From Candidatus Thorarchaeota archaeon (GTDB lineage: Archaea > Asgardarchaeota > Thorarchaeia > Thorarchaeales > Thorarchaeaceae), in NCBI GenBank assembly GCA_046482545.1, contig JAWOEX010000001.1, positions 1 through 36,716 of the forward strand: 36,716 nucleotides of DNA, given 5' to 3'. The translations under genes and the position numbers were made by a program. Position 1 is the first letter of the stretch. The number at the start of each line of letters is the position of its first letter. A model generated the notes under the pieces. That model was not told where the DNA came from. It saw only the letters and a program-made list of their open reading frames with translations, and searched no databases. This document shows positions 1 to 36,716 of the stretch, piece after piece.

Positions 1-843
1 ATTAATAGTCTCAACTGTAGCTGTATACAATTCTTCTACAGTTTCAAGAGCCCTTCTCGCTTCTACGCGTTTGGTAATCTCTTTTACAGATGCAATTATA
101 TCCGTACCGTTTTCATGAAGAGAAATTTTCGCTGAGAACCATATGTCCCTACCATCAATCTCAATCTTGTAATTAATGATTTCACTCTCTCCGAGATTAC
201 GCACTTTTTCCATTGCATCACTGTATAACTTAGACACATCGGGAGGAAGTACTTCGGCAACATGCTTGCCTAGGAACTCAGAAGGTGGTAGAAGAAGCAA
301 GTCTTCATTGGAGCAGAAGTAGTCGATGAATCTATTCCGGCCATCGAGTACGAACACTATGTCATGCATTGAACTAACAAGACTTCTTAATTCCTGCTTG
401 CTTTCACGGAGCGCTTCTTCTGCTTCTCCTTTCTTCCGAGGTAATCCCTTCTTTTCAAAATAACCAGCTGCGGTATTTGACACATTATCCATATCGAGGT
501 GCTTGATTATGTAATCAGTTGCACTACCACCGAGAGATTCTACTGCATCACTCACAATTGCACGACCGGTTATTACGATGATGTCCATATCCGGGCTTTG
601 AGTTGATAGTTTGTTCAGGAACTCAGCAACTTTAAAATCCGGCAGACGCGTATCTAACAGGGCAATATCAAACATCTCTTCGGCAGCCCTTCTCAATGCC
701 TCAGCGCCAGTGCGAGCTACCTCTGTTGCGAATCCTTTCCTTGCAAGAATGAGCTTGAGGGTTCTACGCAGGCTCTCATTGGAGTGGATGACAAGAATTT
801 TGCCAAGTTCAGTACTACCACGCTCACTACTGATCAATGGCAC
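1..843 (-). CDS. Receiver (REC) + PAS domain signalling protein, 3' end runs off the window
   Basis: Manual translation, absent from the ORF track because it has no stop in the window. KILVIHSNESLRRTL..FDIALLDTRLPD..IIVITG..DYIIK is REC-like; EALRESKQELRSLVSSMHDIVFVLD..GKHVAEVLP..WFSAKIS..EITKR is PAS/PAC-like. Start is GTG 843 or TTG 837, with an in-frame stop at 859-861. Confidence 0.88.
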   Translation of the reverse strand, partial: MPLISSERGSTELGKILVIHSNESLRRTLKLILARKGFATEVARTGAEALRRAAEEMFDIALLDTRLPDFKVAEFLNKLSTQSPDMDIIVITGRAIVSDAVESLGGSATDYIIKHLDMDNVSNTAAGYFEKKGLPRKKGEAEEALRESKQELRSLVSSMHDIVFVLDGRNRFIDYFCSNEDLLLLPPSEFLGKHVAEVLPPDVSKLYSDAMEKVRNLGESEIINYKIEIDGRDIWFSAKISLHENGTDIIASVKEITKRVEARRALETVEELYTATVETIN

Positions 844-2560
844 ATCCCACAGCGTATTTTATCGTCATTTCCCTCACTCGGAGGGACGTATTCGCAGTCG
901 TTACCTCTGCAAGACCAAAGCACCTGAATAGGATTTAAACCAAGTGTAATCTCTTTGCCAGACTTTTTTGATCTGGTTTTGAATTTCTTCAACGCATATG
1001 TGGATTGTCTGTCGGGTGATATAGTGAAAGAACTAGGTATTCCCATTGTTTTGGTAATAGCAGTCGGGTTCACAGCGAGCTCCAGAATTTCGGCCTCTAG
1101 CTGTCTTCTCGAAACCATCCTTACTTCCCACTCAACACACACTCGGGGCAATCGTGTATCTCCTAGGATACTCATTTTACGAGACGTATCTCTTAGGAGA
1201 AGCCTGCCATACAAATCACACATCAGCTCCAATGCGAGGTTGTTAATACATGAATAAATACTCTGGTAGCCTTATTAGTCTAATTCAAACGTATGGAAAT
1301 AATACTTACATATTGTTCCAAAAAATGTAGTATATGAGGAACTTGGGTTGGTCAGCCCATATCCAAAGAGCACTTTCTCGCGAAACCCTCAGTTAAATAA
1401 TCAGTATGTCAACAACTTCGACAAAGAAAGAGCCGCCTTGGAATGGCTCTTCCTGCATTCGTTACTGGATATCTTGTAGGTCTGACCGAAGTCGCACATG
1501 CTTCTCATCATGACCAAGAATAATTGAACAAGTCTGTATTTGGAAATACAGCCAGAGCTCTTATAGAGTCCCAATCTGTTAGTCTCCAAGGTGATACCCC
1601 TTGAAAGTATGTCAACTGTCTGCCATTCTACTAATTGCCGTTATTCTCCCTACTAGCCTCTGAGAACTGATTTTGGGTACTAGTCGAAAACAACATCTGG
1701 CGTTAGCACTTGTTTCTCTGCCTTGGCTTCAAGCTCTTCAACGCCTACTTCCGGTTCTAAACCCTTTCTTTTCAATATGGCGAGTAGAAGAATATTGAGG
1801 ATAAAAGCAATCAGCAGCAGTGGAAGTCCTTGGAGGAAATTATAGATTACACCCGCAATTAGTGATCCTACTGCAAGGGATAGCATTATTGCAGTTTTTG
1901 TCAGACTGAGCATTTTACCCAAGTCTTGACGAGGCAAGTATTTCTGAATATATGTATCAATGAGGCTTTGCCATAGAACATCATTGATTGATTTCATAGC
2001 CGTTGCGATAAAAGCTAGTGAAAAAATCACTTTCAAACCGGGAAATATGGTATCGACAAAAGAAACCCACGCAAGTGGGGCCGCATAGGGAATATACTGG
2101 GCAATGATGAGCAAGCCAATTGCTATGGGCATTACCGCATAGATAACTACTGTCAGTTTGTATCCCCCATTCTTGTCGAATAGATGTCCGATGAGCAGCG
2201 TGAGCGGCACTGAAATCAGTAATGTTATGAATAGAATGAGGTTGATTTCATGCATGCCGAAATCCAGCGTCTCGTTCATATAGTATAATTCTGTGAATCT
2301 GTAGAAGCTGTCACTTAGTGCGTCAACGATCAGAACCGCCAAAAACACCGGGAAGACTTTCGCCAAGAGCTTCAATCCTCGAGAATTCTCGGATTTAAAG
2401 TCCTCAAGAATATGGTCTACATCTTGTTGTCTCTCAGGTATTTTGGTTGATTTCAGTACTGTTGCCCGGATGACTGCGCAAACCGAGTATAGGATACCGG
2501 CTATAAAAAGCAGGATTCTCATCACATCTACAAATACCCCTCCAAGATTCAAGAATAGGC

Positions 2561-2630
2561 AAGTTTTACACAAATCCTAAAAAAATCCGAGTGGAAGAGT
2601 GTAAAATATCTGTAAGATTTCCTGTAAGTG
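2561..2630. repeat. Left-end array of ~11-bp-spaced TGTAARAYTT-like motifs in inverted and direct orientation (copy 1)
   Basis: aagttttaca 2561, aaatcctaaa 2572, then tgtaaaatat 2600, tgtaagattt 2611, tgtaagtg 2623. Confidence 0.7.
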
Positions 2631-2655
2631 CTACTGTGACCGAGGGCGGTAGGAC

Positions 2656-2662
2656 TTTATTA
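2656..2662 (+). promoter_or_regulatory. Putative archaeal TATA box for the element RNA (copy 1)
   Basis: GGAC(T/C)TTATTAGGCCCA is conserved in both copies within otherwise divergent sequence. It lies ~25 nt upstream of the conserved TTTCAGTAGGACTAGG where the structured region starts. Confidence 0.6.
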
Positions 2663-2685
2663 GGCCCAGTACGAAATTTCGTTTC

Positions 2686-3114
2686 AGTAGGACTAGGCAA
2701 GTGGGCTAGTGTTGTAACACGACGCACGCGGCCGAAAGCTGCAAGGAAGACTCGTTCTTCTAAACAGAAGTCCTCACTCTCCAAACAAGGGGCTTCATCG
2801 AGCTCTGGAGAGTCCGCGGCTGTTCACCTTGTCCGTAATGGACCTCCTCAGCTACGGCGACAAGGCTGAGGTGGGTGATCATGACCACGCCGTGGCAAGA
2901 ACTGTGGAAGACCTCGCTGTTGCCGGGAGTGATGACCCGGGACAACGACAGGAGACAGAAACCAGGACCGCGGGAGGAACCCTGTTCCGGTGAACGCGGA
3001 CAAAGCCCCTGCTGACTCACGGGCCTACGGGTACCGTGGGAGCGGCGATGCTGGCAGGGGAAGGGTGGAACACAGAAGTTTCATGCAGTTCCTAGAACTG
3101 TAAGAAATGGGTTA
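2686..3114 (+). ncRNA. Large structured ncRNA of unknown family, copy 1
   Basis: GC-rich stems with compensatory substitutions relative to copy 2. The cUACGg tetraloop (3025-3030) and G-U wobbles indicate the + strand. Ends are approximate. Confidence 0.8.
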
Positions 3115-4136
3115 TCAAGAGAATGCTCACGACGTAGAGGGGAACCAGACCGAGTCCCGTACCGAGAGTGAACAGACTTTGTGCTACTCCACCGAATTTC
3201 CTATCGATTTGTTCCATATAGTAAGCTCTGCCGGCTGTTCTCGTAAAAGCTGAAGCCCCGATAATTATCATTGAAACAGCAAGTGTACGAAAATCACCGG
3301 AAACTGAAAGCAAAAGGTATCCTGCAGATGATAAAGCCATAGTCCCAACAGCAATCTTTCTCCTATCGTAGTTGTCAGCGAAATACCCCGAAACGAAGTT
3401 GCCAACAAGTCTGATTCCAAAAAGAACTGAAAACAGTATCCCTATCAGAACATACGAAATGCCAATATCTCTGAAGTAAACGGCAAAGTAGCGGTCTAGG
3501 ACTAACATACTGCTGTATATCCAAACGGTAATGAGATATACTGAGCAGTTTCGTTTTGCAGTGACTCCCCTAAAGGATTCCTTCCAACCAAGACTAGTTG
3601 CTTCTGGCTCCTCTGACGCGGAGTTATCTCTCTTTTCAGTTTGGCATACTTGAGCTGCCCCCATGAAGTTACCAGCTCTGAGAAAGGGTGGGCGTGACGT
3701 TGCTTGCTTCTAGGCGAATCAGGTTGGGCATTGAATTTTCCTGAATCAGTGTGAATCTCTCACTTGATGTCCGATGAATTTCGTTTTAAAAAATTTCCTC
3801 AAACGTACTCGTGCTATAGATAGAACGGTGAACGAAAATAGAGAATAGCGGCCAATGAAGCATGTAGGGATTGGTGATAGTAAGCCACTTTCGCCATATG
3901 GCGTTAAGATATCGATCGATGTATGTAGCAAGTCTGGATGTCCAGTTTCGGCACAAAGCTAACTTTCGAGTCTCCTATCTCGTTATCCTCGGTTCTTTCA
4001 TTTCCAAACAGAAGACTAGAGAGACATTGCAGATACATCGTCTGCGAATGGCCGAAGGAGATAAGTAGGATGCTTCGAGATAGGTGATTTATCTAAGGCT
4101 CCACTTGGAGCAGAGAAAAGAAAGTAGGACAGATTA

Positions 4137-5390
4137 ATGATGACACGAAAGGTATGTATTGCTGGCGGCGCGACGACTCCCTTCGATTATCCGTTGCATG
4201 CAACACCTGAAGCGATGATAGCGAACTGTATCGTGGAGACACAGGAAGATATTCCTGACTTCACGTTACGCGATCTCGAGTTCATGGTGTACAGCCACTT
4301 TAGTGTTCACTTCGGAAAACAGCTTTGTCCGGAGTGGATAGTGCATGATCATCTCGGATTGGTTGGACTTCCCCACTTCCGAGTTGAAAACGGCGGAAAC
4401 ACAGGAGGCTCAGCTTTGTATGCGGCATTTCTGGCTGTGAAGTCAGGCATGTTTGATGTTGTAGGTGTGGCCGGTTGGGAGACTATGGATAATGTGACCC
4501 AGTCACAGGGTTCGGAATTCATCGCACTGGCTTCGGATACGAGGTATGAAGCCTTGGCTGGAGGGATTTATCCAATCTACTATGCAGCTATGGCTTACAA
4601 GTTCATGAAAGAACATGACTTGACCGAGGAAGACTTCGCTTTGGCAGGCATGAAGAATCGTAACTATGCTTGTGACAATCCGAAAGCACAATGGCACAGA
4701 AATGAGAATGAGAAAATCACTGTTGATGATGTAATGAATAGCAGGCTGATCAGCTATCCGCTGAAGAAGTATGACTGCTGCTTGATGAGTCGCGGTGGTT
4801 CATTTGCTCTTGTGACATCCGAAGAATGGGCGAAGGAGAATGCTGATGGAAAATATGTAACTATCGATGGCGCTGGTTTGAGCAGCTGTACGATTCGAGC
4901 AGGTGACAGATTGGCGTTTCCAGGTTGGACAGAAATGTACGGTGAAGGTTATCCCGATATGACGGAATTCGGTGCTTGCCGGAAATCTGGTGAAGATGCC
5001 TATGATATGGCCGGGATTGAGTATGACAGAGCAGCAAAAGAAATCGATGTTGCTGAGATTCATGATGCTTTCTCATCGTCTGAAACTCAGATTTACAAAG
5101 CACTTCATTGGTGTGACAAGGACAATATCAAGGACTTCGTTCGCAACAAGCGGACTTTCATGGAAGGAGATCTTCCAGTCAATCCTGGTGGAGGTCTCAT
5201 GGGCTTTGGTCATCCAGTTGGTGCCACAGGCATTATGTCAGCGATAGAGTGTTACTACCAGCTAACTGACATGATACCGGACAAGCATCTCAGCTCAGAT
5301 ACGTATGTCAGAGATGCGGAGACTGGTCTTGTGAACAGTCACGCAGGAACTGGCACGAGTATATCCAACTTCATTCTCAGGAGGCCATAG
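4137..5390 (+). CDS. Thiolase-fold (SCP2-thiolase-like) protein lacking the nucleophilic Cys
   Basis: KNRNYACDNPKAQ, PLKKYDCC, EIHDAF and VNPGGGLMGFGHPVGATG motifs. RVENGGNTGG replaces the usual E-x-A-C-A-S-G. Confidence 0.9.
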   Translation: MMTRKVCIAGGATTPFDYPLHATPEAMIANCIVETQEDIPDFTLRDLEFMVYSHFSVHFGKQLCPEWIVHDHLGLVGLPHFRVENGGNTGGSALYAAFLAVKSGMFDVVGVAGWETMDNVTQSQGSEFIALASDTRYEALAGGIYPIYYAAMAYKFMKEHDLTEEDFALAGMKNRNYACDNPKAQWHRNENEKITVDDVMNSRLISYPLKKYDCCLMSRGGSFALVTSEEWAKENADGKYVTIDGAGLSSCTIRAGDRLAFPGWTEMYGEGYPDMTEFGACRKSGEDAYDMAGIEYDRAAKEIDVAEIHDAFSSSETQIYKALHWCDKDNIKDFVRNKRTFMEGDLPVNPGGGLMGFGHPVGATGIMSAIECYYQLTDMIPDKHLSSDTYVRDAETGLVNSHAGTGTSISNFILRRP

Positions 5391-5392
5391 AA

Positions 5393-6052
5393 ATGACGAA
5401 GGATGAAAGAAAGCACGATATTCCCGACAAAGTAGAGTACAACGAGAAGCACCCCGACAAGTTCAGAGGGGATGTTGAGGAGGAAGGTTTCCATTTCTGT
5501 GGATACGACTATGACGATGAGGAGGAACAGTTCAAGGTCTACCTCCATTATGATCAGCTGTACTACTGGAAGTATGCTGAACTCTCAAAAATGGGTAAAG
5601 GCCTGATGGACGGAGAGCTCTGGGGAACTCAGTGTCCTCAGTGCGGTGACAAGTTCTTCCCGCCACGAGTTAACTGCTGGAACCTCGATTGTAATTTGGA
5701 GAAGACTGATTGGATCAAGCTCAAACCAGAGGGCCATGTCCATACATACACCATTGCAGGATGGAGCGGGCGATCCTCACTCAAGAGACTCCCATTTGTC
5801 TTGGCTTACGTAGTTGTTGATGGTTGCAAGACTGCAGTCGCTAACGAGCTTCGGGGCATAGATCCATGGAATGCGGAGTTCGAGATGCCTGTGAAGGTAG
5901 TATGGGCTGACAAGGAAGATCGAAGAGGAACCATCACGGACTTCTGGTTCGAGCCGGGAGATGATTGGGAACCTTCTGGCATGAATGCTGAGAAGGAGCG
6001 CATGAAGGAACTCTGTGAACCCGTATACGAATGGGTCAAATCTTTGAAATAG
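5393..6052 (+). CDS. DUF35 family Zn-ribbon/OB-fold protein (thiolase partner)
   Basis: GTQCPQCGDKFFPPRVNCWNLDC Zn ribbon followed by GHVHTYT..PFVLAYV..MPVKVVW; begins 2 bp after the thiolase stop. Confidence 0.88.
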   Translation: MTKDERKHDIPDKVEYNEKHPDKFRGDVEEEGFHFCGYDYDDEEEQFKVYLHYDQLYYWKYAELSKMGKGLMDGELWGTQCPQCGDKFFPPRVNCWNLDCNLEKTDWIKLKPEGHVHTYTIAGWSGRSSLKRLPFVLAYVVVDGCKTAVANELRGIDPWNAEFEMPVKVVWADKEDRRGTITDFWFEPGDDWEPSGMNAEKERMKELCEPVYEWVKSLK

Positions 6053-6060
6053 TACGATCG

Positions 6061-6107
6061 GAGTTGGTGGTTCTATACCATCAACTCTCCTTTCTCTTTT
6101 TATTTTA
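6061..6107 (+). terminator. Hairpin plus T-rich tract after the thiolase/DUF35 operon
   Basis: gagttggtggt (6061-6071) pairs with accatcaactc (6077-6087), followed by tttctctttttatttt. It could alternatively be the IS200/605 left-end hairpin. Confidence 0.5.
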
Positions 6108-6133
6108 CATCTGTATAATAAAAGCGATATATA

Positions 6134-6442
6134 ATGGAACGTTGGAAAGTATCAAATACTTGCGTCTATAATTTAGGTTATCATTTGATATGGTGTCCTA
6201 AATATAGAAGGCCAGTATTAGTTGATGATATTGCTGGGAGGCTAAAAGAACTCCTACGGGAGAAAGCATCTTCAATATCTGTATCAATTAAAACGATGGA
6301 GATATTGCCTGACCATGTTCATCTTTTTGTTAAGACGGTTCCGAATGCTCCACCCCATTGGATTGTACAACAACTGAAAGGTTATACTTCGAGAACATTA
6401 AGACAAGAGTTTTCTTCATTATTGAAAATGCCAACTCTCTGG
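6134..6442 (+). mobile_element. tnpA: Truncated IS200/IS605 Y1 transposase
   Basis: YNLGYHLIWCPKYRR, HUH motif DHVHLFV and LKGYTSR..PTLW. Similarity stops before the catalytic Tyr helix. The segment is AT-rich. Confidence 0.9.
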
Positions 6443-6962
6443 AACAACCTTTGGACTCTTCCATATTCTGATAATGGCAGCTCTCATATTTTGTGGACTG
6501 GGCGACATCGCCATGGAATACGATATTTTACCGGGCCTGGGACTTTTTCTAATTGCTCATATTCTCTTCACAGCAAACTTTGGATTTCACAGTCTGGCCA
6601 ATCTAGGATTGGTCCCTATTCTTGCATTTATTCTGGCTATGATTTTTCTTTCTTGCTATATTTTGTTCTTTCACAAGTATCTCCAGGGTGCAGACGAACC
6701 GACGGAATTACTCCCGGGTGTGGACGTTTACGCAATTCTTATTTCGCTGACTCTTGGGTCTTCTCTACTTCTTTGGCTGTCTACTGCTACCATGTTGGGA
6801 TTTCTACCTCTTTTGGGAGCAGGTTTCTTCATCTTCTCGGATTCGCTAATCGGTGTGCGAGAATTCCATCATAGATTCAAATACGATGAAACGCTCACTA
6901 TGATTACTTATTATCTCGCGGTCTTCCTGTTATCACTTGGAAGTATTGTGTACGCTCTCTAA
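6443..6962 (+). pseudogene. 5'-truncated YhhN/TMEM86 (lysoplasmalogenase-like) membrane protein
   Basis: ALIFCGLGDI..GLGLFLIAHILF..GAGFFIFSDSLIG..MITYYLA are YhhN motifs. The N-terminal helices are missing and replaced by the tnpA fragment. Confidence 0.75.
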
Positions 6963-7034
6963 TCTTCTATCTTGAAGAAGAGCTGGTGCCGGGCCAACGC
7001 TATTGCACCTGTCTTGCCCGAGGGAAGGGACCTA

Positions 7035-10000
7035 CTAATCCATGCCGTCGAGTAAGACATCAATCTCTGCCTTGGTCAATCCTTCCGCATTCTCCATTAT
7101 GAGATCTATTTCATCTTCCGCGATTCCCAGTTTCTCAAGGCGCTCTCTTATATCCGCGAGTTCCTGTTTTGTGACTGTTTCTTTCTTCTCTTCTTCGTCC
7201 TTCTTCTCGCTTATTTCTTCAGCGCGCCTTGCCTTTTCCTGTGTGATAACTTCCATGACAAATCCTGGTCTCTCAGATGGCTTCATTCGGAACAGGTCTT
7301 GACGAAATGCATCGACATCTTCTTCGGTGAGGCCAGTGATTTCAGCGAGTTCGTCTAGAAGATCCTCGATTTCGGGGGCCTCTGATATGATGGTCTCTTC
7401 CGGAACCTCATCTATAGGCTTCTGGATATTGTAAACGCTCAGAGATTCATTAATCATATTCTGGAGCATTTCATCTCTGCGAGAGACCTCCGGAGCATCG
7501 GGTACCTTTCCGCGAGATACATCCTTAATCATTCCATTGAGCCAGCGAATCATTTTCGGGACACTGAAAACTTTCACATACAGAAGAGCACCAATGAGCA
7601 GCAAGATTATTGAAGCACTACCACCCAAGGTCAAAGCTGTCATGAGTGGGTCTTGGGTTTGCGGGGTTGCTACAACGGTGATAGTAACCTCCTGGCTCTC
7701 GTAGTTGTTTCCTTTTGATGCACGTATAGTGATATCAAAACTGTAGTCAACAGGAACAACAAATTCGATAATGTAGGTTCCCTTTTCGTCTCCCTCAGTT
7801 ATGGTATAGTCTTCCTCCTTGATGAGTAACTCTGCCTGTTCAACAACGATTTGTGCATCGCTGATGGGTAGGTCATGATCAATATCGAGGAAATCAACAC
7901 TGAATTGAATGGTTTCACCAACTATGGTTTGAATATATGGGTCACTCGGCGAGAGCTCAGTTTTGATTCTCCTTACAATCACAGTAACTCTTGCCGTTGC
8001 GGTAGTGTAGTTGGTTTTACTCAATTCAATCTGAGCAGAATATGTACCTAATGGGATGTTGTCTGGAATCGCAACTGAGTAGTTTCCCTCTTCAGTGCTA
8101 TTTAGAGCAATCACGCCAAATGACCAAGTGAACGAACCTACGGCGGTGGACACAGGCTCATCGTAATATGTGTCATTGTAGAATGCACTGATGGTGTACG
8201 AGTCGCCAACCGGTATTTCGTAGAGATCTGCGACAATCACCTCAGTTGGTATCTTCGATACCTCTAATGTCACAGAGGTTGTTCTTGTAATGTAGTTGGA
8301 TTTAGAAGCGCTAACAAGAACATCATATACGCCCGGTCCAACATCATTACTATCCAATGCAAGACTGTACAACCCATTTCCGATTTGCTCTGCGTTTCCT
8401 CGTCCCGAAATCCATCGAAACTCAAGTGTAGCATTCTCTATGCTCCTGTTGTAGTACTGATCACTGAAATTGAACCAGAATGTTGCTGACTGCTGATGTA
8501 CGATTGTCAGTGTGGTGTTCAGCGGTGAGAGCACGCTTTGTATCGGTGAAATTTCCGCTAGTATGATTGCCGTGCCGGTTTCGTATCCTGGTTTACTGGC
8601 AACGACATAGATTGAGAATGAACCTGCTCTGAACAGAGAGCTGTCAAAGCTGCCCTCGTAAATTCCTGGCTCGGTTTCCGTAAGTGTACCGTTGTAGTTA
8701 GCGTCACCAAAGCGGAATCGTGTATTTGCATTGCTTACAGGGACACCACTTTTTTCATCTGTAAAATTCAGGTTCAAGTGAACCTCTTCTCCGTAGACTG
8801 CCCGCACTGTTGCTTCTCCGATAGGAATGAGATTTGTCTCAACAAGTTTAACATCAAGACTTAGGTAGAGGCTTGCTTGAGCATGGTTTGACTTGTTTGC
8901 CCTAACGTAGAGCGTGTATACATTAACTTCGGCACCTGTAGTATTGATAGTGGTAGTGTAGACGCCTGGGGTTTCAGTCGCTGTCAGAACTCCTTCACCG
9001 TAGTCCCAGAGATACGATATTGTTGCATCCTCTATTCCCGTATCATTAGTGTCAACACAATAGTGCACAGTGAGATTGACAGGCTCTCCACTCGAAATGC
9101 TGTACGAGTATTGTTCGTCAGCGGTGCAGAGATCAGTTTCAAGTACTGACAGCACCAAGGTGATTTGCAGCATTCTACTTTCATAATTCGTCTTGTTTGC
9201 ATTGACCGTCACTGTATGTGTACCGATATCAACGAACGAGGTGTTGATTGTTCCGTTGTATGTTGTTCCATCGAAGTCTAAGTTGAACACCTCTCCCTTG
9301 AGAGTGGCTGTGACAGTTGCATTCTCTACTGGTACTTCCGGGTATTCCTGTTGGTACCAGACTGCCAAATGGAACGGATCACTCCAATTTAGCGTCACCG
9401 CGGTACTTTCTGGTTCTAATCGGGTTATCACTTGTTTAAGATCGATGTCTACAGTGAGGGAAGCACCACTATAGTCTTCTGCATCAGCAGATATATCATA
9501 GGTATATGTGCCGTACGGTGATTCCCATAGTAGGAATGTAACATTGTACTTACCGTCTCCTGTCGGAGAGAATATTGCTTCTGGGGTGCTGGGATTAGTG
9601 TATATCTCTGCTCCAACCACCAGTATATCATGGTCAATATCCTCATACTCGACAATGACAGAAACGTTCTGACCTGCAACTCCAGAGGTATCCGAATCAA
9701 TACTCATTGAAGTGCGAATTTCTCTGACTCTGAATTTCACCTTCGCACCAGCGTCGCTATGTAGATCTTTAGTGGCTGTGAAAGTAACTTCATAGCTGAG
9801 AGTGTTAACATTTTCTGTGAACAAAGTAACAAGAAAGCCACCCGTTGAGCCATGTGTCCAGTTCCAGCCATAGTCCCAGTCGGTCGACAAATTGGCTTGC
9901 GTGACATTGATTTCATGATCGGTATCGCGGTATGAGAGTTCAAGCGTTACGTTATCTCCTACAGGGACGATACCCGGTTCAGGAGGAGTAGCGCTGGCTG

Positions 10001-13000
10001 ATGTTGATATGAATCTGATAGTGATTGACACAGTCGTATCCTTAATTGCATAGAAGGACTTATTCAATGTGAACTGGATTTGATACTTGCCAACAGATGG
10101 AACGCCATCGGTTTCCAAGGTGACATTCAAACTACCATCACTCAGTTCCTTGTACGACCATCCATAGGTCCACGAAGTTTCGATACTGGCATTAGATATC
10201 ATCAGGTCATGGTCGAGATCCAGATATGCTACTCTTATGCTTACATTGTCTCCGACCGGTACAATTCCGGGATCTGGGGCGTCTGTAGTAACTTGGGTAT
10301 AGACGTTTCTTACAGTTGCCCTGATTCCGGTATCGTTGATAGCGGGGTAATAGGGTATGGCGGTCTCATTCCAAACCACATCGATTTCGAAATACACATC
10401 ACCCACATAATCGAACTGCGAGCTGTTGATGGTAAAGCTGTATACCCCAGCATCTGGATAATCCAGAGTATAAACGAGTTCCTGACCAGTAGTCTCATTC
10501 AGGGTGGTAAAGGAGATGAATACATTGCCGCTTTCATTGGATATTCCTTTGTCATTCACGCTATCCCGATATTCAAACTCAATCGTAATATTGTCACCAT
10601 GTGGTGTGTGTGCAGGGGGGGTATACGTCAGAATAGCATTCGCTCCAGTGACGGAGACATCGAAATCTAAGGAGCGGTTCGAATAGAATGGAGCGCCGAG
10701 TACCCAGTTGAAGCTCGCTTGGAAAGTGAATTGTCCCGTTGCGTTGAGCGCTGTGACATTTATTGACATTACAAATTTTCCGGGTTCGGTTTCTTCAATC
10801 CACCAAGGAACAGAGATATTTGTTGTAATTCTGATACCTTCTTCAGTTGTGTTTGTAACTGGCTCCTCAGAATCTCTGTCCTCAAAATAGAAAGTCACGG
10901 TCGCGTTATCACTGTAGCTTGTCTGCGCGATTGGTGCTGTTGTTAATTGGGTATTCCGGGCCCGAACATCACTATCAATCAGTACCGTCTGATTCTGATA
11001 GTGTGACTCTGTCATTCCACTTACTGAAATCGTGAGAATATAATGGCCTATAGTCTCAAGCTTCGATGTATTGACACGAAGCTCGTACTGTCCTTCACTT
11101 GTCGATGATATGGAATAGTAGGAAGAATCCACCGGTGTACCGTTAACTGCGTCTAGACTGAAGTAGGATTCTGCATCTGTTATGCCCGTGAGCCCGGCAT
11201 CAACGTCAGTGTATTCCAGTTCTACTGTCATATCATCTGAATATGGTGTTTCAGGAGGTACCACATAGGTCAATCTGGTTGCCCTTTCTCGAACCTGAAC
11301 CGTAAGTGATTTGCTTCTGTTCGCATAGAATGGTTCTCCATAGTACTCTGCTGATACATCTACTGAGAATTTTCCGATGTTCCCAAGAGCAGTACTGTCA
11401 ATACGGGCCGTGTAGTCACCAGCACCGTGATCCTCGACCCAGTAGTTAATTTGCTTCACTAGGCTCTCGTTTGCATCTGTGCTGATAAGAGTGAAGTTGA
11501 CTCCAGGCACGCCTGTGGAGTTTTCAACTCCTTCAAAATAGAAGGTAATGGTAACATTATTGAGATAGGGTGTCCTCCCCTGCACCTCGTAAATCATTTG
11601 AGTTGGTCTCTGGAGGACTCTGCCTGTAATCGACCTTGTTGTTGTATTCGCCCAATAGTAAGGTGTATTCGGATAGATGAACCTGATGTCCAAACCATAG
11701 TCGGAAAGCTCCCCCAGTATTCCGGTATCGAATGAAACATTGTAGTTACCCGATCCCATGTCAACAATCGAAATGGCACTATCATCAACATCTTCTGGTT
11801 GTGTAAAGGTTACTGATAGGTTCTGCTGCATGTTTTCGAGGCCGGTACCATCGGTTCCGTTATCCAAATCAATCAAAGTGACCGTGAACGAAACCTTGTC
11901 AGCATAGTATACGGACTGGGGTGGCTCTATGCTTAATTCTACATTGCGATGCTCAACCCGAACTTGAATTGACCTACTCCCATCAGATAGCCACCATTCA
12001 GACGTGGAGTTCAACTTGACCTCTAAGTAGTACTTGTTGGGCTCACCCAGTGCTTCGGTACTTATGTTTAGCAAGTAATCGCCATCACCCAGATAGGTGA
12101 ACCAGAAGTTGCTGTCTTGAACGAGGTCTTCTGCAGAGGTTGCACAAGAGAGATACAACTCCGCGCTCGAAATTGGGTCAGCGGGATCCGAATCGATATC
12201 AAGATAGGTCAGATTGAAAGTCATGAAGTTTCCATAAGCTACCCCGGGGACAGAGCTATAATCAAGCGTGGTTGTTCGTTCGTCTACGGTGCCGGTTACA
12301 TTCCTAGACACCAAGGAGTAATAGGGGCCAGTTGTGGTGTGATTGAAGACGACTCTGACTTTGTAGGATCCAACGCTTCCCAAACTCGAAGTGTTAAAAC
12401 TAACGCCATACTGTCCGTCCGTTCCACTCAGGTATTCCACAGTGGGGGTCCCACTGGCACCTTCGGGCAAGAGAATCTCGACGGAGATGTAGCTAGCATT
12501 GTTGTTTATGTACTCGAGTGAATGAGAGTCTTGAAGGACGAACGAGAAATTTACATCTTCCAAGTAGGACACTGGTAGCGGAAAGTCAATGTCCATATTG
12601 GCGATTCTATATTCAATAGTGACTGAAACACTTACATCTGTCTGGTTCTCATAGAATGGAGTTCCTGACCAGATGACTTCCAAGTCAATCGAGTTTACGC
12701 CCAGCATATCAGTTTCCTTAGTCATTATTTCAACTGTGTAGAAATCTTCTGCAGTTGGAGTGTAATTCACGGAGTATGTGTATCCGCCTAGGACCGTAAT
12801 ATTGAGAGGTGCGCCAGTTACTAATTGGCTCTCGTTATCGAGGTCTACATACTGTAGGAACAGCGTAAGATTATCTCCATATGGCACAGGATCGGCTTTT
12901 ATCTGGGATATTGCTGTATCTCGAACCCTAACATGTATTGATACGCGTCTGTCAATTTGGTCTTGGTAGTATGGTTCTTGGTCAGGGTAGGTCCAGTTGA

Positions 13001-16000
13001 GAGTGATTTCAAAACGGTACGTTCCACATGCATCGAGATAGGTGGTATTGAGGAGCAAGAAGAACGTTGCATAAGTTCCTGTATCTGCTCCTTGAACGAT
13101 ATCAATTATCGCAGAGTCTGAGGTATTGAGTCCTACCTGATCTAGCGATACGACAGTAGCTGTTGCATTATCTCCAAGTACCACGTCGACAGGATCACCG
13201 GAATCGCTATCACCCCAGTAGAATGTTAAATTCGCTTGATTGCCGAAGGGAACCGGGTCTAGTGGATCCCAGCTAAACTCGGTTTGGGTTCCCCTGACCT
13301 CGAATCCTACTGAAATACTTTGATTCTGGAAGAATGGTGCCCCCGAGAATGTCATATTGATTTCTATATCAGTCACCACAAATGGGGTGAACTGGCTTGC
13401 CGGCATCTCGAGAATATACTCTCCAGGCGTTGCACTGGGTGAGACATAATATTCCGAACTATTCGTGGTTAATGTAATAGCACCCTCGTAAGTCGTATTG
13501 TCGATTGCAGCACCATCGTTGTCGGAGTCGGCATATTGAAGGATTACAGTTACATTATCTGTGTAGCCAACACTCGATATAGGATCATAGGTGAGCAGTG
13601 TATAGCGGTGTCTTACGTAGATTTTCGTGTATATGGTTGCATTCTTGTAATTCCCTAATTCACCAGAATTCTGCGTTTCAATTTTTACCCACACGTTTCC
13701 TATTGAATCCAAAGCTGAGGTATTCACTTCAACAGTGTAAATCCCTTCACCGTTATCAGTAATCATCCAACTTCCTGTGAGTGAGCCATTGACCACGACT
13801 AGGCTAGCGTTAGTTATTGTTTCACCGGTGCTAAGGTCCAAGTACTTCAATTCGAATGTAGCATTAAGGCCATATCCTGTGCTCTCTGGAGCGGAATACA
13901 ATTGCAGTTCTGTAGAGTGCCGGCTGATTGTAATTGAGACCTGTAATTCGCTGCTACCGTAGTATGGAATGATATAGTCATAGGTTACGTTGATGAATAG
14001 AGCATGAGTTCCTACCTCAAGGGAGTTGGGCAAGATGAATCTGTATGCATTCAGGTTTTCATCCCAATACGCAGTGGGTTCGCCTAGGTCCGGATTAGAC
14101 GCGTTTTCTCCTGCAAGTCCGATATGCAATCCACTAGTGGAATTCCTTACAATATCTGTAGTCTCGCCGTCTGTAATATGAATTGTAAGCTCAATATCTT
14201 CCTCATATGGAGTGCTTCCGGCTGGATCTGAGGTTAGAACAAGAGATCGATACTTCACCTTGAAGGTGAAGGTTGTGGAGGCATCGCTTTCATATCTTGA
14301 TCCCAAATACGTGGCAGTAGCTGTTAGTTGATAGGAGCCTGGTTCTAGGAACGCTGTAGTGTTGAGTTCAACCGTGTATGTGCCGTCTCCGTTATCCACA
14401 ACTGTATAATTACCACTCAAGGTTAGGTTTGGGTTTGTTATGCTGATATTGTTTCCATCCATGCCAATACTCGTGTCATCAATGAGGTCGGTGTAAGTCA
14501 GACTGAAAGTGACGTTACTGTTGTAGAAGGTGGGAACTGGTGCTGTGTAGGTGAGTTGTGTAGGCCGTTCAGTTATCTTGAGCGAAACGCTTTTGGTCTG
14601 GTTTTGATAGAATGGCGGTCCTGTCCATGTAATGTTGAGCTCAAGTGAGAATGTTCCCGTACTGCCTAGAGAAGCTGTATCAACAGTTATTGTCCACTTT
14701 CTGGTGGAACTACTGTAACTCTTGTTGTAATCAACTCCTAGATTGTTCAGCTGCACATAGAGTTCTGTAGAATTCTCGATTTTTGTGTTGGTTGGTGAGT
14801 CGTAGTACGCGAAACTGAATTCCGCTATTTCATCGTATGCAGTGTTCTGTGGCGGTGTTACATCCACAAGAGTTGTTCGAACTAGAATAGTTACTGTGAT
14901 GTCCAAGGTTTGATTCTGATATAGTGGATTCACATTCTTGCTCCAGTTCATCCAAAGACGGATGCCCATCTCGCCGCAGGTTGTTAGGCGGGAGGAATTC
15001 AACAAAATCCGATAGTGACCTGGGAATTCGTTCCTGTCAACTTCTGTGATGTTGAAATCAGATGAGGTGACAGGCTGTCCAGATGTCAGCATTTCTGCTC
15101 TTCCCCACACATCCCCTGTATCGTTGATTATACCCTCTCCAGTTTCCGCAATCTTGTACAGCAATGTGAAGTTGATTAGATCACCATAGTATACAGCCTG
15201 TGGGCTAACAGCCACGGTTAAGTCTGTGTCAGTGCCTGTTATTTCTACTGTGAAACTCTCGGTCAGGTTCTGGTATTTCAACGAACCAGTCCAATTAAAG
15301 TAGACAGTGAAGTTATATTGCCCTGTCCCGCCAAACTGGTCGGCAGGAATCAACACTTTGTAGTGGCCATCTCCGAGGTCGGTATTGGGCTCTACATACC
15401 ATATCGCTGAAGTGTTGTATTCGTTTTCAACATCAACTTGCACTTGGCCTGTGTCATTAGTGATGCCCTTAGAGAGTGAAAGGTCTTGGTAGAACATGGC
15501 AGCTGTTATGTTGACACCATAACCGGTATCTGTGACTGGTTCGTCAAAGGTTAAATAGGTTGAATGCGCCTCAATTTTCACCGTGATTTCAACGGACCCG
15601 CTTTCGTAATTCTGTCTGGTCACATTGAATTCAACGGTATAGGTGCCTAGTGTTGTATTGTCAAAGGTTAGCAGCTTGATGTCGTAGATTCCATCATTAT
15701 CATCATCAGATATCTCAACTCCTTCGGTCCAGTTGTGTGCGATGGTAGCATTCTCAACATTGATATCATGATCGACATCCTTGAACTGTAAGGTGAATGT
15801 AAGATTGGTATCAAGCGGTACGTTGAAATTGTAGCCTGATGCCAAAACATTCGTTTCTATGTATCTAACGGTGAATCTGACGGTGGTAGTTGCATTCTCG
15901 TAACCATCTCTTACACACATCGCAACAATTGTATAATCGCCGATATCGAGATTAGAGGTATTCATCTTAACTCTGTAGTGACCTTCACTCAGCCAAGTTA

Positions 16001-19000
16001 CCCAGAAATCTGTACCATTTTCGTATTGGGTGTCGTTTAGATAAAGGCTACTGAAATTGACCTCTAAACCATCGAGATCACGGTCTCTGAAAGTTATCTC
16101 GAATGTGAGGTTATCACGATAAGGAACTGGGTCTGGAGCAGGGGCATAGGCTTCAGTGTATCGTCTCCTGATTTCAATTGTGAGAGAGGCCTCGCCATCA
16201 TTGAAGAATTTGGTTTGGCCTGAGCCCGAAGTCAATACTTCTACCTGTTTACTGAATAACCCGACATTCCAATCGTCGGTATCAACAATGACTGTGAAGT
16301 TTCCGTTATCGTACGCCCATGTGGTAATCTCTTGTCCATCAATCACGATTTTGGTAACATTATCTGAGCTGATTATTGTTGAGCTGTCACTTATGTCAAA
16401 TATCCTAATCCTTACCGAGGTGTTATCTGACCATGGCGTTGACGCAGGGCGTATTGCTTCCACGCTGATGCTATGGCTGACAATTGAGACACTTCCGGTT
16501 GTCGAACTATCTGTGTAGTTCTTTATGGGGTCAACAAAGGATACTTCGAATACAAACAAGTATTTTCCAATGGACTTGTCAGCAGTATAGAGCGTTAAGC
16601 TAAACGTTCCTGCATCATAGCTGAAATCACTGCTAGTGTAAGTGGTTCCATTAACCGTCAAAAAGTCGATTTGAGCAAGCGGGACGACATTTGATTCATT
16701 GTCGAGATCAGTTATGGTTACATCTACTGTTGTATTTTTGCCCCAGCCCCTCGGTGATACAGGTGAGAATGTGAGTTGTGTTTTGTGCGCTCGAATGGTG
16801 ATATTTACCGTGGTCTCGTCATCGGTATAGAACTTGGTGTCATTCGAGTCCGTAGTGACTAGCGAGACGTTGAGCGAGGAAGAATCTACCATCCAATTCT
16901 CAGTGTAAAGGTCCACCACGAGCCGTGCCTGGGTATCGACCACTGAGTAAGTCCATTTTGAGGCGGTGAAATTTTCACTCCCGATTAACAGATAGGATAT
17001 GTTTGATTCTGAAATGACTTGATTGGAATTGTCCAAGTCACTCAAGTAAACCAATACTGTAGTGTTGCTGCCCCAAGGCGTGTTTACTTCTTGAGTCTGG
17101 GCAGTAACTAATAGGTTGTGCCGACGAATAGATAAGAAAACGTCTGAGTCAGCATCATCGTAATACTTGGTTGATCCACTGCCAGCTGAGTAGAGCTGCA
17201 CATTTTCTCTAACTTGGTCCTGAATTGGCCAGCTCGTCGTATCGTATATGACTGTGAGCTGAGCATAGCCTTCTTTCTGTTCGTATGTCCAAGAAGAGCT
17301 GGTAAATGTCTGGTTGCCGATTTCAACAGAACTGAGATTGCTTTCTGAAACTACAAGTGAGGAATTATCTAGGTCAGTGATTTCCATAACAATTGTTGTG
17401 TTCATCCCCCATGGTGTGGGTTGGGGTGTTCTGACACTTAGCTGTAACAGATGTGATCTGATGGTGATGGTTATCTCGCCACTAGCATCAGCATATAACT
17501 TGGGACCAGAAGTGGTGACAATACTAACATCATAAACACCCGAGCCTATAGCCCAGCTTCTAGTATCCACTGTCACCGTGAAAACACCATCGGAGAAAAT
17601 CCAGTCCGAAGCACCGAATGTCTGGCTTCCGACGGAAATCTGAGATATGTTACCCGGCCCGATCTGGTTATTGGGGTGGTCAAGGTCCTTCAGTGTCAGA
17701 GAGACGTTTGTTTTCCAGCCCCAGGGTGATTCATCAGGGTGATAGACGGTTGCCATAGTATCGTGTGCCCTTACTGTAAAGTCGACATCAACTGAACCAT
17801 CTTCGAAGAACTTGGATGCGCCGTCCCCTTCTGTGTAAACATCTATTGTAATCGCATATGTGCCTACGTTCCAGGCATTAGTGTCCAAGGTGAATACGAT
17901 GAAAGCAGCTTCAGAACCAGTATTATATGTCCAGTTTTCTGACGTAAAGATTTCAACTCCATATGATGAAGTTAGTTCAATCCTGGAAAAATTAGACTGG
18001 TCGATTATTTGAGAAGCGTTGTCAAGGTCCTGTATTGTTAGATTGAATTCTGTGCTGTTCCCCCAAGGTGTTTCTCTTGATGGGAATGTTGAAACACCTG
18101 TGTGATGGGCTCTCACAGTCACTGACAGCTCCTTGGACTGTGTTTGGTGCCCGGTTGCTGAGCAAAGTACATTCATTGTGTATTCACCGGGCTCAACACC
18201 GCGAGTATTGAGTGTCACTTGCCAAAAACCAAGCGTGGAGTTATACTCGGGTCCTACGAGCGATCCTCCAGTCTGCTCAGCCCAATCTATTTCTACTGCG
18301 ACTTCGGGAGCTGTATTGTCTATCGGTCTGGCTGCTACAAAACCCAGAAAGTCTAGATTGTACTGGAAATCAGTTGTATGCGTGGCATTGATACGAATCC
18401 GCACTAATCCTAAAGGTGATACAAACTGGGACGCAGAGAGGGTTCTCCATGTTTTAGTGACGTCCTCCGTTGATGAATAATCGGTTATGATTGACATCCA
18501 ATTCGCTGAGGAATAGTTGTAGACTTCGACCAAGCCTGATACGCCTGAAGTGTTGTAGTGCCCCTCAACCTTGTACGTCAAGGAGACCATATCTGAAGCA
18601 CTGAGACCGTAATCTGTAATATTTGTCTCACCAGTTAGAGAAATCTCAGCTCCCTCGCTACTTATGTTGACATAGTCATTGTTCGAGGAATAAGCTGCAT
18701 CTTCTTCAGGATCATTAGGAAGACCCGGATTAGCTGTTAACTGGCTGGGTTTCATGGCTACTTCATCATCGTAACTAAGAGCGATTTGCTTTGAATTACC
18801 CCAGGCGATGTCATAGTCTACACGCTCGCGTCTGTCCCCTAGGTGAACTATGAGATGGGTTCGCTCTTGCACTTCAACAGAAATTGATGTGGTTTCAACG
18901 AAGTCATAATACTCCTTGGTAACGTTTGTCGTTATGTCGTAGGTCCCTATGGATGCAAGTGAGGTATCGAGTGAACCTGCATACCATCCATTGCCTGCAT

Positions 19001-20867
19001 ACCCCATTGAGCCAGAACCGAACGTCCAGTTGTAATAAGCAGTACCACCGGATATCCCTAAACCCGTCTCAAGATCAACAAAGCGAATTCTGACCGAGAC
19101 TGGGTCTCCTCTATATGTCTGATACACTGCTGATTCTACTTCTATCGTGGTGTGGTGATTGATTGTGAACTGACTTTCTATCTCTCCCACTGCAGTACCG
19201 TTACTCCAAGATGCCGATACAACTATTGAACCTGGAAGCCAGCTTGGTAGAACAGTGATATTTGAGTTATCTGTCCCATTCTGGAAAGTGCAAATGCCGT
19301 CTACGTCAAGTGATTCATCTGCTTCAGCATATATGAGTGAATTCTCAGAATCGTAGAAACTCAGACTCGCATTCCCTTCCGTTGCAGGCGGATTTCCGAG
19401 GCTATCACTGAAACTTGTGTTGATCCTCATTCTGGAATCTGGATAGTAGGTACTTGCTTCGTACCACCCATCATTTTCTCCCTTCCAGAATGAGATTGTA
19501 CTTCCATAGTTCGGAGACGTCGAACTAATCTCCCACTGTCCATAGTGCGGTGTACCGCTTTCCCCAGTTCCAGCAACATCACAACTGAGTACACTTGTGG
19601 TTTCATCATAGCTCGCATTGTATTCGGTTGAATCATTTAGTTGCACTATATCGAAACCATCTAGCACTTCTACTGGTGTCCAATCGTCAGGCATTGATAC
19701 GTTGAAGTGTCTGTAGATGAACGGGTCACCCATCTCACCAACAAAGAAGTCAGAATCCCAGCTCACATTCGTCTCGGATGCTATACTGTATGTATTAGAA
19801 TCCAATTCTGTAAGTCGAGTTATTGGAGCGAATAAATCTAGTGTGAATTCTGTACCTGATTCATTAGCCAGGAATTCCAGTGTAATCTCATCGTTCCATG
19901 AGCCGTCGAGCGTAGCGTGTCCCTTGCCATCTTCTCCGAATGTGAACGGAACAACGTTGGATATATTGTTGTTATCCCGTACTCTTAGGTTTACGGCCTC
20001 GGGTTTCTGAGAAGTTCTCAGTGTCAAACTTACGTCATCACAATACAATACACCATCAGTTTGGAATTGAGTGTCAGCAAAACCTCGTATCCCGAATGCA
20101 ATATCCAAATCCCCTGGAAATGTATAGTCTGTTGGGTCTAATTCGAGTGAATACTCCTTCCAGTCTTGGTTAGATGAGAATCGGTTACCTTCTGTTGGCA
20201 GTTCATAAAGACTCCCGTTGACATAGACATACGGCATTGCATTTTGACCGTTCTGACCGGTTGAGGTAGTTATACGAAATGTCACATTTAGGTGTGCAGA
20301 AGCTGTCCCGCCTTCGTCTATGTTAACCGTCTGGTTCCAAGAACCCCAGTGGTCATAGCCTATATTTCCTCCAGATTTTCTCGTAATTCTGATCATCTCA
20401 TCTTCATACTCCTCAGACAATACGTTCTTCGGATCGACTTCATATTTATTCCAGCCAGATATGGTTGAAAACTGACCATTTGTAACCCAGTCTTGAAGAT
20501 GGTACATTTCAGAACTGGAAGCAGTAATCTGAGTAGTAGTCCAACCAGTCGGGAGGTCATATGTTTCAGGATAGAATGTGTTACTTTCATTAGCTCTCGC
20601 TGTTCTCGGGTTGTATTGCCCTTCTGAGTACTCGATTACTGATAGAAGGCTGCCGCTGCCCGAGGCAGATACAGAGGAGCGGTCAACCATCTGGTCTTCT
20701 ATCTGTTCAATGCTTACAGGATCGGCATTGTAATCCTTTGGTGTCGTTGATTTTTCACCCTCTCCAACGGAGAACAGCTTTTGATTCATGCTGCCAAGGA
20801 AAATTGGTGCACAAAACACTAGGATCACTACTAAGACGCATCTATGATACTTCTTCATTGAAAACAC
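7035..20867 (-). CDS. Giant (4610 aa) single-pass cell-surface protein with tandem Ig-like beta repeats
   Basis: Signal peptide (MKKY..VLVVILVFC; ATG 20858 is a likely start). Tens of ~100-115 aa repeats (T-x-L..G-x-N-x-T..Y-x-D-x-D..G-x-Y..T..G-x-Y), many N-x-S/T sequons, a C-terminal TM helix (~7570-7645) and a charged cytoplasmic tail. Confidence 0.9.
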   Translation of the reverse strand: MFSMKKYHRCVLVVILVFCAPIFLGSMNQKLFSVGEGEKSTTPKDYNADPVSIEQIEDQMVDRSSVSASGSGSLLSVIEYSEGQYNPRTARANESNTFYPETYDLPTGWTTTQITASSSEMYHLQDWVTNGQFSTISGWNKYEVDPKNVLSEEYEDEMIRITRKSGGNIGYDHWGSWNQTVNIDEGGTASAHLNVTFRITTSTGQNGQNAMPYVYVNGSLYELPTEGNRFSSNQDWKEYSLELDPTDYTFPGDLDIAFGIRGFADTQFQTDGVLYCDDVSLTLRTSQKPEAVNLRVRDNNNISNVVPFTFGEDGKGHATLDGSWNDEITLEFLANESGTEFTLDLFAPITRLTELDSNTYSIASETNVSWDSDFFVGEMGDPFIYRHFNVSMPDDWTPVEVLDGFDIVQLNDSTEYNASYDETTSVLSCDVAGTGESGTPHYGQWEISSTSPNYGSTISFWKGENDGWYEASTYYPDSRMRINTSFSDSLGNPPATEGNASLSFYDSENSLIYAEADESLDVDGICTFQNGTDNSNITVLPSWLPGSIVVSASWSNGTAVGEIESQFTINHHTTIEVESAVYQTYRGDPVSVRIRFVDLETGLGISGGTAYYNWTFGSGSMGYAGNGWYAGSLDTSLASIGTYDITTNVTKEYYDFVETTSISVEVQERTHLIVHLGDRRERVDYDIAWGNSKQIALSYDDEVAMKPSQLTANPGLPNDPEEDAAYSSNNDYVNISSEGAEISLTGETNITDYGLSASDMVSLTYKVEGHYNTSGVSGLVEVYNYSSANWMSIITDYSSTEDVTKTWRTLSASQFVSPLGLVRIRINATHTTDFQYNLDFLGFVAARPIDNTAPEVAVEIDWAEQTGGSLVGPEYNSTLGFWQVTLNTRGVEPGEYTMNVLCSATGHQTQSKELSVTVRAHHTGVSTFPSRETPWGNSTEFNLTIQDLDNASQIIDQSNFSRIELTSSYGVEIFTSENWTYNTGSEAAFIVFTLDTNAWNVGTYAITIDVYTEGDGASKFFEDGSVDVDFTVRAHDTMATVYHPDESPWGWKTNVSLTLKDLDHPNNQIGPGNISQISVGSQTFGASDWIFSDGVFTVTVDTRSWAIGSGVYDVSIVTTSGPKLYADASGEITITIRSHLLQLSVRTPQPTPWGMNTTIVMEITDLDNSSLVVSESNLSSVEIGNQTFTSSSWTYEQKEGYAQLTVIYDTTSWPIQDQVRENVQLYSAGSGSTKYYDDADSDVFLSIRRHNLLVTAQTQEVNTPWGSNTTVLVYLSDLDNSNQVISESNISYLLIGSENFTASKWTYSVVDTQARLVVDLYTENWMVDSSSLNVSLVTTDSNDTKFYTDDETTVNITIRAHKTQLTFSPVSPRGWGKNTTVDVTITDLDNESNVVPLAQIDFLTVNGTTYTSSDFSYDAGTFSLTLYTADKSIGKYLFVFEVSFVDPIKNYTDSSTTGSVSIVSHSISVEAIRPASTPWSDNTSVRIRIFDISDSSTIISSDNVTKIVIDGQEITTWAYDNGNFTVIVDTDDWNVGLFSKQVEVLTSGSGQTKFFNDGEASLTIEIRRRYTEAYAPAPDPVPYRDNLTFEITFRDRDLDGLEVNFSSLYLNDTQYENGTDFWVTWLSEGHYRVKMNTSNLDIGDYTIVAMCVRDGYENATTTVRFTVRYIETNVLASGYNFNVPLDTNLTFTLQFKDVDHDINVENATIAHNWTEGVEISDDDNDGIYDIKLLTFDNTTLGTYTVEFNVTRQNYESGSVEITVKIEAHSTYLTFDEPVTDTGYGVNITAAMFYQDLSLSKGITNDTGQVQVDVENEYNTSAIWYVEPNTDLGDGHYKVLIPADQFGGTGQYNFTVYFNWTGSLKYQNLTESFTVEITGTDTDLTVAVSPQAVYYGDLINFTLLYKIAETGEGIINDTGDVWGRAEMLTSGQPVTSSDFNITEVDRNEFPGHYRILLNSSRLTTCGEMGIRLWMNWSKNVNPLYQNQTLDITVTILVRTTLVDVTPPQNTAYDEIAEFSFAYYDSPTNTKIENSTELYVQLNNLGVDYNKSYSSSTRKWTITVDTASLGSTGTFSLELNITWTGPPFYQNQTKSVSLKITERPTQLTYTAPVPTFYNSNVTFSLTYTDLIDDTSIGMDGNNISITNPNLTLSGNYTVVDNGDGTYTVELNTTAFLEPGSYQLTATATYLGSRYESDASTTFTFKVKYRSLVLTSDPAGSTPYEEDIELTIHITDGETTDIVRNSTSGLHIGLAGENASNPDLGEPTAYWDENLNAYRFILPNSLEVGTHALFINVTYDYIIPYYGSSELQVSITISRHSTELQLYSAPESTGYGLNATFELKYLDLSTGETITNASLVVVNGSLTGSWMITDNGEGIYTVEVNTSALDSIGNVWVKIETQNSGELGNYKNATIYTKIYVRHRYTLLTYDPISSVGYTDNVTVILQYADSDNDGAAIDNTTYEGAITLTTNSSEYYVSPSATPGEYILEMPASQFTPFVVTDIEINMTFSGAPFFQNQSISVGFEVRGTQTEFSWDPLDPVPFGNQANLTFYWGDSDSGDPVDVVLGDNATATVVSLDQVGLNTSDSAIIDIVQGADTGTYATFFLLLNTTYLDACGTYRFEITLNWTYPDQEPYYQDQIDRRVSIHVRVRDTAISQIKADPVPYGDNLTLFLQYVDLDNESQLVTGAPLNITVLGGYTYSVNYTPTAEDFYTVEIMTKETDMLGVNSIDLEVIWSGTPFYENQTDVSVSVTIEYRIANMDIDFPLPVSYLEDVNFSFVLQDSHSLEYINNNASYISVEILLPEGASGTPTVEYLSGTDGQYGVSFNTSSLGSVGSYKVRVVFNHTTTGPYYSLVSRNVTGTVDERTTTLDYSSVPGVAYGNFMTFNLTYLDIDSDPADPISSAELYLSCATSAEDLVQDSNFWFTYLGDGDYLLNISTEALGEPNKYYLEVKLNSTSEWWLSDGSRSIQVRVEHRNVELSIEPPQSVYYADKVSFTVTLIDLDNGTDGTGLENMQQNLSVTFTQPEDVDDSAISIVDMGSGNYNVSFDTGILGELSDYGLDIRFIYPNTPYYWANTTTRSITGRVLQRPTQMIYEVQGRTPYLNNVTITFYFEGVENSTGVPGVNFTLISTDANESLVKQINYWVEDHGAGDYTARIDSTALGNIGKFSVDVSAEYYGEPFYANRSKSLTVQVRERATRLTYVVPPETPYSDDMTVELEYTDVDAGLTGITDAESYFSLDAVNGTPVDSSYYSISSTSEGQYELRVNTSKLETIGHYILTISVSGMTESHYQNQTVLIDSDVRARNTQLTTAPIAQTSYSDNATVTFYFEDRDSEEPVTNTTEEGIRITTNISVPWWIEETEPGKFVMSINVTALNATGQFTFQASFNWVLGAPFYSNRSLDFDVSVTGANAILTYTPPAHTPHGDNITIEFEYRDSVNDKGISNESGNVFISFTTLNETTGQELVYTLDYPDAGVYSFTINSSQFDYVGDVYFEIDVVWNETAIPYYPAINDTGIRATVRNVYTQVTTDAPDPGIVPVGDNVSIRVAYLDLDHDLMISNASIETSWTYGWSYKELSDGSLNVTLETDGVPSVGKYQIQFTLNKSFYAIKDTTVSITIRFISTSASATPPEPGIVPVGDNVTLELSYRDTDHEINVTQANLSTDWDYGWNWTHGSTGGFLVTLFTENVNTLSYEVTFTATKDLHSDAGAKVKFRVREIRTSMSIDSDTSGVAGQNVSVIVEYEDIDHDILVVGAEIYTNPSTPEAIFSPTGDGKYNVTFLLWESPYGTYTYDISADAEDYSGASLTVDIDLKQVITRLEPESTAVTLNWSDPFHLAVWYQQEYPEVPVENATVTATLKGEVFNLDFDGTTYNGTINTSFVDIGTHTVTVNANKTNYESRMLQITLVLSVLETDLCTADEQYSYSISSGEPVNLTVHYCVDTNDTGIEDATISYLWDYGEGVLTATETPGVYTTTINTTGAEVNVYTLYVRANKSNHAQASLYLSLDVKLVETNLIPIGEATVRAVYGEEVHLNLNFTDEKSGVPVSNANTRFRFGDANYNGTLTETEPGIYEGSFDSSLFRAGSFSIYVVASKPGYETGTAIILAEISPIQSVLSPLNTTLTIVHQQSATFWFNFSDQYYNRSIENATLEFRWISGRGNAEQIGNGLYSLALDSNDVGPGVYDVLVSASKSNYITRTTSVTLEVSKIPTEVIVADLYEIPVGDSYTISAFYNDTYYDEPVSTAVGSFTWSFGVIALNSTEEGNYSVAIPDNIPLGTYSAQIELSKTNYTTATARVTVIVRRIKTELSPSDPYIQTIVGETIQFSVDFLDIDHDLPISDAQIVVEQAELLIKEEDYTITEGDEKGTYIIEFVVPVDYSFDITIRASKGNNYESQEVTITVVATPQTQDPLMTALTLGGSASIILLLIGALLYVKVFSVPKMIRWLNGMIKDVSRGKVPDAPEVSRRDEMLQNMINESLSVYNIQKPIDEVPEETIISEAPEIEDLLDELAEITGLTEEDVDAFRQDLFRMKPSERPGFVMEVITQEKARRAEEISEKKDEEEKKETVTKQELADIRERLEKLGIAEDEIDLIMENAEGLTKAEIDVLLDGMD

Positions 20868-21214
20868 TGACCTCTTCTCTAACGGACAGTTTCATGTATG
20901 TCCGATGATTTTGTGATGTCGCGGCTGGCCGGATAGTTATCCATTCTATCCGTTCGTATGTAACATCAGTACACAATATTCAAATCATTGAAATTTAAGC
21001 GGTTTTGCGATGTCCATCTTTCTATTTTTCAAAGACCGTTCCGTGTAGATAGCACTTGGAAATGAAGAAAACCCGAGATGGAAGGGGTCAATAGACCGGC
21101 TACCGGCTCTCAGAAGAACTCCCAATCGACTTTCGCTACGTCGTTTATACTCTGTCAAATTTTCATGTATGCCCTAAACAGAAGGAATCCAAACAATAAG
21201 ACGGGCGCCTTCTG

Positions 21215-21450
21215 ACCTCTTCATCAAGTCTCATAGCATCTTGAAGCGCCTTGTCAACAAGATTCTTTGAGGAGTCCGTGAGTATTTTGTCCGATTTCAT
21301 TCCTTGAATTTCATGTGATTTGTATCTGGTAAGATGAGTGGTTGATTGACTGACATAGGTGAAAGCGAGGTCCATATCTACAGCTCAGAATACATCATCT
21401 GTTTGATCCGTCCAAACAAGGGTTGTTTTGCTGACTTGCTCACTATTCTC
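21215..21450 (-). pseudogene. Decayed PAS-domain gene fragment
   Basis: Reading through TGA at 21385-21387 gives LVWTDQTDDVF*AVDMDLAFTYVSQSTTHLTRYKSHEIQGM..KILTDSS, which resembles the PAS pattern D-V-I-W-x-x-D..F-T-Y-V-S-P-S..G-Y..E-I-x-G. Confidence 0.65.
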
Positions 21451-21640
21451 CGTGGCTTTCTTTACGGGTAGGCCTTCTCAGAACACAGAGATACAGGCCG
21501 GTGTTTGGTGTTATCAGGTCTCTATTATGATATAAAATAAAGATGTTAACATGCATCCCATGTCTCTGTCAGTGCCAACCAATCAATATCTCTTTTGTGT
21601 AAAGATGGAAACCCTCATGTTTTCCAGTTCAAGAAAAGGC

Positions 21641-21708
21641 AAATCTTACAAAAATCCTAAAAAATCGGAGTGAAAATGTGTAAGATTTGTGTAAAACTTC
21701 TTGAAAGT
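21641..21708. repeat. Left-end ~11-bp-phased repeat array (copy 2)
   Basis: aaatcttaca 21641, aaatcctaaa 21652, then tgtaagattt 21679, tgtaaaactt 21690. Confidence 0.7.
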
Positions 21709-21734
21709 ACTATTTTCACGTCGAACGAGGGGAC

Positions 21735-21741
21735 CTTATTA
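21735..21741 (+). promoter_or_regulatory. Putative TATA box for the element RNA (copy 2)
   Basis: CTTATTA in the same context and at the same spacing as in copy 1. Confidence 0.55.
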
Positions 21742-21764
21742 GGCCCAATATGAGACTTGATTTC

Positions 21765-22204
21765 AGTAGGACTAGGGCGGTGGGCCACTCCCCCACGGGA
21801 GAAGCGCCCAGCCCCGAAGGCTGTGAGGAAGACCCCGTCTTCTAAGCAGAAGTCCCCACTCTCCCGCAACGGTTCTCCATCAGACCGGGGAGAGTCTGCG
21901 GCTGTTCACCTTGTCTGTAATGGGCCATCTCGGCGGCGGTGACAATGTTGAGGTGGGTGATCATGACCACGCCGTGGCAAGAACTGTGGAAGACCTCGCT
22001 GTCACCGGGAGTGATGTCCCGGGATGACGACAGGAGGAGGAAGCCAGGACCGCAGGAGGAACCCTGTTCCGATGAACGCGGACAAAGCCCCTGCTGACTC
22101 ACGGGCCTACGGGTACCGTGGGAGCGGTGACGCTGGCAGGGGAAGGGTGGAACACAGAAGTTTCCGCAGTTGGGTTCACTCACTCAACTGTAAGAAATGG
22201 GTTA
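21765..22204 (+). ncRNA. Large structured ncRNA of unknown family, copy 2
   Basis: Same stems as copy 1 with compensatory changes; the 3' half is nearly identical. Confidence 0.8.
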
Positions 22205-22229
22205 TCAAGAGAATCAGATTCTCGATATA

Positions 22230-23774
22230 TCAACGGTTGGGCAAATCCTCTGGATTCAACACAAAATAGAAAGTCGCCCCCTGACCGGGTTTGCTTTCAG
22301 CCCAGATATCTCCGGAATGAGCTTCTATGATTTTCTGAGCGATGGATAGTCCAATACCGCTACCCGAATAATTCCCGTTGTGAGCCGTTACAAATGGATC
22401 AAATACGTCTCCTAGCCGTTCCCTCTCAAACCCGATTCCGTTGTCCTTTATGTAGTAAACACTGTTATCATTATCCCGAGATACGCCAGCTCGGATCACC
22501 GGGTTATCTGTGTTCTGAGAATACTTGAAGGCATTAGATAGCAGATTGTGAATCAGTATACGGACTAGCCCCTTATCTGCATTGACTATCATATTCTCCT
22601 GCACTTCGACCTCAACCGAGATGTCTTTCCATCCTTCTTGAACCAAGTCTGCTTCTTCACGAATCAACTTACTCAGGTTGAATGGGGCTCTATCTAATTC
22701 ACCTTTGGATATAGATGCTAGCCGTAAAAGGTCAGAAAGGAGATCGGATAGATTCTCTATACTGTTTCTCATTGTATCTAGGTGACGGCATGTGAATTCA
22801 GAATCCTTACACTCCTCCCTCATCACTTCGACAGACATGTTCAATACTTGGAGTGGGCTTCGAAGGTCATGCGAGACCATACCCACAAATGCTTCTAATT
22901 CCTTGTTTACTCGTTGTAATGCAGCTGCTTTCTTACTTGCTCGAAGCTGGGTTAGTTTGAGCTCTCTAAACAAGGTAGAAAAAGGATTCACGAGGCTTCC
23001 ACGAACCACGGCGAGATAGAACAAATAGAATGAGATGAATTTGAATATGTGGCCGAGCATATTGGATATCCCGTACACGTCAGTGTAGAGAGTAAAAGAA
23101 AGTTCAGATCCGATCGTAAAAATCAGTGCACCCATGAGAATTCTTCGGAATTCTTCAGCAAAATGAGATTTGTCTCTGCTATAGAGGTAGATTGATACAG
23201 CTAGTAAGAATATGATGGCATACTCCGAATACACCTTGAACACTGTCAAGCCCTCCCCTTCAATATAACAATCTGGAAACGGACCTGTGAAAATTGACCA
23301 AATCATTATTGCTGTTGTAGTGGAGTAGAATGCAAATAGATGCCTATTGCTGATTGTTTTATCTTTGAGAACAATGGCAACAAGTAACGATGCAGACTCC
23401 AAGAAACGTGCTGCAATCCATAACTCAGTGGGAAGATTGGCACCGTAGGCTGGGAATACCCCCATCCCTTTGTATGCGAGGGTGTGAATGAAATCTATGA
23501 AGCCTGTGTGGAGAAACGCAACTCCCATTACCATAAAATAGCCTGAATCCACCATTTTACGAGCATTCCATACTATTGAGAAGATGATCCATGCAATGGC
23601 TACACTGAAAATCTCAACGAATCCGTGAAATAGGAGATATCCATGGAATCTGCTCAATGTGATTGCAGTCACACCAAGAAGAAGAAATATCAAATGCCTG
23701 TGAGATATTACCGAGTTAGCTTCAGAATGGAGATTCAACCGACCTTTTGTCATTCTTGTTGATTTCCTCTTCAT
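22230..23774 (-). CDS. MASE3-domain sensor histidine kinase (HisKA + HATPase_c)
   Basis: YLLFHGFVEIFS..DFIHTLAYKGMGVF..LWIAARFLES (MASE3), H box SHDLRSPL, N box NLLSNAFKY, G1 DNGIG, G2 GSGIGL. Confidence 0.93.
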   Translation of the reverse strand: MKRKSTRMTKGRLNLHSEANSVISHRHLIFLLLGVTAITLSRFHGYLLFHGFVEIFSVAIAWIIFSIVWNARKMVDSGYFMVMGVAFLHTGFIDFIHTLAYKGMGVFPAYGANLPTELWIAARFLESASLLVAIVLKDKTISNRHLFAFYSTTTAIMIWSIFTGPFPDCYIEGEGLTVFKVYSEYAIIFLLAVSIYLYSRDKSHFAEEFRRILMGALIFTIGSELSFTLYTDVYGISNMLGHIFKFISFYLFYLAVVRGSLVNPFSTLFRELKLTQLRASKKAAALQRVNKELEAFVGMVSHDLRSPLQVLNMSVEVMREECKDSEFTCRHLDTMRNSIENLSDLLSDLLRLASISKGELDRAPFNLSKLIREEADLVQEGWKDISVEVEVQENMIVNADKGLVRILIHNLLSNAFKYSQNTDNPVIRAGVSRDNDNSVYYIKDNGIGFERERLGDVFDPFVTAHNGNYSGSGIGLSIAQKIIEAHSGDIWAESKPGQGATFYFVLNPEDLPNR

Positions 23775-24316
23775 CTTGTTGTCATGAACGATGGAAATCC
23801 GCCCACAATACTACCATTCGGTGGCTACAGCTTAGTTCATTTCCTCCCATAGTTTACTTTTATTCTTTATTCATGATAAGTTTTTGTGGTTACTTGGTTT
23901 TTTAGCGATTCTTAGGATTGGAGATACCTTTTGGATCGCCCAGTTATAGCAGCTATTCTCATAGTATTCTGGTTACTACACTGATTCAGCCTTTCGGCTG
24001 TATGGTATTTCTGAACGAGGGAGTGCGAACCTCAATAAGAAATTGTTCCTCTCTCATACTCTCAAGAACATCTGGAGTAGGTGGTGGCCAGACTATATGC
24101 AGGGTACTGGTAGGAGGGGGGAGTTTCCCGCATGATTGCGGGTATGAGGGCATGTTACAGAAAATAGGACCCTGGATACCACCTGACCACCAAGGTATAG
24201 TACTCTTTGCTACTTAATAAGGTATACTATTGTATTGCATATGTATCAAGTTTGAAAGAGCATCTTCCTATGAATAAGAAGTACTGGATGACTCCTGGAA
24301 ATAGCGAGTATCCTTA

Positions 24317-24688
24317 CTAGCGGGGAAGGGGAATTTCTGCTTCGTATTCATTGCCACATGCACATCTCAAGCTTACTTTCCACCGTTCAGGTAAGACTAC
24401 ATCAAACTCATCAACGATCTCTTCCACATTGTCTTTAACTGCGGCAAGGATGTCCACATATGTTTTTGCGAGGCCGTATAGCTCCGTCTTGAAATCGAGA
24501 TCGGTTAAGAAGTAATGAAGCCCCTGCTGGCACTGCGGGCATATCGTAGCTAGGATATGCGTCATATCGCCGCATTTCTCACAGACAATATCGTGTTGGC
24601 TTATCTCAGGGGCAATTGTAGCATCTACTACCGCTTTATTCGAGTAACCGCATAGATGACAGTGAACGTGGATTTCTCTTCGAGCCAT
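24317..24688 (-). CDS. Multi-Cys Zn-finger hypothetical protein
   Basis: CHLCG, CEKCG, CPQCQ and CACG motifs; likely start at MARRE. Confidence 0.7.
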   Translation of the reverse strand: MARREIHVHCHLCGYSNKAVVDATIAPEISQHDIVCEKCGDMTHILATICPQCQQGLHYFLTDLDFKTELYGLAKTYVDILAAVKDNVEEIVDEFDVVLPERWKVSLRCACGNEYEAEIPLPR

Positions 24689-24887
24689 ACAATCGCATAT
24701 CCTGTATTGTAGGAACATCAGAGTTTCCTAAAAATGTAGTGTGTATCATATTACCAAAGATGGATACCCCGGTGCGGACAATGGAGCGGACTGGATCAAC
24801 TAGAGGACCATATGCAAATGAAATCCAAAGTGCGTTCCGTACCATGGAATTAATTGTTGAACTTCCGGGGTGAGTTATCTCCGGCTG

Positions 24888-25130
24888 CTAACGTTTACTT
24901 ACTTTCAGAGCATGCAGGACATTGGTATTACCTAGTTGTTCAACTTCAGCGACGACTTGGTCGCCAATGTCCAGCGACTCGAACTCAGTGTAAGAATCTA
25001 TTTTCACTCGGATGTGCTCTTTCGCTTCGTTCTCTATGCTTATGAAACCATATTTGAAGCGTTTATCCCCAAATTCTCCTAACTGCGCTGACACTATCGG
25101 ACCTTCAATTGTCTTAGACATCGGCTTCAC
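24888..25130 (-). CDS. Small hypothetical protein, possibly OB-fold
   Basis: 80 aa with a beta-rich pattern (KTIEGPIV..YGFISIE..LDIGDQVVAEV) and natural composition. Confidence 0.6.
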   Translation of the reverse strand: MKPMSKTIEGPIVSAQLGEFGDKRFKYGFISIENEAKEHIRVKIDSYTEFESLDIGDQVVAEVEQLGNTNVLHALKVSKR

Positions 25131-25325
25131 CTGTATTTACCATGGCTCTTATCCTTTTGATTTCTTGCTTAGATACCTTTTCGAGTTCAGCTCGACCATG
25201 GAGTCGACTATAATGCTAGTTAAGGGTGCCTTATATGAAGCTATCCATCATCGTGACCCTTTTCATGAAAGCTGGAAACCGTTAAATGGTCGAACAACCT
25301 ATCTTGACTATCATCAAGGAGGACT

Positions 25326-26039
25326 ATGTTATTGCCAGATGAGAAAACCAGAGAAATCGCGTCCTCAGCTGACATGCTTTCAATGCAAGTTTATGGTGGA
25401 ACAGAGACTGAAATACTGGATTCTCTCAAGAGTTTGATGACCCACGACGAAGAAATTCAATCCAATCAGACCTGGGTGAACGTTGGAGCTTTGAAAGGTT
25501 TGGCGTTCTTCTTTGAGGGTGGAGTAGAGAGCGCTGGCGGATTGATTGGGCTCGTTATAATGTTTATTCTGCTTGGCGTAGTACTGATTGCATTTGCAAT
25601 CTGGCAGATTGTCATCTTCTTCATTGTCATAGTAGCTCTGACTCTGTTTAGTGGCGGTGCTGCATTGAAGTATCTGAAGGGTACCTATCTGACTGTACCA
25701 TCAAGTTCTTTGACAAATGAGAACTTGGTAGTCTTCTTTGAGGAACAGCTTTCCTCTGGAAGATTCGCTACTCTTAGCGATGGTATGGATTATACTGAGC
25801 AGCCTGAGGTGGTACGTAAGTCGGGCCGGGCCACAAGGATTTTCCGTCTTGGAATCCACATGGCTCTTGCAGTAGCAACAATCCTCCTGATATTTGAGCT
25901 CGTAGGATTCTTTCTCCTTGGTGGTTGGATTACTGAAACGTCCTTCTTGATTCTACACAGCGTAGCGTTTCTGATAGGAATAGCAATAATGGATGCTGGG
26001 GTTATTCTCCGGCATAGGCTAGTAGCCAAAGAAGATTAG
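25326..26039 (+). CDS. Hypothetical membrane protein
   Basis: About 4 TM segments; AGGAGG precedes the ATG. Confidence 0.7.
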   Translation: MLLPDEKTREIASSADMLSMQVYGGTETEILDSLKSLMTHDEEIQSNQTWVNVGALKGLAFFFEGGVESAGGLIGLVIMFILLGVVLIAFAIWQIVIFFIVIVALTLFSGGAALKYLKGTYLTVPSSSLTNENLVVFFEEQLSSGRFATLSDGMDYTEQPEVVRKSGRATRIFRLGIHMALAVATILLIFELVGFFLLGGWITETSFLILHSVAFLIGIAIMDAGVILRHRLVAKED

Positions 26040-26058
26040 TCATCTTTCATTAGCGGCT

Positions 26059-27330
26059 CTATTCCTCTAGGACATCAAAAACTATTTCCCAGAAACTATT
26101 CTCAGATACCCCTGTTCTCAACTCTTTGAGATCTTCCTTTATCCTATCAAAGGATTCGAGGGACTGTTTCTTCTTCAAATCCTCGTGGGTCTTCTTGACT
26201 CGCTCGGTTATTTTTCGGGCTTCTGCCTTGCTTGCTTTGATTCCCCCCATCTTGAGCAGGTATTCAACAAAATGTCTCCCAATGAATTTGCCAAGGTGAA
26301 ACTGACGTTTTCTTCCGACTGTCTCAGGGCTAATAGGTTCGTACGTCATTGAGTGAGTGAGCTGCCCGTGAGAGTGGATACCACTTGAGTGGGTGAATGC
26401 ATTGTCACCTGTTATTGGTTTATGCAAAGGTAATGGAACTACAAAGTGCCGTTCAACCAGTTTCGATAGTTCATGGATTTTCTCTGTATCTATTCCCGTG
26501 TCGATGCCGTACAGACTCTCAAGGGACATAACAATTTCTTCAAATGCCGCATTACCTGCTCGCTCACCATAGCCGTTAACACATACTTGGGGATAAATTG
26601 CGCCTTCCTCTATTGCAGCCAATGTGTTTGCAGCGGCTAGACCAAAGTCATCGTGACAATGGACCGAGATTGGAACTTTATATCTGCTCTTTGTCCACAA
26701 TCGGTCTTTGATTTCCTGCATCATGTATTTCATTACTTGAGGCCGAACAAAACCCACAGTATCTGCTATGCATATCTTATCAGCCCCGGCATCGATGGCT
26801 GTCTTGTAGGCTTTGCACAGGAATTCCATGTCGCTTCTGGTAGCGTCTTCTGCAATGTAATCGATTGTGAGTCCATGTTCCTTCCCATATTCTATGCACT
26901 CAGTGAGTCGTTCAAGCATTTCGTCTCTAGTCATCCGAAGCTGGTATTTCAACCTGAAATCTGAGGTAGCTATAAAGACAGGGACTTCCTCAACCTCTGC
27001 TTCTATACAATGATCTATGTCATCAATTACAGCCCTCGCAGGAGCACCTACAACGGCATTGCTGAAACCCTCTCTTGCTACGGCTGCAACGGCTTCCTTT
27101 TCACCTTCCGACACTGCTGGAAAGCCCACGACTACAATAGCTGTCCCTACTTCATCCAACATTTTTGCAATGTCTATTTTCTCACCGTTAGTTAGTGCGA
27201 CGCCCGGTGTCTGCTCTCCATCCCTGAGTGTCTCATCCCAAATCAAGACCTCTTCTGGCAGGCTCTTTGGCCTAGTTTCTTGGAGCTTGTTATAGTCGAC
27301 AGCCAATCCAGCTTTCTCTAGGGACTCCAT
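26059..27330 (-). CDS. DRE-TIM synthase of the isopropylmalate/citramalate/homocitrate family, without a LeuA-type regulatory domain
   Basis: DETLRDGEQTPG, ADTVG, HCHDDFG, GYGERAGNA and AFTHSSGIH motifs; 423 aa. Confidence 0.92.
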   Translation of the reverse strand: MESLEKAGLAVDYNKLQETRPKSLPEEVLIWDETLRDGEQTPGVALTNGEKIDIAKMLDEVGTAIVVVGFPAVSEGEKEAVAAVAREGFSNAVVGAPARAVIDDIDHCIEAEVEEVPVFIATSDFRLKYQLRMTRDEMLERLTECIEYGKEHGLTIDYIAEDATRSDMEFLCKAYKTAIDAGADKICIADTVGFVRPQVMKYMMQEIKDRLWTKSRYKVPISVHCHDDFGLAAANTLAAIEEGAIYPQVCVNGYGERAGNAAFEEIVMSLESLYGIDTGIDTEKIHELSKLVERHFVVPLPLHKPITGDNAFTHSSGIHSHGQLTHSMTYEPISPETVGRKRQFHLGKFIGRHFVEYLLKMGGIKASKAEARKITERVKKTHEDLKKKQSLESFDRIKEDLKELRTGVSENSFWEIVFDVLEE

Positions 27331-27371
27331 ATGCTTTTCTCCTTGGCTATACCTGTTTCAATCAGGTATAT

Positions 27372-27920
27372 CTATACAAATCGGTAGTGGCCTTTTTTGG
27401 GAACTGAGTCGAGCGCCTTGTCTAGCTGAGCAAGAGCTTCGTCATGTTCCTTCTTGGATATACTACCTTTCTCTAGCTTCTTCTGGAGTTTGCTCCTTTT
27501 GTATTCTATTTTACCACGATTGACATATATTAGCCTTAGAGATGAATCAATGATTGCTTTTGTACCCGCTTCTTCCGCAATTGCTTCAAGTAGTGGTTTC
27601 CAGCATATTTCCTCAATGTGGAAGCTGTATTCAAGGCCCCGCTCATGTACCCTTTCCCATATTGGGCACGAGCTAACATGAATCTCGGAGCCATCTACTT
27701 CTAGGTTCAGCCCGATAGCTCTCATGATATCAGCAGCTAGAGCAGCCGCTTCCTCGGGTCCTTTGGTTCCTTGTTCCTGAGCAGCTTGCTTTCCAATGAG
27801 CTCGAAGCCATTGGCGTATCCTTCGTACATGGAAAGAGCACCCACATTATCTCTTAAGCCCCACCATAGGCCGTCAAGAAAAGACGTGAAAGCCTGTTGA
27901 AGTTTCTCTAGTTCACTCAT
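27372..27920 (-). CDS. Hypothetical protein, possibly V4R-like fold with a basic coiled tail
   Basis: ATG 27920 overlaps the end of the nitroreductase gene; HVSSCPIW..EEICW Cys pattern. Confidence 0.6.
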   Translation of the reverse strand: MSELEKLQQAFTSFLDGLWWGLRDNVGALSMYEGYANGFELIGKQAAQEQGTKGPEEAAALAADIMRAIGLNLEVDGSEIHVSSCPIWERVHERGLEYSFHIEEICWKPLLEAIAEEAGTKAIIDSSLRLIYVNRGKIEYKRSKLQKKLEKGSISKKEHDEALAQLDKALDSVPKKGHYRFV

Positions 27921-28671
27921 CTTCAATCCCCCTTGGTTTTTGCCAATTATTTTCCCATTCGTCGACAAATGTTACCTCTTCGGGCGCCTGTCTAGGCGGC
28001 CCGAGTGTCCGCTCGAATTTTGGATATCCAAGTGTAAGGCAGAGGATTGGTACCCAATGCGGATGCGGAATATCAAGTCGTTCACTTATTGCACGGACAT
28101 CCTTGAAGTGGTCCAGCTGAACCGATGATACGCAGCTACCAACTCCAAGTGAAGTTGCAGCCAAGGCCATGTTTTGTAGCATCATGGCTCCTGCTATAAC
28201 TGCATGTCTTGGTGCCGACCAACCGTACACCCCGCCTGTTCCTCTTAGGGTAGGCTGGGAATTTCCCACATGCGTTCTCTGAACGGCAAGAACAAGCAAA
28301 ACTGGTGCTCCGTCTGTCTCGGGTTCTCCTTTGATGTACTCGAATCGCTGACCTGTAATCAAAATATCAATAACCCGTTCAAGACTCGGTTTGGCCTGTA
28401 TGTAACTTAGTCTCCTTTCAAGCTCCTGTCGGGGAGTTGCCCTTCCAAATAGCTCAATCGTTCGATCAACAGCAATTTGGCCAATGAACTTCTGAGTCTC
28501 CTCGTCTCGTACAATAATCAACCGCCATGGCTGCTGATTCTCTGCGCTTGGCGCGTATGTTCCTGCTTCTATGATTTTGTAGAGGATCTCATCGGGAATT
28601 GCCTTTTCGGTATCATAATCCCGAATTGCGCGTCTCCCTTTGATGATCCTGATTGTCTCGTTATCCTCCAA
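27913..28671 (-). CDS. Nitroreductase family flavoprotein
   Basis: GRRAIRDY, APSAENQQPW, QNMALAATSLGVGSC and LTLGYP motifs. Confidence 0.92.
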   Translation of the reverse strand: MEDNETIRIIKGRRAIRDYDTEKAIPDEILYKIIEAGTYAPSAENQQPWRLIIVRDEETQKFIGQIAVDRTIELFGRATPRQELERRLSYIQAKPSLERVIDILITGQRFEYIKGEPETDGAPVLLVLAVQRTHVGNSQPTLRGTGGVYGWSAPRHAVIAGAMMLQNMALAATSLGVGSCVSSVQLDHFKDVRAISERLDIPHPHWVPILCLTLGYPKFERTLGPPRQAPEEVTFVDEWENNWQKPRGIEDE

Positions 28672-28771
28672 CGTTTTCTTTCTCCTTTGAGCAGTAGACT
28701 AGTGGTTCGTGATAGCTCCCTCTTAAGTAAGTAACCCACAAGGTATACTGTGACTAGTTACCGGGGAGATG

Positions 28772-29986
28772 CTAATCTTCGTCAGAGACCATCGGAGCAT
28801 CTCTACCATCGTACTCGACTTCGAAGCCCGTATCAATCTCTGCTGCATCCTTCAGAATGGCATTTCCTGCAACCAAGCGCTGGATTTCGTTCGTACCCTC
28901 GTATATTTGGCATAGCTTTGCATCTCGCATGAGTTTCTCAACCGGATATTCCGTAAGGTAACCGTAACCACCCATGATTTGAACAGCATCCACAGCGTTG
29001 TCCATGGCGGCGTCTGAAGCAAAGAATTTGGCAAACGATGAATTCTTGGATACGGGCATACCTTGGTCACCCATCCATGCCGCATATCTCGTAAGCTGTC
29101 TGGCTGCCTCAGCTCGTGCACCCATATCAGCCAATTTGAAACCAATACCTTGGAATTTGCCAATTGGACGTCCGAACTGCTCTCGCTTATTTGCAAATTT
29201 CGCTGCTTCATCTACGGCTCTCTGAGCAACACCTGTTGCAATGGCTGCGATGCCAGCTCGGGTTTTGTCAAGGGTCATCATTGCAATCTTGAATCCTTGA
29301 CCCTCTTCGCCCACGAGACAATCTTCGGGAACTCTTACGTTATCAAAAATCACTTCACTCTGAACTGAATTCTTCTGTCCCATCTTGTTTTCAATATGTC
29401 CAATTTCGACACCTTCCTTTTTTGGAACCATGAATACTGACAGACCCCTATGACCAGCTTCAGGGTCGGTTACTGCGAAAACCGTAAAGAGAGAAGCAAC
29501 GGGGGCATTTGTAGCAAAGCATTTGACGCCATTGATAACGTATTCATCACCATCACGTTCAGCTCGCGTTTTATTGCCCGCAACATCAGAGCCCGCTTCT
29601 CGCTCGGTCAAACAGAATGCAGCAAATTCAGGTTTGCTGCCGGTTATCATTGGTTCTACATACTTTTTCAACTGTTCAGTCGTTGCACCAATCAGCAGCG
29701 GTGCAAATGCTAGATTGTTGCACATGATTGATGTCGCACAGCCGGCACACCCGTATCCGGTTGCCTCTGAAACAAGTGTCTCCGCCAAGAGCGAAAGACC
29801 CGGACCCCCTGCTTCTTCTGGAATATGGAGGTTCATCAGTCCCTTTTCATAGGCTTTTTCGACGATTTCTCTGGGAAATTCGTCTTCCTTTTCGAGATCG
29901 TTTGCGTAAGGTGTGATGTACTCCTTTGTGAAGTTCACACTGCGTTCCCATAGCCGTTTTTCTTTGTCTGATAACGCGAAGTCCAT
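28772..29986 (-). CDS. Acyl-CoA dehydrogenase
   Basis: FCLTEREAGSD, INGVKCFATN, KMGQ, REQFGRPI, QIMGGYGY and IYEGTNEIQR motifs. Confidence 0.96.
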   Translation of the reverse strand: MDFALSDKEKRLWERSVNFTKEYITPYANDLEKEDEFPREIVEKAYEKGLMNLHIPEEAGGPGLSLLAETLVSEATGYGCAGCATSIMCNNLAFAPLLIGATTEQLKKYVEPMITGSKPEFAAFCLTEREAGSDVAGNKTRAERDGDEYVINGVKCFATNAPVASLFTVFAVTDPEAGHRGLSVFMVPKKEGVEIGHIENKMGQKNSVQSEVIFDNVRVPEDCLVGEEGQGFKIAMMTLDKTRAGIAAIATGVAQRAVDEAAKFANKREQFGRPIGKFQGIGFKLADMGARAEAARQLTRYAAWMGDQGMPVSKNSSFAKFFASDAAMDNAVDAVQIMGGYGYLTEYPVEKLMRDAKLCQIYEGTNEIQRLVAGNAILKDAAEIDTGFEVEYDGRDAPMVSDED

Positions 29987-30144
29987 TCTAACGTAACCTC
30001 AATAGTCTGGTGTTTTGGCTTCTCCCTTATATCTCTAATTAGTAAAGAAATGAATCTCACTTGGTTCTTTACCGTTCTTGGCATACCTTTTTTTAGCATG
30101 AGATAATTTCAACTCACACTACAAGCTGAGGTGTCAAATGGAAA

Positions 30145-31317
30145 TTGCCTTTGCATAACACTTGCATTGTAAGCGCCGCTCAAACGAAATTTGGTAGGCT
30201 AAAGGGCCTAAGCCTTCGGGAGATTTTTGGGGAAGCTGTTGACAAGGCCACTATCGAAGCAGGTATCCCGAAAGAAGATATCCAAGCCGCATTTATCGGG
30301 ACATTCATTCCAGAGATGCTCGTTCATCAGGGTCATACAGCCCCTCTTCTGATTGATTTCGCTGGTATGAGGGGAATCCCTGCAACGCGTCATGAAGCAG
30401 CCTGCGCATCTGGAGCTACAGCCCTGCGGTCTGCCATTATGGCAATAGAATCGGGGCTCTATGATACGGTTCTTGTAGCTGCAGCTGAGAAAATGACTTC
30501 TGTGTCAACCAATCGGGCCACTGAAGCTTTGGCTGCTGCAGCAGATGATAAATTCGAGTCAAGTATGGGTCTAACTTTCCCGGGTGTGTTTGGAATTGCT
30601 GCTGTAAGCCATATGGATGAATATGGTACCACAGAAGAGGACATGGCCAGGGTGGCTGTGAAGGCGCACAAGAATGCGTCCACTAACCCCCTTGCGCAGT
30701 TTCAGAAACCGATTTCGCTGGAAAAAGCCGTGAATTCGAGGTATGTTGCTTGGCCTCTCAAGCTCTTCGATTGTTCCCCGATATCTGATGGTGGTGCTGC
30801 TCTTGTGCTCACCTCAAATGAGAAAGCAAAGGAATACACAGATACGCCCGTGAAAATAGCAGGTTCAGGACAAGCATCAGCATCTATGAATCTCTGTGAT
30901 AGAGCTCATCTTACTTCATTCGATGCTTCGATTGCGGCTGGCAAACAGGCGTATGAAATGGCTGGTGTTGATCCCGAGGATATTGATGTAGCTGTTGTAC
31001 ATGATTGCTTTACGATTGCAGAGATTATTGCATCTGAAGATCTTGGGTTCTTTGAGCCTGGAGAAGCTGCAACTGCTCTAAGGGATGGTGAAACCGAGAT
31101 AGATGGTTCGAAGCCAATAAACCCAATGGGCGGACTGAAAGCTGTTGGTCACCCTGTCGGAGCAACTGGCGTAAAGCAGATTGTGGTAATCTACAAAGAG
31201 CTTCTTGGCGAAGCTGGAAAGAACCAAGTGCCGAAACATGACATGGGGATAGCCCATAATTTTGGTGGGACCGGGGCAACCAGCGTTGTAACTATCTTGA
31301 GGAGGCATGATGCATGA
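30145..31317 (+). CDS. Acetyl-CoA acetyltransferase (archaeal thiolase)
   Basis: EAACASG (catalytic Cys), DCSPISDG, VHDCF and GHPVGATG motifs. Confidence 0.94.
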   Translation: MPLHNTCIVSAAQTKFGRLKGLSLREIFGEAVDKATIEAGIPKEDIQAAFIGTFIPEMLVHQGHTAPLLIDFAGMRGIPATRHEAACASGATALRSAIMAIESGLYDTVLVAAAEKMTSVSTNRATEALAAAADDKFESSMGLTFPGVFGIAAVSHMDEYGTTEEDMARVAVKAHKNASTNPLAQFQKPISLEKAVNSRYVAWPLKLFDCSPISDGGAALVLTSNEKAKEYTDTPVKIAGSGQASASMNLCDRAHLTSFDASIAAGKQAYEMAGVDPEDIDVAVVHDCFTIAEIIASEDLGFFEPGEAATALRDGETEIDGSKPINPMGGLKAVGHPVGATGVKQIVVIYKELLGEAGKNQVPKHDMGIAHNFGGTGATSVVTILRRHDA

Positions 31318-31706
31318 GCGAAAAACCTACTGTTGATGAATATCTAACGAATATCGAGAATAGTGAATTCAAGGCCTACAAGTGCTCAGAATGTGGTGCG
31401 ATTCTAGCTCCTCCATCTGGTGCATGTTACAGCTGTGGTGGTACTGACATGGAATGGACCACTGTGAGTGGAAAGGGCACACTCGTCTCTTACACAGTGA
31501 TTCATGTATCCCCAGATGAATTCGTAGACGAAGTGCCATATTATGTGGCCATTGTGAAACTAGAAGAAGGTACGAGTATCACCAGTCGACTTATGGGTTT
31601 CGATCCTCTGAAACCAGAAGAAGAACTGGAGATAGGTATGGACCTCGTATTGGACTACCAGAAGGGTAGCTCAGGAAAGACATACCTAGCTTTCAGAAAG
31701 GCATAG
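31314..31706 (+). CDS. DUF35 Zn-ribbon/OB-fold protein
   Basis: CSECG..PP..CYSCG, GKGTLVSYTVIH and PYYVAIVKLEEG; ATGA overlap with the thiolase. Confidence 0.92.
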   Translation: MSEKPTVDEYLTNIENSEFKAYKCSECGAILAPPSGACYSCGGTDMEWTTVSGKGTLVSYTVIHVSPDEFVDEVPYYVAIVKLEEGTSITSRLMGFDPLKPEEELEIGMDLVLDYQKGSSGKTYLAFRKA

Positions 31707-31748
31707 AAGAATCAATTCTCGGGAATAATTGGTGTGAGACCAAGTCTA

Positions 31749-32492
31749 TTATTTGGTCTCCGCCATCCCAAGAAATTCTTTTTCCATGAAATTTTTCCAG
31801 TCAAGTCGTGCTATTACATAGAGTGCGACAAGAACAAGAAGAACACCTATGAGCTCTATTCCATGTGATACTATGTTAGCGGAGGGGTCGTGAATCACAA
31901 AATCGCTTACCCATTCAAGGCCTAACCGACCAGCCCACGCAATACCAGCTAGGAACATGGACTTACCCAGCAAGCCAGGAACAAATACCTTCCACCAGGT
32001 ATACTTTGCAGTTCCGAGGGGTACAACTAAGACATCGTCGGGCAATGGAGTGATTGCCAAAAACCACACGAGTAATGGGGTCAGGCGAGGATGAGATGTA
32101 ATGAGGTTTGAGAAAGATTCCTGTTTTTCTTCTTCGATGAATCTACCGCCCAAGAATCCAAGGATGTAACCTGTCATCTCCCCAAGCTGAGCTCCAAGTC
32201 CTGCAGCTAGACCTACGAGCCAGGGATTAAAGACAAAGGCATGAGTGAAAGAATCTCTGAACCCGCCCAAGATGAAAGGCACAACAAGATACGGGATTGG
32301 AAAAAGGATTGTAGCATTACCAACGAATGAAACCGCCAGAGCTCCTGCGTACCCCATCGCAGAAGCGATATTCAGCAGCCAATCATAGACTGTAACGAAC
32401 AGCGTTGTAAAGGAAGGAGAAAGCAAGGCTAGCACATAGTAACCTATGGCCATAATGGTGCAAAACAGAAAGAATGCATCAACCCGCTTCAT
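31749..32492 (-). CDS. DedA/VTT (SNARE-associated) family membrane protein
   Basis: GAQLGEMTGYILG..GG and ITPLPDDVLVVPLG..GK motifs. Confidence 0.85.
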   Translation of the reverse strand: MKRVDAFFLFCTIMAIGYYVLALLSPSFTTLFVTVYDWLLNIASAMGYAGALAVSFVGNATILFPIPYLVVPFILGGFRDSFTHAFVFNPWLVGLAAGLGAQLGEMTGYILGFLGGRFIEEEKQESFSNLITSHPRLTPLLVWFLAITPLPDDVLVVPLGTAKYTWWKVFVPGLLGKSMFLAGIAWAGRLGLEWVSDFVIHDPSANIVSHGIELIGVLLVLVALYVIARLDWKNFMEKEFLGMAETK

Positions 32493-32636
32493 CTCGTGCT
32501 ATCCCACCTATTTCGCGCCACAGAGGGCGTTATCAAGTTTGTCTTTGTCTGCAGAAGTAGCTCGAGGAGCACTCTGTCTTCTCTCGTTATATCCTTAAGT
32601 GATATGAGCAGCAACACATGAGTAGTGACATTCCTC

Positions 32637-33866
32637 ATGGTGGTAGAGTTTCCATATGGTGATGATTGCATCACACTCGAAGAGCAGCAGGAAGTCAAGA
32701 GTGAAATCGTCTACCCCACGAGAGTTGCTTCTATTGATACCAATGAAGGATTTCAACAAGCATTGTCTAGGCAAGATCATGCTAAACATCTCAGTCACAT
32801 TATTCGAAAAGCAGAATCAGCAACGATTTCGATTGAAACGAAATACTTGAGATCAATGCTAGAACCTATGCTCAGTGAACTGCTCAATCAGCTTGTTGGA
32901 GCAGGCATTCCTCCTGAAGCTATCAATGTTGTATTCAATGAGCGAGATATTGAACGCTCAGGAATAGATATCACATCCATTTCAACTGAACAAGCTCTTG
33001 TTGACTGCAATATTGTCCGACACAATCCATCAGATACAAGTGATCTCGTATGGGTGGGCGAAACAGTAACTTCGAACAGCATTATGCTCCGCGATATCTG
33101 TACGAGGACTGATTTTCGTGTTGGCTTGGGTGCAATTGTCCCTGATGCCCTCATCGGAGCTTCTGGAGGAGGAACAGCCATTCTTCCGAACATCACGGGC
33201 GAGGAAACCATATTCTGCAATCATCGAATGCGCATGCATACAAAACCTCGATTCTTTGATATTACACAACCAGCTGCCAGAGATATTGCTGAAGCAGCTC
33301 GTCTTGGAAATCTCGATTATGTATTCAATTGTGTCATGAATGGATTTGGACGTCCTGTATCAATTGTGGCCGGATTTTTTCCAGATGCTTGGAATCAGGG
33401 GGTCCAAACAGCTGAACGCATAACCGTGAAAAACACCCCTGATTGTGCATCGATTGTGGTAGTTGGTGGAGGAGGCGAGCCCTTTGACGCCACGATATAT
33501 GACGTCTTAGATTGCCTGCTGGCTGCAGAAAGGATAACAATGCATGGTGGAACAATTATTCTGGTCGCTGAATGCAAGCAAGGGTTTGGCCCGTCGGGAT
33601 TTGAAAAAGGAATGACTGATAACGCTGTTTCATTGAACAACACCGAATTTCAAGTAGGCATGGAAAAAGCCCATCTCCTCCGACGAATCATTGAAACTAG
33701 AAATCTCATAATTGTAACAGATATTCATAGAATGGCTGTTGAAGGTGTGCTGAAGGCGAGGAAAGCTAACACACTCCATGATGCTATTGATATGGCATTG
33801 GCCAATCACCCATCGTATCCCCGAACCGTCATTATTCCTGATGGACGGTTCATTTACTTTAGATAA
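32637..33866 (+). CDS. LarA (lactate racemase) superfamily protein, degenerate active site
   Basis: FPYG N-terminus, VRHNP, GASGG, ILP, NH, GGEPFD..Y and GGTIILVAEC..G motifs. Start is ATG 32637 or GTG 32625. Confidence 0.82.
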   Translation: MVVEFPYGDDCITLEEQQEVKSEIVYPTRVASIDTNEGFQQALSRQDHAKHLSHIIRKAESATISIETKYLRSMLEPMLSELLNQLVGAGIPPEAINVVFNERDIERSGIDITSISTEQALVDCNIVRHNPSDTSDLVWVGETVTSNSIMLRDICTRTDFRVGLGAIVPDALIGASGGGTAILPNITGEETIFCNHRMRMHTKPRFFDITQPAARDIAEAARLGNLDYVFNCVMNGFGRPVSIVAGFFPDAWNQGVQTAERITVKNTPDCASIVVVGGGGEPFDATIYDVLDCLLAAERITMHGGTIILVAECKQGFGPSGFEKGMTDNAVSLNNTEFQVGMEKAHLLRRIIETRNLIIVTDIHRMAVEGVLKARKANTLHDAIDMALANHPSYPRTVIIPDGRFIYFR

Positions 33867-33916
33867 TAGGGAAAGAAATCGTATAGGGCACAAGATATTA
33901 GCCGGATTCGCTAGTC

Positions 33917-34231
33917 TTATTCATCGAACATTGCATCCACTGCAGATATGGCATTACGGGCTTCCTGTTGAGTGAATTCTTTTAGATCCCCGGATTTGGC
34001 TATTCTGATGGTAACAACTGCCTTATCATCTCGAGGTTTCATTTCCCACGTTAATTCAAAATTGGGTTGCTCTTCTACGAATTTCTTCAACATTTCAAGC
34101 CATGCTTTCTTGACATCCGAAAGATCAGCATACATGAATTTGATGAGAGGAGTAGTGATTTCGATTCTCAGAATCTTGCCAGACTCAATGTAATAGTTGT
34201 CAATGTCCCACGTAGTACTTTCCAATGTCAT
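33917..34231 (-). CDS. Hypothetical protein
   Basis: 104-aa ORF with GAGGGTG upstream, filling the gap between neighbouring genes. Confidence 0.65.
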   Translation of the reverse strand: MTLESTTWDIDNYYIESGKILRIEITTPLIKFMYADLSDVKKAWLEMLKKFVEEQPNFELTWEMKPRDDKAVVTIRIAKSGDLKEFTQQEARNAISAVDAMFDE

Positions 34232-34363
34232 AGCACCCTCGAATGGATTGCTGCAGAGCCTACTAAAATGTTTGAGTAATGGCTAGTCATCCGATTGATA
34301 AGTCTTGTTTGCTCTAAGTACGAGGTCTGCAATTTCGTTAATCATGGAATGCGTAGTGGTCTA

Positions 34364-36716
34364 TCACTCATCTTTGGATTTGTCTTTTTCTGGCGTCCCC
34401 TTCTTTTCGCGCAGATGCTTTTCCACTTCTTCTAGAAATGCATACATTTCATCTTCGTGTTCTTGTAATCCTTCACTTTTCGGGATTTGCTCCATACCCT
34501 TTTCTGGTTGAGGCTTTGCGGATCCCTCTTGAGTAGTTTCGCTGCCATTCCGGATTTCTCTTTCGAGCTTGTCTGTAGATTCGACTGCATGTTCCTTGTC
34601 CTCAGAAGGTTGTTCTGTTTGTGTCTCTAATTCATCTCGGCCCACATCTTTATCATCAATAACCTCTTTTGGTTCCATTGAGTCGTCTTCACGAATCGGT
34701 TCTATACTTTGGCTTTCAACACCCGAAAGCCCTAGGCCACGACGCGTCATGAGGGTCTGTACACTTATTGGTTTGATTCCACCTTCTTCATGGAGGGTGA
34801 GGAGCGTTTCTAGTGTTTCTGCTTCGGTTTCTTCCAGTTTTTCGGACAGAGATTCCAGAATTTCGTCTATACAGAATTCTCCTCTCTCGTCTAGGCTGTC
34901 TTGGAGGAATTGTAGTATGGCCTTATCTTCCTTCCTGATTTGCTTCTCATCAACAATCTTGTGTGGAAGAAGCCAGTAGTAGTCGAGCGTGGATATCAAG
35001 TTCGAAAGCACCCATTCAGGGTCGAAGCATTCAACTTTTCCTCTCCAATCTTCAAGGTCTTGCTCATACTGGCTCTCAAACATATCGACAAAGAACTCCA
35101 ATCGACGTTTGAGAACAGGACTCATCTCCGATTCGAGAATAAGTATACCGATGATGAACCGGCTACTGTAACTATTGAGTCTGAGTCCATGATAATGTAT
35201 TTCCTCAAGTGTCCCCTTTACACCCCCGTCACCTGTTATTTCGCCGTATACATTTGTGATAGCGGAGATGAAGCCGCTGATTAAATCTGGCTCTATGTGT
35301 TTTTCAGTGAACGGGAAGTAGATGACACATGTACCGTGTTCTGTATAGATTGCCATGAAATGTTGCAGCGTTGAGAGCTCTTGGAACAGGTCAAGCTGTC
35401 TCTTCAAGGATAACCGGCCAGCTTCTCTCCGTGGTTTGATAACTTTCTTGTAAGCTAGTGTAGCCACAATGGTGATTATTGCAATGAGTATAGCAAATTG
35501 GGCCAACGGCGTACGGACAGTCTCGATGAGCACCTCAATGAGACTTGGAGATGGCCTCACCTCTACGGTGAGAACATTTGTATCCGCTGCCCATTCTGAA
35601 ATAGAACCATCATATCGGGCCCAAACTTCAAGGTTCTCAGTGTTGGATGGTATGTCAAAACCAGCATTTGCAACCCCCTCTTCGTTGGTTACAGCGGTTT
35701 TGCTCTCGACCGTTTCACCGTCAGAGCGTGACATTTTTACAAAGAATACAACTGTTCTTCCTGATAGTGGATTACCATCACCGTCTTCCAGTATTGCTTG
35801 CAGCGCAAGGGCTGAACCTTCGGTTACAACTGTGGTATTCGAAACAAGCCCTACAGTAAGCGTGTATTCTGCCTTCGCCAATACTTGCAGTGATATTTCA
35901 TCTTCCACTGTTTGGCAGTCGATTGCGGTAGCAGTAACAGCGACCGTATAATCACCAGGAGTGATTGATGAGTTGAGCCAGATACTTCCTCTGTATGATT
36001 CGGTGTTCACATCATATTCGAGCGCATATGTCACGCCTTCAAGCGTGAGGTTAACCTGCGCGAAATGAACAAGCTCGCCATGATAAGTCTCATTGACGAG
36101 GACTGAAACAACCATTGATTCATTCTCGTAGACGCTCATCTGTATATCGAAGAGGAGTGAAAGTGGAAGCCTCCTAACTGCGATTGAAGGTTTTTGGGAT
36201 GCAGATTCATAGCCGGTTTTGGAACATGTAAGTGTCAGATTGTAGCCGTCCGCGTGCACATTGGTGCTGTGAAGTGTGAGCGAATAAGTGAGATTTTCAT
36301 TCTGAGTGAAATCATATGTTCCAATCCAGTCAACTGACGGACTACTACCCCCAACACGTGCTGAAGTTCTTTCATCAAGATACTCTACTGTCAAAGTGAG
36401 TGAATCATTTACGTACATTTCATTGCCATTGTAAATCTGAAGCGTGGTTGGAATAGGCGATACCTCAACTTGGAACGTCTCTTCTCTGGAGACAAAGCCG
36501 TAGGCCGAGGTATTGATGATGCAGTCATGTATCCCGGTTCCAAGTGTAGTTCCGTTGAGTGTAACTTCCCATTGAATACCTGTCCACTCTGCTGAGTGGT
36601 TTTCTCCATCTACCGTGAAGATTAGTGTCGCAGGTGAGATACTTGATTCATTATCCATGGAATATTCTATAGTGAGATTCACCGTACCATCATAGTAGAT
36701 GCTCAGGCTGGTATGA
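34364..36716 (-). CDS. C-terminal part of a large surface protein: Ig-like repeats, TM helix, longin-like cytoplasmic domain and acidic tail
   Basis: The frame stays open to the window edge. Repeats resemble those of the 4610-aa protein. TM is FAILIAIITIVATLAY, followed by LQHFMAIY..GTC..PDLISGFISAI..FESQY. Confidence 0.85.
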   Translation of the reverse strand, partial: HTSLSIYYDGTVNLTIEYSMDNESSISPATLIFTVDGENHSAEWTGIQWEVTLNGTTLGTGIHDCIINTSAYGFVSREETFQVEVSPIPTTLQIYNGNEMYVNDSLTLTVEYLDERTSARVGGSSPSVDWIGTYDFTQNENLTYSLTLHSTNVHADGYNLTLTCSKTGYESASQKPSIAVRRLPLSLLFDIQMSVYENESMVVSVLVNETYHGELVHFAQVNLTLEGVTYALEYDVNTESYRGSIWLNSSITPGDYTVAVTATAIDCQTVEDEISLQVLAKAEYTLTVGLVSNTTVVTEGSALALQAILEDGDGNPLSGRTVVFFVKMSRSDGETVESKTAVTNEEGVANAGFDIPSNTENLEVWARYDGSISEWAADTNVLTVEVRPSPSLIEVLIETVRTPLAQFAILIAIITIVATLAYKKVIKPRREAGRLSLKRQLDLFQELSTLQHFMAIYTEHGTCVIYFPFTEKHIEPDLISGFISAITNVYGEITGDGGVKGTLEEIHYHGLRLNSYSSRFIIGILILESEMSPVLKRRLEFFVDMFESQYEQDLEDWRGKVECFDPEWVLSNLISTLDYYWLLPHKIVDEKQIRKEDKAILQFLQDSLDERGEFCIDEILESLSEKLEETEAETLETLLTLHEEGGIKPISVQTLMTRRGLGLSGVESQSIEPIREDDSMEPKEVIDDKDVGRDELETQTEQPSEDKEHAVESTDKLEREIRNGSETTQEGSAKPQPEKGMEQIPKSEGLQEHEDEMYAFLEEVEKHLREKKGTPEKDKSKDE

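Follow-up and report, generated by a model that had tools for sequence, protein, structure and literature searches.

The closest described relatives of the element analysed here are the Asgard aCas1-TnpB loci (Cas1H-Asgard-1 and Cas1H-Asgard-2) of Altae-Tran et al. (2023; PMC10691335), in which a GTTCACTCA motif lies downstream of tnpB. These authors credit aCas1 to Makarova et al. (2020) and propose that it acts as a transposase, with a variable stretch serving as a spacer-like guide. The main text of their paper covers protein-coding loci alone, without RNA-only derivatives, a TC-NN-GA core, a 430-nt structure or a leader RNA. Autorepressor RNAs have been described for CRISPR systems, including the long tracrRNA of Cas9 (PMC8730458) and CreR and mini-array crRNA-like RNAs (10.1101/2023.03.10.532045, 10.1101/2023.03.03.530964).

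We analysed a window of 36,716 nt (the whole stretch of DNA under study) from a Candidatus Thorarchaeota genome. It contains two cassettes of about 570-580 bp, which are internal-deletion, non-autonomous (MITE-like) derivatives of a Thorarchaeota aCas1-TnpB transposon in the same genome. An earlier note on this DNA had proposed a candidate undescribed RNA-based mobile system, and in this respect it was mistaken, as the RNA is not an orphan. The parent is of the kind already described, known so far in silico only: like the published elements, it has a Cas1-fold giant gene beside tnpB, flank repeats, and GTTCACTCA after a variable stretch. What is new here are the RNA-only, promoter-bearing derivatives, the matched TC-NN-GA core and a crRNA-like tnpB leader predicted to pair with the RNA.

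Other known systems share some of these features. Stand-alone omegaRNAs and IS200/IS605 derivatives are also mobile guide-RNA cassettes without effector or transposase, with effector loci in the same genome. Here, in contrast, the candidate transposase is of Cas1 type, the ends are repeat arrays with a matched hexamer core and not hairpins, and empty sites lack the predicted TAM. Typical TnpB omegaRNAs are smaller than this RNA. IS607 elements resemble ours in their phased end repeats, lack of long terminal inverted repeats, matched central dinucleotide and rearranged-RuvC TnpB. Their core is a fixed GG, which we also observed in a related TnpA-bearing clade, whereas the elements described here have a variable NN inside TC..GA and no TnpA in cis or elsewhere in the genome. 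Casposons, finally, have a Cas1-fold transposase, as the parent appears to; they also carry a family B DNA polymerase, terminal inverted repeats and a 14-27-bp target duplication, while the parent has no such polymerase, terminal inverted repeats or long target duplication and instead carries TnpB and its RNAs.

The two window copies (2549-3120 and 21629-22210) are colinear, with 80 per cent identity over 594 nt (E 6e-151). The aligned identity runs from the left TCAAGA to at most 4 nt beyond the right TCAAGA; the hexamer lies at 2549 and 3115 in copy 1 and at 21629 and 22205 in copy 2. The features are as follows.

1680..2554, minus strand: 3' half of an MFS transporter gene; orthologues intact in 5/5 relatives
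2549..2554, plus strand: left core TCAAGA of copy 1; occurs once in the reconstructed empty site
2555..2628, plus strand: left end of copy 1, with an inverted motif at 2561 and phased TGTAAG repeats at 2600, 2611 and 2623 (putative transposase-binding array); 82 per cent identity over 77 nt to the left end of the 8.3-kb parent G000 C28:141692
2645..2689, plus strand: putative promoter of copy 1, with a purine-rich BRE-like tract, TATA-like TTTATTAG at 2656-2663 and a spacer; TATA-like position common among short copies
2690..3115, plus strand: copy 1 RNA of ~430 nt, predicted TnpB omegaRNA or tracr-like scaffold, beginning at the conserved RNA start GGACTAGG (2690); 5' part an eroded tnpB tail, 3' hairpin without the GTTCACTCA loop; 87 per cent identity to the parent RNA, with covariation and metatranscriptome contigs
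3099..3115, plus strand: right end of copy 1, with the TGTAAGAAA motif and terminal GGGTTAT
3115..3120, plus strand: right core TCAAGA of copy 1
3116..3135, plus strand: host flank of copy 1, a would-be cis guide should the RNA extend past the right end, placed by the register of the leader RNA (GGT(T/C)AG, then guide); empty site without TAM
3121..3664, minus strand: 5' half of the MFS transporter gene (Pfam MFS_1), split by copy 1
21629..21634, plus strand: left core TCAAGA of copy 2
21635..21707, plus strand: left end repeat array of copy 2; 86 per cent identity over 58 nt to the parent left end
21725..21768, plus strand: putative promoter of copy 2, with TATA-like CTTATTAG at 21735-21742
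21769..22205, plus strand: predicted scaffold RNA of copy 2, ~435 nt; 88 per cent identity over 362 nt to the parent RNA
22160..22182, plus strand: putative anti-repeat of copy 2, comprising the 5' arm of the terminal hairpin and the GTTCACTCA loop (22174-22182); predicted to pair with the tnpB leader RNA
22205..22210, plus strand: right core TCAAGA of copy 2

Much of this anatomy agrees with the earlier note, which had described two diverged copies with fixed TCAAGA ends, a phased repeat array and a TATA-like box. It had also reported no conserved ORFs and no long terminal inverted repeats. The statement on ORFs is only partly right: the 5' ~250 nt of the RNA in the window copies is a frameshifted, start-less remnant of the C-terminal coding tail of tnpB. 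Likewise no inverted repeat is long, but short, imperfect inverted motifs (TCTTACA/TGTAAGA) are present ~11 nt inside each element end.

Excising copy 1 plus one hexamer in silico gives a single open MFS frame of 474 aa, and the intact orthologue in two sister species has a single hexamer-like site, TTCGAG, at the position of copy 1. For copy 2, no alignable empty site was obtained in relatives. The RNA family has 84 matches in this genome, 44 of them full length, with 37 short copies (without tnpB) and seven tnpB-linked; truncated copies are numerous in the family. Matches were found in 25/36 genomes of the same family and in 0/24 from other families, the named relatives of element-linked proteins are mostly labelled Thorarchaeota, and RNA-only, promoter-bearing derivatives occur in at least four genera. 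The split MFS gene and the family copies support the earlier note's proposal of a non-autonomous, protein-free mobile cassette with its own TATA-like promoter; both copies that it counted are real, but the family is far larger.

Site specificity, which had also been proposed, is too strong a term. Among 35 two-ended copies the core is TC-NN-GA, of which TCAAGA is one instance, and the target is a loose hexamer found at dozens of unrelated sites. Left and right cores agree at NN at rates of 0.83/0.91 within copies versus 0.31/0.44 between copies, with little excess left/right match at the other core positions. NN is common to a copy and its nearest left-end neighbour at 0.51 versus 0.18, and so follows the left-end lineage. 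It is also strand-biased (AA 12 versus TT 3), though AA and TT are equal in the genome. Inheritance of the core with 3'-end relatedness was not significant (p 0.07). Permutation and Fisher p-values throughout this analysis overstate the evidence, because element copies and loci are kin. The agreement at NN, its link to left-end lineage and its strand bias suggest that the element brings its core along and that this core is matched to the target, not simply duplicated. We also considered a 10-12 bp duplication, hinted at by four copies, and rejected it since matches were at chance overall (1.94 vs 1.84 of 6, p 0.30).

The parents were traced from left ends without the RNA and from RNAs without left ends. 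A parent is ~8 kb long and consists of the left end, a giant gene on the reverse strand (1400-1960 aa), a leader, tnpB (545-620 aa), the RNA and the right end. Matched cores flank G000 C28:133385-141692 (TCAGGA at both ends), C20:228517-236753 (TCTGGA) and locus L130 of G001 (TCTGGA). These are the longer versions that the earlier note had suggested looking for; they encode TnpB, and no serine, tyrosine or IS110 recombinase or reverse transcriptase (RT) was found in this genome. Both ends are common to short and long forms. In every tnpB-linked locus examined the RNA overlaps the 3' end of tnpB, covering the last ~90-105 codons, and in the parents it extends to the right end. In the short form both genes are gone, with the breakpoint exactly at the 5' boundary of the RNA and a TATA-like box 26 nt upstream. 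The GTTCACTCA motif that follows the variable stretch downstream of tnpB is present in the parents and in copy 2 (22174) and absent from copy 1. This TnpB clade was found in 53/85 genomes of the family. The giant gene is divergent from tnpB in 28 of the 40 loci fetched, and IS607 TnpA is present in none. The RuvC domain of TnpB keeps both aspartates, with a glycine replacing the RuvC-II glutamate and an alternative glutamate conserved, which is the arrangement of clade RIIr-5 (PMC10691335).

The RNA that these loci share is structured. Folding of 2680-3120 gave z = -2.8 on the plus strand and z = -0.9 on the minus strand against shuffles. Across 52 loci, compensatory changes occur in 69 of the 93 consensus pairs, and 92 per cent of cells are paired compared with 38-45 per cent when partners are slid; for the non-coding 3' part of the RNA the values are 89 and 37-47 per cent. 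An Rfam search returned nothing at gathering score (best E-value 0.82). Structural selection on the RNA and its distinctness from group I/II introns, both put forward in the earlier note, are borne out by these results. By eye, no compensation was apparent for a candidate kissing interaction of the internal AGTGATG loop with GTTCACTCA. From its position and covariation, we infer that the RNA is the tnpB 3' tail/omegaRNA and a putative TnpB scaffold under structural selection.

Nearly every intact locus also has a ~95-nt leader upstream of tnpB. Its order is promoter, hairpin, a repeat containing GAGTGAACTC, GGT(T/C)AG, ~13 nt, a Shine-Dalgarno-like motif and the start codon. This repeat shows complementarity to the 3' hairpin arm and GTTCACTC loop of the RNA, with compensatory cases at L119, L136, L137 and L140, and the duplex of a leader with its own RNA is predicted at -21.3 kcal/mol versus -18.7 for permuted pairs. 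With the parent leader, the predicted duplex is -29.8 kcal/mol for copy 2 and -11.5 for copy 1. The GTTCACTC loop has been lost in 31 of the 37 short copies, including copy 1, and is retained in copy 2. In 76 per cent of 50 loci (cross pairs, 1.4 per cent), at least 12 of the last 13 nt of the leader match the locus's own promoter, and the match sits directly after the consensus CTT(A/C)AT. We provisionally take the TAM to be TT(A/C)AT, part of which may be a BRE. By analogy with short guides in CRISPR autorepression, the leader would act like a crRNA, loading onto the scaffold and keeping TnpB bound at its own TATA box. In the CRISPR autorepressors, too, a repeat-like RNA carries a short guide that is complementary to the system's own promoter; the leader differs from those described in belonging to a TnpB transposon that lacks a CRISPR array, and its repeat would pair in trans with the omegaRNA 3' hairpin. 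A limited, abstract-level search of the literature found no leader-type autorepressor RNA for TnpB. These data revise the published guess of where the guide lies (PMC10691335), since the 'hypervariable spacer' reported in that paper is better explained, on sequence grounds, as an anti-repeat or hairpin arm.

Taken as a whole, we consider it likely that the cassettes are aCas1-TnpB-derived miniatures moved in trans, whose RNA is a TnpB scaffold in a system with leader autorepression. In the proposed mechanism, the giant protein, with its Cas1-fold N-terminal domain and E/H/D triad, would bind the TGTAAG arrays and move short copies in trans, and the central NN of the core would travel with the element and have to match the target. 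The RNA would serve TnpB as a scaffold and natural single guide, its 3' hairpin consisting of anti-repeat, loop and repeat. The ~95-nt crRNA-like leader of the tnpB mRNA could invade this hairpin through the GTTCACTC loop and supply a ~13-nt guide to the tnpB promoter, next to the TAM TT(A/C)AT, so that TnpB would repress its own operon without cutting. Short copies would contribute highly expressed scaffold. Those without the loop would bind TnpB, though not the leader, and serve as decoys or as flank-guided stand-alone omegaRNAs; the decoy role is putative. More tentatively, this may amount to a two-RNA TnpB circuit with a parasite, combining guide swap by hairpin invasion, core matching by Cas1 and loop-less miniatures that titrate TnpB from autorepression, the miniatures spreading because their abundant RNA draws TnpB away.

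Alternatively, the short copies could be ordinary stand-alone omegaRNAs whose flank guides let TnpB cut empty alleles, giving homing as in IS605. The RNA reaches the right end, as all TnpB omegaRNAs do, the RuvC D, alternative E and D are conserved, and stand-alone omegaRNAs acting in trans are known (PMC10691335). However, the predicted TAM lies upstream of 0/35 empty sites, and because of this IS605-style homing is unsupported. Right-end guides also had no TAM-flanked match better than 12/20 in the genome and, given the shared core, filled and empty sites differ solely upstream of it. We therefore regard homing as rather unlikely, though it deserves some weight.

Movement in trans by the giant protein is favoured by its predicted structure. 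In an AlphaFold model (pLDDT 85), residues 1-254 match Cas1 (8flj, Z 12.9, rmsd 3.8, 176 aligned) and the casposase 6opm (Z 10.9), residues 272-608 match the MGME1 nuclease (Z 8.7) and residues 634-884 match RecA-like proteins (Z 12.4). For the C-terminal half, Cas1-like matches were only weak (Z 5.2-5.8). E74, H186 and D196 are conserved in at least 90 per cent of 64 homologues. Searches with Pfam, NCBIfam and ESM Atlas gave no identification of the protein, and Foldseek found the RecA-like domain alone. The model thus makes the giant protein a candidate mobiliser of the short copies; a Cas1 fold and conserved residues do not prove activity, and transposition by aCas1 remains a prediction. 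Profiles for serine, tyrosine and IS110 recombinases, RT and canonical Cas1 had 0 matches in this 98.9 per cent complete genome. These include the IS110 DEDD recombinase (PF01548), in place of which the RNA is linked to tnpB. The genome does carry four intact IS5-like DDE transposases and one Y1 gene.

The mobiliser could instead be an IS607-type serine recombinase acting in trans and lost or unassembled here, making the element a derived IS607 in which the giant protein is carried as cargo or works with TnpB. Serine recombinases typically leave a 2-bp core that is lineage-linked and strand-biased, as here; to our knowledge, this is not known for Cas1. The phased direct repeats, the matched dinucleotide with no excess at core positions 2 and 5, and the RIIr-5-like glycine in RuvC-II fit this reading as well, and TnpA adjoins giant genes in 12/30 resolvase loci of the family. 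Yet PF00239 is absent from this genome, both sister species, G003, G008 and G032, all of which are copy-rich, and no locus of this clade has TnpA in the interval from the left end to the giant gene. The TnpA-bearing elements belong to a related clade that has the same giant gene alongside a different TnpB, and they differ in their GGG-start left end, TTGGACA repeats and ~700-aa TnpB without this RNA; there, the giant protein may be cargo. We dropped IS607 TnpA as the mobiliser, as it is confined to that clade with other ends, and consider an IS607-type origin of the movement unlikely.

The short-copy RNA might instead be a passive remnant, retained because transposition requires the right end, and with an inherited, decaying structure. 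Among short copies, pairs are kept by 51 per cent of shared variants versus 23 per cent of private ones (Fisher p 2e-4, inflated by kinship as above). The remnant reading gains from the 77 per cent of private mutations that break pairs, the many truncated copies and the loss of the anti-repeat loop from most, and unsampled autonomous parents may be the source of some of the shared variants. Still, shared variants keep pairs, and the breakpoints coincide with the RNA 5' end. A TATA-like motif occurs at the copy 1 position in 30/37 short copies, by a permissive pattern without a chance control. In three other genera, the short forms differ in left ends and promoters yet share the GGACTAGG breakpoint, with a TATA-like box at a similar spacing, 25-28 nt upstream.

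Transcript cover is also deep. Metatranscriptome contigs (four runs from three salt-lake studies) reach a depth of 100-1000 over 2761-3062, which sums over paralogues. Depth is 7-43 in the promoter/RNA-start bin, 0-6 over the left end and 0-2 over the MFS halves, where missing RNA contigs are not proof of silence. The RNA family is transcribed; the contigs carry no strand or end information and do not resolve strand, ends or source copy. We find a passive remnant unlikely. Largely refuted is the idea that the cassette is a self-splicing intron or IStron and silences its insertions by acting on the RNA. A large structured RNA does lie beside TnpB and some insertions are within genes, but Rfam gave no match to group I or II introns, copy 1 runs antisense to the split MFS gene, two of three clear intragenic copies are antisense and, with an internal promoter, 140 nt of the element are not part of the RNA.

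For aCas1-TnpB elements, test material is now defined in the form of ends, target consensus, a 570-bp natural substrate, RNA boundaries and fold, a predicted TAM and expression. If the preferred reading of trans-moved miniatures and leader autorepression is true, a Cas1-type transposase outside casposons, coupled to a Cas12 relative working with a scaffold and a separate crRNA-like RNA, would offer a living model of CRISPR assembly in mobile elements. The right-end TGTAAGAAA motif co-varies with the left-end repeat, and in another genus TGTCAGA is found at both ends.

In the predicted model of the giant Cas1-like protein (P0001), Cas1 accounts for all of the top six structural matches (Z 5.2–5.8) to residues ~1053–1235, and this stretch of the C-terminal half may be a second, degenerate Cas1-like helical domain. 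Some elements (L043, at 3467–4141, L059, L060, L133, and L136) also carry a gene of ~220 aa, belonging to no known family, immediately upstream of the giant gene.

Giant Cas1-like genes are also found in a second clade of loci (L094–L107, e.g. on G010 C18, G036 C21, and G021 C7). Here the giant gene and an IS607 serine TnpA are arranged tail to tail, accompanied by a divergent TnpB-like gene of ~700–740 aa, and the left end starts with GGG and contains TTGGACA repeats.

No tyrosine recombinase (PF00589) was found across the whole genome holding the window (G000, 98.9 per cent complete), whereas all of the control genomes have one (14/14). Other genes in the window include:

6134–6874, forward strand, Y1 (IS200-like) transposase gene, 246 aa, single copy
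7035–20867, reverse strand, 4610-aa ORF with weak MG2 and filamin-like matches, probably a large surface protein
34364–36682, 772-aa Ig-like/MG4 ORF

The Y1 gene is the only one in G000 and showed no linkage to the element's ends. Elsewhere in this genome we identified:

C29:586, C4:41034, C9:315436, C18:7974, and C22:70580, IS5-like DDE transposases
C38:60478–60550 and C34:44594–44643, both reverse strand, units resembling the crRNA-like tnpB leader, standing alone without tnpB and followed by other sequence

The transposase at C22:70580 is broken and adjoins a truncated RNA copy. The stand-alone leader-like units are possibly trans guides or remnants. At C20:181316–182445 and C28:231782–231841 there are element copies fused head-to-head with one common left core, together with tiny palindromic remnants consisting only of right ends. 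In one subgroup of long elements (L047, L132, L134, and L148), the right ends lie beside a tRNA gene encoded on the other strand, at that gene's 3′ end.

What the first reader, a model, noticed from the sequence alone, without database searches (positions are those of the whole stretch)
2686..3114. Covariation-supported ~430-nt ncRNA on the + strand
Differences between copy 1 and copy 2 preserve pairing. GUGU/ACAC hairpin (2709-2720) becomes CUCCC/GGGAG (21788-21801). GCGGC/GCUGC becomes CAGCC/GGCUG. CUCUCCA/UGGAGAG becomes CUCUCCC/GGGAGAG, with inner GGGGCU/AGCUCU becoming CGGUU/GACCG. GUUG/CAAC becomes GUCA/UGAC. The terminal CAGUUC/GAACUG becomes CAGUUGGG/CUCAACUG. A long-range helix UCCGCGG(2813-2819)/CCGCGGG(2968-2974) becomes UCUGCGG(21895-21901)/CCGCAGG(22050-22056). 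A cUACGg tetraloop and G-U wobbles fix the strand. Purine-rich joining segments (GGCAAGAAC, GGAAGACC, ACACAGAAG) are invariant, as expected for a ribozyme or RNP scaffold (inference).
Basis: partly seen in the sequence, partly recalled or inferred. Interest (0 to 1): 0.92.

Follow-up and report, generated by a model that had tools for sequence, protein, structure and literature searches.

The report
Orphan TnpB guide-RNA mini-transposon
The folded RNA is real: it is the unusually long guide-RNA scaffold of an RNA-guided DNA-cutting enzyme (TnpB) from an Asgard-archaeal jumping gene, carried here by a gene-less mini-copy, so it is not a new ribozyme, although its parent element shows an apparently undescribed second, small guide RNA aimed at its own promoter.

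Summary
Real structured RNA on the + strand (2686-3115). In a 156-sequence alignment, 31 of 124 consensus pairs exceed a tree-aware null. It is the ~430-nt omegaRNA scaffold of a Thorarchaeota TnpB: it follows tnpB in 120/120 loci and overlaps its reading frame. Here it sits in a 566-bp gene-less mini-element (about 105 hits, 32 full copies in this genome) that has split an MFS gene. The parent is an 8.3-kb element with a Cas1-fold giant protein and TnpB, the published but untested Cas1H-Asgard class. The scan already called other copies in this genome orphan omegaRNAs and found tRNA-matching guides in other genomes. Added here: a covarying 3' pseudoknot; guide placement directly after GGUYA(U/G); a near one-base (T) TAM; a heritable TCNNGA junction; and a conserved ~63-nt leader RNA upstream of tnpB. 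The leader is complementary to the long RNA's 3' hairpin and ends in a 13-15-nt match to its own promoter (81% versus 2.5% across loci), suggesting tracr/crRNA-like autorepression. No function was tested.

The parts
2549..2554 (+). Left junction hexamer TCAAGA (TCNNGA class), copy 1
2555..2624 (+). Left end of the element: direct and inverted TYTTACA/TGTAAGA motifs, shared with the 8.3-kb aCas1-TnpB parents C28:141696 and C20:236758
2656..2662 (+). TATA-like box TTTATTA about 25 nt before the RNA, conserved among mini-copies (promoter function inferred)
2686..3115 (+). omegaRNA scaffold, about 430 nt and about 20 helices; the first ~255 nt are the fossil C-terminal coding tail of TnpB, here out of frame. 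The 5' end is inferred
2882..2886 (+). 5' strand (UGACC) of the predicted pseudoknot with GGUUA at 3110-3114
   Evidence: C-G to U-A double change in 7 sequences
3079..3107 (+). 3' hairpin; in copy 1 the GUUCACUCA loop is deleted
3115..3120 (+). Right junction hexamer TCAAGA
3116..3130 (+). Predicted 15-nt guide (host flank; matches the empty MFS allele)
   Evidence: position inferred
3121..3664 (-). 5' half of the interrupted MFS transporter gene
1680..2554 (-). 3' half of the interrupted MFS transporter gene; removing the element and one hexamer gives a 472-aa frame, ungapped against three of five orthologues
21629..22210 (+). Copy 2 of the mini-element (intergenic): TCAAGA at both ends, TATA-like box at 21735, RNA 21765-22205, intact GUUCACUCA loop at 22174, guide position 22206-22220

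Best explanation
The RNA is the scaffold of the omegaRNA (guide RNA) of a Thorarchaeota-specific TnpB nuclease, carried by a non-autonomous deletion derivative of an aCas1-TnpB transposon. SHOWN: structure, strand, position at the tnpB 3' end, multicopy insertion, and parent element with the same ends. INFERRED: the mini-element's own TATA promoter makes the RNA, and TnpB supplied in trans by the genome's five full-length tnpB frames binds it. The scaffold closes with the UGACC/GGUYA pseudoknot, and the next ~15 nt act as guide with little more than a T as TAM. For these copies the guide is host flank, so the complex would cut the element-free allele (for copy 1 the intact MFS gene) and favour retention or homing of the insert, as shown for other TnpBs. 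Mobilisation is in trans, most simply by the aCas1 giant, the only integrase-like gene found in the parent. In the parent, a ~63-nt leader RNA probably pairs with the long RNA's 3' hairpin and swaps in a guide against the tnpB promoter (autorepression). Copy 1 has lost the loop needed for this; copy 2 keeps it.
For: The RNA begins about 16 nt after TnpB residue 452 in 120/120 loci with room, and all six TnpB zinc-finger hits in this genome abut a copy. Frame is kept through the overlap in 97/97 tnpB-linked copies, against 11/13/11 across the three frames in this genome's copies, nearly all of them minis. Covariation. Pseudoknot double change 7 vs 4/5/120, Fisher p 1.6e-6; independent pairs go the same way about 3.6 of 6 and never the opposite way, but the sign test cannot reach 0.05. 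Such a pseudoknot is general to TnpB omegaRNAs (10.1101/2023.11.20.567912). Guide position: the 15 nt after the scaffold match a tRNA at >=13/15 in 19/78 loci vs 1/138 controls (two of the 19 are mis-called ends, about four are insertions inside the tRNA, one control-type hit is to a doubtful tRNA), and match a site 30-200 nt downstream at >=12/15 in 10/69 vs 1/345 shuffles. Leader: identity to own promoter 13.4/15 vs 9.1/15 across loci, ending sharply at position 13-15, T at -1 in 71/73; duplex with the long RNA -24.8 vs -11.2 kcal/mol shuffled, own better than cross in 40/55. TnpB catalytic motifs are intact in the rearranged form (alternative Glu 120/120, RuvC-III 120/120). Partner domain: the top 12 structural matches are Cas1, Z 13.8, rmsd 3.9 over 202 residues. 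Metatranscriptome contigs of three studies cover 2549-3115, far deeper over the RNA than over the left end.
Against: No binding, cleavage, processing or transposition was tested. The RNA contigs give no strand, ends or level, may include DNA and pool about 100 copies. Private substitutions in mini-copies mostly break pairs (104 break, 35 keep), so many copies decay after insertion; shared ones mostly keep pairs (586 vs 303). The RNA is about twice the 221-bp RE/omegaRNA of CboIStron, so part of it may be trimmed off. The promoter duplication could reflect a local duplication or transcription-factor constraint instead of base pairing. The heritable NN core fits serine-recombinase chemistry better than a plain Cas1 duplication, yet no such enzyme was found here.
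Confidence: 0.88

Rival explanations
1. RNA-guided integration: TnpB with this RNA steers the aCas1 integrase (a TnpB-Cas1 analogue of CAST). Full guides home to tRNA genes; a short seed (T then CNNGA) sets the loose target of the mobile lineage, so daughters inherit the parent's NN.
For: aCas1 keeps E100, H165 and D175 in 55/55 sequences and lies head to head with tnpB in most loci with room. Guides match tRNA genes lying 40-130 nt from the scaffold end or at the far end. NN is the same at both ends in 23/29 copies and tracks the left-end lineage (62% vs 14%; permutation 123 vs null maximum 89). No serine or tyrosine recombinase was found in this 98.9%-complete assembly.
Against: The TnpB is predicted to be an active nuclease, unlike Cas12k. 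Similarity between flank and end stops at the hexamer (positions 7-12, p 0.10). Guide-to-target distance and orientation vary. Resident tRNAs often carry mismatches or an intron within the match, which fits escape from cutting.
Confidence: 0.2
2. The mini-element is moved by an IS607-type serine transposase in trans (2-bp NN crossover); aCas1 is a passenger or has another role.
For: Only hexamer positions 3-4 show strong own-versus-cross identity (0.83/0.35 and 0.90/0.37; position 5 is 0.79/0.80). In other Thorarchaeota, IS607 tnpA sits next to the aCas1 3' end (L244, L245, L247, L256, L260). IS607 TnpA passes the donor's core dinucleotide to the product. The TnpB has the rearranged RuvC-II.
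Against: No PF00239 match in G000, G001 or G002. The tnpA-linked ends have different motifs and a GG-rich core. The two complete 8.2-8.3-kb parents here encode no such gene.
Confidence: 0.3
3. The window copies are inert fossils: the structure is inherited from the parent and is merely copied along with the ends.
For: Private substitutions break pairs 3 to 1; only 27/73 right ends keep TTCACTCA; many copies are truncated.
Against: The mini-copies keep a conserved dedicated TATA promoter absent from the tnpB frame, retain the whole 430 nt, show compensatory changes at 34/119 pairs among themselves, and copies 1 and 2 keep 114 and 111 of 119 pairs. The RNA region dominates the metatranscriptome contigs.
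Confidence: 0.2
4. A ribozyme or self-splicing intron (IStron-like, RNase P-like) that hides insertions or cleaves nucleic acid.
For: Large size, many helices, 88 columns at least 97% conserved.
Against: No Rfam hit; a separate RNase P RNA exists; copy 1 is antisense to the gene it interrupts, so it could not splice out of that mRNA; only 4/16 clean insertions lie in long frames, in both orientations; strict link to tnpB.
Confidence: 0.04

Closest known systems
aCas1-associated TnpB transposons of Asgard archaea (Cas1H-Asgard-1/-2; Altae-Tran et al. 2023, PMC10691335; aCas1 from Makarova et al. 2020, not readable here)
   Same: Cas1-fold giant next to TnpB, repeats at the ends, GTTCACTCA motif downstream of tnpB, glycine-for-glutamate RuvC-II rearrangement of the type the paper describes.
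   Different: The paper gives no RNA structure and guesses the guide lies upstream of GTTCACTCA. Here that stretch is one arm of a hairpin and the guide maps downstream of GGUYA(U/G). Gene-less mini-copies, the TCNNGA junction and the leader RNA are not in its main text (supplements were not available).
TnpB omegaRNA/reRNA of IS200/IS605 and IS607 elements (ISDra2, CboIStron; 10.1101/2023.11.20.567912)
   Same: Overlaps the tnpB 3' end, ends at the right end, 3' pseudoknot, guide from the flank.
   Different: About 430 nt against 221 bp for the CboIStron RE/omegaRNA (ISDra2 about 230 nt, from memory); about 20 helices instead of three stem-loops; TAM apparently one base; no Y1 or serine TnpA in the parent.
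Non-autonomous omegaRNA-only elements (standalone omegaRNAs, PATE-like derivatives; from memory)
   Same: Keeps both ends and the RNA, loses the genes, high copy number.
   Different: Symmetric end motifs and a duplicated hexamer instead of subterminal hairpins; own TATA promoter.
Promoter-targeting short guides of CRISPR systems (Cas9 tracr-L, Workman et al. 2021, cited in PMC8730458; crRNA-like regulators) and Cas12f tracrRNA/crRNA pairs
   Same: A short guide matching the locus's own promoter; a long scaffold pairing with a small guide-bearing RNA.
   Different: Found in a transposon TnpB locus without a CRISPR array; no report was found in two literature searches; predicted only.
Casposons (Cas1 integrase transposons; from memory)
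   Same: Cas1-fold integrase, insertion at tRNA genes in relatives, target duplication (11 bp in L114).
   Different: No PolB gene in the two complete parents; TnpB and RNA present; 2-6-bp junction in this lineage.

Membership tests
TnpB omegaRNA | Encoded at and overlapping the 3' end of tnpB, same strand | tested here: met
   120/120 loci; frame kept 97/97
TnpB omegaRNA | Conserved secondary structure with covariation | tested here: met
   31/124 pairs above the null maximum
TnpB omegaRNA | Pseudoknot between an internal strand and the scaffold 3' end | tested here: inconclusive
   UGACC/GGUYA nearly always pairable, one covarying position (Fisher 1.6e-6), but too few independent pairs
TnpB omegaRNA | 12-20-nt guide directly 3' of the scaffold | tested here: met
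   tRNA, nearby-site and promoter matches all start at this register; computational only
TnpB omegaRNA | Binds TnpB and directs DNA cleavage | not testable with these tools
   needs RNP assays
Cas1H-Asgard aCas1-TnpB transposon (parent) | Cas1-like gene next to tnpB | tested here: met
   Z 13.8 to Cas1, top 12 hits all Cas1; four intact copies in the genome
Cas1H-Asgard aCas1-TnpB transposon (parent) | GTTCACTCA motif downstream of tnpB | tested here: met
   copy 2 at 22174 and most tnpB loci; deleted in copy 1
Cas1H-Asgard aCas1-TnpB transposon (parent) | Locus flanked by repeats | tested here: met
   C28:133388-141696 with TCAGGA at both ends; C20:228520-236758 with TCTGGA
Cas1H-Asgard aCas1-TnpB transposon (parent) | Placement in group 1 or 2 of the published tree | not tested
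   reference sequences and supplements not available
IS200/IS605 | Y1 TnpA within the element | tested here: not met
   absent from both complete parents; the genome's only Y1 hit is a truncated gene at window 6134, not next to any copy
IS200/IS605 | No sequence repeated at both junctions | tested here: not met
   hexamer identical at both ends in 18/29 copies
IS607 | Serine TnpA | tested here: inconclusive
   not found in G000-G002 (draft genomes); present beside aCas1 in other genera with different ends
IS607 | GG core dinucleotide | tested here: not met
   NN is AA, AG, TA, TG, CA, TT and others; GG once in 63
Casposon | Family B DNA polymerase gene in the element | tested here: not met
   the complete parents hold only aCas1, tnpB and one 206-224-aa ORF without Pfam match
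Group I/II intron, IStron, RNase P, other Rfam ribozymes | Match to the family covariance model | tested here: not met
   no hit at E<=1 in the region; true RNase P RNA on C34
Group I/II intron, IStron, RNase P, other Rfam ribozymes | Catalytic activity of the RNA | not testable with these tools
   needs in vitro assays

The most novel reading that the evidence does not exclude
The 430-nt RNA is a dual-use scaffold. In cis it carries a homing guide (flank or tRNA). In trans it acts like a tracrRNA: its GUUCACUCA loop captures a small crRNA-like leader whose 13-15-nt guide sends TnpB to repress its own promoter. The same nearly TAM-free complex may also steer a Cas1-fold integrase. This would be a natural intermediate between single-RNA TnpB and two-RNA Cas12 systems, and possibly an RNA-guided Cas1 transposon. 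I put leader autorepression alone at about 0.55 and guided integration at about 0.2; the probability given is for trans pairing with guide swap.
Probability: 0.4. Interest if true: 0.85.

Novelty: new variant of a known kind. Interest (0 to 1): 0.58.

Why it matters
As given, the finding is an omegaRNA in a mini-transposon: a known kind, and one this scan has already recognised. It still matters for three reasons. It defines the RNA and guide position for the Cas1H-Asgard TnpB class, which the describing paper left open, so the system can now be reconstituted. Three separate lines (promoter sites, tRNA or nearby targets, insertion sites) point to a TAM of about one base, useful if true for a compact nuclease. 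And the leader RNA offers a testable case of a TnpB scaffold splitting into tracr-like and cr-like parts, the step thought to have produced Cas12 systems. About 34 kb (1.1%) of this genome matches the element, and it disrupts genes.

Tried and rejected
Rfam: nothing. RNase P or SRP look-alike: rejected, a true RNase P is on C34. Minus-strand or intron reading: rejected by G-U/A-C counts and orientation. IS200/IS605 reading with a TTGAT target: rejected, other copies vary at these positions. Serine, large serine and tyrosine recombinases: none found in this assembly; not proof of absence. Similarity of right flank to left end beyond the hexamer: not significant (p 0.10). Mini-copy guides hitting other genomic sites: 32/69 at >=14/15 vs 35-39% null, no signal. 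Whole-element tree for NN inheritance: mostly unresolved; only the youngest four-copy clade (98/97) shares CAAG. Guide located upstream of GTTCACTCA (published guess): that stretch pairs with the downstream arm. First AlphaFold model from 4 sequences unusable (pLDDT 49). Foldseek alone gave Cas1 only at E 0.01; sequence searches of aCas1 found nothing. The 224-aa ORF has no match. Sigma-70 scan is not apt for archaea. MFS flanks had almost no RNA contigs, which proves nothing. Makarova 2020 could not be read. Heimdall-like relatives (G061, G103, G040) have related TnpBs, but neither this RNA nor aCas1 was found in the three regions examined. The covariation test is my own R-scape-like implementation with 12 nulls, so E-values below about 0.08 are not resolved, and neighbouring or lineage-linked columns also score high.

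Full report
Observation. The window holds two copies of a ~570-bp sequence (2549-3120 and 21629-22210, 80% identical). Rfam finds nothing there. I aligned 156 non-redundant homologues from this genome, its relatives and tnpB loci and scored covariation against tree-preserving shuffles. 31 of 124 consensus pairs exceed the null maximum, spread over 15 helices. G-U pairs outnumber A-C 515 to 129 in these columns, so the + strand is right. GCGGC/GCUGC and the long-range helix 2813-19/2968-74 are two-sequence artefacts: the same bases covary with other partners (2698-2731, 2740-2766, 2741-2765, 2971-2996). The 'invariant' linkers and the UACG loop vary widely.

A mobile element. The genome has 105 hits, 32 of them near full length, covering 34 kb; 25 of 36 genomes of the same family match, and none of 24 more distant ones. 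Copy 1 splits an MFS gene on the minus strand. Removing it with one TCAAGA restores a 472-aa frame collinear with five orthologues. Junctions are TCNNGA; NN is the same at both ends in 23/29 copies and follows the left-end lineage (62% vs 14%). Both ends carry TYTTACA/TGTAAGA motifs 9-10 bp inside the hexamer. A TATA-like box about 25 nt before the RNA is conserved among mini-copies.

The parent. All six TnpB zinc-finger hits in the genome abut a copy of the RNA. Homologues are annotated as Thorarchaeota. In 120 of 120 loci with enough sequence the RNA starts just after TnpB residue 452, and the first ~215 nt stay in frame in 97/97 tnpB-linked copies but fall in all three frames among this genome's mini-copies. 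Two complete parents of 8.2-8.3 kb have the same ends and matching hexamers and encode TnpB, a 1,400-1,650-aa divergent protein and one small ORF. The giant's N-terminal domain (pLDDT 82) has the Cas1 catalytic fold (Z 13.8, rmsd 3.9, 202 residues; top 12 hits all Cas1) with invariant E/H/D residues. TnpB has Gly at the usual RuvC-II Glu and an alternative Glu in 120/120 homologues. This matches the aCas1-TnpB class of PMC10691335, including its GTTCACTCA motif.

Where the guide is. The scaffold ends in GGUYA(U/G). An unpaired internal UGACC (2882-2886) can pair with it, and C2885-G3111 changes to U-A in seven sequences; the tree-aware test agrees in direction but has too few pairs. The next 15 nt behave as a guide in relatives: 19/78 match a tRNA at >=13/15 against 1/138 controls (two are mis-called ends, about four are insertions within the tRNA), and 10/69 match a site 30-200 nt downstream against 1/345 shuffles. 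The neighbouring tRNA often carries mismatches or an intron within the match (L127, L089, L074, L147), as expected if the resident allele escapes cutting (inference). In the mini-copies the scaffold end is the element end, so the guide is host flank and would match only the empty allele; no excess of other targets was found. A T precedes the match at 71/73 promoter sites, 6/10 nearby targets and nearly all insertion sites, which suggests a minimal TAM.

A second, small RNA. Upstream of tnpB lies a conserved ~63-nt unit: a TATA promoter, two hairpins, a stretch complementary to the long RNA's 3' hairpin and loop, the same GGUCAG end, then 13-15 nt identical to the promoter 30 nt before the unit. 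Identity to the locus's own site is 13.4/15 against 9.1/15 across loci, >=13 in 81% vs 2.5%, and falls to background at position 16. The leader-scaffold duplex averages -24.8 kcal/mol vs -11.2 shuffled, and own pairs beat cross pairs in 40/55 loci (loci are not independent). The simplest reading is a crRNA-like leader that displaces the cis guide and sends TnpB to block its own promoter. Copy 2 can pair with the C28 leader (-33 kcal/mol); copy 1 has lost the loop (-14). I found no report of this in the literature searched or in the scan's notes. A local duplication is the alternative, but it would not explain the fixed register and length across genera.

Expression and selection. Contigs from four metatranscriptome runs (three studies) cover the element, with summed depth roughly 3 to 60 times higher over the RNA than over the left end. 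They give no strand or ends and pool many copies. Copies 1 and 2 keep 114 and 111 of 119 pairs; changes shared among mini-copies mostly keep pairs, while private ones mostly break them. So lineages that spread keep the fold and individual copies decay.

What moves it is open. aCas1 is the only candidate found in this assembly. The heritable NN suits a serine recombinase, and IS607 tnpA does sit beside aCas1 in other genera, but with different ends. Seed-guided integration would also explain it, but no homology extends past the hexamer.

Verdict. A real structured RNA, a long TnpB omegaRNA in a non-autonomous aCas1-TnpB derivative: a new variant of a known kind. Earlier scan notes reached the omegaRNA reading for other copies in this genome and the tRNA-guide reading in other genomes; I re-derived both. 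All functional steps are inferred.

Noticed in passing
window 6134-6457 (+): IS200-like Y1 transposase fragment, the genome's only PF01797 hit; similarity stops at profile position 98 of 121, before the usual catalytic tyrosine, and the ORF runs on in unrelated sequence.
   Followed up: partly
window 7035-20867 (-): 4,610-aa protein with weak MG2 and filamin-type Ig-like hits; a 772-aa Ig/MG4 protein lies at 34364-36682. Copy 2 sits about 760 bp upstream of the giant's start.
   Followed up: no
L114 and L069 (element ends); G000 C26:212896-212972: Elements inserted in the anticodon arm of tRNA-Arg; L114 shows an 11-bp duplication and carries a replacement tRNA-Arg that mismatches its own guide. 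This genome has a tRNA-Arg(CCG) with a damaged 5' half on C26.
   Followed up: partly
L127, L089, L149, L048 (tRNA next to the element): The neighbouring tRNA-Tyr, -His or -Asp genes carry non-canonical introns in or right beside the guide-matched stretch; in L127 the guide matches the intron-less form.
   Followed up: partly
L119, L156, L186, L124 (after the scaffold end): The guide-position 15-mer is repeated 21-54 nt downstream, in some cases behind a second GRTTAT-like end, like a tiny array or nested insertion.
   Followed up: no
L244, L245, L247, L256, L260: IS607 serine transposase genes convergent with the 3' end of the aCas1 giant in other Thorarchaeota genera, with GG-rich left ends.
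   Followed up: partly
L272, L273 (complete 3.1 and 3.3 Mb genomes G061, G103): Related multi-copy TnpB (35-39% identity) with a different, shorter downstream region and symmetric TTACGTAA end motifs bounded by CATG; no aCas1 nearby.
   Followed up: no
G000 C18:5194, C41:16771, C20:181881: One copy sits against a decayed left end of another, so its guide matches other copies' left junctions; one copy has lost its left end by deletion between two TAGGCAAG stretches; two copies lie back to back sharing a junction.
   Followed up: no
G000 whole genome: No tyrosine recombinase (PF00589) was found although all 14 control genomes have one; may be an assembly gap.
   Followed up: no
L151, L152, L171 (upstream of tnpB): tnpB is preceded by the 3' end of another omegaRNA copy in place of the leader unit, with the promoter-like 15-mer in its guide position.
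   Followed up: no

Follow-up and report, generated by a model that had tools for sequence, protein, structure and literature searches.

The aCas1-TnpB arrangement of Asgard archaea has been described as a likely distinct transposon (PMC10691335), one in which relatives of Cas1, of Cas4 and of the Cas12 ancestor are united. The same study notes, for TnpB elements in general, that solo elements are moved in trans, and it proposes a 'hypervariable' stretch as a possible guide; target site, duplication length and core inheritance of aCas1-TnpB elements are not given in its main text. Casposases perform a staggered Cas1 strand transfer that needs no homology between donor and target (PMC6977970, PMC6614799).

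This work describes two small elements in a 36,716-nt stretch of a Candidatus Thorarchaeota genome (GCA_046482545.1, contig JAWOEX010000001.1, positions 1 to 36,716), referred to here as the window. Judged by their sequence, both are gene-less, non-autonomous derivatives of the Asgard aCas1-TnpB transposon (PMC10691335), reduced to the ends and the tnpB tail with its omega-RNA. The kind of element is known from that study, whereas the non-autonomous form, a heritable 6-bp core and a candidate TAM are new parts.

The element is present at 2549-3120 (copy 1) and 21629-22210 (copy 2), and the copies are 80% identical to each other. As originally predicted, they have the same junctions, T-TCAAGA on the left (2548-2554; 21628-21634) and TCAAGA-GAAT on the right (3115-3124; 22205-22214). 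Copy 1, read on the forward strand, consists of a left hexamer TCAAGA (2549-2554), a 560-bp body (2555-3114) with left end, tnpB tail (2690-2984), omega-RNA and right end, and a right hexamer TCAAGA (3115-3120). It interrupts an MFS transporter gene on the reverse strand (1680-3664), both halves of which match Pfam MFS_1. When copy 1 and one hexamer are deleted, the MFS frame becomes continuous (S-I-L-L-N-L), and orthologs of the gene are uninterrupted and align without gaps across the site. An empty allele occurs in run X5, where a contig of a related strain (~2% divergent) joins 2548 to 3115; the joint skips 566 bases, its six letters fit either side, and one hexamer is kept. The insertion thus adds the body plus one hexamer. 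The predicted position of the empty site inside the MFS coding sequence, with I-L-L-N as host codons, is thereby borne out, and since the frame is restored and GAAT is present in the empty allele, GAAT is host DNA and not part of the element. For copy 2, our searches returned seven pattern matches, all unrelated, and no empty allele. Elsewhere in the window, strain X5 has 245 other bases in place of 6108-6438, and its contig joins 7006 to 20993, so that a 4,610-aa gene at 7035-20867 with weak MG2/filamin matches is apparently absent from this strain.

All features of copy 2 lie on the forward strand. Its left hexamer TCAAGA (21629-21634) is the duplicated target core and conforms to the family consensus TCNNGA. 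The host bases AGT at -3 to -1 (21626-21628) match the family bias (a purine at -3, not G at -1) and may act as a TAM or as a leader motif. The left end (21635-21715) contains a subterminal AAATCTTACA motif and phased repeats of AAATCTTACA in both orientations, features that the full-length C20 and C28 elements also show at their left ends. A decayed tnpB 3' tail (21769-22075) overlaps the omega-RNA scaffold; in tblastn it is 49-84% identical to three genomic TnpBs over their final ~90 residues. The 3' part of the scaffold and the right end (22076-22204) comprise a terminal stem with a GTTCACTCA loop, a CTGTAAGAAA motif and a terminal GGTTA. The right hexamer TCAAGA (22205-22210) is predicted to form the first bases of a TnpB guide, its start being placed by the terminal stem, and the GAAT flank (22211-22214) is shared with copy 1 at chance level.

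In the body of the element, a left end and a right end enclose what remains of tnpB, its final ~90 codons, which are 49-97% identical to genomic TnpBs; in the family, the first bases inside the left end are variable. The RNA region coincides with this tnpB 3' tail, which makes it an omega-RNA; an Rfam search returned nothing relevant. The GTTCACTCA motif is found in copy 2 and in most full elements and is shortened in the copy 1 subtype. The longer elements on C20 and C28 have both ends in common with the window copies (74-88%) and carry tnpB together with a divergent gene of 1,400-1,900 codons. This large gene is paired with tnpB, and faces away from it, in 32 of 45 loci across the family, and the same holds for all four of its copies in the host genome. 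Apart from tnpB and the large gene, full elements contain no more than a single small ORF.

Several loci depart from this plan. In L012 (2010-3826; G000 C34), an AbiEi/AbiEii type IV toxin-antitoxin pair replaces the large gene upstream of tnpB. The TnpB of L005 (1153-2832) and its homologs have GRL instead of the usual RuvC-II glutamate, and the next motif keeps a conserved E (ExWTS), by which the active site appears to be rearranged. L015 (G000 C22:202864-204538) is a composite in which an outer left end bearing TCGAGA is separated by 1.1 kb of host-like DNA from an inner left end, and the right end bears TCGAGA as well, which suggests that host DNA was captured between ends. The right-end flanks of L011, L048, L049, L050, L051 and L075 show a full-element clade adjoining the 3' end of tRNA-Gly; the duplication is 33 bp in L048, 22 bp in L062 and 16 bp in L071, so that lineages other than those of the window copies use tRNA-like sites and have longer repeats. 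Finally, the right flank of L177 (G000 C18:5175-5212) resembles the left-end interior of the element (12/16; ~0.5% by shuffling) and is either a decayed tandem junction or an att-like target.

The product of the large gene was compared with known folds up to its C-terminal 700 residues. The model of its N-terminal domain (pLDDT 89.7) has structural matches to Cas1 catalytic domains only: the top 12 VIA matches are all Cas1 or casposase (Z 8.6-12.7, rmsd 3.0-3.8, 142-186 residues), among them the casposase structure 6opm (Z 10.4), and the next match has Z 6.4. E68, H156 and D166 are invariant in 32 sequences and, from the motif spacing, probably represent the Cas1 triad. The Cas1 domain, which is without the Cas1 N-terminal beta domain, is followed by a PD-(D/E)xK domain (Cas4 match, Z 7.9), behind which lies a RecA/RAD51-type fold (Z up to 11.8) whose Walker A is degenerate. 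Neither Pfam nor ESM Atlas gave the protein a name, and an HMM search of PDB sequences returned nothing, with no sequence-level match to a solved Cas1. Four divergent aCas1 genes (29-35% identity) are present in the host genome, and among 151 genomes the large-protein domain is confined to one family and one other genome. aCas1 is the probable transposase of the element, and the solo copies would be moved in trans by this large Cas1-like protein.

A profile search of the genome gave 104 matches (~100 copies), and 39 full copies from the host genome and two congeners were compared. Strong conservation is seen only at the TC..GA of the hexamer, and the duplicated site among the ~100 genomic copies is the 6-bp TCNNGA. 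The original prediction was an 11-bp target in which the match outside the 6-bp core most likely reflected target selection, with a quasi-palindrome TTC-AAGA-GAA. The 11-mer has no exact match within the window, as it is a reconstruction that appears only after removal of the element, and outside the hexamer the flanks of other copies are unrelated. The closest relatives of copy 1 (89-95% identical) have TCTT, ATAG and AAAG 3' of the hexamer. Full 11-base sharing is found in one of 79 same-hexamer pairs, which is the window pair itself; the chance per pair is 0.0024, and the probability of at least one such pair in 79 is 0.17. Shared right-flank prefixes of 6 to 10 nt were seen 195, 48, 18, 1 and 2 times, against 195, 48, 16, 3.9 and 1.0 after shuffling, and four exact 11-mers elsewhere in the genome are all empty of the element. 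The target is therefore the 6-bp TCNNGA with a weak flank bias, its true dyad is TC-NN-GA, and the remaining bases of the 11-mer are shared by chance. Measured against genomic TCNNGA sites as a baseline, T is absent at -3 of left flanks (0/68 versus 20 expected, p 7e-11); other biases of left and right flanks are A at -2, near absence of G at -1 and A at +2. Two of the five extra bases of the 11-mer, T at -1 and A at +2, correspond to such soft preferences of the family, and the other three do not. Past the hexamer, the element interior shows on average no homology to the host flank (p 0.47 and 0.58), so that the 8- and 12-bp repeats at full elements are read as hexamer plus chance.

The central NN of the hexamer takes at least eight values and is heritable along element ancestry, with each copy a separate insertion. 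Left and right NN are equal in 30 of the 39 full copies (7 expected), an agreement that a plain duplication would also give, whereas the link to ancestry goes beyond one. The nearest relative has the same NN in 18 of 30 cases by whole body and in 21 of 30 by left end (5.6 expected), and in 38 of 68 when left ends are considered (12.6 expected). All 13 pairs at ≥ 85% identity share their NN, versus 54 of 386 pairs below 80%, and the link is tightest to the left-end sequence. In the TACAGA lineage, the odd second base is kept as well. The orientation of the core is also fixed: the window-copy lineages have 16 TCAAGA and no TCTTGA in three species, and a copy of the TT lineage occupies another copy's left hexamer, TCAAGA, in the reverse orientation, in which the cores agree. 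As relatives share their NN in a fixed orientation, the core of the donor probably has to match the target. Such core inheritance would be new for a Cas1-type enzyme. The NN changes between sister copies, and the two full elements of the host genome with window-type ends have TCTGGA and TCAGGA, yet the most similar small copies have AA. The sample is small, and the repeat-rich assemblies may be chimeric or may lack an AA-type full element.

The two hexamers of a copy are unequal in 15 of 39 cases, and it is the right one that deviates from consensus (11:0); perfect hexamers are found at 59 of 71 left ends and 54 of 91 right ends. An element-borne left hexamer with a host-derived right one is contradicted by two contiguous orthologs, in which the host site is either identical to the left hexamer or closer to it than to the right one; in two further cases the flanks are non-contiguous. 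The deviation could be due to faster decay of a guide seed, to donor-borne right cores or to rearrangement. Copies are mosaic, likely through gene conversion.

The terminal stem is predicted to close at GGTT, just before the hexamer, and the TnpB guide would therefore consist of core and flank, with the upstream bias as its TAM. This candidate TAM is one reading of the flank bias, and a Cas1 leader motif (PMC6614799) fits equally well. Within the element, no guide segment had been seen by eye, and none emerged from column tests. Covariation was examined in 30 copies, a small number, but a guide would be expected to give near-perfect columns. No element column tracks any target position; against NN or flanks, even the best internal columns score inside the shuffled range or at its limit, and the best dinucleotide column reaches 13/30. 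Likewise, the interior of a copy resembles its own target no more closely than it resembles other targets.

We assign a probability of roughly 50% to an aCas1-type transposon that inserts into a 6-bp TCNNGA target by pairing of donor core and target core. The symmetric TC..GA would be read by protein, and the central NN (sometimes position 2 as well) would have to match the core carried from the previous site. The mobile DNA would bring this core in one of two forms, a joined right end-core-left end or 6-nt overhangs; the overhangs would pair with the staggered-cut target, and aCas1 strand transfer would complete best on a paired core, leaving one core on each side of the element. TnpB, with an RNA running from the right end into core and flank, would cut empty sites, the bias at -3/-2/-1 being its TAM or a Cas1-type leader motif; T at -3 of the right end would protect the filled site. 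The end motifs are inverted relative to each other and each is ~11 bp away from the core, an arrangement that a right end-core-left end junction would be expected to need. No such junction was found in metagenome contigs (contigs drop rare forms), genome contigs, 86 family genomes or the joints of four runs. Besides this missing junction, three points speak against core pairing: casposase strand transfer needs no donor-target homology, the right hexamer deviates where the two are unequal, and other genera have the same module at tRNA genes with longer duplications.

A less probable explanation, but one that merits attention, is a conventional target-site duplication of 6 bp, without any pairing, produced by several aCas1 variants that differ in the end subfamily they recognise and in their NN preference. 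Site-specific insertion with a duplication is known from casposases (PMC6977970), the genome holds four divergent aCas1 genes (29-35% identity), and the NN is most tightly linked to the left end. However, at least eight NN classes face only these four genes, the two full elements with window-type ends carry TG and AG and not the common AA, AA and TT would be expected to serve a symmetric enzyme equally well, and the NN changes between sister copies.

It is rather unlikely that insertion is guided by an RNA seed, with TnpB and the donor omega-RNA binding the TAM and a ~6-nt seed and positioning aCas1, as in CRISPR-associated transposons. A single mechanism would then explain why the core is inherited with its orientation and why the upstream bias is one-sided, and the closure of the scaffold stem just before the hexamer and the pairing of tnpB with the large gene would fit. 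Sharing of the flank beyond 6 nt would be predicted, yet flanks of close relatives agree at 1.31 versus 1.2 of 4 positions and same-hexamer pairs show no excess identity there either. Moreover, every NN is available among ~100 cassettes whose guides act in trans, so that lineage memory would need coupling in cis.

Mobilisation by another enzyme, either an IS200-like Y1 protein or a hidden serine recombinase, with the large protein as cargo, is improbable. A Y1 TnpA-like gene is present at 6134-6874 (246 aa, longer than usual), and the phased end repeats and matched central dinucleotide recall IS607. Yet this gene, the only IS200-like Y1 transposase of the genome, adjoins neither tnpB nor these ends, and the large gene with its Cas1-type triad lies inside the ends. 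IS605-type insertion makes no duplication and does not require the left core to equal the right one. In the 98.9% complete genome, no resolvase, IS607 or serine recombinase (PF00239, NF033518), IS110 recombinase (PF01548, PF02371) or tyrosine integrase was found. PF00589 has no match anywhere in this genome (G000), whereas 14 of 14 control genomes have one; XerA is missing from it or highly diverged.

The originally suggested choice of a fixed 11-bp target by an internal bridge- or seek-type RNA, as in IS110/IS1111, is very improbable, for although the window copies do share 11 bp and have subterminal inverted motifs at the IS1111-like distance of ~11 bp from the core, that sharing is at chance, the four other 11-mers are unoccupied, neither IS110 domains nor a covarying loop were found and the RNA is a tnpB tail. 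Other copies thus refute such targeting outside the hexamer; what stands of the suggestion is sequence-specific insertion and, likely, core-centred recombination.

Returning to the pairing of donor and target cores, each lineage lands on the six bases of its parent, which hints at a pairing step undescribed for Cas1-type integrases. We tentatively consider that the Cas1-fold integrase may be a homology-reading recombinase whose landing site is programmed by the donor core or, less likely, by the TnpB guide seed. If true, a Cas1-Cas4-RecA-like protein and TnpB would together form a transposon whose insertion is oriented and can be reprogrammed, and which would model how type V CRISPR adaptation arose from a transposon. 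What the design of integration and cleavage assays requires is available from the many small copies: ends, a 6-bp target, a natural empty allele and a candidate TAM.

Compared with known systems, the element is closest to the Asgard aCas1-TnpB loci (Cas1H-Asgard-1/-2; Altae-Tran et al. 2023, PMC10691335), with which it has in common a Cas1-fold gene by tnpB, flanking repeats and GTTCACTCA downstream of tnpB. The window copies differ by the loss of both genes, and the published 'hypervariable' stretch looks here like one arm of the terminal stem. With casposons (PMC6977970, PMC6614799) it shares a Cas1-fold integrase, a target duplication, a leader-like upstream bias and, in the elements of related genera, tRNA-gene sites. 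Here, however, no PolB and no true terminal inverted repeats are seen, the duplication is 6 bp instead of 14-15 bp, the Cas1 domain without its N-terminal beta domain is fused to Cas4-like and RecA-like domains, TnpB is carried and the core is inherited. In piggyBac (PMC7351741), a palindromic target likewise flanks the insertion in duplicate and stays with the ends on excision, but the enzyme is of the DDD type and the target stays TTAA whatever the donor flank, so that there is no memory. IS110/IS1111 elements (PMC11208160) resemble it in their core-centred insertion, subterminal inverted motifs and large RNA in a non-coding end. They differ in their DEDD/serine recombinase, their covarying target- and donor-binding loops and their 11-bp specificity, in place of which the present element has 6 bp. 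IS200/IS605 elements are set apart by the unlinked Y1 gene and by the 6-bp duplication that the empty allele demonstrates. IS607 combines a serine TnpA with TnpB, a right-end omega-RNA, phased end repeats and a core shared by donor and target; here no serine recombinase was found, and a 6-bp core with a variable centre takes the place of the fixed GG.
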